This document shows, one piece after another, positions 1 through 54,305 of a DNA stretch of 54,305 nt. Each line of letters opens with the position of its first letter. The first letter of the stretch is position 1. The position numbers and the translations under genes are program-made. Origin of the DNA: a virus (lineage: Duplodnaviria; Caudoviricetes); IMG/VR virus record IMGVR_UViG_3300035660_000014, positions 1 through 54,305 of that record. The stretch is one strand, 5' to 3'. The notes beneath the pieces were generated by a model. The model saw only the letters and a list, made by a program, of their open reading frames with translations. It had not been told where the DNA came from and made no database searches.

Positions 1-132
1 GGTGAACAACCACAGGAAACCGGTAAAGGTCCTCCCGGTGTACAACCTGTGGAGACCACACAAACCGACTGCACACCCCAACCACAGGAGGTACGAGAGG
101 AAGATGCTCTTCCCTTTAACCTTCGAGTACAT
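1..132 (-). CDS. TM2 (NINE)-domain membrane protein, runs off the window edge; absent from the ORF track
   Basis: ATG at 132 preceded by AAGGAGGT. Translates MYSKVKGKSIFLSYLLWLGCAVGLCGLHRLYTGRTFTGFLWLFT, matching the TM2 pattern KS..AYLLW..G.HRFY.G....G.LWLFT. Confidence 0.8.
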   Translation of the reverse strand, partial: MYSKVKGKSIFLSYLLWLGCAVGLCGLHRLYTGRTFTGFLWLFT

Positions 133-151
133 CGTGCACCTCCTTCACCAC

Positions 152-180
152 ATTATATGGCGACCCATCCAACCTTTCAT
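152..180 (-). promoter_or_regulatory. sigma70-type promoter for the TM2 gene
   Basis: Minus strand reads ATGAAA-17 nt-TATAAT (-35 at 180-175, -10 at 157-152), just upstream of the RBS. Confidence 0.6.
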
Positions 181-211
181 ACTCAACACCACAGTGCTCA
201 CCCCACACATG

Positions 212-1243
212 TTATGTGTATTCGTCCACCACCCAGCATCCAGCTGTACCCACACCTCCGGTTTGTGCTGCACTGACCGCCGTTCCGCCACCACCCCCAG
301 CTCCGTAACCCTTACCAGGGCTTCCCACACCGTTGACAATGGCTCCGACTCCGCCGCTACCGAACTTAGACGGAGCACCTCTACCGGAAACGCCGAGAAG
401 ACCGGAGTGCCTTTCCGAGTGTCCGCCGGGTGCACCGCCATCGTTCAGGTCACCGTTTGTGGACACAGTCGCACCCGCACCCCCGGCGGCGAGAATGAGT
501 GTCACCCCTGTTAGCATCCCGGGTCCACCCACGCCACCATTGACAGTGTAGGTTGTCGCCCCGACCACGAAAGTGCTGCTCCCACCGTTACCGCCCGCAC
601 CGCCAGTGTTCGCTCCAGCAGTGCCAGCCGCACCGAGGGTGTAGTTGTAGGTTGTGTTTGGGGTCACGGTCACCGTCTTCTCAAGGTAGCCCCCCGCTCC
701 ACCACCAGCCCCGTACGCCTGGTTGCCCGCCGCGTAGGATGCACCTCCACCTCCACCTCCCCCACCAACACCCCGGATGAAGATGGTTGTCGTGGTCGGT
801 CCGACCTTGTGTGTCGTACCCGATATCAGAACCGTCGTCTTGACGAATCGACCAGCACCACCCGCACCCGATTGCTTAACGTTGCCCTGAGCGTCGATGA
901 CTTTCCATCCTGCCGCATCCGTGTAATCCAGGTGTTCGCCCGGTTGGAGAGTGGTCACGATCAGCACATAGAACGTGCCACCGTGATTGCGCTGCACCGT
1001 AACCGTTGCCGCCACCGTATCAGCGTTATAAATACTCACACCGTTGCATTTGCGTTGCGTGCTGGCGATGGGCGAACCCATAATGATCACGGCGGTCGTA
1101 CCGTTCGTCAGTATCTCGGTTCCGCCGGGTGTGATGGTGGTGGCTGTGATGTCAACCCAGTCGGTACTGCACACAAGTTGATTGGTCGTGACCTCCACGG
1201 CCAGTTTTGCTTCCAACGCTTCGGTTGTGGCATCGAGAATCAT
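212..1243 (-). CDS. Glycine-rich tail fibre/virion protein
   Basis: 343 aa with a Gly-rich C-terminal domain (GVGGGGGGGG, GAGGGAGGY, GYGAGGGGG) common in phage fibre-region proteins; lies downstream of the baseplate genes. Confidence 0.65.
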   Translation of the reverse strand: MILDATTEALEAKLAVEVTTNQLVCSTDWVDITATTITPGGTEILTNGTTAVIIMGSPIASTQRKCNGVSIYNADTVAATVTVQRNHGGTFYVLIVTTLQPGEHLDYTDAAGWKVIDAQGNVKQSGAGGAGRFVKTTVLISGTTHKVGPTTTTIFIRGVGGGGGGGGASYAAGNQAYGAGGGAGGYLEKTVTVTPNTTYNYTLGAAGTAGANTGGAGGNGGSSTFVVGATTYTVNGGVGGPGMLTGVTLILAAGGAGATVSTNGDLNDGGAPGGHSERHSGLLGVSGRGAPSKFGSGGVGAIVNGVGSPGKGYGAGGGGGTAVSAAQTGGVGTAGCWVVDEYT

Positions 1244-1244
1244 T

Positions 1245-2003
1245 TCAGCACCTCAAAGAGACGCACGCGAGCACCTGGGCCTGGGTGAGACCAGAACCTC
1301 CCGCTGGTGCATCCCATGTTCCATTGTCTTTCAGATATTTACCCGAAGGCGTGCCCGTTGCTGGACAACCACCTCTCTTAGCCACGGAGAGGGTGGGCAA
1401 ACGGTCGCCATCCAACGTTCCGGTGGTGATGGTGTCAGCGCCCTGGTTGTGCGCAGCGGGCGGCTGCGCCGTCGAGTGCGTTCCTGATGCGCGGTGTGTT
1501 TCAACGGTCCCGGAGGCTTCCGCACCTACGCCGACTGCGGTATGCGGCGAGCCTGTGCCTGTGATGTGCGTCTGGATGGCCGTGTCCTTCGGTTCGTAGG
1601 CGCTGGCGTGATCATGACTGGCAGTTGCAGCGCCGATGCCTGCCGGAGTGTGAGGACTACCAGTCCCCGTGATATGTGGCTGAATCGCGGGGTCCGCCGC
1701 TTCGTAGGCCACGCTGTGTTTGTCGCTGCCGTGATTCGTCGGCGTCCGGGGGTCCGAAAGGCGGGAATCGCCCTCGGCGACGATGCCGCCATGTGCTCCT
1801 GTTGTCGCCTCGTCGTGCGTGTCGAGGTTGCTCTGCACTCCGGCTGCCGCACCGGCGGTCTCCTTGCCGGCCAAGGCGGGTTCAAGTCCAACGACCTCTG
1901 ATATTTCCAACGTACCCGTGTGGTTAGCACGCCACTTTTCAGGACCGAGTTTGTTGGGGTTCTCATCAGTCCCCGAGGGTTGCCAAACGTGCGTGATAGG
2001 CAT
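1245..2003 (-). CDS. Putative tail fibre-related protein with internal repeat
   Basis: His-spaced fibre-like segments; duplicated AYE...AIQ.HITGTGSPHT; ends with KYLKDNGTW and LTQAQVL; AGGAG RBS. Confidence 0.6.
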   Translation of the reverse strand: MPITHVWQPSGTDENPNKLGPEKWRANHTGTLEISEVVGLEPALAGKETAGAAAGVQSNLDTHDEATTGAHGGIVAEGDSRLSDPRTPTNHGSDKHSVAYEAADPAIQPHITGTGSPHTPAGIGAATASHDHASAYEPKDTAIQTHITGTGSPHTAVGVGAEASGTVETHRASGTHSTAQPPAAHNQGADTITTGTLDGDRLPTLSVAKRGGCPATGTPSGKYLKDNGTWDAPAGGSGLTQAQVLACVSLRC

Positions 2004-2012
2004 CCTCTTCTC

Positions 2013-2420
2013 CTATTGAATGAAGTCCTCCTGGGCAAACCCCACTTGAGCAAACCCCTCCTGGGCGGGAACGTGAGAGTCGAGATCGTACCAAACACCA
2101 TCCATCAACTTCACCGCAACCACGTGACCTCTAGCGTCAAGTCGCAGGTGCCAGATCGTGTTCCACCCAGCTGGAGTGCTCACCAGAGGGTTTCCATCCA
2201 GGTTGTACCACTTCGTCACCCAACCCGCATCCCACTCGACAAAACCTACCTCGACAACGTGTCCGCGTGCGTCGATACGTAGGTGGTGAAGTGGGTGAGT
2301 ACCTATCGCGGTCTGGCCAAGTGGGTTACCGTCCAGGTCGTACCACCAACCACCCGTCTCACTTTGAAAAGCCACCAGGTGCCCACGTGCATCTATCTGC
2401 AAATGCCAGACTGGTTGCAT
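2013..2420 (-). CDS. Small protein with three ~40-aa internal repeats
   Basis: HL(Q/R)(I/L)DARGH(L/V)V...WY(D/N)LD occurs three times; C-terminal QEGFAQVGFAQEDFIQ. Confidence 0.65.
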   Translation of the reverse strand: MQPVWHLQIDARGHLVAFQSETGGWWYDLDGNPLGQTAIGTHPLHHLRIDARGHVVEVGFVEWDAGWVTKWYNLDGNPLVSTPAGWNTIWHLRLDARGHVVAVKLMDGVWYDLDSHVPAQEGFAQVGFAQEDFIQ

Positions 2421-2430
2421 GTTACACCAC

Positions 2431-4296
2431 TCAAAGCAACGACGTATCCAGTTTCACAGACTGGGGGTCGCCATGGACGAGTTGTTTGTAGAAAGGACTT
2501 GTGGGGTCGGTGTCGATCACGAGCCAACCGTCGTCCTCCCCACCCTGTGGACGCTGGTACACCAAGTCACCACCCTCGATACCCTGTCCAGTGGTGAGCC
2601 ACTCGTAACGGCAGTTGTCCTCCCGGATGTAGTAGAACGAGACCCTAGCACCACGAGGTGGTGGGTCCTTGAACGTAACTGTGAAGTTCCTCGTACCCCG
2701 GTAGTTCACCCTCTTCTGTGCCACAGCAACGTTCGGGTCCACGTCACCACCGAGGGTACCGTACCATGTAGTGTTACCCCCGGGTGTGACCATCTCGATG
2801 GTGTGTACGTTCTGTGTGATCTCCCTCCGTTTGACCGACACAGGTGCGGTATAACTCTGCTTGGTTGAGCACTTCAGGTGGATCGTACCCGCACTCGTGC
2901 TCTGGACTAGGTTAGTCTCCGCACCACTGTTGTCCTCGATAACAACTGCGTCTCCAGGAGAGAACAACGGTGCGGAAGGCGAAGAGATGGAGGTAGCACC
3001 CTGTGGGACAGACCCGATAACAGTTGCAGTGAGTGCGTCGAGTTTCGCCTCGAACCTGACGCTACAGGGGTGGGGTGGTGCACCCACATTGCCCGACCAA
3101 GCGGTAATGGTTCCGTTACCCTTAGTCGGGTGTGACTCGCCCACCTCGTTACCAGGGACACATCTAACGTGGGTCCAATCACCGTCGTCGACGTCTGGCA
3201 ACACTTCGTCGTCCGAAAGCTTCGCGTCACCCACCACGGTGTAATAGAAGACAGGGATAGGTCCACCCACGGGAGTGACCCACCACGGGTCGTTCTCGTC
3301 AGCGGGTGGGAACGTCTCACCCACACAGGGGAACCAGACACGACCCTTTGGTCCCTCATCCTCCCGACCCTTCACAACCGCGGGGAAGATCTCGGTCTCA
3401 GCACACGCCTGACAACCTGACTGACAAGAACCAGACTGGCAACCTTGTTCGCAACTCCCTGCTTCACACCTTGCCCGGCAGTCGAGTGCGCAAGGTTGGT
3501 GTGCCTCACCCGAACCTTCACACCCACCCTGACACGCGACCTGGCACGCGGAGTACTCGCAGGTGGTCTCACAATAGGCCTGGCAGGAGGACTCGCACGT
3601 GACCTGACAAGTAACGTCAACTGTGACTCCTCCGGGACCATCCAAGATGCCACCGGAGGAGTCGCTGTAGGTACCCACCAACCCACTCCCAGCAAGGGAG
3701 TCGCTAACACGAAGGGTTTCCTCCTGGTCAACCCTCTCCATGTTGTGTCGCAGAACAACGTGAATCGGTCTAAGACTCTCGATGACGGGGACCAGTTGCG
3801 AGGCGTCAGTGGGGGAGAGGAATACGGGGTTCCCGAGTGGGTCCAAATAGTACAGGTCGAACCTCGCAGCACGGAGTTGGTGTGTGTAGTCACTAAACCT
3901 AGAGTAGTCACCCTCCTCGTAGGGGACACTCTTCCAGAGTTCCCACGCCTTGTAGAGGATCCCCTCGACCCACCTAAACTGCTTGTCCCATCCGAGGTGG
4001 GTACCCTTCACCTTGTAGAACCCGACCAGGTTCTTGACGAACCACCGCTGGAAGGGGAGACCCAACCCGGAGTCGACCATCGTCCCGAGGGTCGCGGAGA
4101 TGAACAGGAGGAACTCGGGGTCGGTGATGTCGACGTCCATGATACGACCGAACTCACGGATCTCCGTCTCGGTAACACCAACCTCTTGTTCCAGACACTC
4201 GACCACCTTCTGGAAGTTCCCCACCGCATCGGGTCCACCAGACGCGAGGGAGTCCTTATAGCGGACTATCCTCGGGATGAGGTCCCAGAGAGCCAT
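2431..4296 (-). CDS. Baseplate/tail protein with P2 gpI-like N-terminal domain, central Cys-x3 block and C-terminal beta domains
   Basis: N-terminus (MDVDITDPEFLLFISATLG...YKVKGT) is paralogous to 4303..5886; 16-Cys block TCQVTCESSCQAYCETTC...; position after baseplate J. Confidence 0.65.
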   Translation of the reverse strand: MALWDLIPRIVRYKDSLASGGPDAVGNFQKVVECLEQEVGVTETEIREFGRIMDVDITDPEFLLFISATLGTMVDSGLGLPFQRWFVKNLVGFYKVKGTHLGWDKQFRWVEGILYKAWELWKSVPYEEGDYSRFSDYTHQLRAARFDLYYLDPLGNPVFLSPTDASQLVPVIESLRPIHVVLRHNMERVDQEETLRVSDSLAGSGLVGTYSDSSGGILDGPGGVTVDVTCQVTCESSCQAYCETTCEYSACQVACQGGCEGSGEAHQPCALDCRARCEAGSCEQGCQSGSCQSGCQACAETEIFPAVVKGREDEGPKGRVWFPCVGETFPPADENDPWWVTPVGGPIPVFYYTVVGDAKLSDDEVLPDVDDGDWTHVRCVPGNEVGESHPTKGNGTITAWSGNVGAPPHPCSVRFEAKLDALTATVIGSVPQGATSISSPSAPLFSPGDAVVIEDNSGAETNLVQSTSAGTIHLKCSTKQSYTAPVSVKRREITQNVHTIEMVTPGGNTTWYGTLGGDVDPNVAVAQKRVNYRGTRNFTVTFKDPPPRGARVSFYYIREDNCRYEWLTTGQGIEGGDLVYQRPQGGEDDGWLVIDTDPTSPFYKQLVHGDPQSVKLDTSLL

Positions 4297-4302
4297 TCAG
4301 AG

Positions 4303-5886
4303 CTACCCTAAAGGTAACTGGCAAGTAACCTCGCAAGTTGCTTCGCAACCACCGAGTTCGCAGACGGTTTGACAGGAGGACTGACAGACCGCCTGGCAGG
4401 TGTTCTCACACACCACCTCACAACCACCCAGTTGGCAGTGGGTCTGGCAGGTGTTCTCACACACCACCTCACAACCACCTAGTTCGCAACTAGTCTGACA
4501 GGTAACCTCACATCCCGTCATACAACCACCGAGTTCGCAACTAGTCTGACAGGCGAGTTGGCAGGTGGTTTGGCACGAAACGGACTCACACTCAGCCTCA
4601 CACCCACCGAGTTCGCAAATTCCCTCACACCCTGCTTCACACACAGCTTGGCACCCCGGTTCGCAACCAACCTGGCAGGGACCCTGGCAGACGAGTTGGC
4701 AGGCTAGTTGGCAATCGGTCTCACACACTACCTCACAACCGAGTTCGCAGGTGGTCTGGCAGGTTGCCTGACAGGTTACCTGACAGGTGTTCTCACATGC
4801 GGTCTCGCAACCCGCGAGTTCACAGGACCCTTGACAGACGTTCTCGCATGGGGTCTCGCAACCACCTTGACAGTAAGCCTGACAGGTGCCCTCACACACC
4901 ACCTCACAACCGAGTTCACAAACGGTCTGACAGGTGGTCTGGCAGGTGGTCTCACACGAGGTCAACTGGCAAGCGAGTTCGCAAGAGGTCTCACACCCAC
5001 CCTGGCATGCAGTCTGACAGGTGGTCTCACAAGTTGCTTCACACCCGGTCTCGCAACTGCCTGCCTCACAACTCGAACCCTCGCAACCGACCGACTCACA
5101 TTGTGCCTCACACCAAGTGACACACGTGGTGAGGACCGTGACGGCGTCGCTCATACCAAGGGGTGGTTCGGTGAAGTGACCACCTAACTGGTGGGGCGAC
5201 CAAAGTTCACCACCAGTCTCACATGTTGCCTCACAACCCGTCTCACAACCGCCTGTGGACTCGCACGCGGAGTCGCAAGCGTGGGGGACGAGATCGGTGG
5301 GGATGTCCCAGGGTGTTCCGGGCGACCTGATCAACACATGTATGGGCAAAACCGGAGTGAGGAGTGCGACCAACTCGTTCCTCACCACGGGGTCGAGCGA
5401 CACCGGTAGGGTAGGGTAACCAGTGGGAACGATGTCCACTCGTGCGGCTTTGAGTTGGTGTGTGTAGTCCCTAAACGGGCTGTAGTCCCACTCCTCGTGA
5501 ACCTTTGTCTTCCACAACTCCCAGGGGACGTGACCAGCCCACCCCCAGAGGGTCAACAGTGAGGAGAGACTTAGGTGGGCTCCCTTCAAGAGCCACACCA
5601 ACACCATACTCTTCACCACCACCCGCTTCTTTGTCGCAGACCAGGAACCGCTATAACCACCACACACGTAGTAGGCGAGGTAGGGGAGGAAGCCTAGAGG
5701 GCAGGTATCGGAGTCGGCCAAGTCCACCAGGTGGCGGATCTCCTCGCTGGTGACCTCCGTTTCCGACTCCAACCCATGAACGATCTTCTTTAGGATGGAC
5801 TCGGTGCCGACCGTTTCGTCGAGTATGCCACTCGCAAGGAGACTTTTAGACCGAACGACAAGAGGGAGGAGGTTGTAAAGGTCCAC
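4303..5886 (-). CDS. Baseplate protein (P2 gpI-like) fused to a long C-(E/Q)-x-x repeat array
   Basis: DSDTCPLGFLPYLAYYV...KKRVVVK...LKGA is gpI-like; the C-terminal ~270 aa has Cys every 4-5 residues; directly follows baseplate J. Confidence 0.7.
   Translation of the reverse strand: MDLYNLLPLVVRSKSLLASGILDETVGTESILKKIVHGLESETEVTSEEIRHLVDLADSDTCPLGFLPYLAYYVCGGYSGSWSATKKRVVVKSMVLVWLLKGAHLSLSSLLTLWGWAGHVPWELWKTKVHEEWDYSPFRDYTHQLKAARVDIVPTGYPTLPVSLDPVVRNELVALLTPVLPIHVLIRSPGTPWDIPTDLVPHACDSACESTGGCETGCEATCETGGELWSPHQLGGHFTEPPLGMSDAVTVLTTCVTWCEAQCESVGCEGSSCEAGSCETGCEATCETTCQTACQGGCETSCELACQLTSCETTCQTTCQTVCELGCEVVCEGTCQAYCQGGCETPCENVCQGSCELAGCETACENTCQVTCQATCQTTCELGCEVVCETDCQLACQLVCQGPCQVGCEPGCQAVCEAGCEGICELGGCEAECESVSCQTTCQLACQTSCELGGCMTGCEVTCQTSCELGGCEVVCENTCQTHCQLGGCEVVCENTCQAVCQSSCQTVCELGGCEATCEVTCQLPLG
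4310..5280 (-). repeat. Degenerate coding repeat array encoding Cys-x3 units
   Basis: Recurring 12-15-bp units; CTGGCAGGTGTTCTCACACACCACCTCACAACCACC occurs twice near 4393 and 4444. Confidence 0.85.
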
Positions 5887-5903
5887 ACCTATCTTCTTCC
5901 TCT

Positions 5904-8900
5904 CTACGCCGTCCCGATGGTGAGATTACCCCTCACCACGAGTTGGGTCTTCAAAACTGGGATGTCCTCGCTGGGGGTTCTCAACATCTGCCTGTACGTG
6001 GACCTCACCACCGTTCCCGCACCTGGGACAGCAGCGAAGGTGAAGTCGTACGCACCAGTATCGTAGTCGATGTGGTTGACACCCCCAGGGTTGACATCAC
6101 CAACCAACGCACCGTTTCCGTCGTCGGTCACGACCTGAATGCCATCGGAGAACGCGATGCCCTTCTCAGAGGTGATCGGGTCCCAGGGGACGATCGGGGG
6201 GTACGTAACCACACCCGTGAACCTTGCAGTGGACCCGTCAGAGGTGGCCTCAACCTCTCCCCTCTGGTAATCAGCCACGTTCCTGTAGGTCGCGTACACG
6301 AGTTGGCCAACAGCGGGTGCGGCGGTGAACGTCACGTCCACCGCACCTGTAGCGTAGTCGATCGTACCCGTACCCGAACCCGTTAGGTTACCCTCCCCGT
6401 CGTCGGTTAACGACTGGGTCCCCGCGAAGACAACCACGGTGTGAGGAACCACAGGGAGGTTCGGTTCGAGATCGAGTGTCGCGATGAAGTGGGTTGTAAC
6501 CGCGTTACCCACACCAATCGCGTCGGTCGACTTTAGGGAGGCAGTGATGAGGTTGACCACAGCATGGGAGACACCAACTGAGTCCTGGATTGCGTTGTAC
6601 ACCTTACTTATCCGTAGGGACACCCCGGGTTCGTTCTCCGCACTATCGAACAGGTCAACCAAACTGTCAGTCACGTTCGTCACAACCACCGCAGAGGTAT
6701 ACTCACTCTCGGGAGTCACAGTCACATCGATGTCCACATAGAGGATAACCCCATTGAGAACCTCCACGTCAGTACACACCACACGGATAGCACCCTCACC
6801 ATTGTTCATGAAGTACGTCTGAAGAGCGTCTTTCAAGCCCACTGAGGGTTCGACGATATTCCCACCACCATCTCTCGCCCATGTGTAGAGTTCGACAGTG
6901 TTGAGTTCCGGGATCTCTTGCTTCAGTTTGGCTTTCGCGAAGGCGACCTTCCCGTAGACAGGACTGCTGAAAGCAGTCGCGAGTGTGTCGAAGTCTCTCT
7001 CAGTAACCGCCCTCCCGTTCGTGGTAGCCCATCGAGGGATCCACAACTTCGCGTGCTCGATGGTCTCCCTCTCTTCACCACCACTCCCTCGGAAAACGTC
7101 ATTCACAACCCCAACGGACACAGAGGTCGGGGGAAGCACACCATCTAGGTACCCATCAATACTGGTGTTCACCTCACCGATGTTGATGTTACCTCTCACA
7201 CCACCACCCACCCTGTAGGTGACCACGATAGAGGACCCAGCGGGAGGGACCTGACCATTCACACCATCCCCAAACAGGACGTACACCTTGTCGTTCTCGT
7301 CGTGTTCCACCTGGTAGGCTGGGGAGGTGGTTGTGGCAAACACGAGAGAGGAGAGTGGAGACCACACAGCACCATCAACCACCACACTGATGGACCCGCT
7401 GACGACACCCGGTTCAGTCAGAGCAAGCCTCAACCAGGTAGCACCCGATCCGACGAACGACTCACTCCGAGCCTCACCCTCGGTGAAGGTGGCGGACCCC
7501 GTGAGAGACCCAGCGGAGATCCTCTGTTCAGCCAACACCCTGAAGGTCACACCCTTCGCGGTCTGGACAGTGGTCCCCACAGGGATAACCACGTCCACAA
7601 CCTGGGGTGCACCGATGGTTGCAGCGCACACAACCGCGGCACCAGTTGGGAGACCTAGTTGGTACCCCACCAACTTCCCCAACCTGATAACCGATTCTCT
7701 ATCCCGGGCTGTTGGAAGGAAACAATTGTGCACAAACACACCAGACCGGAGTCCGAAGTTATGGTGCTGCTCCACACGCAAATCGTAACAGTCCTCCCTT
7801 TCAACAAGACTCCGCACCACCTTCACACGGTGGTTATTAGCACACGCATACTGGTTGGACCAAGTCCTCTTGAGAGTTTCAGATCGCTTCAGGTTTGACT
7901 CGTGTGTCTGCTTACGTCCCAATAGTGCCGCACTGATCCTACACCGGTGCTCGAACGACTTGGCTCGTCCTGTGAGAGCCTCACTTACTTGCGCACCAAA
8001 CCCCTCGGGTTTAGGCACACCGGTTAGCAGGGATGAGACGTGACGTTTTGTGTCCTCCGTGTGGTGGTACCCACGAGCGAACTGGTTGCCTCCCATCCAT
8101 GCCGCGTGTTGGGGTCGCTTTTTACCACGGAAGGCGGAACCCGCACCATATCGCCACTCAGGAGTAACAGTGGGTCCGGAGATTTCACCAGATTTCACAC
8201 GCAACCAATATCGTTGAAGACCCTCAGAGATCCTCCTACGGTGGTCCGCTGTTTTCGGTGTAGAATGCAACTCACGGTGGCCACACCACGTCATCCACTC
8301 AAGCACCTCGGGACGATTGTCTCTTGTGTTGAAGCCACCATCAGGTTGCCTCTTGTGGTGAACCACTTCAAGGGGCACACCAAGAGCAAAGCACAAGTGA
8401 GTCCGGACAAGTTTCTTTATATCTGGTTGATAGAGTAACTCGTAACCCCAACGGTCGTACCAGCGGTACAGTGGCATCAGGGACGTACCAGGAGTGAGAT
8501 CCTTCGCCTCCCTGTAGGTACCGTCACGGAGCATCCATAGGTGGTCTGGGGTACAGCGAACGGATTGGTTGTTGTCGAGAATGACCTCGACCAGTTCGGC
8601 GTTAAGCCGAGTTTTACTCACACCCGTACAGCGACCTGGAACGATCTTCCCGGAAGAGTGGTCGTGGGAGTAAACCCAGAATGGGTCACGACCGACGAGG
8701 TCCTTAATCAGGGCTTCGGTGCCATCCACGAGGGGGATTACAGTATCTCCAGTTAGGCACTCGTTTGCACTGAAATCTAGATAAAAACTCAGGATATCGT
8801 GGGTGTAGGCCACCAACTCCAACCACGCCATCCCTATGGAACTCTCATAAAAGTTGCGCCAAGTATCGGGGAACTTCGCCTGGAGGTGAGCCCGGAGGGC

Positions 8901-8954
8901 CACCATCACACTGTCGAAGTCCCGCGCGGTATAGTCGATCCTTGGAGGTGCCAC
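5904..8954 (-). CDS. Baseplate wedge protein (T4 gp6 / baseplate J-like), intein-containing
   Basis: IDYTARDFDS, FLPTARDRESV, FGDGVNGQVP, YRVGGGVRGN, GGEERETIE and RAVTERDF motifs; GTG start with AGGAGG. Confidence 0.9.
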   Translation of the reverse strand: MAPPRIDYTARDFDSVMVALRAHLQAKFPDTWRNFYESSIGMAWLELVAYTHDILSFYLDFSANECLTGDTVIPLVDGTEALIKDLVGRDPFWVYSHDHSSGKIVPGRCTGVSKTRLNAELVEVILDNNQSVRCTPDHLWMLRDGTYREAKDLTPGTSLMPLYRWYDRWGYELLYQPDIKKLVRTHLCFALGVPLEVVHHKRQPDGGFNTRDNRPEVLEWMTWCGHRELHSTPKTADHRRRISEGLQRYWLRVKSGEISGPTVTPEWRYGAGSAFRGKKRPQHAAWMGGNQFARGYHHTEDTKRHVSSLLTGVPKPEGFGAQVSEALTGRAKSFEHRCRISAALLGRKQTHESNLKRSETLKRTWSNQYACANNHRVKVVRSLVEREDCYDLRVEQHHNFGLRSGVFVHNCFLPTARDRESVIRLGKLVGYQLGLPTGAAVVCAATIGAPQVVDVVIPVGTTVQTAKGVTFRVLAEQRISAGSLTGSATFTEGEARSESFVGSGATWLRLALTEPGVVSGSISVVVDGAVWSPLSSLVFATTTSPAYQVEHDENDKVYVLFGDGVNGQVPPAGSSIVVTYRVGGGVRGNINIGEVNTSIDGYLDGVLPPTSVSVGVVNDVFRGSGGEERETIEHAKLWIPRWATTNGRAVTERDFDTLATAFSSPVYGKVAFAKAKLKQEIPELNTVELYTWARDGGGNIVEPSVGLKDALQTYFMNNGEGAIRVVCTDVEVLNGVILYVDIDVTVTPESEYTSAVVVTNVTDSLVDLFDSAENEPGVSLRISKVYNAIQDSVGVSHAVVNLITASLKSTDAIGVGNAVTTHFIATLDLEPNLPVVPHTVVVFAGTQSLTDDGEGNLTGSGTGTIDYATGAVDVTFTAAPAVGQLVYATYRNVADYQRGEVEATSDGSTARFTGVVTYPPIVPWDPITSEKGIAFSDGIQVVTDDGNGALVGDVNPGGVNHIDYDTGAYDFTFAAVPGAGTVVRSTYRQMLRTPSEDIPVLKTQLVVRGNLTIGTA
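7725..8759 (-). mobile_element. Intein (345 aa) with HNH-like and NUMOD3-like endonuclease region
   Basis: Begins ANE/CLTGDT; block B CTPDHLW; ends CYDLRVEQHHNF...VFVHN/C. Internal HH..DNRPEVLEWMT..H..LH and HTEDTKRHVS-type repeats. Removing it restores a continuous ANE-CFLPTA. Confidence 0.92.
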
Positions 8955-8967
8955 CTTTTAGGTCCTC

Positions 8968-9384
8968 CTACACTAGAACCCCGGGTTGGAGCTCAAACGC
9001 GAGTACCTGAACGGACTCCGCCTTGGGGTCCTTCTTCACCCGCCACTGAACTTTCACCCGCAGGGTGTTCCCGTCCATCTCAACACCGTAGTCGAGGAAC
9101 TCCACCCTGTCATCCCACAACTCGACCGCTGTCCGAATCGATGCACCGATAGCGACCACAGTAGCGGGGTCGCCAGGTTCGAACAGCATCCCGGGGACGT
9201 CACTCCCGAAGAGGGGTAACATGACCCGTTCCCCCCTCCTAGTGAGGATGATGTTGATGATGGAAGTCTTGAGGACGTCCTGGTCACTCTTCAACTCAGC
9301 GAACGAGGCGAGGTCCTCACCCCACGGGTACGCGATGTCGCTCCACTTTGTGGTCACCTTAGTGGTTCTCCCACCCGGAGGCAC
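8968..9384 (-). CDS. gp25: Baseplate wedge subunit, GPW/gp25 family (true start probably GTG at 9357)
   Basis: SIINIILTRRGERVMLPLFGSDV..LFEP...IRTAVELWDDRV. Confidence 0.9.
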   Translation of the reverse strand: MPPGGRTTKVTTKWSDIAYPWGEDLASFAELKSDQDVLKTSIINIILTRRGERVMLPLFGSDVPGMLFEPGDPATVVAIGASIRTAVELWDDRVEFLDYGVEMDGNTLRVKVQWRVKKDPKAESVQVLAFELQPGVLV

Positions 9385-10108
9385 GAACCGAAGCGTTGTA
9401 TGTTCCCTCTTCGGCGGACACCCTCACGTTCTTCCCCGTTACCTTAACCTCACCTGAGGCGTTGACAACCAACTTCGTCGCGGTGATCCTAATCTCACCC
9501 GTGAGCGGGTTGATGACGATCGACTGCTCGGGCATACCCGCAGAGAGGTTGACCTTCCCGGTCTCAGACCTAACGTTCACGTCCCAGTCGTCCGCACGGA
9601 GGGCGATCTGCTTGGTGGTTTCGTCAAAGGTCAGGTGTGTCTTCCCCTCCTCGAACACCACCTCGAGGACCTTCGAGGAGGAGAACCTGATCCACATCCC
9701 CGACTTCCTGAAAGGTGGCCTAATGAGGAAGATCTCGGGATAGTCTACACCCACATGGGAATCGTGGACAGCCTCTTCAGGCATCTCGTGTGAGACCTGT
9801 TTCCCGTACCACGTACCCAACCACACGGGTGCGGAAGGGTCGCCTTGCTCGAACGTCACCCACACGGAGGACCCTATAGGTGGTAACGCGACAAACCCGC
9901 AGGAGACCTCGTCACCGTTGATCTTGGTCCTCCCCCCACCCATTGGAAGGCACGGTTCTGCCCAGGGGAGGTCCGCGTCTTTGATCCCCTCCCCATAGAC
10001 CTGAGGGACAAATATCTTGAGCCTCCCCGTGTACGGCCACGAGGTTGAGGAGTCGTCGTTGTCCTTGACAACCCCTCGGAAGAGGCCACAATAGCGGTGG
10101 TCACCCAT
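9359..10108 (-). CDS. Baseplate central spike (gp5/gpV, VgrG-like OB fold)
   Basis: FRGVVKDNDD..GRLKIFVP...LPWAEP...LPPIGSSVWVTFEQGDPSAPVWLG. Confidence 0.88.
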   Translation of the reverse strand: MGDHRYCGLFRGVVKDNDDSSTSWPYTGRLKIFVPQVYGEGIKDADLPWAEPCLPMGGGRTKINGDEVSCGFVALPPIGSSVWVTFEQGDPSAPVWLGTWYGKQVSHEMPEEAVHDSHVGVDYPEIFLIRPPFRKSGMWIRFSSSKVLEVVFEEGKTHLTFDETTKQIALRADDWDVNVRSETGKVNLSAGMPEQSIVINPLTGEIRITATKLVVNASGEVKVTGKNVRVSAEEGTYNASVRASGWENH

Positions 10109-11192
10109 AGTAAGTCCTCCGCTCGAGCCTCAAGATCGTTCCCTCCAGAGCGGCCTTCCTGAAGTACTCAACTTCATAGACCAACCAGCGACCGGAGGAG
10201 AAATGGTAGTCCCCGGTGGATCCCCTAACGTCAAGGTTCACCAGTTTCCCGACCTTTGCATCCACCGTCGGAGGGAGAACGACCTGGGTCCTGAACAGTG
10301 ACTGACAGTGTTCCGACCAGAGTGCGACACCGATGTTTTTTGCCACTCCTGGAGGAGAGTCACCCACCTGGAACCTTGGTGTGGCCACAACACGTGCGGG
10401 TAGTTCCGCGGGGACGGGACCCTTCGTCGCCAACTTGATGAAGGGAACAGTGGTGTCGTTCGCAAGCCAGAACACGGGTTCCTTCTTCCCGGGGTCGAAC
10501 CCCCTAACCTGGACAGACCTAGCGTTCTCTGGTGCGAGGAAGGCACCCCTACGTGTGACCTCCAATTTGCTAATGTCACCAAGAGTGAGAGTTCCCAAGT
10601 CACTCCCCTGTTCGAACCTCGGAGGGGTGAACACCAGAGTCTTCCCGTCCTCAACATAGAAGAGGAACCCACCCTGTCCGTTGGTGTCTACCGCGAGAGG
10701 CAACAAGGTTTCGCACACGAACACACCATCCGGGAGACCACACTGATAAACCGAAAACTTCCCGAGAGTGGGTGCCACCCTAGGGGTTAACTTGTTCTGC
10801 CTAGCGATGGTCTCGACCATCTCGGAGACCCTCTTCTGGACGAACGCGTTCTCGTGACAGGACTCGCTTAGGACAACACCCGCATCGGTCCCCTCAAGCG
10901 TCAACTCAGCACCATCCGAATAGTACCTCAGTTTCGCGAGATTCGCGCGAACCTTCTTCCAGGAACCTCGTTGAGGGACCTGATCAACAACAGCGGAGAA
11001 CCGAAGGAGGATCTCCACTTGGTCTTCCAGCTTTACCAACTCGTCCCACTTCCCCCGATCCTTGCTGGACAGGTTCATGGAGTAGGTGGAGAGACCAGTA
11101 AGCGACTCCCTGTAGACACACCCCAAAACCTCCTGGTTGATGGAGAGGTCGTTCCCGTTGACCAACATCTCGATCACAAGAGCTAGGGTCAC
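10101..11192 (-). CDS. Baseplate hub protein (gp27/P2 gpD-like)
   Basis: 363 aa between the LysM-like and spike genes; VSEMVETIARQNKL, VQVRGFDPGKKE, SGRWLVYEVEY. Confidence 0.7.
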   Translation of the reverse strand: MTLALVIEMLVNGNDLSINQEVLGCVYRESLTGLSTYSMNLSSKDRGKWDELVKLEDQVEILLRFSAVVDQVPQRGSWKKVRANLAKLRYYSDGAELTLEGTDAGVVLSESCHENAFVQKRVSEMVETIARQNKLTPRVAPTLGKFSVYQCGLPDGVFVCETLLPLAVDTNGQGGFLFYVEDGKTLVFTPPRFEQGSDLGTLTLGDISKLEVTRRGAFLAPENARSVQVRGFDPGKKEPVFWLANDTTVPFIKLATKGPVPAELPARVVATPRFQVGDSPPGVAKNIGVALWSEHCQSLFRTQVVLPPTVDAKVGKLVNLDVRGSTGDYHFSSGRWLVYEVEYFRKAALEGTILRLERRTYYG

Positions 11193-11518
11193 TCTTCCGT
11201 AACCCCCTGTGCGAGTGCCGCGGAGACTGAGCTAGCATGCGGGATAACCAGTGTCGTCCCAACGGTGAGGTCCTTCAACGGGTTCGCGATGTTGTTGACT
11301 ATCGCGATCGCCCACCACAAGGCGGGGTCACCTAACATCTGGGACGCGATTCGGTCGATCCTCTGGAGGTCGCCTTGGGTAACGGTGTAGAGGTCGTACT
11401 CGGCGAGGTCAATCAGCGGGACTTTCCAGAGACCGAACCTGAGTCTCCCGGGGGAGACCAGGTCGTCGACATGTTGGTTCGTCAACCTTAACCTACTAAC
11501 CGCACCGAGTTCAGCCAC
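11189..11518 (-). CDS. LysM-like baseplate protein (gp53/tail X family)
   Basis: YTVTQGDLQRIDRIASQMLGDPALWWAIAIVNNIANP..LTVGTTLVIP. Confidence 0.85.
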   Translation of the reverse strand: MAELGAVSRLRLTNQHVDDLVSPGRLRFGLWKVPLIDLAEYDLYTVTQGDLQRIDRIASQMLGDPALWWAIAIVNNIANPLKDLTVGTTLVIPHASSVSAALAQGVTEE

Positions 11519-11528
11519 GTCGCACCCC

Positions 11529-12062
11529 TTACTCCCTCACCACGTCGTCACACCTAAGAACGAGGGTGATAAGGTTCTGCTCGTCACGGTCCATGTCACC
11601 CCCGCCCATGTCGATCGAGACGGGCCACAGGTTGACCAACTTCCACCCCCTCCTAGTTTGACCACTTGGTGCTAACCAGAAGAGTCTCCCCGTACCGACC
11701 AGTTTCGGTTTGTCCACGAGGTTCCCACTCGGCATACCCCTAACTCGGCAACACCAGTCCCAGAGGTAGTATCTTACGGGGTTCTCGTAGACATAGTCCA
11801 CGAAGGTTGCAGTGAGTTCACTCACCCGTGAGGTTACGGGGACGTACACCACCAAGTTGTTTATTCGAGCCTCTCTCACCTCAGTGACAACCTTCGGGAA
11901 GGTGCACGAGTGGAGTGCGAGCTCGAGGATCTGAGAGGGCAACTCCTTATAAACCGAAGGCGGGGAGATCCTCAACAAGAAGTTGCACTTCCGCTGGGGT
12001 TCGTACTCACGCGACTCACCAGCAGCGATGTGGTTACCTGATAGTACCGCACTCTCAGGCAT
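11529..12062 (-). CDS. Second tail tube-like protein (gp19-like; tube initiator)
   Basis: Paralogue of 15249..15785 (EPQR..NFLLR, W.L..LWP....G..DMD). Confidence 0.75.
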   Translation of the reverse strand: MPESAVLSGNHIAAGESREYEPQRKCNFLLRISPPSVYKELPSQILELALHSCTFPKVVTEVREARINNLVVYVPVTSRVSELTATFVDYVYENPVRYYLWDWCCRVRGMPSGNLVDKPKLVGTGRLFWLAPSGQTRRGWKLVNLWPVSIDMGGGDMDRDEQNLITLVLRCDDVVRE

Positions 12063-12064
12063 GC

Positions 12065-12640
12065 TTACGCCCTCGACTTACCCTGGAGGAACGACCACTT
12101 ATGCTTCGGTAGGTCCCTCGCCATCATGCCACGTTTGTGACCCGCCACCTGTGCGTAGGTCGGCACCAACTTCAGAGCAACTCTCGCTCTACGATACATC
12201 CCTGTGGGAACGTCCACGGGGAGGGACCACGTCGCCGACACGTGTGCAACAAAGAAGGTTGCCTGGAACCAGGGCGTCCCATCTTTTCCAACCACAGCAA
12301 CGGTTGTGGCGTTGGAGTAGAGGTTGCCACCATTGTTGGGGTCGCCCATGGGGAGGACCATGTCGTACAACTCCTCGACCACGTTCACCAGGTCCTTCGC
12401 GGTGGCAATCCTGTAACTCACACCAGCTTCGAGGTCCAACCTAAGTTCCACATCGTCCACACTCCCACCACTGTAGAGGTGACTTGATGGGTGCGTTCGG
12501 TGCATCACCACAACCTCTTTCAACTTAGTCAGGTACCCTGTGGTGAGTTCCTCAGGGAGGTAAAACCCGAGCTTCACACCTGTTTGTGTGAGGACCAACA
12601 AGGGTTGGTCCAACAGTGTATTAGCCTCGGGGATGGCCAC
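12065..12640 (-). CDS. Hypothetical tail/baseplate junction protein
   Basis: 191 aa ORF abutting the tape measure and tube-like genes; call rests on position. Confidence 0.55.
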   Translation of the reverse strand: MAIPEANTLLDQPLLVLTQTGVKLGFYLPEELTTGYLTKLKEVVVMHRTHPSSHLYSGGSVDDVELRLDLEAGVSYRIATAKDLVNVVEELYDMVLPMGDPNNGGNLYSNATTVAVVGKDGTPWFQATFFVAHVSATWSLPVDVPTGMYRRARVALKLVPTYAQVAGHKRGMMARDLPKHKWSFLQGKSRA

Positions 12641-14223
12641 TAGGTACCCCTCAAGGACGCGACCTTAGAGAGCCACGTGTCAACCCCGACTATGTTGTTG
12701 GGGTTCAGGGTGGACTCGTCCCTGTGAAACTCGTACAACCTCCTCACCTCCACGGCGATCCTATCCAGTGCCTCAAGTTGTTGTGGCGACACAGAGGAGA
12801 TCTGACTAACCCCCTCGACGTACTCCATCGGTGTGGGTTCACGTTGCCCCGCAACTCGCGCTGTGGCACGTGCCATCTCGTAGGGCGTCCCGAGGATCGC
12901 TTTCGCCTCCTCACTGAGAGTCGGAGGTGTGGGTCCACGTGTGGCAGGTGGGAGTGTGGGTGGAGGGATCGGAACAGGGTACGCGGCAGACCCGGGTACC
13001 AACTCAAGACCACGGGGACCCTGCATGTAAATCAACCCCTCCTTCCAGGGCAAACGCACACCGACACCTTCTTCCTCAAACTTCGGTGGTTTGATCTTCT
13101 CCTCTATCCACTGGAAGACCTTGGCGAAGAGGGACTCCTCTCTAAGCCACGTGTAGAACTCACCCAACCTCTCCATCATCCAAACCAGTGACTCCGCGAG
13201 TCTAACCCCGAGGTTCGCCAACACGTTCGCCAGGATGTGGGAGAGCTTCACCAGAGGTGGGATTAGGGGTGTGAGCGCCTCGTAGATCTGCAACAAGGCC
13301 TCCTGGAACGGTGCGGCGAGCATCTGGGTGAGATTCTCCAAGACGGTCACCACGGGTTCCATTGCCATCCGGATGAACTTCAGTGGGGAGAGGACGTCAC
13401 CCAGGATCCTAAACGGTTCGGTGATAACGGACAACAAGTGAGATCCCAAGTAGCTCAGCGCACCTGCAGCAGCACCCACGAGCATTCCATGAGGGCCAGC
13501 TGCTGCACCAACTTGTGCACCTTCCGCAACAGCGGATACGGGTCCAGGGAGAGGTGGGAGTGGAGCGACAACTTGTGCTACCGGGACCTCTAACATGTGC
13601 CTGACAAGGACCGCGCGAGCAGAGGGTGTTGCCAGCTCGAATTGCCTCAACACAGCAGCAGAAATGTCACCCCTTCCAAGTTCCTTCGCGAGCATGGCCA
13701 CCACAGAGGGTGTGGCGGACTCAACCGCACGAACAAAGGCGTCGGACATCTCCTTGGGCATCGCCTCGCCCAACATAGTCCTCATCACGCTCACCGCCCG
13801 AGTGAACTGTTCGGGACTTCCCAGAGCGAGTTTCTCGAGTTGGTCACTGAAGGACTCCACACCTTTGGAGGTTTCCATAAAGGAGGTTGCAACCTTACGA
13901 ACCTCTTCCGCAGACGCACCAAAGGTTTCGAGTGCCTTGACGCTCTGTAGGAGGGACCCCAGAGACCGCGTCACACCAAACTCGATCTCCGAACCCGACG
14001 TTCTCGCCGCGAGAGCGAAGTCAACCACACCCTCCTCCGCGACCCTGAGCGCGTCGCTCGTCGACCTCTCCAGCAAAGCCATCCGCTGGGTAGTGCTGGT
14101 GAACGAGGCTGAGAGAGCCTCTGCAGCAGCCTCAACCTTCTGCTCCATTGAGGCCAGTTGGGGGGAGACCTCATCCTTGAACTGTGCGGTCCACTGAAAC
14201 CCCTGCTCGCTAGGACCCGCCAT
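12640..14223 (-). CDS. Putative tape measure protein
   Basis: 527 aa Ala/Leu-rich helical protein with amphipathic stretches (LTPLIPPLVKLSHILANVLANL); position between chaperone and baseplate genes. Confidence 0.65.
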   Translation of the reverse strand: MAGPSEQGFQWTAQFKDEVSPQLASMEQKVEAAAEALSASFTSTTQRMALLERSTSDALRVAEEGVVDFALAARTSGSEIEFGVTRSLGSLLQSVKALETFGASAEEVRKVATSFMETSKGVESFSDQLEKLALGSPEQFTRAVSVMRTMLGEAMPKEMSDAFVRAVESATPSVVAMLAKELGRGDISAAVLRQFELATPSARAVLVRHMLEVPVAQVVAPLPPLPGPVSAVAEGAQVGAAAGPHGMLVGAAAGALSYLGSHLLSVITEPFRILGDVLSPLKFIRMAMEPVVTVLENLTQMLAAPFQEALLQIYEALTPLIPPLVKLSHILANVLANLGVRLAESLVWMMERLGEFYTWLREESLFAKVFQWIEEKIKPPKFEEEGVGVRLPWKEGLIYMQGPRGLELVPGSAAYPVPIPPPTLPPATRGPTPPTLSEEAKAILGTPYEMARATARVAGQREPTPMEYVEGVSQISSVSPQQLEALDRIAVEVRRLYEFHRDESTLNPNNIVGVDTWLSKVASLRGT

Positions 14224-14473
14224 CGGAGCGTTCCTTACGGGAGTCCTCTATGGATTGGTTAACCAACTCGAGGAGTTCACGTCGTTCGGGTGTCAACAAC
14301 GTACCCGTATCCGTCCAACTCATCCCCACGTTAGCTACCAGCGCCAACCTTTCCTTCAGTAACTGCCTTCGCGCCACCTTCAGGTTCTTGTCGTCCACTC
14401 CTACTGATGGCGATAACTCTTGGACGAAAAAAGTCGTCGGTGAGGGGCATGAGCCTTTCGAACTCCTCGCCAC
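14210..14473 (-). CDS. Tail assembly chaperone extension (gp51-like), probably reached by frameshift
   Basis: +1 frame relative to the upstream gene; no well-spaced RBS and start; GMSWTDTGTLLTPERRELLELV resembles small hub/tail assembly catalysts. Confidence 0.55.
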   Translation of the reverse strand: MARSSKGSCPSPTTFFVQELSPSVGVDDKNLKVARRQLLKERLALVANVGMSWTDTGTLLTPERRELLELVNQSIEDSRKERSDGGS

Positions 14474-15137
14474 ACTTGGGGCAAGCGTAGGAGGGGGTTA
14501 ACACGAGACCACTGTCGTGTACCTCTACCGAACGTTCGATCGTAAGGGAGTCCGCACTTTCCATGTTCTCACACATCGTGAGTGCTGCCGAGGAGTCCAC
14601 CTTCACACCGTCCACGTTGACAATGTGGCGGGAGAGGCGGTAGAAGTGGCCTGTATCACCCTCTCCCGCAATCGGTTTGCTCTCAACGTACCTGGCAACC
14701 TCCTCCTCGTCGCTGACACGGAGCAACCTAAGTTGGACCTTCTTCCCCAGCACAGGGAGGAGAACCTCGAAGGGTTCCTTGTCCTCAGAGGTTAGGACCT
14801 TCAGTTGCAGTCCACTCGGGATGTCCAGTTTCCAGTTGAACCTAGACTTGCACGAGGGGCACTTCACACGGTACTCGTAGTGGGGACCGAAGGTAATGTT
14901 CCTGATGACGAACAGGAGGAAGTACCTGTCGCTACTCAGGAGGTTCGTGACGGGGACCGCCCTGGTCACCAGGCACAGGTCCACCACCCGGTTCAGCAGT
15001 TTGACCCTCTCTGAGCGAGGACTCAGAAGGAGTGACTCCTCTTGGGTAGACATGGGTCTGACTTCAACCCACCCACCGGGGAGTACACCTCCGTAAAAGA
15101 AACCACGACTTGGTAGTTGAACTCTCTCCACGTACAT
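14331..15137 (-). CDS. Baseplate hub/tail assembly chaperone (T4 gp26-like)
   Basis: VQLPSRG.FY, VRPMSTQEE..L, DRYFLLFVIRNITFG, CPSC and CPKC Zn motifs, PLTDDFFRP; AGGAG RBS. Confidence 0.8.
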   Translation of the reverse strand: MYVERVQLPSRGFFYGGVLPGGWVEVRPMSTQEESLLLSPRSERVKLLNRVVDLCLVTRAVPVTNLLSSDRYFLLFVIRNITFGPHYEYRVKCPSCKSRFNWKLDIPSGLQLKVLTSEDKEPFEVLLPVLGKKVQLRLLRVSDEEEVARYVESKPIAGEGDTGHFYRLSRHIVNVDGVKVDSSAALTMCENMESADSLTIERSVEVHDSGLVLTPSYACPKCGEEFERLMPLTDDFFRPRVIAISRSGRQEPEGGAKAVTEGKVGAGS

Positions 15138-15248
15138 GTCTCTCTCCTATCCAACACACAACTGAGACCAGTGGTCGTCCGTTCGGTCCTTCAGGTCTCT
15201 CCCGTGGGGACCGAACATTCAACATGATTTTCATCATCGAAACCACAA

Positions 15249-15785
15249 CTAGGCGGCTGACGCGTTGAGAACCTCGAACCAATCCAACTGGAGGGTCAAC
15301 CCGATGTGGCTCTCGTCCGCGGAGTCCATATCCCCACCACCGTTGGCACCGTAGTTCGCTGCTGACGGCCACACCCCGTGGAGCTTCCACTGACGAGTAG
15401 CCACCCCATCGGGGGCGAACATCAGAAGGGTTGCCTGGACCTTAAAGGCACTGCAGAAACCACCCCTCCCTGTCAGCGGGTCGTACACCTTCCTCCGCCA
15501 CTCTGCGATCTCCCGCAGGGTGCCTTGGTCGACGTAGTCGACCAAGTTGATCTCCATCTGTGGGTAAGTCGTCCTCCCGGGGAACTTCCTCTCCCCGTTC
15601 ATGTACCGGATCTGGTGCACGGAGGTGGTGTCCTGCGGGAACGGACACTTCGAGAGTGAGAGTTCGATCACCTGCCCACTCCCACCCTTGGGTGTCAACC
15701 TCAGGAGGAAGTTGTTCCTCCGTTGGGGTTCGAATCCCCCTGCAGCACCAGCGATATGGTCAGCTCCGAGGGTAACTGGGCACAT
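15249..15785 (-). CDS. gp19: Tail tube protein (T4 gp19-like)
   Basis: FEPQRRNNF, ERKFPGRTTY, W.LHGVWPS motifs; immediately downstream of the sheath gene. Confidence 0.88.
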   Translation of the reverse strand: MCPVTLGADHIAGAAGGFEPQRRNNFLLRLTPKGGSGQVIELSLSKCPFPQDTTSVHQIRYMNGERKFPGRTTYPQMEINLVDYVDQGTLREIAEWRRKVYDPLTGRGGFCSAFKVQATLLMFAPDGVATRQWKLHGVWPSAANYGANGGGDMDSADESHIGLTLQLDWFEVLNASAA

Positions 15786-15815
15786 ACATGCTCTCCTTTC
15801 CTTCCTCAGCTATGT

Positions 15816-17342
15816 TCAAATCCCGGAAAACTCTTCAAAACTGGCGCCTGTTGGCAAAAGCACAAATTCGGTCACGATCATCTCCGCGGCGTGCGTGGGC
15901 TGGATTAGGATTTTCCCCCTCATCTCGTTCCTCGCGATGACTTCCGGGGTGTTGGTGGTGGAGTCGCAGATGACCTTGAACCCATAGAGTCCCCTCCTCC
16001 CCTGGATCGCAAGACACACGGGTTCGACGAGGTCGACGAACCTCTGCCAAGTGGCCTCATCGTTGGGTTCGAACACCAAGTACCTCACAGCGGTCGCGAT
16101 GACCTTCCTCATGTACAACAAGAGCCTTCTGACGTTGATCCTGTCCAGCGAGGTGGTCGCCCTCTGAAGGGTTCTCTGCCCCCAGATAACGAACCCCTGA
16201 CCTGAGAAGTTGACGATCGGGTTGATCGCATTCCCACCACCGTACATGTAGTCCCTCTCACCTTGGGTCGGGCTGTGCTCGATCTCGAGTACGTCGGGGA
16301 GGAGACCTCGATTGAACCCTGCGGGAGCCCACCACGGGTCGGCCACATAATCGGTGTACGCGATCACCGCAGCGGCATGACCCACGGGTGAGATCCACGC
16401 TTCGGAGTCCTGGTTGGAGTCGTAGACCTTCGCCCACGGATAGTACAACGCAGCGTAGGAACTGTTGAGGGCACCAGTCGGATCATCAAGCCCACCTCCC
16501 ACACCGTTGTGCCACTCGACCGCCTGTTGGACCGACTTCCCGTAGGGAACCTCCAAGAGGGTCATACAGTCCCCCCTGGTGGCACAAATGTCGATCAACT
16601 CCGCGACAACCTCCTTCTGCGAGTAACCAGGGACCGCGATGAGGTTGATATCGAGCGTCTCGGGATTCCTGAACAACTGGAGACCCGTTGCGGGGACGAC
16701 CGGAGGACTTCCCGAAACACCTATCACGTCAGAGGTGTCAGCGGGTGCACCGTCGAGACCACCTGAGAACGTCTGAGTACCCACCAGCAGTGTGGTGGGT
16801 GCGGTGTCGAGGACGCTCACGGTGACGTAGTCACTGACTCCGTTGATCCTCGTCGTGATGTAGTTCGGGCTACCCACGTGCGCCGCACCAACAAGTAACC
16901 TGTCGAACACCTCCGCGGTGTAGAGTCCGTCGCGGATCACCACTTTGTGGGTTCCCGCAACCATCCCCGCGGAGATGGTGATGGAGATGGTGTTAGCCCA
17001 ACTCCCTGACGAGTTGGGTGAGAAGCTCAACGTGTCAACCGCACCAGTCCCGTCCTTGACCACGAGCGGGTCGGCTTCCCTGTCGTAGGTTGCAACCCTG
17101 ACAACCCACAACTGGCGACCCCTACGGAGGTACCGTTGTGCCGCGTAGAGACCCATATGCGACACGGAGGGTAACCCGAACAGACCGACAAGCGTTCCCT
17201 CGTCCGTGACGAACGTCAGTTCATTGACGGGACCCTTGCTCGCGGTGGTGACGATACCGAAAATGGATGTGGCCAACGCGGGTGCGTAGAGGGAGAAATC
17301 CCTCTCGACCGCGTAAACCCCTGGAGAGACAACAACAGTCAT
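15816..17342 (-). CDS. gp18: Tail sheath protein
   Basis: VSPGVYAVERDFS, SSYAALYYPW, PWWAPAGFNRG, INPIV..GFVIWGQRTL, LDRINVRRLL, FEPNDEATW. Confidence 0.96.
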   Translation of the reverse strand: MTVVVSPGVYAVERDFSLYAPALATSIFGIVTTASKGPVNELTFVTDEGTLVGLFGLPSVSHMGLYAAQRYLRRGRQLWVVRVATYDREADPLVVKDGTGAVDTLSFSPNSSGSWANTISITISAGMVAGTHKVVIRDGLYTAEVFDRLLVGAAHVGSPNYITTRINGVSDYVTVSVLDTAPTTLLVGTQTFSGGLDGAPADTSDVIGVSGSPPVVPATGLQLFRNPETLDINLIAVPGYSQKEVVAELIDICATRGDCMTLLEVPYGKSVQQAVEWHNGVGGGLDDPTGALNSSYAALYYPWAKVYDSNQDSEAWISPVGHAAAVIAYTDYVADPWWAPAGFNRGLLPDVLEIEHSPTQGERDYMYGGGNAINPIVNFSGQGFVIWGQRTLQRATTSLDRINVRRLLLYMRKVIATAVRYLVFEPNDEATWQRFVDLVEPVCLAIQGRRGLYGFKVICDSTTNTPEVIARNEMRGKILIQPTHAAEMIVTEFVLLPTGASFEEFSGI

Positions 17343-17360
17343 TGGACTCCCTCCTACTGG

Positions 17361-18065
17361 TTAACCTATAACCTCGACGGTGTCCAGCAACGGACCAGGT
17401 ACCACGAGGTCGGGACTGTCGTGGAAATCTGCCACAATCTTCTCCACGATACCATGCTCTTGTGGTTCCACAACCAACCAACCCAACATCACCAGAGTAA
17501 CTGCCAACCTGAGGGTTCTCTGTTTGTTGGGGTCCTCCACGACGGGGAGCCTCTTCACCTCTCTCACGCTCGTCCACACTAGCCGCTCATTCATCGGGAA
17601 GGGGTGGTCGACACTCACATACTTACCAAACCCGGGAGAGGAAAACACCTTGTGGAGTTGTTGCACGACTGAGTCGAGGTCTCTCAACTCCCTCGACCAA
17701 AAAGTAACCTGGTAGGTGAACTTAATGGGTTCCGGCCACTGCATCGAGTACCACTTCTCCTGGCCTTTGTGGGGGTCCCATGTGTGAGCGAACCTACGAA
17801 GCGAGGCGTTCCTCTCACGTGTGGTGTCGAAGTCCTCACCAACCCGATCGATGGAAGCGAATAGGAGGGGGTGGGTTTTTTGTTTGGACGTCTCACCCAA
17901 CCTCTTCCACACCTGGGCGAAGGCTCTCTCGGGTGTTGCAAAGACACACAGTAACGGCTCTCCCGACTCGTTTGGGGGGTACCGGATTGAGTTGTGGAAG
18001 AGGTCAACCACGCTCTTGTCGTAGTTCCAGTAAAACTGAGTCAGTTCTTCAAGCAACTGTGGCAC
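17361..18065 (-). CDS. Tail terminator/sheath stabiliser (gp15-like)
   Basis: FATPERAF, PEPIKFTYQVTFWS motif; directly upstream of the sheath gene. Confidence 0.65.
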   Translation of the reverse strand: MPQLLEELTQFYWNYDKSVVDLFHNSIRYPPNESGEPLLCVFATPERAFAQVWKRLGETSKQKTHPLLFASIDRVGEDFDTTRERNASLRRFAHTWDPHKGQEKWYSMQWPEPIKFTYQVTFWSRELRDLDSVVQQLHKVFSSPGFGKYVSVDHPFPMNERLVWTSVREVKRLPVVEDPNKQRTLRLAVTLVMLGWLVVEPQEHGIVEKIVADFHDSPDLVVPGPLLDTVEVIG

Positions 18066-18387
18066 GTGGCTTCCCGTCCACTAGGGAGAACCCCTCCCTC
18101 GACCTCGCACAGGAGACTGCCGCCTTCAAGCTCATCGCTCGCCTGAGCAGTTTGTTCGCGATCACCGCAGTGGGGTCACACGGTGGGAGTTTGCTCAAGA
18201 GAGTGACCACACCACGGAGCATCTCCTCCGCTTCCGCCAACGTGACAGGCGGACCCGTTACGGTGAGGGAGTTAAACAGTGCTCTGACATGAGGGTTGTA
18301 GGAGAACTTCCCCTCACGGGAGAGGTTCTCGAACCACCTCTTCACACACCCCAGGACCTCATCGAGATAGTATACGTCGGGGGACAC
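18049..18387 (-). CDS. Hypothetical protein
   Basis: GTG at 18387 with GGAGG RBS; overlaps its neighbours in the operon. Confidence 0.55.
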   Translation of the reverse strand: MSPDVYYLDEVLGCVKRWFENLSREGKFSYNPHVRALFNSLTVTGPPVTLAEAEEMLRGVVTLLSKLPPCDPTAVIANKLLRRAMSLKAAVSCARSREGFSLVDGKPRATVA

Positions 18388-18778
18388 CTGACAACCTCCC
18401 AACTGCCTTCCCCACACCTATCCGCCAAAACCCGAGCGGAGGGGTTCCGGTGGGAGACCCGTACTCCAGGTCCACCAGTAACCTCTCGGGAATGCCTATC
18501 TGTGCCAGCAACTGTGTGTCAAACCCCACCCTGAACCCACCTTCTGGAAGACCTCGCACAACCAACGCTACACCAAGGCGTTCCAATAACGTAGCGGGGT
18601 CGCCGTATGGTCCACCCACGGAGACGAACCGAGAGACCCTACCCCTGAGTTCCTCCAACACCTGAGACCTCACGAGGTCACAACTCGCTTGAGCAACCCT
18701 GTTGAGCGTTGCCTTGACACCCACAGAGACTCCGTAGGGGGGACTTCCCGTCTTATTGAATAGCATCCTTGAGGACAC
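18359..18778 (-). CDS. Hypothetical neck/tail completion-like protein
   Basis: LEYGS....PP..FWR C-terminal motif reminiscent of phage tail-completion proteins. Confidence 0.5.
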   Translation of the reverse strand: MSSRMLFNKTGSPPYGVSVGVKATLNRVAQASCDLVRSQVLEELRGRVSRFVSVGGPYGDPATLLERLGVALVVRGLPEGGFRVGFDTQLLAQIGIPERLLVDLEYGSPTGTPPLGFWRIGVGKAVGRLSGVPRRILSR

Positions 18779-18850
18779 TGCGTACCCTGAAGGTTGTACC
18801 GTTGTGTGCTACACTACTTCGTACCAGAAGAATATACACACCCACCTAGG

Positions 18851-19366
18851 TCACTCACGAACTTGGAGCGGGTAAGAGGTTGCCTCCAACCGGAGTTTCT
18901 CCGCGTTAGCCTGCATCAGGAGAGGTACATCGGTGTTGCCGAACCCCGGACCCCTTCTCCACTCCAATACCTCGTAGACCACACCACCGGGGAACTCGAA
19001 CTTGTCACCCGGACCCGCAACCATCACAACCTCCTTCGTTGTGGGGTCCTGAGTGGCAAGACCCACCTCGACGAGGTTGGGTACGGAGACGAAGAGGACC
19101 GCATCTCGGAGTTCCTCGATCCCGAACATTGTGAGAGGGTGGATCTGGTCCGCGGGAGCTACGTATGCCCTGAGGTTCACCACCTCTCCCCACCGCTTCA
19201 TGTAGAGGGGAACCTCGTCGTGGACCTCGTCTATCTCACCCTCAACTGGAGTTTGGAGGACCTGGTACGGGAGGAGTGGGAAGTACCTGTCACACCACTC
19301 CTTGACCATCTGGTAGGTGATGGTGATGTCGTAGATGTTGGCAAAGGTGGGGAAGCTAAACGGCAT
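18851..19366 (-). CDS. Putative head closure/neck protein (gp14-like)
   Basis: LTMFGIEELRDAVLFVS and PGDKFEF motifs; position in the neck region. Confidence 0.55.
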   Translation of the reverse strand: MPFSFPTFANIYDITITYQMVKEWCDRYFPLLPYQVLQTPVEGEIDEVHDEVPLYMKRWGEVVNLRAYVAPADQIHPLTMFGIEELRDAVLFVSVPNLVEVGLATQDPTTKEVVMVAGPGDKFEFPGGVVYEVLEWRRGPGFGNTDVPLLMQANAEKLRLEATSYPLQVRE

Positions 19367-21431
19367 ACCTCCGTCTCCTCCTTCTCTTACGCCGCATCGG
19401 GTAGGTCAACATCCCGAGGGGTACACCGTAACCCGCAACACTCCCGGAGGTTGTGATCTCACCGAACAACCCATCCACCACACGTTCGACCGCGGATTGG
19501 TCGAATGGGAAGGCTTGTTGTGTGGGTTTGCCGAAGAACTGTCGGATGGGTTCGCCCACTCTCCGGACCGCACCCACCTTCCCACCTACTCTTTCGTAGT
19601 CCGCGACCATCGACATGTGCTTGCAGTGGTGACCAGCTTCTCGGTATACCGGACACGTACAGGTGTACCTCCCACCCTCCTCACTAACGGTGTACTCGTC
19701 TCCCGGTTTCCCTCGAACGAACTTCACGACGGACCACGACCTCTTCGCCCGACCCTGCGGGCGGATCGCGGAGACCTCGTAGTCGGTGTCGAATAGTTCC
19801 TCGGTAGTTGGCTTGGTGGGGTTACACCATTTGCAACCCGGAACGGGGTTCGCTGGGTCGTGTGTGTCGTTGTGCAAGTTCTCCGCGTCAGCGTCGGCCA
19901 AACAATCGGGGCAGAGCTCGATACCAAGACAGCCCTGGACGGACGAGTGAGTCAGTTTACCACAACCACGACACCTGACCAACTTGTTGGCACCGCGTCG
20001 GAACTTACCACGGTTGCCTTCGTCAACCAGTTCGTCCACCAGTCGGTCGACTGTGGTCTCAGGTGGGTCAGGTGAGGGTTCGGCGGACTCCATCTTTGCC
20101 AAGCGCTTCCTCCAGTACTCGTTCTTAACGTCCACAGAAAGGGACGCACCACCTTTATCCCACCAAGTGTTGTACTCCCTAGGATAGTAGAACTCAGCAT
20201 AGAGGAAGTAGTACTCCTTCGGTACCCACAACTTCAACTGCAAACGAGCCTCAACCTCCGCTTGCTCACCCAGTGACAAAGTCTCGTACTGCTCCTCCGT
20301 TACACCGAAGTACTTTTCATAATCGGGTTCCCACCAACCCATCCATAAACCAGCGGGTACTGGCTTGGTCGACCGGTGTCGAAAGTACAGCATCCGACGG
20401 TTGTCGGTAACGACCACCCTGTAGTCACCCTCCTCGACGTCTGCGAGTGGCTTTGCCTTCCCACTCAGGAACACCAGTTGGTCTCTCTGCTCACCCAACA
20501 ACCCGTCAACCACCTCATCGAGTGTTGACTCCCCAACGTAGACCTGCAACGGCGCGAGTCTAGTGGCGTAACCACCCGTACCAGCCCAGGGTGCACTCAC
20601 ATGGAGGCTCACCTTACGGGGAAGTCGTGTCTGCCTCGGACCCATCAGCTTCAACAGTCGCTCACCATGTTCAGCCCAGATCTTGTCCGCAGCCTCTTGG
20701 CGCGAAGACGCACGAACCTTCCACGTCTCGAAAGCCTCGGTCATCCCATCCTGCCACAACTCACGCGGGAAGTAGTACTTCGCGATGTAGACCTCGAAGG
20801 TCTCAACACCCCTGGGTTTTCTCGGGTTTCCAGGCCACCGAGTCGCCTCGTCGAATTCCGGACTGTCGTAGAGGTTAACCACACAATCTTTGCAAAGTTG
20901 GTGCTGCTCAATATCCTGGACCATATCTCGATACGCTTGCTGAGAAGTACCTCTAGGTACTTGACGTCGATCTGCCCACAGTTGCCTGGTCACCTCACCA
21001 CAATTGGAGCAGGCAGATTTTGTGTTAACCCGCTCCACTGGTTCGAACCCGTATCCGATGCGGATCCGATCGAAGCGACGTTTGTCGAATGTCTCTCCGA
21101 AAGGGAGTTGATGCTGTACTACCCCACCCGACTCCACCTGGACGGGCACGATGTCAAACACACCACCACCGGGACAGGGAACGTGTCCTCGGAGCATCCC
21201 TGCGAGTGCCTCAGGTGGGGTCTCACCACGGTAGTACACCACGAGGTCGACGTCAGACTCCTCGGAAGGACTACCACCTTGAGCGTAACTTCCTCCGAGG
21301 TCGATGTCCACCACAACAAGACCCTCGGGTGCGAGTCGCCTAACCAACGCGAGGGTGTCGTCGCGATACTTTGGGAACTCCCTCCGGATACGGGAGACGA
21401 ACCGAGAGAAGTTGCCCGTTCGAGGTTCCAT
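19356..21431 (-). CDS. Mosaic multidomain protein: nucleotidyltransferase, Zn ribbons, SWIM finger, Arg-rich tail
   Basis: GGSYAQG...SDVDLVV (pol-beta NTase); CSNC/CKDC; CRGC/CPDC; YTCTCP....CKH (SWIM); RRKRRRRRR; three VD.L..E motifs. Confidence 0.75.
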   Translation of the reverse strand: MEPRTGNFSRFVSRIRREFPKYRDDTLALVRRLAPEGLVVVDIDLGGSYAQGGSPSEESDVDLVVYYRGETPPEALAGMLRGHVPCPGGGVFDIVPVQVESGGVVQHQLPFGETFDKRRFDRIRIGYGFEPVERVNTKSACSNCGEVTRQLWADRRQVPRGTSQQAYRDMVQDIEQHQLCKDCVVNLYDSPEFDEATRWPGNPRKPRGVETFEVYIAKYYFPRELWQDGMTEAFETWKVRASSRQEAADKIWAEHGERLLKLMGPRQTRLPRKVSLHVSAPWAGTGGYATRLAPLQVYVGESTLDEVVDGLLGEQRDQLVFLSGKAKPLADVEEGDYRVVVTDNRRMLYFRHRSTKPVPAGLWMGWWEPDYEKYFGVTEEQYETLSLGEQAEVEARLQLKLWVPKEYYFLYAEFYYPREYNTWWDKGGASLSVDVKNEYWRKRLAKMESAEPSPDPPETTVDRLVDELVDEGNRGKFRRGANKLVRCRGCGKLTHSSVQGCLGIELCPDCLADADAENLHNDTHDPANPVPGCKWCNPTKPTTEELFDTDYEVSAIRPQGRAKRSWSVVKFVRGKPGDEYTVSEEGGRYTCTCPVYREAGHHCKHMSMVADYERVGGKVGAVRRVGEPIRQFFGKPTQQAFPFDQSAVERVVDGLFGEITTSGSVAGYGVPLGMLTYPMRRKRRRRRRYAV

Positions 21432-21432
21432 A

Positions 21433-22301
21433 CTACTCCACCACAGCCTCTCTCTTGATCCTCTCGACCAACTCGATAGAGGGCAACGCGTCCTTCGCGG
21501 TCAGACCGTGGCCAGCGAGGATCTGCTCGTGTACCGCCCTGTGGAGGGTCTCGAACCCGTCGGTGAAGTCGACAACCCTCCCGTCGACGATCACGCACCT
21601 ACTTGTCGCCACGTCGGGTTGGATCGAGAACCTCCAAGCAACGGATGCCCGCTCCAACTCCAAGTCACCCGACGCGTGTGTCTTACCCAACACGGAACGG
21701 GTTGACTGGACCGGACCGAAGACCCAGAGCAGCATGTCGAGGAAGTGGATACCGATGTTCATCAACAATCCACCCGACTTCTGCTCGTCACCCTTCCACG
21801 AGTACGCGTACCACTTTCCTCTCGGTGTACAGTAGTGCAAACCGACGGTGAACCGCTTCGTGCTCTCTCCCACCCGCACCTTAAGTACCTTCACCACTGT
21901 GTGCAACCTCAACTGCAACACGGGTGGATCCTGTCGTTGTACTCAGAGTGGGTGAGTGCCAAGCAGTTCTCCGAGTGGATGGTGAGGGGTTTCTCGCAGA
22001 TCACCTCCCTACCCAACCTGAGACCGAGGCGACAGTGCGCGTCGTGGAGGTAGTTGGGTGTGCAGACCACGACGTAGTCCACACCTTCACCAGCTCTTTT
22101 CAGTTTCTCCAGGTGTCGGTCGAACCTCTCGATCTCTCTGAAGTACGACACGTCCCTGAAGTATGAGTCGAGGTAACCAACCGTGTCGTGGGGGTCTGTC
22201 ACAGCAACCAACTCCCCACCAGTCTCCTTTATAGCCCTCACGTGACGGGGAGCGACGTACCCCGCAGCACCGATGATAGCGTACCTATGTTTGCTCAACA
22301 T
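21433..22301 (-). pseudogene. wbpB: Gfo/Idh/MocA oxidoreductase (WbpB-like UDP-GlcNAcA 3-dehydrogenase) split by a frameshift near 21922
   Basis: 5' half has IIGAAGYVAPRH, TPNYLHDAH and ICEKPL; 3' half in the -1 frame has LQLRLH, YCTPRGKWYAYSWKGD..KSGG and NIGIHFLDML. Confidence 0.8.
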
Positions 22302-23140
22302 GGGCAAGCCACCTTCGATGACACCGGCACGAGGTCGCACTCAGACCAAATATGATACTCGACTGTACGACGACACTGTGCGCACCACACTCGAGCAGCG
22401 TGGGCTTTCAGTTGCACCACACTGTCGCTCAAACAATACGAAGGTTTAACCTCTACCAACCACACTATACCGTCTACACACTCGGCGACAAAATCCGCGT
22501 AGTAATGATGAAGTGACCCATCCACACACTGGTATGGGATAGGAAAGTCTACACGTCGGTAGGACACGACAGTGGCGAGGGCTTCCATCACTTCTAATGC
22601 AGACCTTTCCATCCGTGATGCACAAAACAGGGAACGTTGATTCTTCGCAGAGAAAAAATAGCTGGACTTTCCCTGCCAACTGTTCTTCTCGGGTTGGAAG
22701 CCACCCGACATGGCACGGCCTTTAGACAAAGACTGCCTTAACCGAGTGGTGGGAGACCGTTTACGGCCAACGTGTGTTGCTCGTACACGTTGAAGGACCA
22801 CATCCTTATGCTCGGCAAAATATGCAAGGCAACTAGCGGAAACACCTTTCCTTATTTCCTCAACCGCTTCAACTGTATGGTGTCGACCGAAGAATGGGTT
22901 GTCGTGGCCACGTCGACGAGTGGACAACTCGGTGCGAAGCTTCGCACACCACAACGATACGTCTTTTCCATAGGCAGACTTGTAGTCAACAACACTCATA
23001 CCATGGGTCCAATAGAGGTGAGCGGGCAAAGCCAAAAACTTGCCCCCACACACTTCGCAAACCACACCAAACTCACGCACACGCTGTTCGTAAACGGCGT
23101 CCAACTTAGCACACCTTTCGGTTTTAGGTCGACTCATCAC
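22295..23140 (-). CDS. Homing-endonuclease-like protein: Zn finger, NUMOD3, TnsA-N/PD-(D/E)XK nuclease
   Basis: CEVC...HL..TH; NPFFGRHHTVEAVEEI; YYADF...LVEVKP; locally more AT-rich than its neighbours. Confidence 0.75.
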   Translation of the reverse strand: MMSRPKTERCAKLDAVYEQRVREFGVVCEVCGGKFLALPAHLYWTHGMSVVDYKSAYGKDVSLWCAKLRTELSTRRRGHDNPFFGRHHTVEAVEEIRKGVSASCLAYFAEHKDVVLQRVRATHVGRKRSPTTRLRQSLSKGRAMSGGFQPEKNSWQGKSSYFFSAKNQRSLFCASRMERSALEVMEALATVVSYRRVDFPIPYQCVDGSLHHYYADFVAECVDGIVWLVEVKPSYCLSDSVVQLKAHAARVWCAQCRRTVEYHIWSECDLVPVSSKVACPC

Positions 23141-23609
23141 ACCTCTCCACCAAATCGTTCACCACACGATTCAGTAGTGAACTAAACTCAATAGCCCACT
23201 TCGGTGTATAAACCTTTCCCATGTATTCCACGCTGAGTATCCTCGAGGACACAAACATCTTGATGGTGGGTCCCTCGATTGCATAAGGATCCCAACCGAA
23301 AAACACGATGGTGGGAACGGGTGGCTTGTCGTACCCATGGATGTGCACCATCCGCGTGCGCAACGAGTACGGGAAAATTGTTCGATACACCCTACTCGGC
23401 CTACCCGCGTCGGAGCCACCGGGTTGCGTGGTGACTTTATCACGGTAGTATATACGGACAGCCTGCCGTCTCCTCGCAGCGTCCGCAATCGCGCTAATCA
23501 TCTCGCGAGTTTCGGGATCGAGGTCATCCCAGAAAGGTGAGCTAGGACCGATCGCACGAGGTGGATGCGGGTGTTCCTGCTCAACCAATCGTGACCTGGT
23601 ACCGCCCAT
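23124..23609 (-). CDS. WYL-like domain protein (start uncertain)
   Basis: AARRRQAVRIYY...RTIFPYSL...FFGWD...IKMFVSSRILSV. Confidence 0.6.
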   Translation of the reverse strand: MGGTRSRLVEQEHPHPPRAIGPSSPFWDDLDPETREMISAIADAARRRQAVRIYYRDKVTTQPGGSDAGRPSRVYRTIFPYSLRTRMVHIHGYDKPPVPTIVFFGWDPYAIEGPTIKMFVSSRILSVEYMGKVYTPKWAIEFSSLLNRVVNDLVERCDEST

Positions 23610-24597
23610 GCGCGATCTTCTTCAACTTCCCTTCCACATCGGTGAGGGTTGTGTTGCCTTCCGTCCTGAGACTCTCCGCGTCGGTGGTAAGAGTACCCCC
23701 TGGTGTGGGTATGCCACCGAACTTCCCACGAATCCTCGCGAGGGTCAGCATCGCGTAGGCGACACACGTACGGAGAAACTCGGTAGCGTATCTGCGCTTG
23801 CTCCCAGTCAGAAGTGTCTCCCACGTCACGAGGTGCCCTGTTATGTAGAACACATCATACGGTCCACCCCACACGTCCACGTACAACTTCCTCGACTCGG
23901 GGTCGTACCTCCAGTCGGGTTCCGTCCCGCGAACCCTCTGGAACATCTCGAAGAACATCCTCATCATGTACCACTCGCCCACCTTCATCGGGGGGTACGC
24001 CATGTGGGTCAGGATCTCGAAGATGTTCATCCTGAGGATGTCCCTCTCCGACTCGGGAAAGAGGAAGCACACATAGTAGACACCCGTGGTGGACGTGTCC
24101 AACTGGGCCACCACACTCTCCGACTGCTCCCTCAGCACGTTGTTCCTCATCACGAAGGTGTACCGGGAGAACAACCGAGAGGCGTCGTTCACCGCGTCTG
24201 TTATCTGGTCGGGGGTCAACTCAACCTGGACGGTCGGGTACCCGAGTTTCCGCTTGATGTAATCCACCACCTGGTCCCATGTCGTGACCTCACAAGCGGT
24301 GGAGGCACCTGATACGGACCCACTGAAATGATAGGTCTCCCCACCGTACACAAACTCGACACAGTAGTCGTAGGTGTACCCACCCGGAGGGACCTCCGTG
24401 TAGGTGTACTCGTAGACGCCCGTCCCGATGTGTGTCAGGTCAGTCCCGTCGGGAACGACCACCACACCGGTGTCGTGCCGCTTGACACCGTAGGCACCAG
24501 TGGGGTTGGAGAGTTTTGCAGAGGTGACGTTGGTCGGGGTGTAAGGCCCACCCTCCGGACCGACCTCGAACGTCCGCCTAATGGTGATGGTACTCAT
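23581..24597 (-). CDS. gp13: Neck/head-tail adaptor (T4 gp13-like) with an extra N-terminal beta domain
   Basis: DYIKRKLGYPTVQVELTPDQI.DAV...; LARIRGKFGGIPTPGGTLTTDAESL. Confidence 0.8.
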   Translation of the reverse strand: MSTITIRRTFEVGPEGGPYTPTNVTSAKLSNPTGAYGVKRHDTGVVVVPDGTDLTHIGTGVYEYTYTEVPPGGYTYDYCVEFVYGGETYHFSGSVSGASTACEVTTWDQVVDYIKRKLGYPTVQVELTPDQITDAVNDASRLFSRYTFVMRNNVLREQSESVVAQLDTSTTGVYYVCFLFPESERDILRMNIFEILTHMAYPPMKVGEWYMMRMFFEMFQRVRGTEPDWRYDPESRKLYVDVWGGPYDVFYITGHLVTWETLLTGSKRRYATEFLRTCVAYAMLTLARIRGKFGGIPTPGGTLTTDAESLRTEGNTTLTDVEGKLKKIAHGRYQVTIG

Positions 24598-25118
24598 TTG
24601 CTCTTGATGTCCTGTCCGGTGACACGTAAACTGGTGGGTGTACTCGGAACCACCGCGTTAAGTTTCTCGTCGACGCTACCCGCAGCGGGAGCACCAGCGG
24701 TCGGGGCGAGTTTCATCGCGTCTCGCGTCTCCTGGAGGGTGAGACCTCCGGTCTTGTCCGCCAAAGCCTCGTTTGAGTCGGTCGTGTTCGTGAAGGTGCC
24801 GCCGGTCGAAATATCGGTCGGCGTGGCGACGTAAGCGCCAAGCCCATCGTCCGGCGGAACCTTCCAAGTTGCTCGCGACCTTAAAATCTGGTTCGCCGTC
24901 GTAATGCCCACCGAGCCTGGGATAATAAGTTCGGGCTGCTTAACCCACACGAGGCCGGTCGCATAGTCCGTGACCGTTCCGTTGAGGTTGTCCACGAACT
25001 CCGCGACCCGCGTCCCCGCCGCCCGGACGCCCGCCTGGTACGTGCCGTCGTCGCCCACGCGGTCTACCGCCGTCTGGCCGGTACGCGGGAGCCCGATTCT
25101 GGGTGGTCGGAGAATCAC
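24594..25118 (-). CDS. Chimeric protein with a partial Lcl C-terminal (DUF1566-like) domain
   Basis: GTG at 25118 with GAGGAGG RBS; LPRTGQT..GDDGTYQAG and FVDNLNGTVTDYATGLVW, then the sequence diverges. Confidence 0.6.
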   Translation of the reverse strand: MILRPPRIGLPRTGQTAVDRVGDDGTYQAGVRAAGTRVAEFVDNLNGTVTDYATGLVWVKQPELIIPGSVGITTANQILRSRATWKVPPDDGLGAYVATPTDISTGGTFTNTTDSNEALADKTGGLTLQETRDAMKLAPTAGAPAAGSVDEKLNAVVPSTPTSLRVTGQDIKSK

Positions 25119-25222
25119 GAGAGGACCTCCTCGTAAGTGCCGCCGCCCTCGGCGCAAGCATCGGGATTTGTCAGGTCGGTCACGAACCCCGGCGCATGCG
25201 CATCATAGGTCCAGGTCGCCAT
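25115..25222 (-). CDS. 35-aa small ORF, absent from the ORF track
   Basis: MATWTYDAHAPGFVTDLTNPDACAEGGGTYEEVLS; GAGGG upstream; its TGA overlaps the next GTG start (GTGA). Confidence 0.5.
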   Translation of the reverse strand: MATWTYDAHAPGFVTDLTNPDACAEGGGTYEEVLS

Positions 25223-25225
25223 TGG

Positions 25226-25792
25226 TCAACCCTCAACGGGAGAGACCCCACCTACGTGAGCTTTCCCAACGTGGATCTTCAACCCCTGCTCGGATTTGTA
25301 CCTCCTCCCACACTGGGTACACGCAAACACCCCTGGAGTGACAACGTTTGTCGCCTCCTGTATCACACCACTGGGGGGTGGAGCGACCTCTTCCGACTTA
25401 ACCACGGAGACAGGTGGGGGTGTTGCAGGAGCGGGTGCCACTTTGTGGTACTCCGTGAGGTGCCTCTCCATGTGAACCCTACTCCCAGTCCGGAACAGGT
25501 CACACTTTTTGCAGAAGTAGATACCCGCTCGCCGTGTGTAGAGGTTGGTCTCCTCGTCCACAGGGAGAGTCTCTTGGAGCATCACCCTCGACTGGACAGG
25601 ACGAGGTGGGTAGGTGGGCAACGGGGGTGGACCACCCACAGGGACCTTTGTGAGCTGTCCCCGACCCACAAACCGAGAGTACCACGAGTCAGTACTCCAC
25701 TGTTTGGGTCCGAATGTGGTGGTAACACCACCCTTGCTCGGGATCACAACAGGGAACGGGTTCAGGTTTATGTACTGGTATTGGATACTCAT
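25226..25792 (-). CDS. C2H2 zinc-finger protein
   Basis: CKKC...HLTEYH and CTQCGRRYKSEQGLKIHVGKAH; GAGGAG RBS. Confidence 0.75.
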   Translation of the reverse strand: MSIQYQYINLNPFPVVIPSKGGVTTTFGPKQWSTDSWYSRFVGRGQLTKVPVGGPPPLPTYPPRPVQSRVMLQETLPVDEETNLYTRRAGIYFCKKCDLFRTGSRVHMERHLTEYHKVAPAPATPPPVSVVKSEEVAPPPSGVIQEATNVVTPGVFACTQCGRRYKSEQGLKIHVGKAHVGGVSPVEG

Positions 25793-25810
25793 CTCTCCTC
25801 TCCTTTACCC

Positions 25811-25848
25811 AAAAGTGGGCTACCCGAGGGGGTACGGGTAGCCCACTT
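25811..25848 (-). terminator. Intrinsic terminator after the major capsid gene
   Basis: Perfect 14-bp stem AAGTGGGCTACCCG/CGGGTAGCCCACTT with an 8-nt loop, ending in TTTT on the minus strand. Confidence 0.75.
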
Positions 25849-25897
25849 ACCGGACGCAGAGGATCACCATGCACCACACAACTCCAGACCCTTCAGG

Positions 25898-27358
25898 TCA
25901 GGGGCCGAAAGCTCCCCCGGTCTGGGTCACGGTGCCAGTGCAGTACATGTTGGCGTTGACGACCTTGAGACCCGTCCTCTGCATCATCCCCTTCCTGGAG
26001 ATCATGTCGTCGAGGACGATGGTGGGGGTGACGTAGAGGGCGAGGTACGGTGCATAGATGTACCCCGTGTCGAGGAACGACGACCCCTTGAACCCCATCA
26101 GGAACGTGTTCCTCGCCATCGCGGGATCCTTGAACACGGCGAGGTCACCGAGTTCGCCGATCCTCCGGATGCCGACCACACTCGCTGCCGCACCCGCACC
26201 CGCGGATTTGAACTTGCTGAGGGTCTCGATGATGTCGCACACACCGATGCCCGCGACGACCCACGTCGCACTCCGCCGTTGCGTGGCCTGGAAGATGAGG
26301 TTCGACCCCTGGACGAACGCGTCGTAGAGGGACTCCTTATGCCAGATCCACGGAACGTTCACGGGAGGTGTCCTGTCCCACGTCACCGTACCCGCACCAG
26401 CGATCTGCTGGATGTGACGAACGATCTGGTAGTTGACCTCCTTCTGGATCTCGTTCGCCATAAAGGCGGTCACCTCGACCTCGGCGTTGATTCCGTGATA
26501 GGCCTCGAAGTCCTGCTGCGCCTCGATGGACCACCTCGCACGGAGCTTCCTGGGTCTCGCCGTGACGGGACTCGAGGTCAACAGGAGGTCGACTTCGGGG
26601 ATGTCGGTGTTCGCCTCCATGTTGTACTCGTACGAACAGGTGATCGCCGCACCAGCAGCGGGAGCGTTGGCGAACGTGCCGTTATACACACCGTTGGCGT
26701 AGTTGATCGTGTTCACGCCACCGGGGTTGACGTTGCCGACCAGCGCACCGTTCCCGTTGTCGACCACCTCCTGCGTCCCGTCGGTGAACTTCACCGTTCC
26801 CGCACGGACCGGGATGTGAGCGAGCGCACCGGTGCTACCGGCGGTCACACCGTCACCAGTGCCAACCGCCTCCTCCTCCACCACCTCGTCGGTGTAGTGG
26901 GTGTCGGCGGGGGCACCTGCACGGACGTCAAACATCCGCGAACCACGAGCGATCCGTCCCTTCTGGGTCCCATAGAGGACATCCAGATAGAAGACCAACC
27001 CTGTGGGTGCTGTGAGGGGTTGGACGGTGACCAACTCGTTTGCCACCAAGTTGGCGAACACCGCACGGATGAGAGGGAAGACGAACTTCTCGAACGACCC
27101 CACGTGGACCAACCTGGTGGTCTCGTCGAGACCCCGCAACCACTTCATCGAGTTCTCGAGGAGGATAGCGAGAGTCGCCCTAAGGTGTTCCTTGTCCTCA
27201 GGGATACCCTTCAGGAAGTCCACAGTCTTGTGCCGGGAGAACCCACGGATTGCGGAACCCGGCATGCTGCTCCACCTCTCCGCGAGTCGGACACCTATGG
27301 CGCGTGATTCCTCGAGGAGCGCCAAGTGGTCTCCCACGAGTTTGGGTTGCTGTTCCAT
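25898..27358 (-). CDS. gp23: Major capsid protein (T4 gp23-like) with an inserted beta domain
   Basis: LAILLEN, PLIRAVFANLVANELVTVQPLTAPTGLVFYL, VTARPRKLRARWSIEAQQD, GYIYAPY; AAGGAG RBS. Confidence 0.96.
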   Translation of the reverse strand: MEQQPKLVGDHLALLEESRAIGVRLAERWSSMPGSAIRGFSRHKTVDFLKGIPEDKEHLRATLAILLENSMKWLRGLDETTRLVHVGSFEKFVFPLIRAVFANLVANELVTVQPLTAPTGLVFYLDVLYGTQKGRIARGSRMFDVRAGAPADTHYTDEVVEEEAVGTGDGVTAGSTGALAHIPVRAGTVKFTDGTQEVVDNGNGALVGNVNPGGVNTINYANGVYNGTFANAPAAGAAITCSYEYNMEANTDIPEVDLLLTSSPVTARPRKLRARWSIEAQQDFEAYHGINAEVEVTAFMANEIQKEVNYQIVRHIQQIAGAGTVTWDRTPPVNVPWIWHKESLYDAFVQGSNLIFQATQRRSATWVVAGIGVCDIIETLSKFKSAGAGAAASVVGIRRIGELGDLAVFKDPAMARNTFLMGFKGSSFLDTGYIYAPYLALYVTPTIVLDDMISRKGMMQRTGLKVVNANMYCTGTVTQTGGAFGP

Positions 27359-27420
27359 CTTGCAACTCCTTCACTGGACCAATTACACAACTTGCACCCA
27401 ACCAACCGTCACACGGGAGG

Positions 27421-28776
27421 TCAAAAGCCTCTCTGGAACAACCTCTCGATTAGGGTGGTGCCACCCTTGCCCTTGTCCACTGAGACGTCCACTCCTCTCA
27501 CCCCTTCCGCGGGATCCACCAGCCTTGTCGCCGGTACCGCGGGTGGAGTGGTGGGTTGTCTCGACTCCCGAACGGTGGTCTTCGCGCCCCTGGTGCTGGG
27601 TCCCTTCAGTGGGAGACCCTTACACCTAAGGCGTAGTTCCTCGGTGATTTCCTTCAGTGCACCGTAACGGCGCTCACGAAGGAGTCTCAACCTCTTCTCC
27701 TCCCTTGCCCTCGTGAGGAGACTGTCCGCAAGCATGGTCGTCGCAGTTAGTCGCTTCTCGAGGACCTTCCTCTGACGGACCCTCTGGAGGAGTTCTTCGG
27801 CAATCGCCGTGGTTACGTTGAGTCGTTTCCTGAGGTCACCCTCTCGGGGAGGACCCATGGGGTGTGCCCTCGCGACAGCCAACTCGGATGCCAACGACTC
27901 AACCAGGTCAACCACTTGCTTGTCCATCGCTATCGCTCCGCGTTTGGGGTTCGGTGGGGACACCTTGTTAGGTACCAACCCACGCAGGTTCCGTTCCCTC
28001 AACACTTTTACCACCTTCTTGGAGGACTCCAGGAGTCTTTCCTTATAGAGGTTGGGCGAACTACCGAGTGCCCTCGAGGTGGACGCTAGGTGGCTACCCA
28101 GTTCGACCAGCGCTAGAGTGTCCACACCCGAGAGGTCACCACCCACCCTCTCGACCAACTCCTTCGCACGATTGAGGAGCGACGTGTGGGTGGACTTCTC
28201 GGACACAACAGGTGTGGGGTATGCGTAGTCGACAGAGGGTTGGTAGACACAATCCCAGGTGTCACAGTCGTAGTTGTCCTCCACGATATCTACGTCACCT
28301 TCCTTGTGAGTGTCCCCTCTACCCCTAGACGAGATACCAATAGGAACTCCACACGCGTGGAGTTCCTGGAGGATCTTCCCCCTCGGCGTGTCCAACACCA
28401 TATACTCACCCAGCACATACTTCCCCGCGGGAACACCGTACTCGTTCCCCTCCTCGAGGAACTCCATCCACGCCTTCTCCACCAAGTGGGAGACCCTCTC
28501 GAGGTGGGTGATACCCGTATCGGGGTGCTCGAGTTCGCCTAGCGCGAGTCTCGCTCGGACCCTCTTCTGGAGTGGCGAGTCGGGTGAGAGGTTCCTATTC
28601 CACACACTCTCGGGGTAGACTCGGTTGTTGGCGTTCTTGACCCCCACCATCTGGAACACACCCCGAGCGCGAAGTCTATCGCTCAAGGGTGGTTTAGCCC
28701 TCTCGATCACCACGTGGTGGGACACCAGCGGGTGGTCTCTCTCAACCAATTGCCGCGGTGAAGACGTGCTCGCCAT
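27421..28776 (-). CDS. gp21: Prohead protease (T4 gp21 family) fused to a coiled-coil scaffold-like C-terminus
   Basis: GVFQ...KNANNRVYP, ALGELEHP, VSH, LDTPRGKIL, GISSRGRG, TWDCV.QPS; helical Arg/Leu-rich C-terminal half. Confidence 0.92.
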   Translation of the reverse strand: MASTSSPRQLVERDHPLVSHHVVIERAKPPLSDRLRARGVFQMVGVKNANNRVYPESVWNRNLSPDSPLQKRVRARLALGELEHPDTGITHLERVSHLVEKAWMEFLEEGNEYGVPAGKYVLGEYMVLDTPRGKILQELHACGVPIGISSRGRGDTHKEGDVDIVEDNYDCDTWDCVYQPSVDYAYPTPVVSEKSTHTSLLNRAKELVERVGGDLSGVDTLALVELGSHLASTSRALGSSPNLYKERLLESSKKVVKVLRERNLRGLVPNKVSPPNPKRGAIAMDKQVVDLVESLASELAVARAHPMGPPREGDLRKRLNVTTAIAEELLQRVRQRKVLEKRLTATTMLADSLLTRAREEKRLRLLRERRYGALKEITEELRLRCKGLPLKGPSTRGAKTTVRESRQPTTPPAVPATRLVDPAEGVRGVDVSVDKGKGGTTLIERLFQRGF

Positions 28777-29041
28777 GACCGTACCTCTCGTCCACGTGAG
28801 TTTTGGGAACCACCCTGATAACCCACTCCACTGTTCCCACCCACAACGCGAACCTGTTCCAGAGCAGGTTCAACAGGTGGTCCACAACGGGGCACCCCAA
28901 CTGGGTTAGGTACAACCCCAACAGTTGGTAGTCCAACAGGTAACTGTCACCCCATGGAACCCTTGCCAACACAACGTCCTGACCTGGTTCTCTCGTCAGG
29001 ACAAGTTCCTCAGGGCGGGGTTCAGTTGGAGGAAGAATCAA
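28742..29041 (-). CDS. Hypothetical protein
   Basis: 99 aa, overlapping both neighbours in the operon. Confidence 0.5.
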   Translation of the reverse strand: MILPPTEPRPEELVLTREPGQDVVLARVPWGDSYLLDYQLLGLYLTQLGCPVVDHLLNLLWNRFALWVGTVEWVIRVVPKTHVDERYGHGEHVFTAAIG

Positions 29042-29418
29042 TATAACCCCGCTCCTTGGGGTCCCCGTGGGGGAAACTGCGACAACACCACGAGAACACC
29101 CTCCTCCACCCCAGGATTCACGGTAACCTGGAGGTACCTTCTGCGCGTTTCAAACAGGATCGCTTCCTGGCCGAGACCCGTTATCCTCTTCGTCAAGAGA
29201 CCCCCACTCGCAGTGTCACTGAACAACAGAACCGACCAAGTCACCCCATCGTCACTGTCTTGGAGGGAGAGGTCGATGGGGGTAGCGGAGAGGTTGTGTG
29301 CGTGCAAACTCATCCCACCGAAGTGGGTAACGGGGAGTTCGCCCCCGTCTACCACGTACAACCCTGTGGGTCCAACCACAAACCTCGACCTCTCAACTAC
29401 GACTTCGGGTTCGGACAT
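29038..29418 (-). CDS. Small beta-sandwich virion-type protein (paralogue of 42733..43083)
   Basis: NLSATPIDLSLQDSDDGVTW...RRYLQV. Confidence 0.55.
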   Translation of the reverse strand: MSEPEVVVERSRFVVGPTGLYVVDGGELPVTHFGGMSLHAHNLSATPIDLSLQDSDDGVTWSVLLFSDTASGGLLTKRITGLGQEAILFETRRRYLQVTVNPGVEEGVLVVLSQFPPRGPQGAGLY

Positions 29419-29959
29419 TGGGTCGCACCCTTCCTAGGGTACCCATCAGGTGTTGGATCACCCTCCGAGGGGGAACACCACGGAGTGCCTCAGTTATCGC
29501 CTCTTCCGCACGCGCACGAACCGTCTTCACACTCATCAAGACCTGCCCTTCGCCACAGAAAGGACAGGTCCTCCGGAACGTGTCCACCCACTCCCCCTTA
29601 CACACACCACACGTGAGGACCTTCGGGCGGGTTACGGGTACACGTCTGGTACTCTCACCACCACCCGCAACAGGTGCCGCACCAACAGGTTCCTCCTCGG
29701 GTGGGAGTTCCTCTTCAGGTGGTTCACCCCCTCCGGAGGGTTCCTCTTCAGGGGGAGGACCCTCATCAGGGGGTTCCGTGGGTGGTTCTTCCTCAGGAGA
29801 CACGTCCCCAGGAAGGCGCCGAAGTGTGGCTGTGAGAGTGAATTCCGCACCACAAACGGGGCACACCAGGAGAGCACCCTCAGTGAGGACCAACATGCGA
29901 ACCTTCGAGAGGTCCACCTGACGGTCGCACTCGGGACACTTTACCGTGTGTCTGCTCAC
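29393..29959 (-). CDS. Double Zn-ribbon protein with a Pro/Glu-rich linker
   Basis: CPEC/CPVC and CGVC/CPFC flanking EEPP repeats. Confidence 0.65.
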   Translation of the reverse strand: MSRHTVKCPECDRQVDLSKVRMLVLTEGALLVCPVCGAEFTLTATLRRLPGDVSPEEEPPTEPPDEGPPPEEEPSGGGEPPEEELPPEEEPVGAAPVAGGGESTRRVPVTRPKVLTCGVCKGEWVDTFRRTCPFCGEGQVLMSVKTVRARAEEAITEALRGVPPRRVIQHLMGTLGRVRPNVRTRSRS

Positions 29960-29960
29960 C

Positions 29961-30350
29961 TTACCCGCCTCTCGCCTTTGTGCTCACGTCCACGTTTCCT
30001 GAGAGGGTAACGTTGACGGAGACACCACCCTTCAGATGGGGTTCGTCCGTACTGGGTTTCGATTGGCGAACCTTGAGACACCACTTCGCACCCTCCTCGT
30101 CGGACTCGCTGAGAGAGACCTCCTTATCCGCTCCCATGAGGGAGGTCTTCAACTCGTCGAGGGTCTCCTTAGGTGCGCTCTCACTGAAGTACACAAACAC
30201 CTCGCCCGACCCGTAGTCCGCTTTGCTCCCGATATAGTAGTCACTCAACCTCAGGACACTCAACTTCCTGACCACGTCGTCGAGGACAAGTCCGGGAGGA
30301 ACTACAGTCGTGGGACCACTCGGAGCCTCAACCACTTGCACGTCCTCCAT
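29961..30350 (-). CDS. Hypothetical protein
   Basis: 129 aa ORF tightly packed in the operon. Confidence 0.55.
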   Translation of the reverse strand: MEDVQVVEAPSGPTTVVPPGLVLDDVVRKLSVLRLSDYYIGSKADYGSGEVFVYFSESAPKETLDELKTSLMGADKEVSLSESDEEGAKWCLKVRQSKPSTDEPHLKGGVSVNVTLSGNVDVSTKARGG

Positions 30351-30365
30351 GGGTGGTTCGATGGA

Positions 30366-30839
30366 TTATACTCCACCCTTTAGGTGGACCACTGGGTTTG
30401 TGATGCACTTGAGAAACAAGTCCGCGTCACGACGGGACGTGACGCCGAACAGGGAGACATCGCCAACAGGTGAGGGTGTGTAGACCGCGACGAACAACCG
30501 TCTAGGACAGGCAAGGTTCCTGTCGTACCGTGGGATGACACTTATGGTCAACCCTCCCCCATCCGCGTCCCTCACCGACTCCACAACCTGGTTGTACCTA
30601 CCCAGGTACTCACCCAACACCTTTCCGATGTGGGTGCAGAATGGGGTGTGGTTGGGGAGATAACCCAACTCGGAGAGGTACTCACCAACATTTGCCTCCT
30701 TAAGACCAGGCAGTTGACCTGCAACCATATTCACCCTTCTCTCAACCACCAACTGTGCGGTTGAGAGTGCACCGTCGGGGGAGAACCAGCAACTAAGACT
30801 GTCCCCGTTAACCCTGTACGCGTTGACTCTTCGCATCAC
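30366..30839 (-). CDS. Hypothetical protein
   Basis: 157 aa ORF overlapping the upstream stop codon. Confidence 0.55.
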   Translation of the reverse strand: MMRRVNAYRVNGDSLSCWFSPDGALSTAQLVVERRVNMVAGQLPGLKEANVGEYLSELGYLPNHTPFCTHIGKVLGEYLGRYNQVVESVRDADGGGLTISVIPRYDRNLACPRRLFVAVYTPSPVGDVSLFGVTSRRDADLFLKCITNPVVHLKGGV

Positions 30840-31660
30840 TCGAGTGGTTCCCTACCACGTAGGTTCCTGTAAAAGTTCCTCACCCTCTTCTCGACCGCCG
30901 GATCTTTGACCTCCGGACGGATCTTTGTGGGGTGGAATGCCACAACATCCTTCTCCGCGAACGAGAGAGGATCACCACCCAACCTCCACCTAAAGTGGAA
31001 CTTATCCGAGAGAGGAACCACCTCGAGACCACACACCCTCGTGTAGAGTGTTATAAGGTGGTCGTCTGCGATGGTGGTGAACACCTTCGGGGTAGACCAA
31101 GGTGGCGAGAACATTCCCCTCCTTTTCATCTCCGACAGACACGACTGAGTCAAGAGGAACCCACCACCCTGGACACCCTCACCAGGTTGGTACGTTCTCG
31201 GGATCCCTCCAACATATGCCGCAACCTTGTCTCTCTCAGTGGTGAAGATGGTCCGCCAGTGCAGGTTGTCAGCATTGTAGTAACCAACCAACCCGACCTC
31301 GGGAGAGACTACGTAGTCCAACACCTCGAGGTCAACCCCAGGTTTGATGAACAGCGTGTCGTAGTCGCAACTCATGAAGTGGCCAAAGGACATCCTCTCG
31401 GAGAACCACGTGATGGAACACAGAAGGAGTTCCATCAACCCCGCACCCCACCCACACCTATGAGGGGATAGGAACACAGATTCCTCACCAAGGAGACCAC
31501 TCACCACCTTCGCGAGTTTGGTGTTTCCTCCGTCAACCGCGCAGACTACCTTAGTGGTCCCCCTCCCCGTGAACTGCAGGATCGAATCCAGTGTGTCCAA
31601 CACGAGCGCGGGATACGCGTGACACCTAACACAGACCAACAAGTCGTAGTACCCGCTCAT
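30836..31660 (-). CDS. GT-A fold (GT2-like) glycosyltransferase
   Basis: LDTLDSI...VCAVDG; DxD motif SCDYD; QGGGFLLT. Confidence 0.7.
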   Translation of the reverse strand: MSGYYDLLVCVRCHAYPALVLDTLDSILQFTGRGTTKVVCAVDGGNTKLAKVVSGLLGEESVFLSPHRCGWGAGLMELLLCSITWFSERMSFGHFMSCDYDTLFIKPGVDLEVLDYVVSPEVGLVGYYNADNLHWRTIFTTERDKVAAYVGGIPRTYQPGEGVQGGGFLLTQSCLSEMKRRGMFSPPWSTPKVFTTIADDHLITLYTRVCGLEVVPLSDKFHFRWRLGGDPLSFAEKDVVAFHPTKIRPEVKDPAVEKRVRNFYRNLRGREPLE

Positions 31661-31668
31661 ACCACCCT

Positions 31669-32775
31669 CTATCCGCGCTCACTACCCAGGTTGGATTCGT
31701 AAAGGGTGCGAGCAATCCGTTGGGCAGCCTTCCCATCCCACAACTCGGGGATCCGACCAACGCGCCACCCCCCTTGGAGAATAGCGTCATGCGCGGTCAT
31801 GATCGCCCTTGGGTCACAACCCACAAGTTGGTTAGTACCCACCTCGACGGTAATCGGTCGCTCAGTGTTGGTACGTAGTGTTGCACAAGGTACACCCAAA
31901 ATGGTCGTCTCTTCTTGGACGCCCCCGGAGTCGGTGAACACCCCAAGGCTATGGGCCATCAGTTTGAGGAAGTCCAGATACCCGAGTGGGTCGATAAGTT
32001 GCACACCAACCAACTGGCGTGAGAGACCGAACCGCGCCAGATTTATGCGTGTCCGTGGGTGGATGGGGAAGACCACGGGTGTCCTCTCCGCGATCTGCCC
32101 AAAAGTGGTGAGGAGTTTCGAAAGCACCTGAGGATTGTCCACGTTAGATGGTCGGTGCAACGTTACCAAAATGTAGGCGCGATCTGTAACCCCCAGTCGG
32201 TCGAGGATACAGCTAGATTCCGCCCGTTCACGACACCGCAAGAGTGTGTCAACCATGACGTTGCCGACAAAGAAGATCCTCTCGTCCGCGACACCCTCGA
32301 CCCGAAGGTTCCTCCGGCCACTCGGTTCGCTAACGAACAAAAAGTCACTAAGAACGTCAGTAAGTAGGCGGTTGATCTCCTCAGGCATCGACCGATCAAA
32401 GCTACGCAGACCCGCCTCCACGTGAATCACCTTAACGCCCACCCTAGCTGCTGTTAAAGCACCAGCAACGGTGCTGTTAACGTCCCCAACCACAAGCACA
32501 GCTTGAGGGCACAGTTTAAGGATTACTGGCTCCAACAGTTTCATGATCTCCGCCGTCTGCGATGTGCACGACCCAGCACTTACCCCTAAGTTGATGTCTG
32601 GTTGTGGGATACCCAGTTCGTCGAAGAACAACCCGCTCATGTTGTGGTTGAGGTGTTGCCCGGTGTGAACCAGGATAGCCTCGATCTCCGGGAACTCCTT
32701 GTAGGCCGCCATAAGGGGTGCGACCTTCATGAAGTTCGGGCGTACACCGCAAATGTTGATGATCCGGATCGTCAC
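31669..32775 (-). CDS. wecB: UDP-N-acetylglucosamine 2-epimerase (non-hydrolysing)
   Basis: GVRPNFMKVAP, HTGQH, GDVNST, HVEAGLRSFDRSMPEEINR, TDSGGVQEET, TERPIT; GTG at 32775 after AGGAG. Confidence 0.95.
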   Translation of the reverse strand: MTIRIINICGVRPNFMKVAPLMAAYKEFPEIEAILVHTGQHLNHNMSGLFFDELGIPQPDINLGVSAGSCTSQTAEIMKLLEPVILKLCPQAVLVVGDVNSTVAGALTAARVGVKVIHVEAGLRSFDRSMPEEINRLLTDVLSDFLFVSEPSGRRNLRVEGVADERIFFVGNVMVDTLLRCRERAESSCILDRLGVTDRAYILVTLHRPSNVDNPQVLSKLLTTFGQIAERTPVVFPIHPRTRINLARFGLSRQLVGVQLIDPLGYLDFLKLMAHSLGVFTDSGGVQEETTILGVPCATLRTNTERPITVEVGTNQLVGCDPRAIMTAHDAILQGGWRVGRIPELWDGKAAQRIARTLYESNLGSERG

Positions 32776-32801
32776 ATACTCTCCTAACCGAGGGTGTGTG
32801 G

Positions 32802-33581
32802 TCACCTCCAAAATTCTGTCGTCAACCACTCACCAGGCAACAACAGGTCCTTACGCACGCCCTCAGCCAGAGCAGCATTGGTTACCCCAACCTTTCTCCT
32901 GTCCTCGCAAATAGCCGATATTACGTCGTCCAGTGTGGACCAGGGAACCGCGTTGGCCAACCATCCGTTCCAAACACAGCGCCGTCCCATCAAGCCCAGT
33001 TCGACGACGGTGTTCGAGAGACCGTCGTGTGCAGTAAGACGCAATCCAATAAAGCACTGGGCATAAACTCCAGGCATCTGGTCCGGTTTCACGGAGTGCG
33101 GGGGTGACGAGTAACGGATCATGAACCGGATATCTGGTAAGCGTTTGACCGCCTGCCACACCACACCCATACCGTAACCAGTTGGCGCATCGTGGTTGCT
33201 GTACACGTAAACGAACGGTCCGAGGGGTACAGGCACAAAACCGGTAGGGTTGGAGGGGTAGACGGGTAGGTAGCGAAACCGAGCACCAACCCGCTCCAGG
33301 TCTTCGACAATGGAACGGGATATGGCTAGGTGACGAACGTGTGGAGCCTCGAGAACCCGTTTGTTGCCCGCAAGACCGAGCTTCTTGGCATCCGAACCCC
33401 CCCAGATGAGGACGGCCAACATATTGTTCCTGAGGATGGCACTACGGTCGGCGTTTGTGTAGCAACCGAAGAACACAGCGGGTTGCCCGTGGTCGTGGTA
33501 GTCAACGAGACCGTACTTCACCAGGAAACGTCGCCGGAAGAACCGAATGCTATCCGACACCCTAGCTTGGAGAATCCTCAC
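32802..33581 (-). CDS. Putative GT-B-like glycosyltransferase
   Basis: MPGVYAQCFIGLRLTAHDGLSNTVVELGLMG resembles the GT4 E-x7-E region; lies within the sugar cluster. Confidence 0.6.
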   Translation of the reverse strand: MRILQARVSDSIRFFRRRFLVKYGLVDYHDHGQPAVFFGCYTNADRSAILRNNMLAVLIWGGSDAKKLGLAGNKRVLEAPHVRHLAISRSIVEDLERVGARFRYLPVYPSNPTGFVPVPLGPFVYVYSNHDAPTGYGMGVVWQAVKRLPDIRFMIRYSSPPHSVKPDQMPGVYAQCFIGLRLTAHDGLSNTVVELGLMGRRCVWNGWLANAVPWSTLDDVISAICEDRRKVGVTNAALAEGVRKDLLLPGEWLTTEFWR

Positions 33582-34645
33582 TTAACTCCCTTCCCGTGTG
33601 CAAACAGCAACCCCTCAAACAGCGGTTTCATACGACGTGCTGAATTCTCGACCGAAAACCTCTGAGCCTGCACCGCGACTTGTGCTGACAGTCGACCACG
33701 CAGTGGGTTGTCCAACATGACGCGGACCAGCGTCTGGTAAAGCACAGGCAGGTCAAATGAGACACGCCTTCCGGTGTGGAATGGGGGGACCATCAACGGG
33801 TAGTCCTCACCCAACAATTCCATACGCGCGCGAGAACGCGCACACAGGATAGGAACACCACACGCTGAGGCTTCGAGTGCCCGGTTACTCCCCACCACGT
33901 CAAACTCAGGCCCTCGGTTACACAACAGAACCAAGTCGCAGGCGGAGATGGCGAATGGGATGTCCCCATGAGAGTAACTCGTGACCACTGTGTTCGGGGT
34001 CGAACCGGGTAACATCAGTCTCCGCTGCTTGTTCCCGGTTGCCACAAGATACCTCAACCCGGGAAACTCACGAACCAGATTCGGCAGTAGTCGCAGGAAC
34101 GCGTCCGGGTAACTCGAGGCGCACAAACGCCCGAAGTGCCCCACAACAAAGTTACCACCCACCGTTCTACGGATCAACCGCGTTCGGGGGTGGTTTTGGA
34201 GGGGGCGGAAACCGTCGTAGACAACCTGATAGAACACCACGGTGTTGGGTCGGGGTCGTCTCTCCTCAGGAAGCCAGTAGAACGTCGCACCCGCTTTCAG
34301 GTCGTCAGCCCATGCCTGCGACTGCACCACAAGATAGTCCGCACTGTTGTAGCAGTCGTACGGACCGTCGGCTACCCAGAGTCTCAACTTGTCCTTCGGG
34401 ATACGGCGGAAGACACCCGGACTCGACCTAACGTAATACAAGTCACAGTCCAACGGGACGTGATCCTCGACGGGTCCCGGGTACTCGACCAAACCGAAGT
34501 CGGACCTCGACTGGTCGAACCTGGTCCCTGAGTAATACACCTCGGCAAACCTACTGACTGCAAGCATCAACCCAACCTCGGTCACGTAGTCACCCTTAGT
34601 TGGGAGAAGTGTCTTGTGATCAGCGTACTGCCAGTAAACTTTCAC
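33578..34645 (-). CDS. GT4-like glycosyltransferase
   Basis: VVGHFGRL, AISACDLVL, SNRALEASACGVPIL. Confidence 0.75.
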   Translation of the reverse strand: MKVYWQYADHKTLLPTKGDYVTEVGLMLAVSRFAEVYYSGTRFDQSRSDFGLVEYPGPVEDHVPLDCDLYYVRSSPGVFRRIPKDKLRLWVADGPYDCYNSADYLVVQSQAWADDLKAGATFYWLPEERRPRPNTVVFYQVVYDGFRPLQNHPRTRLIRRTVGGNFVVGHFGRLCASSYPDAFLRLLPNLVREFPGLRYLVATGNKQRRLMLPGSTPNTVVTSYSHGDIPFAISACDLVLLCNRGPEFDVVGSNRALEASACGVPILCARSRARMELLGEDYPLMVPPFHTGRRVSFDLPVLYQTLVRVMLDNPLRGRLSAQVAVQAQRFSVENSARRMKPLFEGLLFAHGKGVK

Positions 34646-34665
34646 ACCAACCTCACATCAAACAC

Positions 34666-35289
34666 TTACCGCTGGACCCTTAGGCAACTCAACAACCAGA
34701 TCACCTTGGAACGTACTTTACGACCGAGAAAGTGCTCTGAAATCCGTCGAATCCGGACGAGTGGCTGGTAGCGATCGATCACCGCTTGTTGGGACTCAAA
34801 GTACCTAACGTGTGAAGCGCAGGGGAAGCACGGCACGGACAGAATCACACGCTTACCGACAGGAACAGAAGCCAGGACCGACAAGTCACCAAGGATGTGC
34901 TCCAGTGTTTCCAAAAGAACAGCCACGTCGTACTCCGCATATGCGAAGACCAGAGGGTCACACAGGTTCCCAACCCGGAAGGCAGTGTCGTACCCAGGGT
35001 TCCTGTTACGCGACCAGTTGATCGCCTCACCACTAAAGTCGACACCGAGCACGTACTTTCGACCAGCGGCAATGGCCATATGCGCGAATTGACCCGACCC
35101 GCACCCAAAATCCGCGATCCGTTCTTGTGGGCGGATCCAGTCCACCGCAGTTCTCCAAATCTCCGCGTAGGGGGTCTGCTCAGGTGCAAGCGAGTATGTT
35201 GAGTGGGGATCCTTCCGATCCTTCCTGTAGAACTTATCATACTCCTTCCCGGTGAACTCACGTCCTGCACTGTTCACAATCACTGTCAC
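34666..35289 (-). CDS. Class I SAM-dependent methyltransferase
   Basis: IADFGCGSG, GVDFS, ETLEHI. Confidence 0.85.
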   Translation of the reverse strand: MTVIVNSAGREFTGKEYDKFYRKDRKDPHSTYSLAPEQTPYAEIWRTAVDWIRPQERIADFGCGSGQFAHMAIAAGRKYVLGVDFSGEAINWSRNRNPGYDTAFRVGNLCDPLVFAYAEYDVAVLLETLEHILGDLSVLASVPVGKRVILSVPCFPCASHVRYFESQQAVIDRYQPLVRIRRISEHFLGRKVRSKVIWLLSCLRVQR

Positions 35290-35984
35290 CTCCGGTGGCT
35301 AGCTAGCATAGCAGCCCGATCCTTTGCGTCAACCGCTAGCAACTGAGGGTCCTTCTTTTTGCTCACATGCCTCGACGTACCGTCGTACCGGTAAATCCAC
35401 TCGGGTTTCGGGTTGTAGACGAAACAGTGGGGTTCCGCCTCACCGACGCGGAGCCAGAGGTCGTAGCTACAAAAGTTACCCCACTGTAAACGATAGGGAC
35501 CGTACTTCTCCCAGACACGCCTGTGCATCATCGAGTCGTCCGTCACGAAGTTCCCTTGGAGGTGCCGCTTGTAGTCGTAAGGCCAACTCACTTCGGTCCG
35601 ATACACCACCAGGTTCTCGTTAGCAGCGTAAAACGCGGAGTAACACACACCCTGACCTCTAGTACAGAGGGTCGCCTCATCCAAGCACTTGGTTGGTAGG
35701 AGGCAATCGTTACCCGAGGTGATCGTCATGTAGTCGCCGCGTGCAACGGCAAGACCAGCATTCAGTTGGCGAAACGCTTGGTGGGCACAAGGAGGTTCGG
35801 GATCCTGGTCTACCACCAACCGAGCACCACACTTCTGGGTCGAAGGAATCGACGGGTCATCCTTCACTGTGGACACAATGAGGTCCAACTCGACTCCCAC
35901 CTGAACCAGACAGGCGTTCAGCGCTGTATGAAACCAATCCGCGCGGTCGTTCCGAGTGAGTAACACCAAAGAAACCCGCATCAA
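35286..35984 (-). CDS. GT2-family glycosyltransferase
   Basis: LNAGLAVARGDY, SGNDCLLP, YDLWLR, YRY. Confidence 0.75.
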   Translation of the reverse strand: MMRVSLVLLTRNDRADWFHTALNACLVQVGVELDLIVSTVKDDPSIPSTQKCGARLVVDQDPEPPCAHQAFRQLNAGLAVARGDYMTITSGNDCLLPTKCLDEATLCTRGQGVCYSAFYAANENLVVYRTEVSWPYDYKRHLQGNFVTDDSMMHRRVWEKYGPYRLQWGNFCSYDLWLRVGEAEPHCFVYNPKPEWIYRYDGTSRHVSKKKDPQLLAVDAKDRAAMLASHRR

Positions 35985-35990
35985 AGTAGT

Positions 35991-36719
35991 CTACTCCTTC
36001 ACCGCGTAACAGAGGGACGGGTCGCTAGGGAACCTTCGGATACGGAGTTTGCCAATCCCGAGCACCTCGTCCACAGCCAACGTCTCACCCGGCCAGTAGG
36101 GGTGGTTAATGTTATCGAACACCAGAACACCACCCAGTGGCATCCTCGGGACAAAGCACTGCAGAGCCACACGTGTGGGTTCGTACAGGTCGAAGTCCAA
36201 GTAGAGCAAAGCCACGACGAAGTGTGGGTTGTTTGGAACGAACATGGGGATCAGTTTCGTAGCGTCACCACGAATCAACCTGACCTTGGGCATGTGACCG
36301 AGAAACCTATCCTTGTCGAAAGCAGTAACCAACGCGGTCAACTCGTCGTAGGAGTTCGAACACACCTGACCCGGTTGGACCAACTCGGGTCTCGTCCCGA
36401 CGTCCTGGGGTTGGGTACTGGGGAAACCCTCGAAGGTGTCAAAACCGACCACCTGACGACGCCAGTTAGTGGGTTCGAGGATAGCACTCAGCTTTGCCCA
36501 AGCCATAAGTCCACCACCACGGAACACCCCACACTCCACGATCGACCCCTCAACGGGGAGCACCATCCTCATCAACTCGTAGTACGACAGGAACCGTGCC
36601 AGGCTCTGACGAGTGACGTATTTGGGGAAGACTCGTAACTTGTCCGCAACGGCGTCTTGACAAGCGGTGAACAGTGCGACCGTGAGTTCCTCGGAATCCT
36701 TCTCTACTTGAGTCCTCAT
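35991..36719 (-). CDS. TylF/MycF/NovP-family sugar O-methyltransferase
   Basis: GSIVECGVFRGG, GFDTFEGFP, LYLDFDLYEPT, GGVLVFD, WPGET; ATG at 36719 after GGAGG. Confidence 0.88.
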   Translation of the reverse strand: MRTQVEKDSEELTVALFTACQDAVADKLRVFPKYVTRQSLARFLSYYELMRMVLPVEGSIVECGVFRGGGLMAWAKLSAILEPTNWRRQVVGFDTFEGFPSTQPQDVGTRPELVQPGQVCSNSYDELTALVTAFDKDRFLGHMPKVRLIRGDATKLIPMFVPNNPHFVVALLYLDFDLYEPTRVALQCFVPRMPLGGVLVFDNINHPYWPGETLAVDEVLGIGKLRIRRFPSDPSLCYAVKE

Positions 36720-36720
36720 C

Positions 36721-37407
36721 TCAACCTCCCATGAGGATGGAGCGACCCTCATTCTGTCCGTGGTTGAACAGCAGGTCGACGATAGACAACCCGGGGATGA
36801 ACGGGTCGCTGAGTTGCTTGTAGGTGGGGTGGGTGAACTCCTGCCACTCCACCTTCACACCAGCGGTCTCGAACACCTCAGGTTGGACGTAGCGTGCGGA
36901 TCCCTTACCACGCCCGCTTAGGTATGTTGTCGCACCCAGAATCCTACACAACCGCACAATCCTTTGAGTGCCACCCTCACCGGATCCACACCCGAGTGCG
37001 GAACTGCGGACCAACTTCGGACCCCCCAGCAAAGAGACCACCCACTCGATCAACGACGTGTTCAACACGACCAGGTTCTTCTCCCTTCGCAGAAACAAAC
37101 CCTCTAGGTGTGGCCACAAGTGGGTGAAGAAGGGTGCTTTGGCGTAGGCGTTACGGACGGTGCGGAGCAACTTCGCGGTGTTCACCCCCACAATGGTCAC
37201 CTCGTTGAACAAACACCCACAGTGGTGGGAAAGCGGCAATGTCAACATACAAGTACCACTCGGGACCCGGAGGAGAGCGTGGTTCTCGTACTTTGGGCTG
37301 TTGGTAAACACAATGTCGTCCAACAACACAAACACGTCCACGTGGAGTGCCTTGTGGAAGAACCCCAACCACGGGAGAAAGTTCGGTTGGTGGATGGCAA
37401 CTCTCAC
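36721..37407 (-). CDS. wbqC: WbqC-family protein
   Basis: VAIHQPNFLPWLGFFHK, YLSG, HPTYKQ...FIPGLSIVDLLFNHG. Confidence 0.9.
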   Translation of the reverse strand: MRVAIHQPNFLPWLGFFHKALHVDVFVLLDDIVFTNSPKYENHALLRVPSGTCMLTLPLSHHCGCLFNEVTIVGVNTAKLLRTVRNAYAKAPFFTHLWPHLEGLFLRREKNLVVLNTSLIEWVVSLLGGPKLVRSSALGCGSGEGGTQRIVRLCRILGATTYLSGRGKGSARYVQPEVFETAGVKVEWQEFTHPTYKQLSDPFIPGLSIVDLLFNHGQNEGRSILMGG

Positions 37408-38060
37408 GCGAGTGGTTCCTTGTAGATATACAGAGTAAAGTCGTTACCCCTGTAGTCGTGCCTCAACGAGACGTTCGGACTCAACACGTGGTGAACCCAC
37501 TGCAAGGTGGTTAGTGGGGAGTGGTACCAGGACTCGGTGTCTCGCTTGAAGGGTGTCCACTCACTAAGGAAGTTGACCGACACACCCAAACGGCAAGCGC
37601 TGAACATCTCACGTAGTGTTTGTTCCATCCACCGCTGCCCGTTGGGGGTCCTCAGGTTGAAGATACCGGATGCCACAACGTAGTCAAACTCTCGATCGAA
37701 CGGTTGCTGGCAAAGGTCTCGAACACAGAAGTCGGCAGGTGGGGGAAAGTGAGATTGCGCCAACCGCACAAGTCCCTCGTGGATGTCGATACCGAGGTAG
37801 CGCTTCGGTCGCAGGTTCAACATGCACAAAAACCTGTACAGAGCACCATCACCACAACCCACATCCAGGATCGATGTCCGACACGATACCTCACCAACAC
37901 CGCACAACACTCTAAAACGAACCTGCTGGGACTCAACATTGTGCCAACCGACCAGTCCGGGTCCGGGTGCCGCCTCGGCGAGCAACTTGTCGTAACAGGA
38001 CAGGACAATCTTACGGTCCATGTCGAACGTGTGTCCACCCGTCACTGTTAGATGATCCAC
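37404..38060 (-). CDS. Class I SAM-dependent methyltransferase
   Basis: GW...SQ..RF, ILDVGCGDG, YLGIDI, FDYVVASGIFN, HDY...DFTLY. Confidence 0.85.
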   Translation of the reverse strand: MDHLTVTGGHTFDMDRKIVLSCYDKLLAEAAPGPGLVGWHNVESQQVRFRVLCGVGEVSCRTSILDVGCGDGALYRFLCMLNLRPKRYLGIDIHEGLVRLAQSHFPPPADFCVRDLCQQPFDREFDYVVASGIFNLRTPNGQRWMEQTLREMFSACRLGVSVNFLSEWTPFKRDTESWYHSPLTTLQWVHHVLSPNVSLRHDYRGNDFTLYIYKEPLA

Positions 38061-38668
38061 CGTAGCACCTCGAACGCCTCAGCGTAACCCGCTCCAATTT
38101 GCACCCCACGAACCCTGGCGAGACCCCTCAGAAAGTCCTCTGTGGTGTAAAGGTGGTCAGCCTGACTACGGTAGGCATGTATGGCCTCAACTTTCCGCCC
38201 AACGTCTTCAGGTGACAGTCGAACGAAGAAGGAAGCCTTGAAGGTCAGGTTGTTCCACGGTAGTTCATACCCCACCAAGGTCGTCCGTTTGAAGGCACGA
38301 AAACCCTCATGGGAGACGACCTGGTGGTCCTGGTGGGTGTCGTCGGTGCTCGGGATGAAAACCATGTCGGGTTGGAGCGACCCCTGGAGAGCGACCAGTA
38401 CCTCTAGGATCGCTTGCCGAAAGGATGGGAAGTTCCGTACTGGGAAGTCCTTCACTTGTACACACCCCACCTGGACACCCAGGATGCGAGTCGCTTGAAT
38501 CACCTCATCCCGAAGGGTGTTGGGAGACCACTGTGCGGATAAACTGGTCTCAGCAGCGGAGAGTGCAACATAGTGGACGTTGTGACCCTCGCGGATCAAT
38601 CGGTGCACCGTCCCACCACAACCGAATTCACCATCATCCGTGTGTGGCGCTAGAATCAGGACGCGCAT
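38048..38668 (-). CDS. PIG-L/LmbE-family N-deacetylase
   Basis: LAPHTDDGEFGCGG, DTHQDH, YRSQ, AEAF. Confidence 0.92.
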   Translation of the reverse strand: MRVLILAPHTDDGEFGCGGTVHRLIREGHNVHYVALSAAETSLSAQWSPNTLRDEVIQATRILGVQVGCVQVKDFPVRNFPSFRQAILEVLVALQGSLQPDMVFIPSTDDTHQDHQVVSHEGFRAFKRTTLVGYELPWNNLTFKASFFVRLSPEDVGRKVEAIHAYRSQADHLYTTEDFLRGLARVRGVQIGAGYAEAFEVLRWII

Positions 38669-39378
38669 GTCTGCCCCTTCATCCGCTCAAGCGACGCCGC
38701 CACGATACGGTGGGCACATTTCTTCTGTTCCCCACCAAGAGTGGAACTGATACTACCCGGTCTGGAGGACCGGTAGATGTAGGTCATGTGGTCCACCCAG
38801 AACACCCGACAACCCGTCTCGGCCACAATGACAGCCAGTTGAAGGTCAACCGCGTAGGGGATCGACACATCGAGACCACGCGACTTCTCATACCAGTGTT
38901 TGGAGAAAAACTGCTGGCAACTGGCCTTCCACCACCCGTCAAGGCAGACAGCTTGCCAGAGAGTCCGACCCGGTGGGAGGTTGTGTGACCAACCTGTGTG
39001 AACATGGTCGTTGTAAAACCGCCACCTGCTCCACGCATAACCTAGGTCAGGGTCTCTCCCAAAGAGGGGCACGACACACTCCAAACTGTGGGGTTCCAAG
39101 AGATCGTCCGAACCCACGAACGTTAGGACGGGTCCTTGTGCATACCTAATCCCCTCCGCGAGTGCGGTAGGTAGACCACGATGAGGTAGTCGCAACATCG
39201 AGACCGGCTTACCCACCATCAGTCGCTCGACAGCGCGGTCCGTACCGTCGGTCGAGCCGTCGTCAACCACGAGCACGTCGAAGTCCCGGTAGGTCTGCTG
39301 AAGAGCTGATTGGATAGCGTCACCGACGTAGGGTGCGGTGTTGTACGCAGGCATCAGGATGGTACAGTGAAGCGGCAA
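38656..39378 (-). CDS. GT2-family glycosyltransferase (start probably TTG at 39378; frame open to 39519)
   Basis: ILMPAYNTAPY..AIQSALQQTY.DF.VLVVDDGSTDGT, GSDD. Confidence 0.88.
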   Translation of the reverse strand: MPLHCTILMPAYNTAPYVGDAIQSALQQTYRDFDVLVVDDGSTDGTDRAVERLMVGKPVSMLRLPHRGLPTALAEGIRYAQGPVLTFVGSDDLLEPHSLECVVPLFGRDPDLGYAWSRWRFYNDHVHTGWSHNLPPGRTLWQAVCLDGWWKASCQQFFSKHWYEKSRGLDVSIPYAVDLQLAVIVAETGCRVFWVDHMTYIYRSSRPGSISSTLGGEQKKCAHRIVAASLERMKGQTCAS

Positions 39379-39522
39379 GGTCTCCCTCTGGTGTGCGGTG
39401 CGAGGACAAGTATGTGGGTGGGCAAACGGAGTGACGTGGGTGTTCGAGGTAGCACATCTCTCTCCTAACCCAACCACGACTACGTTCGAGGTGAGGGTAC
39501 TACGCACCTGTGGCAGCACGGT

Positions 39523-39777
39523 CTACAGCAGTAACGCCGCCAGCGGGGCGATCTGCTTGATCGCCTCGATACCTGCCTTCATGGCGGCGACCGCCTCAGC
39601 CGCCGCGTGCTTGTTGCCGATCTCGACCTCCACAGCCTGGCAGAGCGTCGCCAATTCCTCGTCCGACACCTGCGCGAGCGCCGCCTCGATCTTCGCGACC
39701 AGCGCCTGTTGCGCTGTCGTGTCCATGTGTGCGAACTCGCCGTCCGCCACCGTGCCTTCACCTGGATTCTGACTCAT
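39523..39777 (-). CDS. Small Ala-rich helical protein
   Basis: AGGAGG RBS; 84 aa. Confidence 0.6.
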   Translation of the reverse strand: MSQNPGEGTVADGEFAHMDTTAQQALVAKIEAALAQVSDEELATLCQAVEVEIGNKHAAAEAVAAMKAGIEAIKQIAPLAALLL

Positions 39778-39837
39778 CGCATGCCTCCTGTTTGGGTTCT
39801 TGGATAGGGTTTCAATTCAACAGCTCAAACGGTCCGG

Positions 39838-40335
39838 CTACGGACTTGCCGCAGGAGGCTTCTCGGGATAGAACGTCCGCACCAGGTTGACGACCTCCCG
39901 GGTGATCGCTGGTATCGCCTCGGTCGTCATGCCCGCTCCCATCCACTCCGACACCTTGCCTTTCAGCACCAGGACCTTCGCCAGTTCCGCGTCATTCTTG
40001 TCCTGGGCCTCTTGCATTTTCTTGATGACACCGACCGTGTCGGCCTTCACCTTGTCCCGGTGTGCGATCAGGCTCTTGACCTCGATCTCCATCCTCTCGG
40101 GTGTCAGGTTCAGGGTCTTCAGTTTGTCGATGACCTTCTGCGTAGTGTAGTCGGCGTCAGCCTCGCGTGCCATCGTGTAGATTTTGGCCCACCCGTCCTG
40201 AATCTCATGGTTGTTGACGGCATAGGTCTTGATACCCATCCCGATCCACGCGTCGGACTGCCGCACCGCCAGGGGCTCCAGACACCCCACCACAAACAAC
40301 GTGAGGAACGCCAACACAACCACAGTTTTCCTCAT
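39838..40335 (-). CDS. Putative lipoprotein (possibly spanin-like)
   Basis: MRKTVVVLAFLTLFVVGC signal peptide with a lipobox-like Cys, then coiled coil; follows a holin-like gene. Confidence 0.6.
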   Translation of the reverse strand: MRKTVVVLAFLTLFVVGCLEPLAVRQSDAWIGMGIKTYAVNNHEIQDGWAKIYTMAREADADYTTQKVIDKLKTLNLTPERMEIEVKSLIAHRDKVKADTVGVIKKMQEAQDKNDAELAKVLVLKGKVSEWMGAGMTTEAIPAITREVVNLVRTFYPEKPPAASP

Positions 40336-40382
40336 GGTACACCTACCTTTCTTTTCCTCTCCTTGTTCCTTCCACACCTAGT

Positions 40383-40661
40383 TTAGGTGAACGACTTGAT
40401 CGCAGCGGGAATCACGGTCTTCGCTGCCACGTTGTACGTTGCGATCGCTGCCGCACCAATGAAGAGCCCGATCCTGACGTCGTCCAGGGTTACAGGGAGG
40501 GTGCTCCAGATCACGTCCCGAACGACAACCGACAGGACGCCAAGGGCAAGAGACGCGAGGGGAAGTATCCCGGTGTGGTCCTTAACCCACTGGATCAGCT
40601 TCGTGGCTTGAAGCACCACCACAACTAGGGCGGTCAACCCTGCATCACTCCAATCGAACAT
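40383..40661 (-). CDS. Putative holin
   Basis: 92 aa with three hydrophobic segments; AAGGAG RBS. Confidence 0.55.
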   Translation of the reverse strand: MFDWSDAGLTALVVVVLQATKLIQWVKDHTGILPLASLALGVLSVVVRDVIWSTLPVTLDDVRIGLFIGAAAIATYNVAAKTVIPAAIKSFT

Positions 40662-40672
40662 GTTCTCTCTCC

Positions 40673-41032
40673 TTACGAGTTTCCTGGTTCACCACCGGAA
40701 GGGGGTGCACTCAACTTCACACTCCCACCGGAGGTGTTGAGTTTTTTGATTGTCCCATCGAGGCTGTCCACAGATTTGGTCAACGACTTGATCTCGGCAA
40801 CCAGGGATGCCTGCTCGACCTTCAGTTGCACAACATAGGCGTTCGCCTCGTCCACACCCCGTTGCATGAGAAGGTAACTACCCACAATACCCGAGACGGC
40901 GACAAGGGAGAGGGTGATGACTACACTCCAGGGGACCTTGGTGTTCAACTTGTCGTACAACCTACCGATCGTCTCGTCCAGTGTTCTGTGTGTCCCCACA
41001 CATTCCTCTCTGGTGACAGGTGGTGAACCCAC
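40673..41032 (-). CDS. Single-TM coiled-coil protein (lysis-associated type)
   Basis: VTREEC N-terminus; TM segment WSVVITLSLVAVSGIVGSYL; heptad C-terminus. Confidence 0.55.
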   Translation of the reverse strand: MGSPPVTREECVGTHRTLDETIGRLYDKLNTKVPWSVVITLSLVAVSGIVGSYLLMQRGVDEANAYVVQLKVEQASLVAEIKSLTKSVDSLDGTIKKLNTSGGSVKLSAPPSGGEPGNS

Positions 41033-41044
41033 GTCTATGTCCCC

Positions 41045-42271
41045 TTACGGTTGTACCACGGTCTCACACTCGTCTTCACAACCACCGAGTTCGCAACCGG
41101 ACTGGCAGGTTACTTGGCAGGTTGCTTGGCAAGTATTCTCACACACCACCTCACAACCACCGAGCTGACAATAGGCCTGACAAGCCACCTGACAACCACC
41201 GAGCTGACAGGCTGTCTGGCAGATGTTCTCACACTCGATCTCACAACCACTGAGCTGACAGAAACCTTGGCATATGGTCTCACACACCTCCTGACAACCA
41301 CCGAGTTCGCAACCTGCTTGGCACTCGGCTTCACAAGCAACCTCGCAACTGGACTGGCAGGTTACTTGGCAGGTTGCTTCGCAGAAATTCTCACACTTGG
41401 TCTCGCATCCACCGAGTTCGCAGGTGTTCTGGCAATGGACCTGACAAGCCACCTCACAACTACTGAGTTGACAGGCTGTCTGGCAAGTATTCTCACACTC
41501 GGTCTCACAACCACCGAGCTGACAGGTGTTCTGGCAGGTGTTCTCACACAACTCCTCACAACTACTGAGTTCACATTGTGCCTGACAACCACCGAGCTGA
41601 CAGATGTTCTGGCAGGTGGTCTCACACGTTTCTTGACAACCACCAAGTTCGCAACCTGCTTGGCACTCGGCTTCACAAGCAACCTCACAACTGAACTGGC
41701 AGGTGAGTTGGCAGGTTGCTTGGCAATCGGCCTCACACACTACCTCACAACCGAGTTGACAGGTGTTCTGGCAAGTATTCTCACACTCGGTCTCACAACC
41801 ACCGAGCTGACAGGAACCTTGGCATGTGGTCTCACACACCTCCTGACAACTACTGAGTTCACATTGTGCCTGACAACCACCGAGCTGACAGATGTTCTGG
41901 CAGGTATTCTCACACTCGGTCTCGCATCCGCTCTGACAGTGGGCCTGACAAGACACCTCACACTCGGTTTGACAACCCTGGAATTCGCAACCGGACTGAC
42001 AGTGGAGTTGGCAGGTGGCCTCACACGCGACCTCGCACCCGACCTCGCAAGTAACCTCGCACCCGACCTCGCAAGTAACCTCGCACCCGACCTCGCAAGT
42101 AACCTCGCACCCGACCTCGCAAGTAACCTCGCACCCGACCTCGCAACCACCGGTACCTATCCTTAACTGGCGACCACCCAGTGTGGTCTTCCCCATTAAC
42201 CCGATGACCAGACACTGACCCTCCTCACCCACGAGGAAAGGGTCGTCGGGTTTGACACCATGGAGTCCCAC
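41045..42271 (-). CDS. Cys-x3 repeat protein (~40-aa leader plus ~360 aa of C-(E/Q)-x-x)
   Basis: GGCEVGCEVTC...CENTCQNICQLGGC... continues to the C-terminus; same repeat vocabulary as 4303..5886. Confidence 0.8.
   Translation of the reverse strand: MGLHGVKPDDPFLVGEEGQCLVIGLMGKTTLGGRQLRIGTGGCEVGCEVTCEVGCEVTCEVGCEVTCEVGCEVTCEVGCEVACEATCQLHCQSGCEFQGCQTECEVSCQAHCQSGCETECENTCQNICQLGGCQAQCELSSCQEVCETTCQGSCQLGGCETECENTCQNTCQLGCEVVCEADCQATCQLTCQFSCEVACEAECQAGCELGGCQETCETTCQNICQLGGCQAQCELSSCEELCENTCQNTCQLGGCETECENTCQTACQLSSCEVACQVHCQNTCELGGCETKCENFCEATCQVTCQSSCEVACEAECQAGCELGGCQEVCETICQGFCQLSGCEIECENICQTACQLGGCQVACQAYCQLGGCEVVCENTCQATCQVTCQSGCELGGCEDECETVVQP
42030..42146. repeat. Perfect 24-bp tandem repeat (4 full copies plus a 21-bp partial)
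   Basis: Unit ACCTCGCACCCGACCTCGCAAGTA, encoding CEVGCEVT on the minus strand. Confidence 0.95.
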
Positions 42272-42272
42272 G

Positions 42273-42647
42273 CTATGCGGGTCCGTTCAGGTTCACCTGA
42301 GGTCCAGGTCGCACCGTTATCGTGGGTGCGCCCACACCACCCTCAATCCCGACCACGAACGTGTCGGAGAGGACACTTGTGATCCCTCCTATCACTGCCA
42401 CGAACAGAACGTGGTAGACACCAACGGGGTAGTCGGAGATGTCCAGAGGTGCACCCCAGTAACCAACCTGCCCATCCAACTGTGCAAGGACAAGTTGAAC
42501 TAGCAGCGTGAGTCCGCCACCCACTAGGTCCACACTGTAGACCCTCGCGATACACGAGTCGGGGTCCACCCTCTGGCCTGTGGCGTCTACGATGGTGGTA
42601 CAAACGTTGAGGTTGCCAGCGAAACCCACCGAGACCTTTGCTAACAA
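42273..42647 (-). CDS. Hypothetical beta-rich virion-type protein
   Basis: TTG start after AGGAGG; Ig-like pattern GYWGAPLDISDYPVGVYHVLF. Confidence 0.6.
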   Translation of the reverse strand: MLAKVSVGFAGNLNVCTTIVDATGQRVDPDSCIARVYSVDLVGGGLTLLVQLVLAQLDGQVGYWGAPLDISDYPVGVYHVLFVAVIGGITSVLSDTFVVGIEGGVGAPTITVRPGPQVNLNGPA

Positions 42648-42732
42648 GGCTGTGCCTCCTACCTAACCAACAAGTCCACCGTACCAGTGGGAGACCACTT
42701 GGGTACGGGTTCCACACCACTCCTTGTATCGG

Positions 42733-43083
42733 CTACACCAACGGTGAAGCCCAGATGTGGTTCGTGTCTGCGTAGAGCCTCAACAGGGTGACCTCGAGAT
42801 CCCTGTCAGCACCACCCGCTTGTCCCCTCACCCGCAAGAGGTTCCCACTCGTGGTATTCTTGACCACTATGTCCGCACCGGCACCGGCGGGACCCACTGT
42901 GAAAGACACACCAACGGTCGTCCAGGCAGCCCCGTCGAGAGACTCCTGGATGATAAGCGTCAGGGTGTTAGGTGTGAGGTTCCTGAACACGAACGTCCGC
43001 TGGAGAGAGTTGGTCTCCCTATCCTGGAGGATGGTCGCTTGTGCAGCGGGGACGTCGAGAATGTCGTTCACCAGGTCGATCAT
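42733..43083 (-). CDS. Small beta-sandwich virion-type protein (paralogue of 29038..29418)
   Basis: RNLTPNTLTLIIQESLDGAAW...LLRVRG. Confidence 0.6.
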   Translation of the reverse strand: MIDLVNDILDVPAAQATILQDRETNSLQRTFVFRNLTPNTLTLIIQESLDGAAWTTVGVSFTVGPAGAGADIVVKNTTSGNLLRVRGQAGGADRDLEVTLLRLYADTNHIWASPLV

Positions 43084-43232
43084 TGCCCACCCTCCCTCAC
43101 CTCGGTACGAGCCTTACGCAACAAGCCACACCGCCTGCACGTCAACCAGTTGTGTTCACGTGTCTGCCCATGATGGGTGTGACCGCACGCCGGGCACGAG
43201 TCCGGGTGGTGTTTCCTCTTCCACCTACTCAT
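43080..43232 (-). CDS. 50-aa Zn-ribbon protein, absent from the ORF track
   Basis: GGAGG RBS; MSRWKRKHHPDSCPACGHTHHGQTREHNWLTCRRCGLLRKARTEVREGGQ; ATGA overlap with the next gene. Confidence 0.7.
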   Translation of the reverse strand: MSRWKRKHHPDSCPACGHTHHGQTREHNWLTCRRCGLLRKARTEVREGGQ

Positions 43233-43315
43233 ACTACCCTCCCGCTCCTCGCAACGTCAGACCGTAGGACCCCTCTCGCGAGAGGTCCCACAGTGCAACG
43301 TCGCTGTTGATCGTG

Positions 43316-43645
43316 CTACCCAATTAGTGTACACTCACCCAACGGTGAGTGAAAACACAGAAGGTGGTACCGTACCTTTCTGGCGCCGTTGTCGCTGGAC
43401 GCGACCTGGAATTTGCATACCGTTTGCAATTGGTCGATCACCTGATGCAACGTAGTGGGTTGGTCGAGGAGTGACACCAGCGCTCTGTCCCAAATGTCGG
43501 TTACACCTTTCTGGGTCGCGGTGTCCGTCCAACCGACCATTACCACTTGTGTCGCCGACTCAGTCGGCGGACCCGTGCTGAGGTTGACGAGGACGATCGC
43601 AACGATCGCCAATGCCAACCACACTCCCCACAGCAACGCTTTCAT
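43316..43645 (-). CDS. Membrane-anchored hypothetical protein
   Basis: N-terminal TM segment ALLWGVWLALAIVAIVLV; GGAG RBS. Confidence 0.6.
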   Translation of the reverse strand: MKALLWGVWLALAIVAIVLVNLSTGPPTESATQVVMVGWTDTATQKGVTDIWDRALVSLLDQPTTLHQVIDQLQTVCKFQVASSDNGARKVRYHLLCFHSPLGECTLIG

Positions 43646-43717
43646 CGTACTCTCCCTTCTGTATGTTGTGGACGACCACCACGCACTCTCTCCGAGTGCG
43701 CTAGTGCGTCCTAACCC

Positions 43718-45376
43718 TCAATCCACGTCAGCCCACTTCATGCAGGTCTGCAAGAGGTGATTGTAGTCACCACCCATCGCGTCGTCAAGGAACAACTTGA
43801 TCTCCTCCGGTTTGTATCCCGCCTTCCTGAGTGCAACACGCATCTTCCCGAGGAGGGCGAAAGCGTTGCCGTCGGTACCCACGAGTCTCACCCTAGGTCG
43901 TCTGGGGTCGGTTTCAGGGTTGAACGCTCCGGAACCAGTGGGTGTAGGTTCACCCTCCTGTTCTCTTGGTGTCTTCGTGATCACGTCATCACCCACAATG
44001 TCCTTGCCACATGCCGCGCAGTGTGCATCGCCTCCCGGCAGGAAACTCACTTGGTCGGAACCGCAGTAGGGACACTCGAACGCGGGTTCACCTCCTTGCT
44101 CCCTTACCCGATGGAGCAGACCCGACCGTTCGTCCAGCAGTTTGTCCACACCAGCTTCCAAACCCTTATCGAGGGTAGCCTGGACAACTGCGTCACTCAC
44201 ACCACGTCGGGTGAAGGGTGTGCGACCCTCACTCGAGTGGTGGAACTTGTCCTGGTACATGTCACGCATAGCCTTCGTGGGTTCCTTGTGTGGGTCGCCC
44301 ACATCGACGTCGTGCTCGATTTTGAGTATCTCGGCAGCGCGTTCACGGCCCGCACGGATGTCCGCCCTGTCACCATAGTAGTTCTCGTCCTCACACGCGA
44401 GGACGAACGCCACATCGGGAGGGACACCGTTACGGATCGCCCTTAGAGTCTTGGGTATGATGTATCCCAACCCCCGCTCGGGATCCGTGGGTTGCTCACG
44501 AAGTCTGGAACGACCTTCCCGCTGTGTTGCCTTCGCGAGTTGCTGGACCTTCACCGTCGCACCTTTCAGGTTGAGGATCGAGGGATGTGTGGTTCCTCCA
44601 CCCACATACTCCTTCCCGACGAGGAACGAGGAGTGAGCCTTGAACCACCCCATGTCGTCGGGGTCTCTAAGTTTGACCTCCTCGATGGGGATCTCCACAC
44701 GGACGAGGAACTTGTCGGGTGTGTCCTCGTCAAAGGGAACCACGGAAGCCTTCCACGGGAGGGTTACACTGTTCAACACCTCACCCATACTCAACCTCAC
44801 CTTTTCGGCTTCCTCCTGTGTACCGAACGCTGCGGTGAGTCGTTGTTCCTTCGTCACCCACCTGAACTGTGCGGGGTCGACCGGAGGACGGCGAGAGGGG
44901 AGGTACACGTCGCCTCCTTGTTCACCTACTGTGTGGGGTTCCTCCTCAGGAGGGACCTCTCCTGTTGAGGGTTCGCCCACCGAATGGGGTTCCTCAGGTG
45001 GCGGTTCGGGTAGAGGTTCCTCAGCGGGAGGGAGTTCGACCGGAGGGGTCAAACTCACCTTCGGGAGGTTCGTGGTCAACTCCTTCACCAGGTCGAAGAT
45101 CGCCTGCCCGGTAACCTCACTAGGTGTCCCATCACCGAGTCTCCCAGCCAACGCTTGCTGCCACACCGAGTCCTCCACGTTGGCTACCACACTGGGGTCG
45201 AGCTGGACACCCAGTTCGCCGATCGCGGTGCCCACTCTTTGGAGGACCCAGTCGTGGACTAGACCCTCGGTGACACCCTTTCCCTTCGGGCGACCCTCGA
45301 TGGGTTCGCCACAGGAGAGGATGCTCTCCAACGCACTTGTCTCGCCTTCACCCAACAGGTCTTTCGGGTTCGGCAT
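43718..45376 (-). CDS. Acidic mosaic multidomain protein (putative polyprotein)
   Basis: Domains separated by LREQ, VDKLLDE, VREQ and PREQ; Zn ribbon CPYC/CAAC; C-terminal module VRLVGTDGNAFALLG...GDYNHLL. Confidence 0.7.
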   Translation of the reverse strand: MPNPKDLLGEGETSALESILSCGEPIEGRPKGKGVTEGLVHDWVLQRVGTAIGELGVQLDPSVVANVEDSVWQQALAGRLGDGTPSEVTGQAIFDLVKELTTNLPKVSLTPPVELPPAEEPLPEPPPEEPHSVGEPSTGEVPPEEEPHTVGEQGGDVYLPSRRPPVDPAQFRWVTKEQRLTAAFGTQEEAEKVRLSMGEVLNSVTLPWKASVVPFDEDTPDKFLVRVEIPIEEVKLRDPDDMGWFKAHSSFLVGKEYVGGGTTHPSILNLKGATVKVQQLAKATQREGRSRLREQPTDPERGLGYIIPKTLRAIRNGVPPDVAFVLACEDENYYGDRADIRAGRERAAEILKIEHDVDVGDPHKEPTKAMRDMYQDKFHHSSEGRTPFTRRGVSDAVVQATLDKGLEAGVDKLLDERSGLLHRVREQGGEPAFECPYCGSDQVSFLPGGDAHCAACGKDIVGDDVITKTPREQEGEPTPTGSGAFNPETDPRRPRVRLVGTDGNAFALLGKMRVALRKAGYKPEEIKLFLDDAMGGDYNHLLQTCMKWADVD

Positions 45377-45638
45377 CTGTCGTTCCTCCTTCGTCCCTCA
45401 GTAGTTCCTCGAGAGTGCCACGGAGGTCATCCAAAGGGAGGGACAACCTTTTGTTGGCCAACTTCGAGGTCGCTTCCGTAACCTCGAATTTTCTGGAGCA
45501 GATGATGCAGGTTGCCTCACCGGGGAGGACCTTATAGGGTCTCCCGCTCTCGTACGCGGGTGTGACGATGATGTTCCCACAGTGGGGACACCTCAGGTCA
45601 CCCAAACACGTCACCTCCGCACTGAGTCCGTTCCTCAC
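45348..45638 (-). CDS. Zn-ribbon protein
   Basis: CPHC and CIIC pairs; overlaps both neighbours. Confidence 0.6.
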   Translation of the reverse strand: MRNGLSAEVTCLGDLRCPHCGNIIVTPAYESGRPYKVLPGEATCIICSRKFEVTEATSKLANKRLSLPLDDLRGTLEELLRDEGGTTDAEPERPVG

Positions 45639-46054
45639 TGACTCTCTCCTATGGTGGAAACAGGTTCGGGTTGCTGCGTGAGGATGGGTGGGTACCCATG
45701 CATGCGTGCGATGTCAACGTACCGCTTGAACCTCCGTGCGGAGTCGAGTTCGCACATGATCTCGTTCCAGATGGCCTTGTAGGCGTAGGTTGAGAACTTG
45801 ACTCTGGTGGGGTCGAACTCACCCGAGACTGCTTTCTTCGCAGCCTTTATCAACCCCACCAGACCGATCTGGACGAGGTCCTCGTAGGCGTACCCGTACT
45901 TCATCCCGAGGGCGACGTACTTCTTCGCAACGCTGTGAGCGAGACCCATGTGGTCGGTGATGAGTTTGAACTCATCGACCCCGGCAACCTCCACTATGTG
46001 GTCCACGATTCCCTCCCATGTGAGTTGTACCCTCTCGTGTGGTCTCACGCGCAC
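45635..46054 (-). CDS. Sigma-70 family region-2-only protein
   Basis: HMGLAHSVAKKY...EDLVQIGLVGLIKAAK...FDPTR.VKFSTYAY..I; ends without a region 4 HTH. Confidence 0.8.
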   Translation of the reverse strand: MRVRPHERVQLTWEGIVDHIVEVAGVDEFKLITDHMGLAHSVAKKYVALGMKYGYAYEDLVQIGLVGLIKAAKKAVSGEFDPTRVKFSTYAYKAIWNEIMCELDSARRFKRYVDIARMHGYPPILTQQPEPVSTIGESQ

Positions 46055-46066
46055 ACCTCATCTTAT

Positions 46067-46095
46067 ATTATATGGTCTCACCCTCAAGGAATCAA
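46067..46095 (-). promoter_or_regulatory. sigma70-type promoter upstream of the sigma-like gene
   Basis: Minus strand reads TTGATT-17 nt-TATAAT (46095-46090, 46072-46067), followed by a GAGGTG RBS. Confidence 0.75.
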
Positions 46096-46113
46096 GAGGG
46101 GTACCAGATTTTC

Positions 46114-46350
46114 CTACTTCCCCATCGCTGCGAGAACCTCATCAAGGAGGCGGTAGACCACCTTGAGTGCACCAAGTGCGACACCGTAGAACGTTCCCGA
46201 GACGCCACGTGACGTAACACGTCCGATCGTGGTCAACTGCTTAACCACCCTCGCAAGCATGGACTGAAACTCCCTCTCGGTCGCCTCGTCAACCTGCTGA
46301 CCGTTACCAAGGATCTTGTCAACCGCTCTCGCGACCTCACCTTTTGCCAC
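46114..46350 (-). CDS. Small protein with N-terminal tag motif
   Basis: AGGAGG RBS; MAKGEVARAVDKILG. Confidence 0.65.
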   Translation of the reverse strand: MAKGEVARAVDKILGNGQQVDEATEREFQSMLARVVKQLTTIGRVTSRGVSGTFYGVALGALKVVYRLLDEVLAAMGK

Positions 46351-46360
46351 GACTCACCTC

Positions 46361-46651
46361 CTACACGGAGTGGATATCCACCATCAGGGAGTCCTGTCCC
46401 GCCATGGCGTGGGTACAGTCGGGGAGGAACTTTATCACGCCGTCCGTCACTGTCAGGTGGCACACCTTCCCGGCACCGTCTATCGGGTACCTCACCACGA
46501 GGGAGGGCGAGAAAGTTGGTCTCTCGAGGTCACAGTTGAAGGTCCACTCGGTAGAGAACTTGTGGTGGAACCCACACGCGGGACAGAAGAATACCCACCC
46601 GGTCAAGGTACCCGCTGCGTCCCGAATCGCTTGGACCTTGGGAGAGGTCAC
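46361..46651 (-). CDS. DUF6527-like Zn-binding protein
   Basis: GTG at 46651 overlaps the upstream TGA; FFCPACGFHH...WTFNCDLERPTFSPSL...CH..VTDG.I.FL.DCTHAMAGQ. Confidence 0.7.
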   Translation of the reverse strand: MTSPKVQAIRDAAGTLTGWVFFCPACGFHHKFSTEWTFNCDLERPTFSPSLVVRYPIDGAGKVCHLTVTDGVIKFLPDCTHAMAGQDSLMVDIHSV

Positions 46652-46944
46652 CTCTGGATGCTCCTGAGTAGGGTCCTCAACCTCTCCAGCACCAAATAAG
46701 TCACACCCAACTCCTCCCACACGGCGTCTCTCACCTTGGGACCCAACTTCTTGTCGTGTAGGTACCCCGAGAGTTCCTTCACCCTCGACTCCACCCAATG
46801 GAGTGAGTCCCTCGCGGAGGTACCGACGTTCTGAACATACTCCTTGTCGACCTTCGGAGACACCATGTCGGGTGAGGGTGGTGGCACACACCCACCCTCT
46901 AGCAACTCGTCCACCAGTTCGGTGATCTTACTCGACCTGGACAT
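46648..46944 (-). CDS. Small protein with N-terminal tag motif
   Basis: MSRSSKITELVDELLEG (ATG at 46944). Confidence 0.6.
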   Translation of the reverse strand: MSRSSKITELVDELLEGGCVPPPSPDMVSPKVDKEYVQNVGTSARDSLHWVESRVKELSGYLHDKKLGPKVRDAVWEELGVTYLVLERLRTLLRSIQR

Positions 46945-47164
46945 CGATAACACCACGAGACAGGTTACTCGCAAGGTTCGCTGCCACGTCAGCATCACCC
47001 CTGACGTAGAGGTACACCTTTGGCGGACCCAGGTTCGTCACGTAGTACCTCCAACCGTCAGCGGTACGCTCACGGTAGACGGACCAACCACCCAACTTCA
47101 GAACGTGTACGTCCTGCTCGTTCACCAACGAGTCGACCGCGTTCTCGATCTCGTTTCGTGCCAT
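46928..47164 (-). CDS. Small protein with N-terminal tag motif
   Basis: MARNEIENAVDSLVNEQ (ATG at 47164). Confidence 0.7.
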   Translation of the reverse strand: MARNEIENAVDSLVNEQDVHVLKLGGWSVYRERTADGWRYYVTNLGPPKVYLYVRGDADVAANLASNLSRGVIDVQVE

Positions 47165-47184
47165 TCCGTTCACCCCCAGCCAAC

Positions 47185-47445
47185 CTACCAACTAAGCGTG
47201 TGCTCGTCCCTACTGTCCTCCCAACCCAACTTGTAGGCCTTTTCAAGAGCACGCTTCACGATGATCCTCGCTTGGTCGTAAACGGGACCAAACAATGCTG
47301 GGTCGTGGTGCACACCCACCCATTGGGCAATTTCCTCCGCAGTACAAATCGCCAAACTGTTGGGAACGAACCGACTAGGTCCACCCTCTTGCTCGCGAAC
47401 GAGGTTGTCGACCACTTGTTTGACCGTTCTGGGGTCCACCATCAC
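47185..47445 (-). CDS. Small protein with N-terminal tag motif
   Basis: AGGAG RBS; MVDPRTVKQVVDNLVREQ. Confidence 0.7.
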   Translation of the reverse strand: MMVDPRTVKQVVDNLVREQEGGPSRFVPNSLAICTAEEIAQWVGVHHDPALFGPVYDQARIIVKRALEKAYKLGWEDSRDEHTLSW

Positions 47446-47451
47446 ACACTC

Positions 47452-47937
47452 CTACCACGTCGACTCGAAGTTCCTGCCACCCCTCGGGAAGGTGATCATC
47501 CTGCCACCACCCACCTGGTTGAGCTTCATTCCCACCAACTCCTCCAACGCGGCGTGAACCTGTGGTGCGATTGCCGCTTCCATCGTCTCCCTGTCGTAGT
47601 CGAGTTCGAACTCGACGTCGTCGGTCGGTTCCTTTGTCTTGACGTCCACGTGGAGGGACTTCCTAACACGAGCCGTAACCGGGATGGTAACCGAGAACGT
47701 GAGTTCACCAGCGTCCTCCGAACCCGCGTAGAGGATCCTATGGCCACCCTTCGTAAGGAGACCAGAGGGTTCACCTGTTGCCCACGGACGAGTGGGAACA
47801 GGTTCCTCAGAGTCCGGAGGTGGGATGAGTTTGCGACCGTGCGTCCGCAAACGTGGGGTTGGTGAGGGATCCTGTGTGGGTGACTCCTGTTCACCCACCA
47901 GACGGTCAACCGCCTTCCGGATCTCGTTACGTGCCAC
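47452..47937 (-). CDS. Protein with N-terminal tag motif
   Basis: GTG at 47937 after AAGGAG; MARNEIRKAVDRLVGEQ. Confidence 0.7.
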   Translation of the reverse strand: MARNEIRKAVDRLVGEQESPTQDPSPTPRLRTHGRKLIPPPDSEEPVPTRPWATGEPSGLLTKGGHRILYAGSEDAGELTFSVTIPVTARVRKSLHVDVKTKEPTDDVEFELDYDRETMEAAIAPQVHAALEELVGMKLNQVGGGRMITFPRGGRNFESTW

Positions 47938-50900
47938 TTTTCGGCTCCTTACCCGGTTCGTACTCGGGTGGTTGGTGGGAGAAGTTGAGGTTCGGCGTCT
48001 CACCCGTTACGTTGGTCCACATCTGGGAGAACTCCTCCGCCTTCTCCTGGGTAGTGAATTCTATGGCGACGGTGTTGAGGTTCACGTCGTCCACCACAAC
48101 CTTCCCACCGTGGTCCTTCACTAGAGTGTCGAACTGCTCGGGTACCGCGAGTCTCTTGTGCCGAGCGACCCACACTGTGGGTTTCTCGTCCTTCTTGGGT
48201 GGTGTAGGTTCACCCTCCTGTTCCCTCACCTGTCTGGTGGACTCCTCCTTGCGGGGACCGAACTTGCTACACGCGGGTTGGTCTCCCTTCACGTCGGTGG
48301 AACCGGAGTCGGGGTTCGAGCACTTACCCCAACCCTCCCTCTGAGGGTTCGACCCGTAGTAGACACACTTCGAGTGGATTGCGGGACCTTGTTCGGCTAG
48401 GACCTTGTCGACTGCCCGTTCGATGGCATCCCCAACCCCGTGGGGTGGAACTCCACTGAGTGGTTCCTCAGGAGGGTTACCACCCTCCGCAGCCATGTCC
48501 TCCATGCTCGGTAGGTCGCTCGCGTTGGGCGAGATCGCGAACGTGTACCACCTCGGACCCTCGTCCGTCCCGTACATCATCGCAAAGTATTGTATCCCCT
48601 CGGTGGAGTCGACCTTTCCCCTCAGGTAGTACAAGTTCTGGGGACGAAATTGCGCAATTGGGTCCTCCATGATGTCAACATGTGTGATCTCGAAGGAACC
48701 GCGACGTCCAGCACCTAACGCGTCACCAGCACCCAGGAGGGTGTCCTTGTCGAACGGGTCCTTGTAGTCCAACCACAACGCGAGTTTGTCGCCCAAGGGG
48801 TGGTCGGCCGTGATCTCGACACGTTCTCCCAACCGAGTGGGTTGGTCCACAAGCTGGTGGAACCCACACGACTTGCACTCTACAACTCCCACCTCGGGTC
48901 TGTCCTCAAGAGGAGTAACCTCAACGTTGGTGGACTTACACCGCGAGCACCTCTCACTCTTAACCTTCCCCCTCTTGCCCTTCCGTTTCATCTTCGCCTT
49001 GCACTTGGTGCACGTCACCTCGTTGACGTCCGAGGTGACGAGGTACGTGGGCGACCTACGACCGAGGTCGCCACTGGTGTCGCACAGTGTCTTACCTGAT
49101 CCGGTCTTGAGGTGGACAACCTCGGTCTGGAGAGACTCGAGAGGCGGAGGTTCCACACCACGACTCACGCTCTTCGTCCCTCCACGTGCGACCAATAGGC
49201 CTCTCACATACTCCCTCACCTGGTGCAGTGCACGAGAACGGCTAGCGGAGTCCTGGTACTTGTATGGGACCTCCGCGACACTCTCTTTGGCATCGGTGTC
49301 GGGGTCCCACTTCGAGACGACCAGTTCGCCACCGTTGTCGTAGATAGCGTAAGTCGTCCCGTCGTTAGCTTTGTAGGTGGGTTTGAGGGCCTTCCAGTTG
49401 GGTCCAACCGTGTGTGCTGGGTCGACGTCCTCTTGTGGCTCACCCAACACCTTGTCGACAGCACTCTCGATGGAGTCCTCGTCACTCCACCTCTTTGTCG
49501 GCTTACATTCGTAAACCGAGTAGGGGACACCGAGACGTTGGACTACCCTGAGTGCTTTCTCCTGAGACTCGGTGTCGGGAAACTCCATCTGCACCCTACC
49601 GGAGGTCTTGTCGATGTCGAACCTGCTCGGTTGGGCACCCGCGTCGGCGAGTTCCTCCTTGACCGAACCCACCAGGTCGAGGTCGGTGAACTCGAAGTCG
49701 ATGCCCTCCCGCTTCACCGACTCACCGGGACCTTTGGTCTGGTCGAAGTTACCCTCCCACTTGCAGGTTGGACACCGAGCGTGACCTTGGAAGAACTCCA
49801 GCGGGTGTCTACAGGTGGGACAGAGGAGGGTCCCCGACTCGTCCACACTTTGAAGCTCGCGCAAGATATCATGTGCGAGCTCACGGATCTCCTCTTCCTC
49901 CTCAGGTGTGGGTGCCACACCACCTGACTTGTTGTGAAACCTACCGTGAAGCGACCTGATGATGGGTGCTACCTCGTCCTCACCCTGAAACGCGGCAACA
50001 AGGTCGCGGAAGTCTGCCGCCACAACCTCACCCCGCATATCGTCGACAAGAAACTCCTCCAACCGCTTCGGTCTCCGGATGAGTGGCACAAGTTGCTCGA
50101 GTGTGAGGGTCTCCTCGTCCGCCCTGGGAGTGTAGATCCCTGTGAGGGACTCCTTAAGGGTCTCCGCCTTGGGTTCCTCGTAGTGTGCCTTCTTGTCCTC
50201 CCCGATGGAGAGGAGACCCAACCTGGAGGGCAACTTGTCGGAGGGGGAGGACCTAAGGCGCTTGACAACCTCGTCAACTGGTTCGCCAAACGCAAAAGAG
50301 GCGATGACAAACTCCCTAAGGTGACCGAACGAGAACCCGTCCGTCTTCTTCACGAGGTCGTCAATGGCCTCGTCCTCGACCACACCCTTGAGTTTGTGGC
50401 TGAGGTACGCCTTCCTTCCCTCGGCAGGAAGCGTACCGAAGAAGACCTTCCTATCGAACCTCCCCGGACGGAGCAACCTCGGAGGGAACTTCTCTATGTA
50501 GTTCGTGCTCCCGAGGTAGAGGACGTTGTCGACGCTGTTGTCACCGTCTAGGAGTTGCAACAGGGAGTGCTCGCTGTAGCCCACATACTCGTCCAAATCC
50601 TCGAGGACCACGACAACCTTCCTATCGGGTTCGACCTGGCGGAACGCCTTGAGACACTCGATAAGGCTGCTGAGGTCGCGAGCGAAGAACACCACGTCAC
50701 CTCTCTTGATCATCCTCTCCGCGACCTGCTGGATGAGACATGACTTTCCTGTCCCAGGAGGGCCGTAAAGGAGGATGCCTCTGTTGTGGAGGAACCCGAG
50801 CTTCTGGAAGTTCGGCTTGAGGGTCCAGAACGTAGTGACCTCAGCGATGACCTTGTCCATCGCGGTGTTCGGGAACTCGAGGAGCTCGTCCGTCCTCGGT

Positions 50901-51133
50901 TTCACCTTGATGAACTTCGGTCCCTCACAGGTGGTGACCACCTTGTAACCGAACTCCTGGAGTGCGGGACTCAGGACGACGGGACCGACTGGGCTGAATT
51001 CGTTCCCGTCCCTCACGTACTGGGTGTAAGCACGTTTGAGGACCTCGTCACCGGGTGAGCACTCAGTGGACTTGGGAGAGCCAAACCCCTCGGTCAACGG
51101 GTCGACCGCTTTCTTGATCTCGTCGCGTGACAT
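47927..51133 (-). CDS. Giant mosaic protein: AAA+ ATPase followed by Zn ribbons and small alpha/beta modules (putative polyprotein)
   Basis: ATG at 51133 after AGGAG; MSRDEIKKAVDPLTE; Walker A GILLYGPPGTGKS, Walker B VVVLEDLD, SRH LLRPGRFDR; internal SIESAVDKVLGE and AIERAVDKVLAEQ. Confidence 0.85.
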   Translation of the reverse strand: MSRDEIKKAVDPLTEGFGSPKSTECSPGDEVLKRAYTQYVRDGNEFSPVGPVVLSPALQEFGYKVVTTCEGPKFIKVKPRTDELLEFPNTAMDKVIAEVTTFWTLKPNFQKLGFLHNRGILLYGPPGTGKSCLIQQVAERMIKRGDVVFFARDLSSLIECLKAFRQVEPDRKVVVVLEDLDEYVGYSEHSLLQLLDGDNSVDNVLYLGSTNYIEKFPPRLLRPGRFDRKVFFGTLPAEGRKAYLSHKLKGVVEDEAIDDLVKKTDGFSFGHLREFVIASFAFGEPVDEVVKRLRSSPSDKLPSRLGLLSIGEDKKAHYEEPKAETLKESLTGIYTPRADEETLTLEQLVPLIRRPKRLEEFLVDDMRGEVVAADFRDLVAAFQGEDEVAPIIRSLHGRFHNKSGGVAPTPEEEEEIRELAHDILRELQSVDESGTLLCPTCRHPLEFFQGHARCPTCKWEGNFDQTKGPGESVKREGIDFEFTDLDLVGSVKEELADAGAQPSRFDIDKTSGRVQMEFPDTESQEKALRVVQRLGVPYSVYECKPTKRWSDEDSIESAVDKVLGEPQEDVDPAHTVGPNWKALKPTYKANDGTTYAIYDNGGELVVSKWDPDTDAKESVAEVPYKYQDSASRSRALHQVREYVRGLLVARGGTKSVSRGVEPPPLESLQTEVVHLKTGSGKTLCDTSGDLGRRSPTYLVTSDVNEVTCTKCKAKMKRKGKRGKVKSERCSRCKSTNVEVTPLEDRPEVGVVECKSCGFHQLVDQPTRLGERVEITADHPLGDKLALWLDYKDPFDKDTLLGAGDALGAGRRGSFEITHVDIMEDPIAQFRPQNLYYLRGKVDSTEGIQYFAMMYGTDEGPRWYTFAISPNASDLPSMEDMAAEGGNPPEEPLSGVPPHGVGDAIERAVDKVLAEQGPAIHSKCVYYGSNPQREGWGKCSNPDSGSTDVKGDQPACSKFGPRKEESTRQVREQEGEPTPPKKDEKPTVWVARHKRLAVPEQFDTLVKDHGGKVVVDDVNLNTVAIEFTTQEKAEEFSQMWTNVTGETPNLNFSHQPPEYEPGKEPKSGT

Positions 51134-51146
51134 CGGAGCACTCCTA

Positions 51147-51392
51147 CTAGTCACCACCCATTCCGGCAACCGATTGCACGTCTTGCAGAATCCGGTCCAG
51201 GTCGTTGAGTAGTGCTTGACCTGAACCTAGATTGATGTCCCTGTCGATGAGACTCACCAGATGGTCGAGCGCATGTTTGATCTCCCCCACCTTGGCTACC
51301 ACCTCGTCGTAGGGTTGTGATCCACCACCCTCGGGTGGTCCCTGTTCACCCACCAACCGGTCGACCGCTTTCTGGATCTCGTTCTTTGCCAT
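51147..51392 (-). CDS. Small protein with N-terminal tag motif
   Basis: GAGGT RBS; MAKNEIQKAVDRLVGEQ. Confidence 0.7.
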   Translation of the reverse strand: MAKNEIQKAVDRLVGEQGPPEGGGSQPYDEVVAKVGEIKHALDHLVSLIDRDINLGSGQALLNDLDRILQDVQSVAGMGGD

Positions 51393-51404
51393 GTTACGTT
51401 ACCT

Positions 51405-54305
51405 CTACCAACCCTGACCACCTAGTGGGTAACCGGGTTGTGGATACCCACCCTGCACTTGCCTACCCTGGTCCCTCGTGTGAGGTCTCAACTTCGCCAA
51501 CAGCGCCTGGGCAACTGTGGGTGCTTCGTGAGTGGGTAGCAGACGACGAACGTGCCTCAGATACGCTGCTGCAGCCTCTATCCCAGCGGAGTCGACCTCA
51601 CGGAGAAACTCCTCGCACTCGGGGGTTGTGAACGAGTACCAGTCACCGTGAGGTGTCTTAACGTCGGTCTTCTCCTTGAGGATTTGGTCGACCGCCCCCT
51701 CGATGGATTCCTCCTCGGGTGCGTATTGCGCGGGACGGAGTTTCAGGTAAGCCTTCCCACCGAGTTTCCTCACACGCGACCTGAACTCCTCCGCTTTGTC
51801 GCTCGGAACGAGGAACTCGATCCATCCCACGCTGTGACCGGTAACCCTCCCACCGAGTTCCTTCGCGATCACCTCCAGGTTGGTGAGTGCGTCGTCAGGT
51901 GGTATGGTAGGGGTGATGTCCTTCGTGAGCACGGAGAACCGGGACTCGGTGGTTGGTTCACCATTGTCGGGTTGGTAGAACTCTTCCACACCACCTTGGT
52001 AGTAGCAGTCGTTGCAACGAATTATTGTCCCCTCTTCGGGGTCGTTGACGTCCATTAGGCTAGAAGACCCACACCTCGGGCAGGTACCCTGCTTCTGCTG
52101 CTCCACTTCGGTGGTTGAACCTCCTTCCTCACCGAGGACCTCATCTGGGTTAGCGACTCCCAGATCCATAAGTTTCGCTCTCAACTCCTCAACGGGTTCA
52201 CCCGCTTCCTTCGCACGTGAGTACTGGTCCAACAACCCAACCACACGCTCATACCAGGGGAGACCTTTCGCCCAACTTGAAAGAGCGGAGCGACTGATAC
52301 CCGATCGCTCACTAGTCGGAATCACAAAACCGCAGTTGGGACACCTTCCGTGCTCGTCAGGTACGACCTGCTCGTCACACGCCTGGCACCGTACCGTGTT
52401 GGAGGGTTCGCGACGAGCTTCTTGTTTGTGATAACCCCTTACCGGTCTATCGAGTCCCGCACTGAACTTCATGTTCGTAGTTACGGGCACCTCCGTGTTA
52501 CAGATTCTACACTTCACGGAGGTTATCTTACCCGACTCGTCCGCTCGGTAACCCAACAAAAGAGGATCGGGGCACTTGCAACCCGCCTTCCTCAACATAC
52601 GTACCCATCTCTTCTGAACTGAGAGTTCTTCCTCCACTTTCGACTCGACTGTCAGCAAACCACCCACCTGCTCCGTGGACTTGAACGGTTCCTCGATCTC
52701 CATCGGGTTCCCGATCCCGTACAGGTCCGCTTCCACCTGGTCGATGTCGATCCTGAGGAGGGTAACAGGTTGTGCGTCCCCCGGGACGTCAGACTGACCA
52801 GCCAATACAACGTCAGTTACAACGCCCGGGAGGTGTCCACCACTCCCGTAGTAGAGATCTCTTACCATCACCTTATCACCCACGTGTACATCACTACCCC
52901 AAACACGCCTTGTGTCAAGGTCCTCCTCCCTTGGTTCCCGACCGATGTTCGTGACACCATAGTCGCTCAACTCCGACCGCCTGAAGCACATCCCGCAGTC
53001 GGCACAGCACCACTCGTCGGGGTCGCCAGGGGTAGGACGGAGTGGACCACCACACTTTGGGCAACGACTCTCCTTGAGGTTGTCCTCCCCCACAACCTCA
53101 CCAACCTGTTCCTCCACCCGATAGGAGAGTCCATGGTCGTCGAGGAGACGTTTCGCGCTCTCCAGGTCCTCAGGTGAGTGGAACCATATAATAGTGTGAC
53201 CGTCTTTGGAACCCTCGTCTTTGAACTCGAACCCTGCATCACCCAACACTCGGAAGGCTTGAAGGGAGTCGCCCTCGGGGATGGCCAACATCCGCTCGGG
53301 TTCGATGTGCCTAGCTTCCTTCACGTTCGCGTACAGTGCCGCGAGGTGCTTCTTTGCCTTCGCCTTCGAGGAGTGGGTTCCGTGAACCTTCCCTGTCTCC
53401 TTGTTGACCACCTTCCACTTGTCGCCATCCTGTTGGATCTCGTAGGGGTTCTCAGTGAGGAGGGACTCGGGCAACACGAAGGAGATGTGACGCAACCCCT
53501 TCTCGGTTTGTTGCATGAGCACCGTCCTATCCACACCACCATGCTTGACAGCCCGACCTATGGCTTCAACCGCGGCGTCGTAGTCACGACGAACTGCGAG
53601 GACTCGCACGGGGTTTTGGTTGTCGGGGTCGTCCACCTCTACCACTGCGTAGTAACCCATCGTGAGGTTTCGCAACTCGTCGTCCACAGTTGACCTGGTA
53701 GACTCAACAACACATGTGATGCCCGCAGCATCAAGAAGCTCGCGAGCGGCATCACGATCGTCCTGTGTGTGGAACGAGAAGACGGTACGTCCACCTATCC
53801 CCTCATCCTCGAACTCCAAACCAACATCACTCATCGCACGGGAGGCTTGGACAGCCTCCTCATCAGGAACGGAGAGGTCGAGGGAGAAGTACCCAACCTG
53901 CTCCCGGACACGTTGTTTCGACTCACCCTCTTTCAACAACCAGTTCACTACGTCACCGGTCTTTGACTCAAGATCGTGTCGCTGAGAAGACTTCCACTGC
54001 CTCAACTCCTTTCTCTTCCTGTTCAAGTCCCGTACTCGAGCGTCGTACTCCGCAGTCTGTCTGTCTTCCGGCGTCGTGTAGGTCTTACGAATCAGGTCCT
54101 CCATATCACAGATTTCCCTCTTGAGAGCATCTTCGTAGTCGTCCTGCTCCGTCTTCGACTCACCTTGCCCACCACGAGTGATCCGCTCGATCTCCGCGAC
54201 CACAGCATCCCAAGTGGCGAGTCCGAGGTGGGGTAGTTGCAAACCTACCCTCCTAGCAATCTCCTCGTGTTGGTCCTCTAGTGACCCGAACCCCTCGATG
54301 TCCTC
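51405..54305 (-). CDS. Giant acidic mosaic protein (putative polyprotein); frame open to the window edge, alternative TTG start at 54242
   Basis: At least 945 aa; four Zn ribbons, duplicated ~60-aa alpha/beta modules, SIEGAVDQILKE motif; no stop codon between 54242 and 54305. Confidence 0.8.
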   Translation of the reverse strand, partial: EDIEGFGSLEDQHEEIARRVGLQLPHLGLATWDAVVAEIERITRGGQGESKTEQDDYEDALKREICDMEDLIRKTYTTPEDRQTAEYDARVRDLNRKRKELRQWKSSQRHDLESKTGDVVNWLLKEGESKQRVREQVGYFSLDLSVPDEEAVQASRAMSDVGLEFEDEGIGGRTVFSFHTQDDRDAARELLDAAGITCVVESTRSTVDDELRNLTMGYYAVVEVDDPDNQNPVRVLAVRRDYDAAVEAIGRAVKHGGVDRTVLMQQTEKGLRHISFVLPESLLTENPYEIQQDGDKWKVVNKETGKVHGTHSSKAKAKKHLAALYANVKEARHIEPERMLAIPEGDSLQAFRVLGDAGFEFKDEGSKDGHTIIWFHSPEDLESAKRLLDDHGLSYRVEEQVGEVVGEDNLKESRCPKCGGPLRPTPGDPDEWCCADCGMCFRRSELSDYGVTNIGREPREEDLDTRRVWGSDVHVGDKVMVRDLYYGSGGHLPGVVTDVVLAGQSDVPGDAQPVTLLRIDIDQVEADLYGIGNPMEIEEPFKSTEQVGGLLTVESKVEEELSVQKRWVRMLRKAGCKCPDPLLLGYRADESGKITSVKCRICNTEVPVTTNMKFSAGLDRPVRGYHKQEARREPSNTVRCQACDEQVVPDEHGRCPNCGFVIPTSERSGISRSALSSWAKGLPWYERVVGLLDQYSRAKEAGEPVEELRAKLMDLGVANPDEVLGEEGGSTTEVEQQKQGTCPRCGSSSLMDVNDPEEGTIIRCNDCYYQGGVEEFYQPDNGEPTTESRFSVLTKDITPTIPPDDALTNLEVIAKELGGRVTGHSVGWIEFLVPSDKAEEFRSRVRKLGGKAYLKLRPAQYAPEEESIEGAVDQILKEKTDVKTPHGDWYSFTTPECEEFLREVDSAGIEAAAAYLRHVRRLLPTHEAPTVAQALLAKLRPHTRDQGRQVQGGYPQPGYPLGGQGW

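Follow-up and report, generated by a model that had tools for sequence, protein, structure and literature searches.

A free-standing cysteine-ladder protein and its tail-protein relatives in a fragment of a T4-like myovirus

Introduction

Short peptides are known to be stapled by enzymes that form thioethers. The SCIFF peptides have about 45 residues and six Cys, which come in runs at every fourth residue with Gln or Glu following them, and are accompanied by a dedicated adjacent maturase, and in PapA the register is Cys-x3-Asp. According to the accessible part of PMC8326336, freyrasin, of the PapB/PapA system, contains six Cys-to-Asp thioethers, and in the streptococcal radical SAM RiPP NxxcA/NxxcB a thioether links Cys23 to Asn20, i.e., to an amide acceptor located three residues ahead of the Cys. 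Enzymatic stapling was shown for one archaeal protein in September 2026: in the CrpA/CrpC system of Methanococcus voltae, as described in the accessible part of that report (PMC13692751), CrpA is a large Cys-rich protein in which a 17-residue motif containing C-X-X-Q/D is found ten times, and it is modified by a SPASM radical SAM enzyme that introduces links of the ranthionine type. Our literature search returned no paper linking thioether stapling to virus particles, nor any describing a ladder of C-(E/Q)-x-x units. As for phage tails, proteins of the P2 gpI type (Tail_P2_I, PF09684) meet the fibres at the position of a C-terminal extension.

We have analyzed a stretch of viral DNA of 54,305 nucleotides (referred to below as the window), a genome fragment that is about 42% complete. 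The fragment is that of a T4-like myovirus, and it contains a genuine gene, ORF408, that represents an extreme, free-standing copy of such a ladder with 87 units. The reading that we favor, with a probability of roughly 0.6, is that ORF408 is a structural ladder of the tail apparatus and belongs to a family of the enzyme-substrate type.

The repeat and its gene

ORF408 (41045..42271, minus strand) codes for 408 aa, of which 88 are Cys, and starts at a GTG, with an alternative ATG at residue 26. The residue following each Cys (n = 88) is Glu 46 times, Gln 41 times and Leu once, and it is never Asp or Asn. A first-pass annotation of this DNA had estimated some 80–90 Cys, mostly with Glu or Gln next to them, and the count (87 of 88 with E/Q at +1) bears this out. 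Consecutive Cys are separated by four residues in 71 cases and by five in 15, the only other spacing being one of 23 residues, from Cys20, the single Cys of the leader, to Cys43. The ladder region (41048..42145, minus strand) is made up of 87 C-(E/Q)-x-x(-x) units at residues 43–402, plus the last six residues of the protein. Ahead of it there is an N-terminus of 42 residues with one Cys (42146..42271, minus strand), so that the leader of about 40 aa and the repeat of about 360 aa annotated before were close to the mark. The LGG/LSS punctuation mentioned in the same annotation, to which LSG and FQG can be added, corresponds to the 15 five-residue units of the ladder. Searching by words with residues 1–45, in order to see whether the leader is conserved, detected no relative. 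As to overall composition, Cys accounts for 21.6% and Glu for 14.7% of the residues, and Cys, Gly, Thr and Val together make up 49%.

At the DNA level, the youngest stretch of the ladder is a perfect tandem array with a period of 24 nt (42030..42146, minus strand; 4.9 copies, 100% matches) that encodes (CEVGCEVT)n. The remaining periods (51, 78, 102 and 288 nt) have 70–84% matches. The ladder pattern is real and far beyond chance, the degenerate motif TGYSAR-N6-TGYSAR-N6-TGY being found 101 times in the window versus 0.04 times expected from shuffles.

The genes around ORF408 are all on the minus strand and abut it (upstream stop at 42273, next start at 41032), the GTG being located 1 nt past the stop of the upstream gene. 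This upstream neighbor (42273..42647, minus strand, 124 aa) has no family match and no longer homologue was found; the related-locus search carried out with it gave no locus, and its AF2 model was poor (mean pLDDT 36). The downstream neighbor (40673..41032, minus strand) is a single-pass membrane/coiled-coil protein of 119 aa with a weak match to Rz-like spanins (PHROGs phrog_739, E 3.8e-4, and phrog_1299, E 3.9e-4), and is followed by a holin-like ORF (40383–40661) and a lipoprotein-like ORF (39838–40377). ORF408 is located 35 kb from the tail module, among small ORFs without assigned function and weak lysis-like genes. Scans with Pfam, PHROGs and NCBIfam revealed no adjoining protease, transporter or maturase gene, and a promoter and terminator scan gave nothing distinctive.

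Tail genes that carry the same repeat

The ladder is also present in two tail genes of the same phage. P0235 (4303..5886, minus strand, 527 aa) is a tail/baseplate protein that has the Pfam domain PF09684 (Tail_P2_I) at residues 39–120 and, at its C-terminus, a C[EQ]xx ladder that takes up about 300 aa. P0235 and ORF408 are paralogues, ORF408 being 47–48% identical to this ladder tail over about 330 aa (E 8e-65). P0234 (2431..4296, minus strand, 621 aa) is a Tail_P2_I-like protein that has a short ladder at about residues 229–300 and ends in a domain of some 320 aa. The two genes hold 46 of the 101 matches to the DNA pattern (3520–5247). Therefore, the stand-alone character initially attributed to ORF408 is correct in that it is encoded separately, but the repeat itself is shared with two tail genes. 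Ladder genes can hence number three in a single phage, with two that code for baseplate proteins.

Both tail genes have counterparts in the viral record G031, where an ORF of 819 aa matches P0234 (38% identity, E 1e-131) and one of 356 aa matches P0235 (E 7e-64). A search with the alignment of P0234 and its G031 orthologue recovered only G031 among viral contigs and a single 1.6-kb contig among metagenomes. ORF408 is significantly similar to the ladder tail of a Tail_P2_I protein, that of P0235, which in turn matches the 356-aa ORF of G031. As in P2 gpI-type proteins, P0235 and P0234 begin with the Tail_P2_I domain, the ladder being a C-terminal extension. ORF408 differs in being the extension alone, encoded far from the tail genes; the Pfam scan found no Tail_P2_I anchoring domain in it, and only 42 of its residues are outside the repeat. 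The earlier suggestion of a virion protein gains indirect support from this paralogy, which by sequence would connect ORF408 to the baseplate tails of its own phage, although the 35 kb that separate the gene from the tail module speak against it.

Beyond this phage we found 114 near-length homologues of ORF408, and 452 cluster representatives at E ≤ 1e-3. Precomputed labels among the 114 included PF27846 (about 47 proteins) and Tail_P2_I (PF09684; five). Given that about 47 of the 114 have the former label, ORF408 is likely to be a member of PF27846; the Pfam scan of ORF408, with a model set that does not include this family, gave no match, and neither did PHROGs. When the best 40 of the 452 representatives were scanned, four matched PHROG tail families, one Pfam Phage-tail_3, and ten had surface-type domains (Flg_new, Laminin_G_3, FG-GAP, Big_1). 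In two viral records (G065 and G069) the ladder protein comes after tape-measure, distal-tail or fibre genes, and exported or surface proteins of cells carry ladder fusions too. Judging by these similarities, the C[EQ]xx repeat is widespread and in many cases joined to a phage tail domain or to a surface domain. The ladder ORF of G023, which looks leaderless in a truncated locus, extends in full to 613 aa, of which about 60 make up the N-terminus.

Close relatives of the locus itself were scarce. Megablast of the region 39.5–44 kb against GenBank phages gave no match, and tblastn a single weak one (34% identity). The ESM Atlas gave no usable match and the related-locus search with ORF408 no locus, while those carried out with a 552-aa neighbor and with the capsid protein each led to a single distant fragment (G079 and G080, both 19% complete), with neither a ladder nor a radical SAM gene. 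Scanning cellular genomes with the DNA pattern yielded at least 120 loci, which were kept out of the viral enzyme counts given below. The three that were inspected correspond to a mirror-strand cadherin adhesin (L175), a SET-domain protein (L161) and a 915-aa ORF without Pfam match (L210).

Enzymes encoded beside the repeat

We searched for radical SAM genes (PF04055) in 78 viral records containing the DNA pattern, in 46 of which a C[EQ]xx frame stays open for 80 aa or more. A match was found in 19 of these 46; the radical SAM gene abuts the ladder gene in 14 and lies within about 2 kb in three more. Among the remaining 32 records, without an open ladder frame, only two had a PF04055 match, in both cases more than 30 kb from the pattern, and the two of the 32 that were inspected (L019 and L054) turned out to be mirror-strand SQLD repeats. 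Seventeen of the radical SAM ORFs were scanned with NCBIfam, leaving out a fusion of enzyme and repeat (P0039) and a 546-aa ORF of G031. The best family was PapB (NF047865) in 13 and QhpD in two, both of them families of maturases that form thioethers, the other two ORFs having no match at the 1e-25 limit, and none of the 17 reached a curated cut-off. P0039, which comes from the database homologues, combines a SCIFF-maturase-like enzyme (258 bits versus a cut-off of 425) and the ladder repeat in one protein. In G031, a PapB-like radical SAM/SPASM gene is located two ORFs downstream of the orthologues of P0235 and P0234, which ties these tail genes to such an enzyme. The 546-aa ORF found between them is a non-enzyme without NCBIfam match and has no counterpart among the left-end ORFs of the window. 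Taken family-wide, the sequence evidence pairs the ladder with radical SAM/SPASM enzymes that resemble PapB, the SCIFF maturases and QhpD.

The association is not general. Six of the 11 records that are at least 90% complete and have an open ladder frame lack a PF04055 match, although one of them (G059) holds a divergent radical SAM enzyme overlooked by this model, and for some records the rating as complete may be an artefact, the contig starting and ending in the repeat (G043: L066, L092). The C[EQ] register is kept in records in which no radical SAM was detected (31/31 in L066, 23/24 in L018 and 21/22 in L053).

In the window no maturase was found, as the first-pass annotation had stated. 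The six-frame search with PF04055 gave no match, the Pfam and NCBIfam scans of the large ORFs revealed no radical SAM, and CxxxCxxC appeared three times versus 3.35 expected, never in a radical SAM-like ORF. Around ORF408, the 12 kb upstream and the 41 kb downstream are free of radical SAM genes, as is the stretch upstream of P0235 and P0234. Past P0234 the window extends for 2.4 kb, and the next gene at this left end codes for a TM2-like membrane protein, not for a maturase. The likeness to radical SAM substrates proposed from the sequence holds at the level of the family, where co-occurrence with maturases, put forward then as a test, is seen in relatives such as G031 and in 17 of the 46 records, but not for these 54 kb, nor as membership in the SCIFF or CXXX families. 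An NCBIfam scan of ORF408 at E ≤ 10 gave only TIGR04117, the CXXX-repeat target, with 11.3 bits (E 0.28) against a cut-off of 50, i.e., ORF408 is not a member, and no SCIFF model appeared from a set that may omit that of the precursor.

The comparison with described systems gives a similar picture. PapB is the family closest to most of the ladder-adjacent enzymes, and freyrasin resembles the ladder in its repeated units of Cys and acidic acceptor, but the viral enzymes score 56–281 bits, all below the PapB cut-off of 340, and PapA is a short peptide versus the 408 aa, 87 units and Glu/Gln acceptors of ORF408, which has no enzyme in the window. The viral enzymes align from about position 95 of the SCIFF-maturase model and seem to lack its N-terminal region, which we take to be the leader-binding RRE. 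The SCIFF system (CteA/CteB, Tte1186a; TIGR03974) has its link to the ladder in the fusion P0039, whereas ORF408 is nine times longer than a SCIFF peptide. TIGR04117 shares the four-residue Cys register, but it is a model of 98 positions that describes a paralogous family of small proteins; the corresponding maturase (TIGR04115) is among the weaker matches of the viral ladder-adjacent enzymes, none of which adjoins ORF408. As for NxxcA, every E/Q-x-x-C of the ladder has the register of its ring with a homologue that is one carbon longer, the known case being a single ring in a short peptide with Asn as acceptor instead of Glx. CrpA, according to the accessible part of its description, is like ORF408 a large Cys-rich repeat protein and not a peptide; it is archaeal and cellular, its modified motifs are different ones (CAGM, CAVD, PCAGD and CPLV), its enzyme belongs to TIGR04463, and the likeness is one of description.

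Interpretation and alternatives

We propose that ORF408 is a separately encoded copy of a cysteine-ladder module built of C-(E/Q)-x-x units, the same module that forms the C-terminal tail of P0235 and an insert in P0234 and that in other viruses appears fused to tail-tip or tail-fibre proteins. The data described above show the repeat pattern, the paralogues, how the family is distributed and which genes lie nearby; its place in the virion, its oligomerisation and each step of its chemistry are what we infer. Its role is most likely structural. Within the tail apparatus it would serve as a rod or fibre, be it as an extra strand that pairs with the baseplate ladder tails or as a fibre of its own, and the 87 regularly spaced Cys would make it rigid by means of covalent or metal links. 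A complex prediction of residues 210–408 with the tail of P0235 (330–527) had a score of 0.00, which is neither for nor against pairing. Where an enzyme is present, the links would probably be thioethers from the Cys sulfur to a side-chain carbon of Glx; each E/Q-x-x-C is spaced as in the N-x-x-C ring already described.

Two versions of this structural reading differ in how the ladder would be locked, and each is to be taken as tentative. The first is that radical SAM/SPASM chemistry acts on the ladder in this phage as well, by means of a PapB-like maturase encoded in the remaining 58% or so of the genome or by the host. Cys-Glx thioethers would then be made in the cytoplasm before assembly, giving up to 87 small macrocycles. 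The enzymes found beside the ladder in 17 of the 46 records, the one near the orthologous tail genes of G031, the incompleteness of the window, which ends shortly past P0234, and the strict Glx at +1, which matches the acceptor types of QhpD (Cys-Glu, Cys-Asp) and NxxcA in the accessible part of PMC8326336, are all in its favor. However, as 17 of the 19 radical SAM matches are beside a ladder gene, a hidden maturase becomes less likely for a phage that has none around ORF408 or upstream of its tail ladder genes and a membrane protein at the left end, and the nearest fragments by capsid or neighbor gene (G079 and G080) have neither enzyme nor ladder.

The second version, which we regard as equally doubtful, dispenses with a dedicated enzyme: the ladder would stay reduced in the cytoplasm and lock after lysis through inter- or intra-chain disulfides or through metal. 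This would agree with the window lacking a maturase, with the register being kept in the 5 to 6 of 11 near-complete ladder records without a detectable radical SAM, and with the ladder fusions in exported and surface proteins of cells. With so many ladder-bearing viruses devoid of a detectable maturase, the module must function, or be served, in some other way. Against it, PF04055 overlooks divergent enzymes such as that of G059, some of the apparently complete records may be the repeat-ended artefacts mentioned before, and Gln, a poor metal ligand, occupies half of the +1 positions in ORF408.

The most specific form of the proposal, in which the ladder is a protein-scale ranthipeptide with every Cys joined by a PapB-like radical SAM/SPASM enzyme to the Glu or Gln at position -3, and ORF408, as a rod of four-residue thioether rings, up to 87 in a row, makes up or strengthens a tail fibre together with the baseplate ladder tails, we consider rather unlikely as a whole. 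The restriction of +1 to Glu and Gln fits helix propensity equally well as it fits enzyme chemistry.

It is improbable that ORF408 is instead a non-structural metal-binding or storage protein, of the metallothionein or Csp type, that would act in infected cells as a buffer for Cu, Zn or Fe. The very high Cys content, along with that of Glu, is shared with such proteins, and the AF2 model (mean pLDDT 60.5, below 50 in the N-terminal 42 residues) is all-helical, its predicted long helices having Cys at every fourth position (i, i+4), as might suit metal storage. This low-confidence model is in doubt given the 49% of Cys, Gly, Thr and Val, which are poor helix formers. Foldseek found nothing for it at E ≤ 0.001, VIA-align retrieved only generic helical hairpins (best Z 7.6), and no solved structure in the PDB matched ORF408 by sequence at E ≤ 10, so that the earlier idea of a copper-storage bundle of the Csp kind gets no support from either type of search. 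Furthermore, a storage role leaves unexplained why the module is fused to tail/baseplate proteins in the same phage and, elsewhere, to virion and surface proteins.

Still less probable is a giant RiPP precursor, cut into many small bioactive peptides that would be released at lysis. The leader-like N-terminus, the many core-like units and the location just upstream of lysis-like genes would be in line with it, but there is no adjoining protease, transporter or maturase gene, no cleavage motif is conserved between the units, and the homologues are domains of large structural proteins. Finally, that ORF408 might be no gene at all, just a non-coding repeat or the mirror of the plus-strand repeat ORF at 41051–42166, which is also open, can practically be discarded in spite of the mirror-strand false positives seen in L019 and L054, since its neighbors abut it on the minus strand, protein-level homologues reach E 5e-68 and in P0235 the same frame continues from Tail_P2_I, so that by its sequence context the minus-strand frame is the real one and the other its by-product.

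Implications

If the ladder is cross-linked, it would represent a new class of post-translational modification in phages and a new route to rigid fibres that resist both protease and reduction, and it would provide enzymes able to modify entire proteins with no need for a leader peptide. Should the thioether-rod reading be true, ORF408 would far exceed every known ribosomally made protein in its degree of cross-linking, and phages would be using natural-product chemistry on their own particles, as a redox-proof substitute for disulfides in virions that are made in, or released into, reducing habitats.

The cysteine ladder and its gene

The gene under study, ORF408 (41045–42271, minus strand; 408 aa), codes for 88 cysteines, 87 of which directly precede glutamate (46) or glutamine (41) in a ladder of C-(E/Q)-x-x(-x) units, here written C[EQ]xx, that begins after 42 residues. 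Asp and Asn never stand directly after a cysteine of the ladder, and the spacing between cysteines is four residues in 71 cases and five in 15, the five-residue units being the LGG/LSS punctuation that the first-pass annotation had pointed out. Its description of a stand-alone, cysteine-rich protein with an N-terminal stretch and with Glu or Gln following nearly every Cys is confirmed, and the observation is real. Within the window the codon pattern of the ladder has 101 matches, where chance would give 0.04. A perfect 24-nt array (4.9 copies) is found in ORF408 and the remaining repeats have diverged to 70–84% matches; the array is the youngest part of the ladder. The coding frame is that of the minus strand, since the gene abuts its neighbors (upstream stop 1 nt away, next start downstream 12 nt away), has relatives at the protein level (down to E 5e-68), and in a second gene of this phage (P0235, see below) the identical frame runs on from a Pfam domain.

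The window, one IMG/VR virus record of 54,305 bases, is a fragment of a contractile-tailed phage, judging from its major capsid protein of T4 type (Gp23, E 3.7e-58) and from the tail sheath and baseplate proteins of V, J (intein-bearing) and P2-I types detected by family scans. It is estimated to be ca. 42% complete, nearly every gene lies on the minus strand, and the scans also found a prohead protease, a tail-fibre protein and a large AAA ATPase. The baseplate J-like protein (5904–8954, minus strand; 1016 aa) has an Intein_splicing domain (E 2.6e-17) at residues 73–410, within which a homing endonuclease is weakly matched. In the head-tail connector region, an ORF (22295–23140, minus strand) combining ROS/MucR, NUMOD3 and TnsA-like endonuclease motifs is probably a homing endonuclease. 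A small sigma-70/ECF-like sigma factor (45635–46054, minus strand; TIGR02937, 46.4 bits) has a promoter-like site ahead of it at 46095–46067. At the left end, the outermost gene (1–132, minus strand) is truncated by the contig end; its product begins like a TM2-domain membrane protein, with a GLCGLHRLYTG motif.

Ladder tails on baseplate proteins of the same phage

Unnoticed in the first pass, 46 of the 101 pattern matches are located at 3520–5247, within two adjacent tail genes. P0235 (4303–5886; 527 aa) consists of an N-terminal Tail_P2_I domain followed by ca. 300 aa of C-terminal C[EQ]xx units, and P0234 (2431–4296; 621 aa) has an N-terminus similar to that of P0235, a short ladder at about residues 229–300 and a C-terminal domain of ca. 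320 aa. ORF408 and the tail of P0235 are 47–48% identical over ca. 330 residues (E 8e-65) and have strings in common, e.g., LGGCEVVCENTCQ, which makes ORF408 a free-standing paralogue of this baseplate-protein tail of its own phage. The anchoring domain of the Tail_P2_I proteins is absent from ORF408. Most likely (probability about 0.6), ORF408 is a cysteine-ladder module with a structural role in the tail apparatus, leaving aside the cross-link chemistry in this phage.

ORF408 is probably a member of PF27846, an uncharacterised repeat family. Of the 114 proteins found in a near-length search, ca. 47 have this label (precomputed Pfam) and five are labelled Tail_P2_I, as counted by hand from the table. 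When the search was made exhaustive, 452 cluster representatives passed E ≤ 1e-3 and 27 passed E ≤ 1e-30; most are 600–2,000 aa long with the ladder C-terminal. Among the best 40 of the 452, Pfam found surface-type domains in ten (Flg_new, Flg_new_2, Laminin_G_3, FG-GAP, Big_1/CarboxypepD_reg) and Phage-tail_3 in one, and PHROGs found tail proteins in four and the unannotated phrog_6085, matching the repeat itself, in five. Some homologues (P0003, P0009) end in a membrane anchor, and in another (P0039) a radical SAM/SPASM enzyme resembling SCIFF maturases is joined to a ladder and a CFI-box C-terminal domain. Seven consecutive units occur in at least 117 stretches of viral contigs, giant-virus bins among them.

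By eye, the last ca. 55 residues of the ORF lying upstream of the ladder gene in viral record G023 (L268:2955–3746, minus strand) resemble the first ca. 60 of the ladder protein (L268:1130–2971, minus strand), along FIVVDL...PGxGETF...DGxLDFS... A similar pre-ladder stretch was seen by eye in G065 and, fainter, in residues 12–42 of ORF408, and it may be a common adaptor or recognition segment.

Radical SAM/SPASM genes beside ladders in other viruses

The neighborhood of ladder genes with thioether-type radical SAM/SPASM enzymes is non-random. We searched with PF04055 the whole of 78 viral records bearing the ladder DNA pattern, from among those behind 100 of its loci. Because this pattern yields mirror-strand false positives, the records were split into 46 in which a C[EQ]xx frame stays open over 80 aa or more and 32 in which none does (control), a crude proxy for which two of the 32 frame-less records were checked by eye. 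The loci L019 and L054 were ruled out as ladders, being SQL(D/Y) repeat proteins on the opposite strand. They (L019:3659–5098 and L054:2–1159, both plus strand) represent a separate viral (D/Y/C/S)-S-Q-L repeat family in four-residue register, with a conserved C-terminal domain fused; read on the reverse strand, its DNA looks like the codon pattern of C[EQ]xx.

By hand tally from the tables, a radical SAM match was found in 19 of the 46 open-frame records, abutting the ladder gene in 14 (G004, G006, G014, G023, G025, G039, G041, G045, G050, G065, G069, G073, G076, G077) and nearby in three, i.e., G031 (two intervening ORFs), G052 (780-nt gap) and G038 (opposite strand, short frame), the last being doubtful. 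In G021 and G028 the match is ca. 10 kb from the ladder. The control gave 2/32, none abutting or nearby, with over 30 kb separating both matches from the pattern. These counts are minimum values, as G059 was counted as having none despite a divergent candidate enzyme missed by the six-frame PF04055 search (L269:1220–2782, plus strand; 520 aa, CSGGCVYC motif, weak QhpD match of 29.6 bits), two genes upstream of a 759-aa ladder protein. Between them lie ORFs of 196 aa, resembling by eye a homing endonuclease, and 111 aa. Among the 11 open-frame records at least 90% complete, five had a PF04055 match (four adjacent) and six, G059 included, had none, some of the “complete” calls being possibly artefacts of repeat-ended contigs. 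One such contig, G043 (L066, L092), has ladder repeats at both its start and its end; it is rated 100% complete, with direct terminal repeats, but what was taken for a “terminal repeat” may be just the ladder, and the call false.

NCBIfam was scanned with seventeen radical SAM ORFs, leaving out the P0039 fusion and a non-enzyme 546-aa ORF of G031 (no match). Thirteen of them matched best to the PapB ranthipeptide maturase family (NF047865) and two to QhpD, the other two having no match at the 1e-25 limit, and none reached the curated cut-off (56–281 bits vs. 340). Several have SPASM domains. The N-terminal part of peptide maturases seems to be missing from the viral enzymes, since their alignments to the SCIFF-maturase model start only around its position 95. 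In G069 the ladder protein (L266:2680–4170, plus strand) has an (HSD)8 repeat at its end, and three radical SAM genes in a row come after its gene.

The tail genes and the enzyme come together in G031, a relative of 39 kb (30% complete). Its 356-aa and 819-aa ORFs are ordered as P0235 and P0234, with 37% (E 7e-64) and 38% (E 1e-131) identity to them, respectively, and are followed by the 546-aa ORF, a 153-aa ORF, a 507-aa PapB-like radical SAM/SPASM enzyme (184 bits) and two glycosyltransferases. None of the three ORFs after P0234 in the window (135, 252 and 343 aa) is related to the 546-aa ORF, and no free-standing ladder gene was seen in the 39 kb of G031. Two other, likewise distant relatives (G079 and G080, 19%-complete fragments) had neither ladder nor radical SAM enzyme.

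Possible cross-linking in the phage of the window

The first-pass annotation had read ORF408 as similar to radical-SAM substrates, with no radical SAM gene in the window. The latter holds, as neither a six-frame PF04055 search nor family scans of the large ORFs found one, and the CxxxCxxC motif occurs three times against 3.35 expected. The former stands in part: thioether-type radical SAM/SPASM genes do lie beside ladders in other viruses, but ORF408 falls outside both the SCIFF and the CXXX-repeat target families and its window has no enzyme. In 17 of the 19 open-frame records with a PF04055 match the enzyme adjoins or is near the ladder gene, yet none is seen around the three ladder genes of the window, whose surroundings are covered save beyond 2.4 kb on the left. 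For this reason we consider enzymatic cross-linking of this phage's ladder rather unlikely, even after making room for an enzyme coded by the host or by the 58% of the genome outside the window.

ORF408 resembles, by analogy, a protein-scale ranthipeptide substrate. The E/Q-x-x-C of the ladder has the same register as the NxxcA ring, which joins Cys23 to Asn20 (PMC8326336), and QhpD is described as forming Cys-Glu and Cys-Asp links (PMC8326336); in CrpA/CrpC a SPASM enzyme is able to modify a large repeat protein (PMC13692751). Our literature search found no paper on the C[EQ]xx ladder, nor any on phage particles modified by radical SAM enzymes.

The ladder has a strict four-residue register, Cys then Glx. 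The equivalence of Glu and Gln, with no Asp or Asn, fit an acceptor set by side-chain length and not charge, and also plain helix propensity. An AF2 model of ORF408 has helices over residues 71–394 (mean pLDDT 60.5), to which we give no weight because Cys, Gly, Thr and Val make up 49% of the residues and fold searches with the model matched no specific fold.

Directly downstream of ORF408 and lysis-like genes lies a sugar-modifying block (30836–39519, minus strand) with a UDP-GlcNAc 2-epimerase, GT1 and GT2 glycosyltransferases, three methyltransferases (one TylF-like), WbqC and a PIG-L deacetylase. Since the ladder-linked radical SAM gene of G031 precedes GT9 and GT2 genes, fibre glycosylation and the ladder may occur together. 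As a structural module, the ladder would be a rigid element in the tail apparatus, locked through its cysteines. Where an enzyme exists, thioethers would tie these to Glx side chains, and where it is absent the lock would be disulfides or metal.

Follow-up and report, generated by a model that had tools for sequence, protein, structure and literature searches.

The open reading frame at the end of the window (the whole 54,305-nucleotide stretch of viral DNA analysed here), referred to as ORF A, encodes a protein in which small autonomous modules are strung like beads; its phage is an uncultured, distant T4-superfamily myovirus known from metagenomic contigs. A run of neighbouring genes carries a 16-17-aa helix, (N)EIxKAVDxLVGEQ, that is new in this analysis. 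Quite possibly, this helix is a T4 CTS-like propeptide targeting its carriers to the prohead core, accompanied by Glu-specific processing of the cargo proteins; this is the reading tentatively preferred here.

Modular architecture of ORF A

A sequence-only reading of this DNA had claimed a giant ORF resembling a polyprotein of small modules. The ORF is real, and its 5' end is open, as the record stops at that point; the complete form, identical in sequence, exists in the database as the 1337-aa protein P0001. ORF A is a chain of ~14 small modules that includes three ferredoxin-like paralogues (FL1-FL3), four zinc ribbons, and one widespread 45-aa phage module. The modules measure 29-92 aa, a broader range than the 40-70 aa first suggested. 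Residue numbers refer to the part within the window unless stated as full-length.

51405..54305, minus: ORF A, 966 aa, the C-terminal part of a 1337-aa multi-module protein
53931..54158, minus: helical hairpin module, aa 50-125; long helices in the AlphaFold model, pLDDT 86-97 (aa 51-110)
53898..53909, minus: junction QRVREQ (VREQ at aa 133-136), within the low-pLDDT segment 123-138
53703..53891, minus: ferredoxin-like FL1, aa 139-201; paralogue of FL2, E 1.5e-11
53463..53699, minus: module M2, aa 203-281; homologues stand alone as 84-87-aa proteins
53448..53462, minus: junction LLTE|N, aa 282-286; the Met of stand-alone homologues aligns with N286
53313..53450, minus: NPYE...ALYAN module, aa 286-331; widespread small phage module, pLDDT 98
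53106..53294, minus: ferredoxin-like FL2, aa 338-400; from paralogy and the AlphaFold model
52941..53072, minus: zinc ribbon 1, aa 412-455; CPKC415/CADC434, pLDDT 82-95
52635..52910, minus: module aa 466-557; shares homology with P0013 (N-terminal part)
52467..52634, minus: helix and zinc ribbon 2, aa 558-613; homologous to P0050 (114 aa), CKC576/CRIC599
52314..52400, minus: zinc ribbon 3, aa 636-664; CQAC640/CPNC655, AlphaFold model
51996..52082, minus: zinc ribbon 4, aa 742-770; CPRC742/CNDC764, paralogue of zinc ribbon 1
51756..51938, minus: ferredoxin-like FL3, aa 790-850; with the next helix it resembles ORF B 526-586, E 7e-4
51660..51716, minus: internal leader-like helix EEESIEGAVDQILKEKTDV; helix 865-879 in the AlphaFold model
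51471..51665, minus: C-terminal helical module, aa 881-945, from AlphaFold, with a G/P/Q-rich tail after it

Among 1.84 billion representative proteins, no full-length relative of ORF A was found and matches occurred at the module level only: 79 matches reached E<=1e-3, none of them full-length (0/79), and one, P0002, proved to be an artefact. Four modules (M2, NPYE, 466-557 and 558-613) have homologues standing alone or in different combinations. For M2, these are P0004 (87 aa), P0007 (84 aa) and P0003 at its C-terminus, and a homologue is a stand-alone gene in locus L004; P0004 and P0007 begin 1-2 residues from VVES|T and stop a few residues short of LLTE|N. Folded alone, M2 reached a pLDDT of 73 and had no fold match in the PDB. 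The NPYE module accounts for 73 of the 79 matches, including 31 proteins of <=101 aa, and matches phrog_3684 (1e-8) and phrog_6742 (a 91-position profile), which bears out its supposed resemblance to a small stand-alone phage protein. In 59 of these 73 proteins the match begins at residue 2-4, placing the Met opposite N286, right after LLTE285. The ends of stand-alone homologues hence coincide with the junctions VVES|T and LLTE|N for two modules. NPYE-module homologues also occur in fusions, e.g., P0028 (portal and ADP-ribosyltransferase) and P0067 (DUF2213). Module 466-557 shares 40% identity with P0013 over 89 aa (pairwise E 6e-14), and both finish with GG(L/F)LT(V/I)E.

The FL1 model shows a beta-alpha-beta-beta-alpha-beta order with pLDDT 73-84. 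The two modules that had been quoted as homologous are true paralogues (full-length 515-572 versus 711-769, phmmer E 1.5e-11 in a 13-protein set), while a third copy of the repeat is weak (full-length 165-214, E ~0.01). Likewise, the four predicted Zn ribbons were recovered as four Cys4 signatures in the window part; ribbon 1 weakly matches the ribosomal S27ae zinc ribbon and is related to ribbon 4 (full-length 770-820 versus 1097-1147, E 1.3e-4). No Pfam family was detected in the 1337-aa protein at E<=0.01, the window part giving sub-threshold zinc-ribbon matches only, and no embedded peptidase or MuF/portal/virion-type packaging or delivery domain was found in ORF A. The AlphaFold model consists of small confident domains separated by low-pLDDT linkers, with a pTM of 0.35. 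Of the earlier suggestion that once-independent small genes were concatenated and are released by proteolysis, the first part stands in that modules occur independently elsewhere; release by cleavage is a proposal from sequence. The locus is a clear fusion of stand-alone small phage genes, even if the leader described below is not a loading tag.

Junction motifs

All eight tetrapeptides previously quoted as junctions are present in the 966-aa part (VREQ 133, VVES 199, LLTE 282, VKEA 328, VEEQ 397, LKES 410, TVES 552 and TTES 785), and each lies within 3 aa of a low-pLDDT segment. The general x-x-E pattern is at chance level: [VLIT].E occurs 28 times in ORF A versus 25.2 expected, a level reached by 295 of 1000 shuffles. 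The narrower [VLIT].E[SQA] is enriched ~2-fold (9 observed versus 4.0 expected; 13/1000 shuffles reach 9), with eight of its nine sites at predicted domain edges. The h-x-E-Q pattern, picked post hoc, has 12 sites within the 3180 aa of the gene cluster versus 8 sites within 12960 aa of the rest of the window (Fisher p 8.6e-5). Such strings, e.g., QRVREQ, are found in inter-module linkers, and R/Q-VREQ appears again in P0001 (N-terminal part), in ORF B and in the 552-aa ORF o552.

A leader helix shared by neighbouring genes

A run of genes, comprising A, C, B, five small ORFs and o552, shares a common 'grammar', and a further multi-module ORF, o691, lies in the structural region.

51147..51392, minus: ORF C, 81 aa; N-terminal leader MAKNEIQKAVDRLVGEQ
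47927..51133, minus: ORF B, listed as 1080 aa; from its likely start, leader MSRDEIKKAVD
47452..47937, minus: 161-aa ORF; leader (V/M)ARNEIRKAVDRLVGEQ
47185..47442, minus: 85-aa ORF; degenerate leader MVDPRTVKQVVDNLVREQ, 4.4 bits
46928..47164, minus: 78-aa ORF; leader MARNEIENAVDSLVNEQ
46651..46944, minus: 97-aa ORF; degenerate leader MSRSSKITELVDELLEGG, 1.7 bits
46114..46350, minus: 78-aa ORF; leader (V/M)AKGEVARAVDKILGNGQ
43718..45376, minus: 552-aa multi-module ORF (o552); LEAGVDKLLDE and junctions VGEQGG, LREQP, VREQGGEP
19356..21431, minus: 691-aa multi-module ORF (o691), structural region; motif copies DEVVDGLLGEQ, TTVDRLVDELVDE, VERVVDGLFGE

The leader is an amphipathic helix with the consensus (N)EIxKAVDxL(V/L)xEQ, followed by a Gly/Pro/Glu-rich stretch. 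It is located at the extreme N-terminus of five ORFs and is degenerate in two more, all being consecutive neighbours, and the likeness among its carriers (C, B and three small ORFs) is limited to the first 20-35 aa. The five N-terminal leaders score 27-37 bits against the leader HMM, whose seeds they are. Shine-Dalgarno-like strings lie 6-10 nt upstream of six of the seven leader-ORF starts; the DNA upstream is not conserved, and synonymous differences occur inside the leader. A strict DNA pattern for VDxLxxEQ matches the window five times, each time on the coding strand, and has no match in controls. ORF B, which probably starts at ATG 51133, contains a classical AAA ATPase domain, zinc ribbons and ferredoxin-like modules, and o691 has a borderline NTP_transf_2 (nucleotidyltransferase) match of 20.5 bits against a cut-off of 21.

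Leader-like copies also occur internally, at some module boundaries of the giant ORFs, including two in ORF B (at aa 570 and 919 in its 1080-aa listed form). Individually, these are non-significant, scoring 0.6-9.9 bits versus 2.9-10.0 for the best of each of 20 shuffled sets; the copy in ORF A, EEESIEGAVDQILKEKTDV, gave 0.6 bits and lacks significance by itself. A ferredoxin-like module precedes the internal copy in both A and B, the two being repeated together as one unit, and the copy may be part of that unit instead of leading the next module. No clear leader was found at the N-terminus of full-length A (P0001). A search of 5.8e9 proteins with the leader-alignment profile, with 8000 candidates scored, returned only the window's own proteins and one unrelated eukaryotic protein, and in the nearest record by capsid protein (60% identity), which is 19% complete, A/B relatives and the motif are absent.

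Head machinery and the scaffold position

The phage encodes T4-type head proteins, including the prohead protease that the sequence-only reading had invoked, here an S77 (T4 gp21-type) enzyme.

27421..28776, minus: prohead protease (Peptidase_S77, aa 14-193) with a ~250-aa helical extension; Pfam and PHROG; directly upstream of the capsid gene
25898..27358, minus: gp23-type major capsid protein; Pfam and PHROG

Pfam matches were Gp23 at 3.7e-58 and Peptidase_S77 at 5.8e-12, with PHROG assigning a major head protein and a head maturation protease; the ~250-aa extension of the protease is presumed to be the scaffold. In all five aligned gp23-type capsid proteins, hydrophobic-x-E-(A/S/T) is located 15-30 aa ahead of the conserved core, reading GLDE|TT in this phage and FLTE|AEIGG in T4, and the putative specificity of this S77 protease is read from these capsid propeptides.

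A blind scan of all IMG/VR contigs with the pattern E-I-x-x-A-V-D-x-L-x-x-E-Q identified seven loci. In six of these, the motif ORF is the scaffold-position (gp22) gene, directly upstream of a gp23-type capsid gene, and three of the six have an S77 protease gene upstream of that ORF. In L006-L009 and L011, E-I-K-x-A-V-D-x-L-L-x-E-Q and an acidic stretch are found at residues 34-58 of the scaffold-position ORFs, and in Flavobacterium phage immuto a homologue of the L006 motif ORF lies between the genes annotated as 'prohead core protein serine protease' and capsid. The seventh locus carries an N-terminal leader, MSHDEIKRAVDKLLGEQEP, ~4 kb downstream of a T4-type portal gene. In both the IMG/VR matches and the window, D, E, P and G abound in the stretch that follows EQ, a feature outside the search pattern.

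Capsid loading and its alternatives

In the preferred reading, the leader helix would be derived from, or mimic, the N-terminal region of a gp22-position scaffold protein and cause the protein bearing it to assemble together with the scaffold core. Cleavage by the S77 (gp21-type) prohead protease would follow, after the Glu in L-(V/L)-x-E|Q and probably also at further hydrophobic-x-Glu sites where linkers are exposed (e.g., LLTE|N, LTVE|S and VREQ). Giant proteins would enter as a single unit and be trimmed or diced to small modules within the capsid, and the pieces would pass into the host together with the DNA. The potential payload comprises zinc ribbons, ferredoxin-like domains, the AAA ATPase of B and possibly the nucleotidyltransferase of o691; by analogy with T4 internal proteins, a role in host takeover or counter-defence may be guessed. 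Against capsid loading, the gene cluster lies ~20 kb from the head genes and beside a sigma-factor-like gene, no sign of late expression of the cluster was found, and an AAA ATPase of ~1000 aa is unusual as capsid cargo. It could further be speculated, although this seems rather unlikely, that the scaffold-copied 16-aa peptide is a universal loading tag on at least 10 cargo proteins, including two polyproteins of >1000 aa, which the gp21-type protease would dice within the capsid into at least a dozen small, folded effectors to be injected with the DNA.

Alternatively, A, B and their neighbours may be uncleaved cytoplasmic multi-domain proteins, e.g., early host-takeover or regulatory hubs, a conceivable if somewhat doubtful explanation. 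Here, the helix would be a docking or oligomerisation element joining its carriers or bringing them to the AAA ATPase of B, and the h-x-E-Q/GP-rich strings would be normal flexible linkers. The distance from the head genes, the adjacent sigma-70 region-2 protein gene with its strong sigma-70-like promoter, the classical AAA domain, the chance level of generic x-x-E and the weakness of the internal motif copies all agree with this, as does the description of multi-domain 'polyvalent' phage proteins, in passages of PMC5512222, as not requiring cleavage. However, the motif is exactly N-terminal and has a flexible stretch after its final Glu-Gln, as is typical of a removable propeptide; scaffold-position proteins bear the same motif in 6/7 IMG/VR loci; and the phage has head machinery of the T4 type, where leaders of this sort are established (in the relevant parts of PMC9026906).

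The shared motif might instead be a historical trace with no targeting or cleavage function, the small ORFs and giant-ORF segments being diverged tandem paralogues or recombinants at a repeated gene-start cassette, and the giant ORFs arising from stop-codon loss between cassettes. Leader copies do sit in consecutive genes, three leader pairs reach 72-80% nucleotide identity, and modular shuffling at gene boundaries is documented for T4-type genomes (portions of PMC2839356). Yet, this appears improbable, as the remaining leader pairs are 46-70% identical with synonymous changes and unconserved upstream DNA, the likeness ends abruptly past 20-35 aa, and the motif occurs in scaffold-position genes of unrelated, lower-GC phages, which argues for selection on the leader peptide. 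At most h-x-E-Q sites the next residue is G, E or P (EQ|GG, EQ|GP, EQ|EG), and EQ|G sites recall the Gln|Gly sites of picornavirus-like proteases; a cut after Gln (x-E-Q|G) by a separate 3C/NIa-kind protease would imply a true polyprotein independent of the capsid. This is very improbable, since A, B and the scanned ORFs yielded no protease domain of this type (42% of the genome covered) and known prohead proteases of this clan cleave after Glu (according to sections of PMC10052503 and PMC9026906). Finally, the record is a metagenomic contig whose end truncates the ORF, and an assembly or frameshift artefact could have merged separate genes. That the identical 1337-aa protein is known from another contig (30.9 kb; three member sequences), that the frame is open over 2.9 kb with all module homologies in one frame, and that B, o552 and o691 have the same architecture makes such an artefact extremely unlikely.

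If the leader is a scaffold-mimicking tag, T4-like phages would recruit new capsid cargo by borrowing a piece of scaffold. As a loading tag, it would show small accessory genes fusing into giant ORFs with delivery kept, offer a second natural targeting peptide, unrelated in sequence, for engineering protein-loaded phage capsids, and give a concrete reading for many annotation-free giant ORFs of metagenomic phages. The universal-tag version, if true, would mean that a dsDNA phage naturally delivers proteins through a modular system based on polyproteins.

Comparison with known systems

The strategy had been described as little known in dsDNA phages, which overlooks two bodies of work: the polyvalent-protein paper (passages of PMC5512222), and studies of T4 and giant phages on CTS propeptides and multiple prohead-protease cuts (parts of PMC9026906, PMC5694885 and PMC10052503). 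As set out in passages of Iyer et al. 2017 (PMC5512222), polyvalent proteins are large phage proteins fusing 2-15 disparate domains also found solo, are predicted to be delivered with DNA, and have been proposed to be processed by peptidases, with an analogy drawn to RNA-virus polyproteins. ORF A is alike in joining several disparate domains that occur solo, and P0028, a homologue of its NPYE module, fuses a portal with an ADP-ribosyltransferase in the polyvalent manner. However, ORF A lacks the hub domains at Pfam level (zincin metallopeptidase, ART, kinases, GNAT, NTase, helicases, ParB and primases), with AAA in B and the borderline NTP_transf_2 in o691 among its neighbours; it has no embedded peptidase, its modules are far smaller (29-92 aa), and the prohead protease, with a scaffold-like leader as guide, is the proposed agent of release.

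In phages with Gp21-related proteases, as parts of PMC10052503 and PMC5694885 report, gp21-type enzymes cleave after the Glu of a short motif, often at multiple sites per substrate; SPN3US gp53/gp54 and phiKZ inner-body proteins are cut in this way after the Glu in a 3-residue motif, and N-terminal sequences are common to paralogous protease substrates of phiKZ-like giant phages. There, long propeptides are degraded and one mature domain is kept, whereas for ORF A many folded modules would be freed; in addition, the window protease matches S77 best in Pfam, not S80. Compared with gp22-type scaffolds, ORF A is not a scaffold protein, and its similarity to scaffold-position ORFs is confined to the motif; T4 gp22 itself has ...ASVALDSIFES... 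near its N-terminus, a weak likeness to the leader motif by eye.

A close parallel is drawn with the internal proteins of T4 and with Alt, which reach the prohead core via 10-20-aa N-terminal propeptides removed by gp21; CTS-like leaders occur on diverse proteins of related phages, and the CTS has been explicitly proposed as the means by which T4-like phages load varied proteins (sections of PMC9026906, PMC5694885 and PMC3012670). Similar to IPI, IPII, IPIII and Alt, a short N-terminal peptide is common to otherwise unrelated proteins, the phage encodes a gp23-type capsid protein together with a gp21-type protease, the peptide ends in hydrophobic-x-Glu, a putative cleavage site (L-(V/L)-x-E-Q in most window copies), and the diverse carriers are grouped in variable regions. 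The N-terminal copy is on C, B and three small ORFs, whereas A itself has only an internal, individually non-significant one, and for the giant multi-module ORFs with their possible internal copies, packaging and cleavage are predictions. The window peptide, likened to the CTS by description, is 16-17 aa long with its own consensus, and it resembles the N-terminal region of scaffold-position proteins and is carried by 5-7 consecutive genes, including that of a ~1070-aa AAA-ATPase protein.

The giant ORF as a chain of small modules

The giant ORF at 51405-54305 (minus strand; here ORF A) is real and is interrupted by the end of the record, while an identical full-length form of 1337 aa (P0001) is recorded from a 30.9-kb contig. 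A sequence-only reading had described it as a concatenation of once-independent small modules, and this description is well supported by the ends of homologues, by module-level matches and by AlphaFold2 domains. All eight junction tetrapeptides named in that reading are present in A, the two modules quoted as homologous are paralogues (phmmer E 1.5e-11), with a weak third copy in the portion of A beyond the window, the four claimed zinc ribbons correspond to four Cys4 signatures, and the NPYE...ALYAN module, likened to a small phage protein, has matches among the PHROG families of small proteins.

A complete HMMER run with the 966 aa of A against 1.84 billion representative proteins (cut-off E<=1e-3) gave 79 matches, none of them a full-length relative; homologues match at the level of modules, and none keeps the full-length order. 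The NPYE module is covered by 73 of the 79, of which 59 start at their own residue 2-4 and 31 are at most 101 aa long, and in a 55-sequence alignment the Met of the matches aligns with N286, the residue directly after LLTE285. For module M2 (aa 203-281), stand-alone homologues of 87 aa (P0004) and 84 aa (P0007) were found, and P0003 carries a copy at its C-terminus. The stand-alone forms begin within 1-2 residues of VVES|T and end a few residues before LLTE|N, and the 87-aa form is a gene of its own in a low-GC phage contig (L004). The ends of stand-alone homologues thus coincide with proposed junctions at VVES|T (M2) and LLTE|N (NPYE). Further along, aa 466-557 match the N-terminal part of P0013 with 40% identity, GG(L/F)LT(V/I)E closing both, and aa 558-613 match a 114-aa protein (P0050).

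Some candidates were set aside. P0002 (1845 aa), the top match of A, consists of perfect tandem copies of a lipocalin fragment that gather many weak partial matches, and was therefore discarded as an artefact, evidently of assembly; P0006 and P0012, considered as two-module spans of A, align convincingly by eye in the NPYE part only.

The AlphaFold2 model of A, built on a shallow alignment (mean pLDDT 61, pTM 0.35), consists of small confident domains (pLDDT 75-98) alternating with low-confidence linkers, and none of the eight named junctions is more than 3 residues away from such a linker segment. Foldseek searches of the PDB with the whole model and with M2 returned nothing below E 1e-3 and generic ferredoxin/ACT-like folds only. 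The sole match in a PDB sequence search was a weak one to the S27ae zinc ribbon, and the ESM Atlas gave only unnamed small viral clusters for the NPYE module, at 0.88. No match was obtained by tblastn of A against GenBank phages, and neither A nor P0013 retrieved a locus from IMG/VR.

The proposed x-x-E junction motif rises above chance in its narrower form only. The broad motif [VLIT].E occurs 28 times in A (10.4% Glu) against 25.2 expected, a count reached by 295 of 1000 shuffles, whereas [VLIT].E[SQA] occurs 9 times against 4.0 expected (reached in 13 of 1000 shuffles), eight of the nine sites being at predicted domain edges. This enrichment and position are suggestive only, as about 40% of the residues of A lie in low-confidence segments and the border sites had been picked by eye.

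A leader-like motif at the start of neighbouring genes

A six-frame search of the window for AVD..[LIVM] revealed a helix motif of 16-17 aa, (N)EIxKAVDxLVGEQ, at the very start of several ORFs neighbouring A.

N-termini with the leader motif (minus strand)
51147-51392, ORF C, 81 aa: MAKNEIQKAVDRLVGEQGPP
47927-51133, AAA-ATPase ORF (B), from Met13: MSRDEIKKAVDPLTEG
ORF starting at 47937: ARNEIRKAVDRLVGEQESP
ORF starting at 47442, degenerate: MVDPRTVKQVVDNLVREQEGG
ORF starting at 47164: MARNEIENAVDSLVNEQ
ORF starting at 46944, degenerate: MSRSSKITELVDELLEGG
ORF starting at 46350: AKGEVARAVDKILGNGQ

A Shine-Dalgarno-like string lies 6-10 nt upstream in six of seven leader-ORF starts, and the DNA upstream shows no conservation. 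Leader pairs have 46-80% nucleotide identity with some synonymous changes, and the mutual similarity of the ORFs ends after 20-35 residues. The N-terminus of A itself, as seen in P0001, is without a clear leader. The leader alignment, used as a profile against 5.8e9 proteins (8000 candidates scored), returned the window's own proteins and one unrelated eukaryotic protein, and the closest relative as judged by capsid protein (L002/G001, 60% identity; a 43-kb record, 19% complete) contained neither relatives of A and B nor the motif. The 176-aa ORF listed at 46361-46891 (minus strand) is probably two genes in different frames: a 97-aa leader-bearing ORF (46651-46944) and a DUF6527/phrog_3362 gene whose GTG start overlaps the stop of the former.

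The string hydrophobic-x-E-Q, usually followed by G, E or P (e.g., QRVREQ, RQVREQEGEP, HRVREQGGEP), occurs 12 times in the 3180 aa of the cluster, that is, the consecutive leader-type genes including A, B and C. In the other ORFs of the window it appears 8 times over 12,960 aa (Fisher p 8.6e-5, the pattern having been selected post hoc). In a fragment of a different metagenomic phage (L003, 1-1479), SRIL(G/K)GEDP(K/R)R(V/L)L…L(V/T)EQ precedes a new module in each of two adjacent ORFs; this repeated junction string differs from that of the window, yet likewise ends in hydrophobic-x-E-Q.

Leader-like strings also occur inside proteins.

Inner leader-like strings
51405-54305, minus strand, A: EEESIEGAVDQILKEK
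47927-51133, minus strand, B: DSIESAVDKVLGEPQ, DAIERAVDKVLAEQGP
43718-45376, minus strand, 552-aa ORF: LEAGVDKLLDE
19356-21431, minus strand, 691-aa ORF: DEVVDGLLGEQ, TTVDRLVDELVDE, VERVVDGLFGE
Foreign protein P0013: DAIEDVVDGLLGEQEPP

Against a leader HMM built from the five clear N-terminal copies alone, the inner copies score 0.6-9.9 bits, within the range of the best scores from 20 shuffled six-frame sets (2.9-10.0), and hence they are not individually significant. In A and B, a ferredoxin-like module and the inner copy behind it are repeated together (E 7e-4), and the copy may be part of that repeated unit. The proposal that the C-terminal part of P0013 is a fused copy of ORF C was withdrawn, as BLASTP shows the motif alone in common.

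The motif in scaffold-position genes of other phages

All IMG/VR contigs were scanned with a degenerate DNA pattern of E-I-x-x-A-V-D-x-L-x-x-E-Q, which gave seven loci. In six of these (L006-L009, L011 and L012), the motif ORF is the next one upstream of a gp23-type capsid gene (tblastn E 1e-33 to 1e-37; Pfam Gp23 for L006), and L009, L011 and L012 also have an S77 protease gene farther upstream, giving the T4 order gp21-gp22-gp23 of prohead protease, scaffold and major capsid protein. The motif ORF of L006 is acidic and helical in composition, as are scaffold proteins, and over its C-terminal third it matches a Flavobacterium phage immuto protein whose gene is flanked by those of the major capsid protein and the "prohead core protein serine protease". 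In the seventh locus, L010, an ORF interrupted by the contig end carries MSHDEIKRAVDKLLGEQEP N-terminally and lies ~4 kb downstream of a T4-type portal gene. In the IMG/VR loci and the window alike, D, E, P and G are abundant in the stretch that follows EQ, a feature absent from the search pattern. The position upstream of gp23-type capsid genes makes the motif a feature of prohead-core proteins in T4-like phages. Judged by sequence, the window phage appears to have placed this prohead-core motif on many unrelated proteins.

Head genes and surrounding genome

The IMG/VR virus record, taken whole (54,305 bp), has a completeness rating of 42%, and its plausible genes are all on the minus strand.

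Head and tail genes
5904-8954, minus strand, baseplate wedge protein
15816-17342, minus strand, tail sheath
25898-27358, minus strand, gp23-type major capsid protein (Pfam Gp23 3.7e-58)
27421-28776, minus strand, 451-aa protease ORF directly upstream of the capsid gene; first 193 aa are Peptidase_S77 (T4 gp21-type)

Behind its protease domain, the S77 ORF carries a fused helical, charged extension of ~250 aa, taken to be the presumed scaffold, and no separate gene in the gp22 position precedes the capsid gene in the window. The extension contains AMDKQVVDLVESLASE, similar to the degenerate leader TVKQVVDNLVREQ. Its similarity to the L006 scaffold protein is not significant, and a complex prediction of the extension with ORF C scored 0.00, which counts neither for nor against. 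The capsid protein shares no more than 34% identity with that of any GenBank phage (top matches Listeria LIS04 and Bacillus SP-15), which puts the phage among the distant members of the T4 head-assembly superfamily.

Just upstream of the protease gene, a 188-aa protein (29393-29959, minus strand) has two zinc ribbons with a Pro/Glu-rich linker between them that resembles aa 110-147 of the 552-aa ORF (E 2.3e-4, in a small set). Between the head and tail genes, a 161-aa ORF (23124-23609, minus strand) starts with MGGTRSRLVEQEHPHPP, in which a very short h-x-E-Q string at the N-terminus gives way to a Pro-rich stretch. A 408-aa ORF (41045-42271, minus strand) consists almost wholly of Cys-x3-Cys repeats (…GCEVTCEVGCEVTCEV…CQNTCQLGGCE…) and has no PHROG or Pfam match; a 371-aa ORF on the opposite strand (41051-42166) overlaps it, and either strand could be coding.

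A possible route into the prohead

An N-terminal capsid targeting sequence (CTS) of 10-20 aa brings Alt and the internal proteins of T4 into the scaffold core, gp21 then cuts the CTS off after Glu, related phages have CTS-like leaders on different proteins, and it has been suggested that the CTS serves in evolution as a means of loading a variety of proteins (PMC9026906, PMC5694885, PMC3012670). Likewise, gp21-type proteases of giant phages are described as cutting after A/S-x-E, often several times per substrate (PMC10052503). By analogy, the leader would be a core-targeting propeptide cut at L-(V/L)-x-E|Q, while the giant proteins would be loaded as units and further cut at exposed hydrophobic-x-Glu sites in their linkers. 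Beyond the existence of the motif and its marking of scaffold-position proteins elsewhere, we infer every step of this route.

In 5/5 aligned gp23-type capsid proteins, an h-x-E-(A/S/T) string lies 15-30 residues before the conserved core, as GLDE|TT in the window phage and FLTE|AEIGG in T4. T4 gp23 matures at the Glu of the latter string; the T4 gp23 record goes no further than naming cleavage by gp21. The capsid strings and maturation at that Glu are consistent with a Leu/Val-x-Glu protease specificity.

The main rival explanation is that the giant proteins form an unprocessed multi-domain cytoplasmic family in which the common helix is a docking element. Several observations argue against capsid loading: the cluster lies ~20 kb from the head genes and adjoins a sigma-factor-like gene, A has no clear leader of its own, the inner copies carry little statistical weight, the motif is missing from the 43 kb of the nearest relative by capsid, and the large profile search led back to the window's own proteins. 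Set beside the scaffold-position motif ORFs of the other loci, a cytoplasmic docking role seems somewhat less likely than capsid loading, which we favour with reserve. As to transcription, the T4-type late promoter TATAAATA has 1 match in the window, on the wrong strand, and a sigma-70 scan gave 5 sites against 3.0 expected, one of them convincing. A near-consensus sigma-70-type promoter, TTGATT-17-TATAAT (46067-46095, minus strand), lies in the only sizeable intergenic gap, which divides the leader-bearing gene run from the downstream genes, a short distance upstream of the gene for a 139-aa protein that contains sigma-70 region 2 (45635-46054, minus strand; Pfam 2.4e-12).

Comparison with known systems

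In its predicted working, the locus would most closely resemble the T4 CTS and internal-protein system, and in architecture it resembles the "polyvalent proteins" of Iyer et al. (PMC5512222), who had already likened such proteins to viral polyproteins. The hub domains and embedded peptidases of polyvalent proteins are, however, absent from A. The locus is a clean member of neither class, packaging and cleavage of the CTS kind being predicted only. A literature search in general terms, supplements aside, found no account of multi-module proteins with a scaffold-like leader, which falls short of proving absence. We rate as new the scaffold-like leader sequence, its spread over 5-7 consecutive genes and its association with giant ORFs of very small modules.
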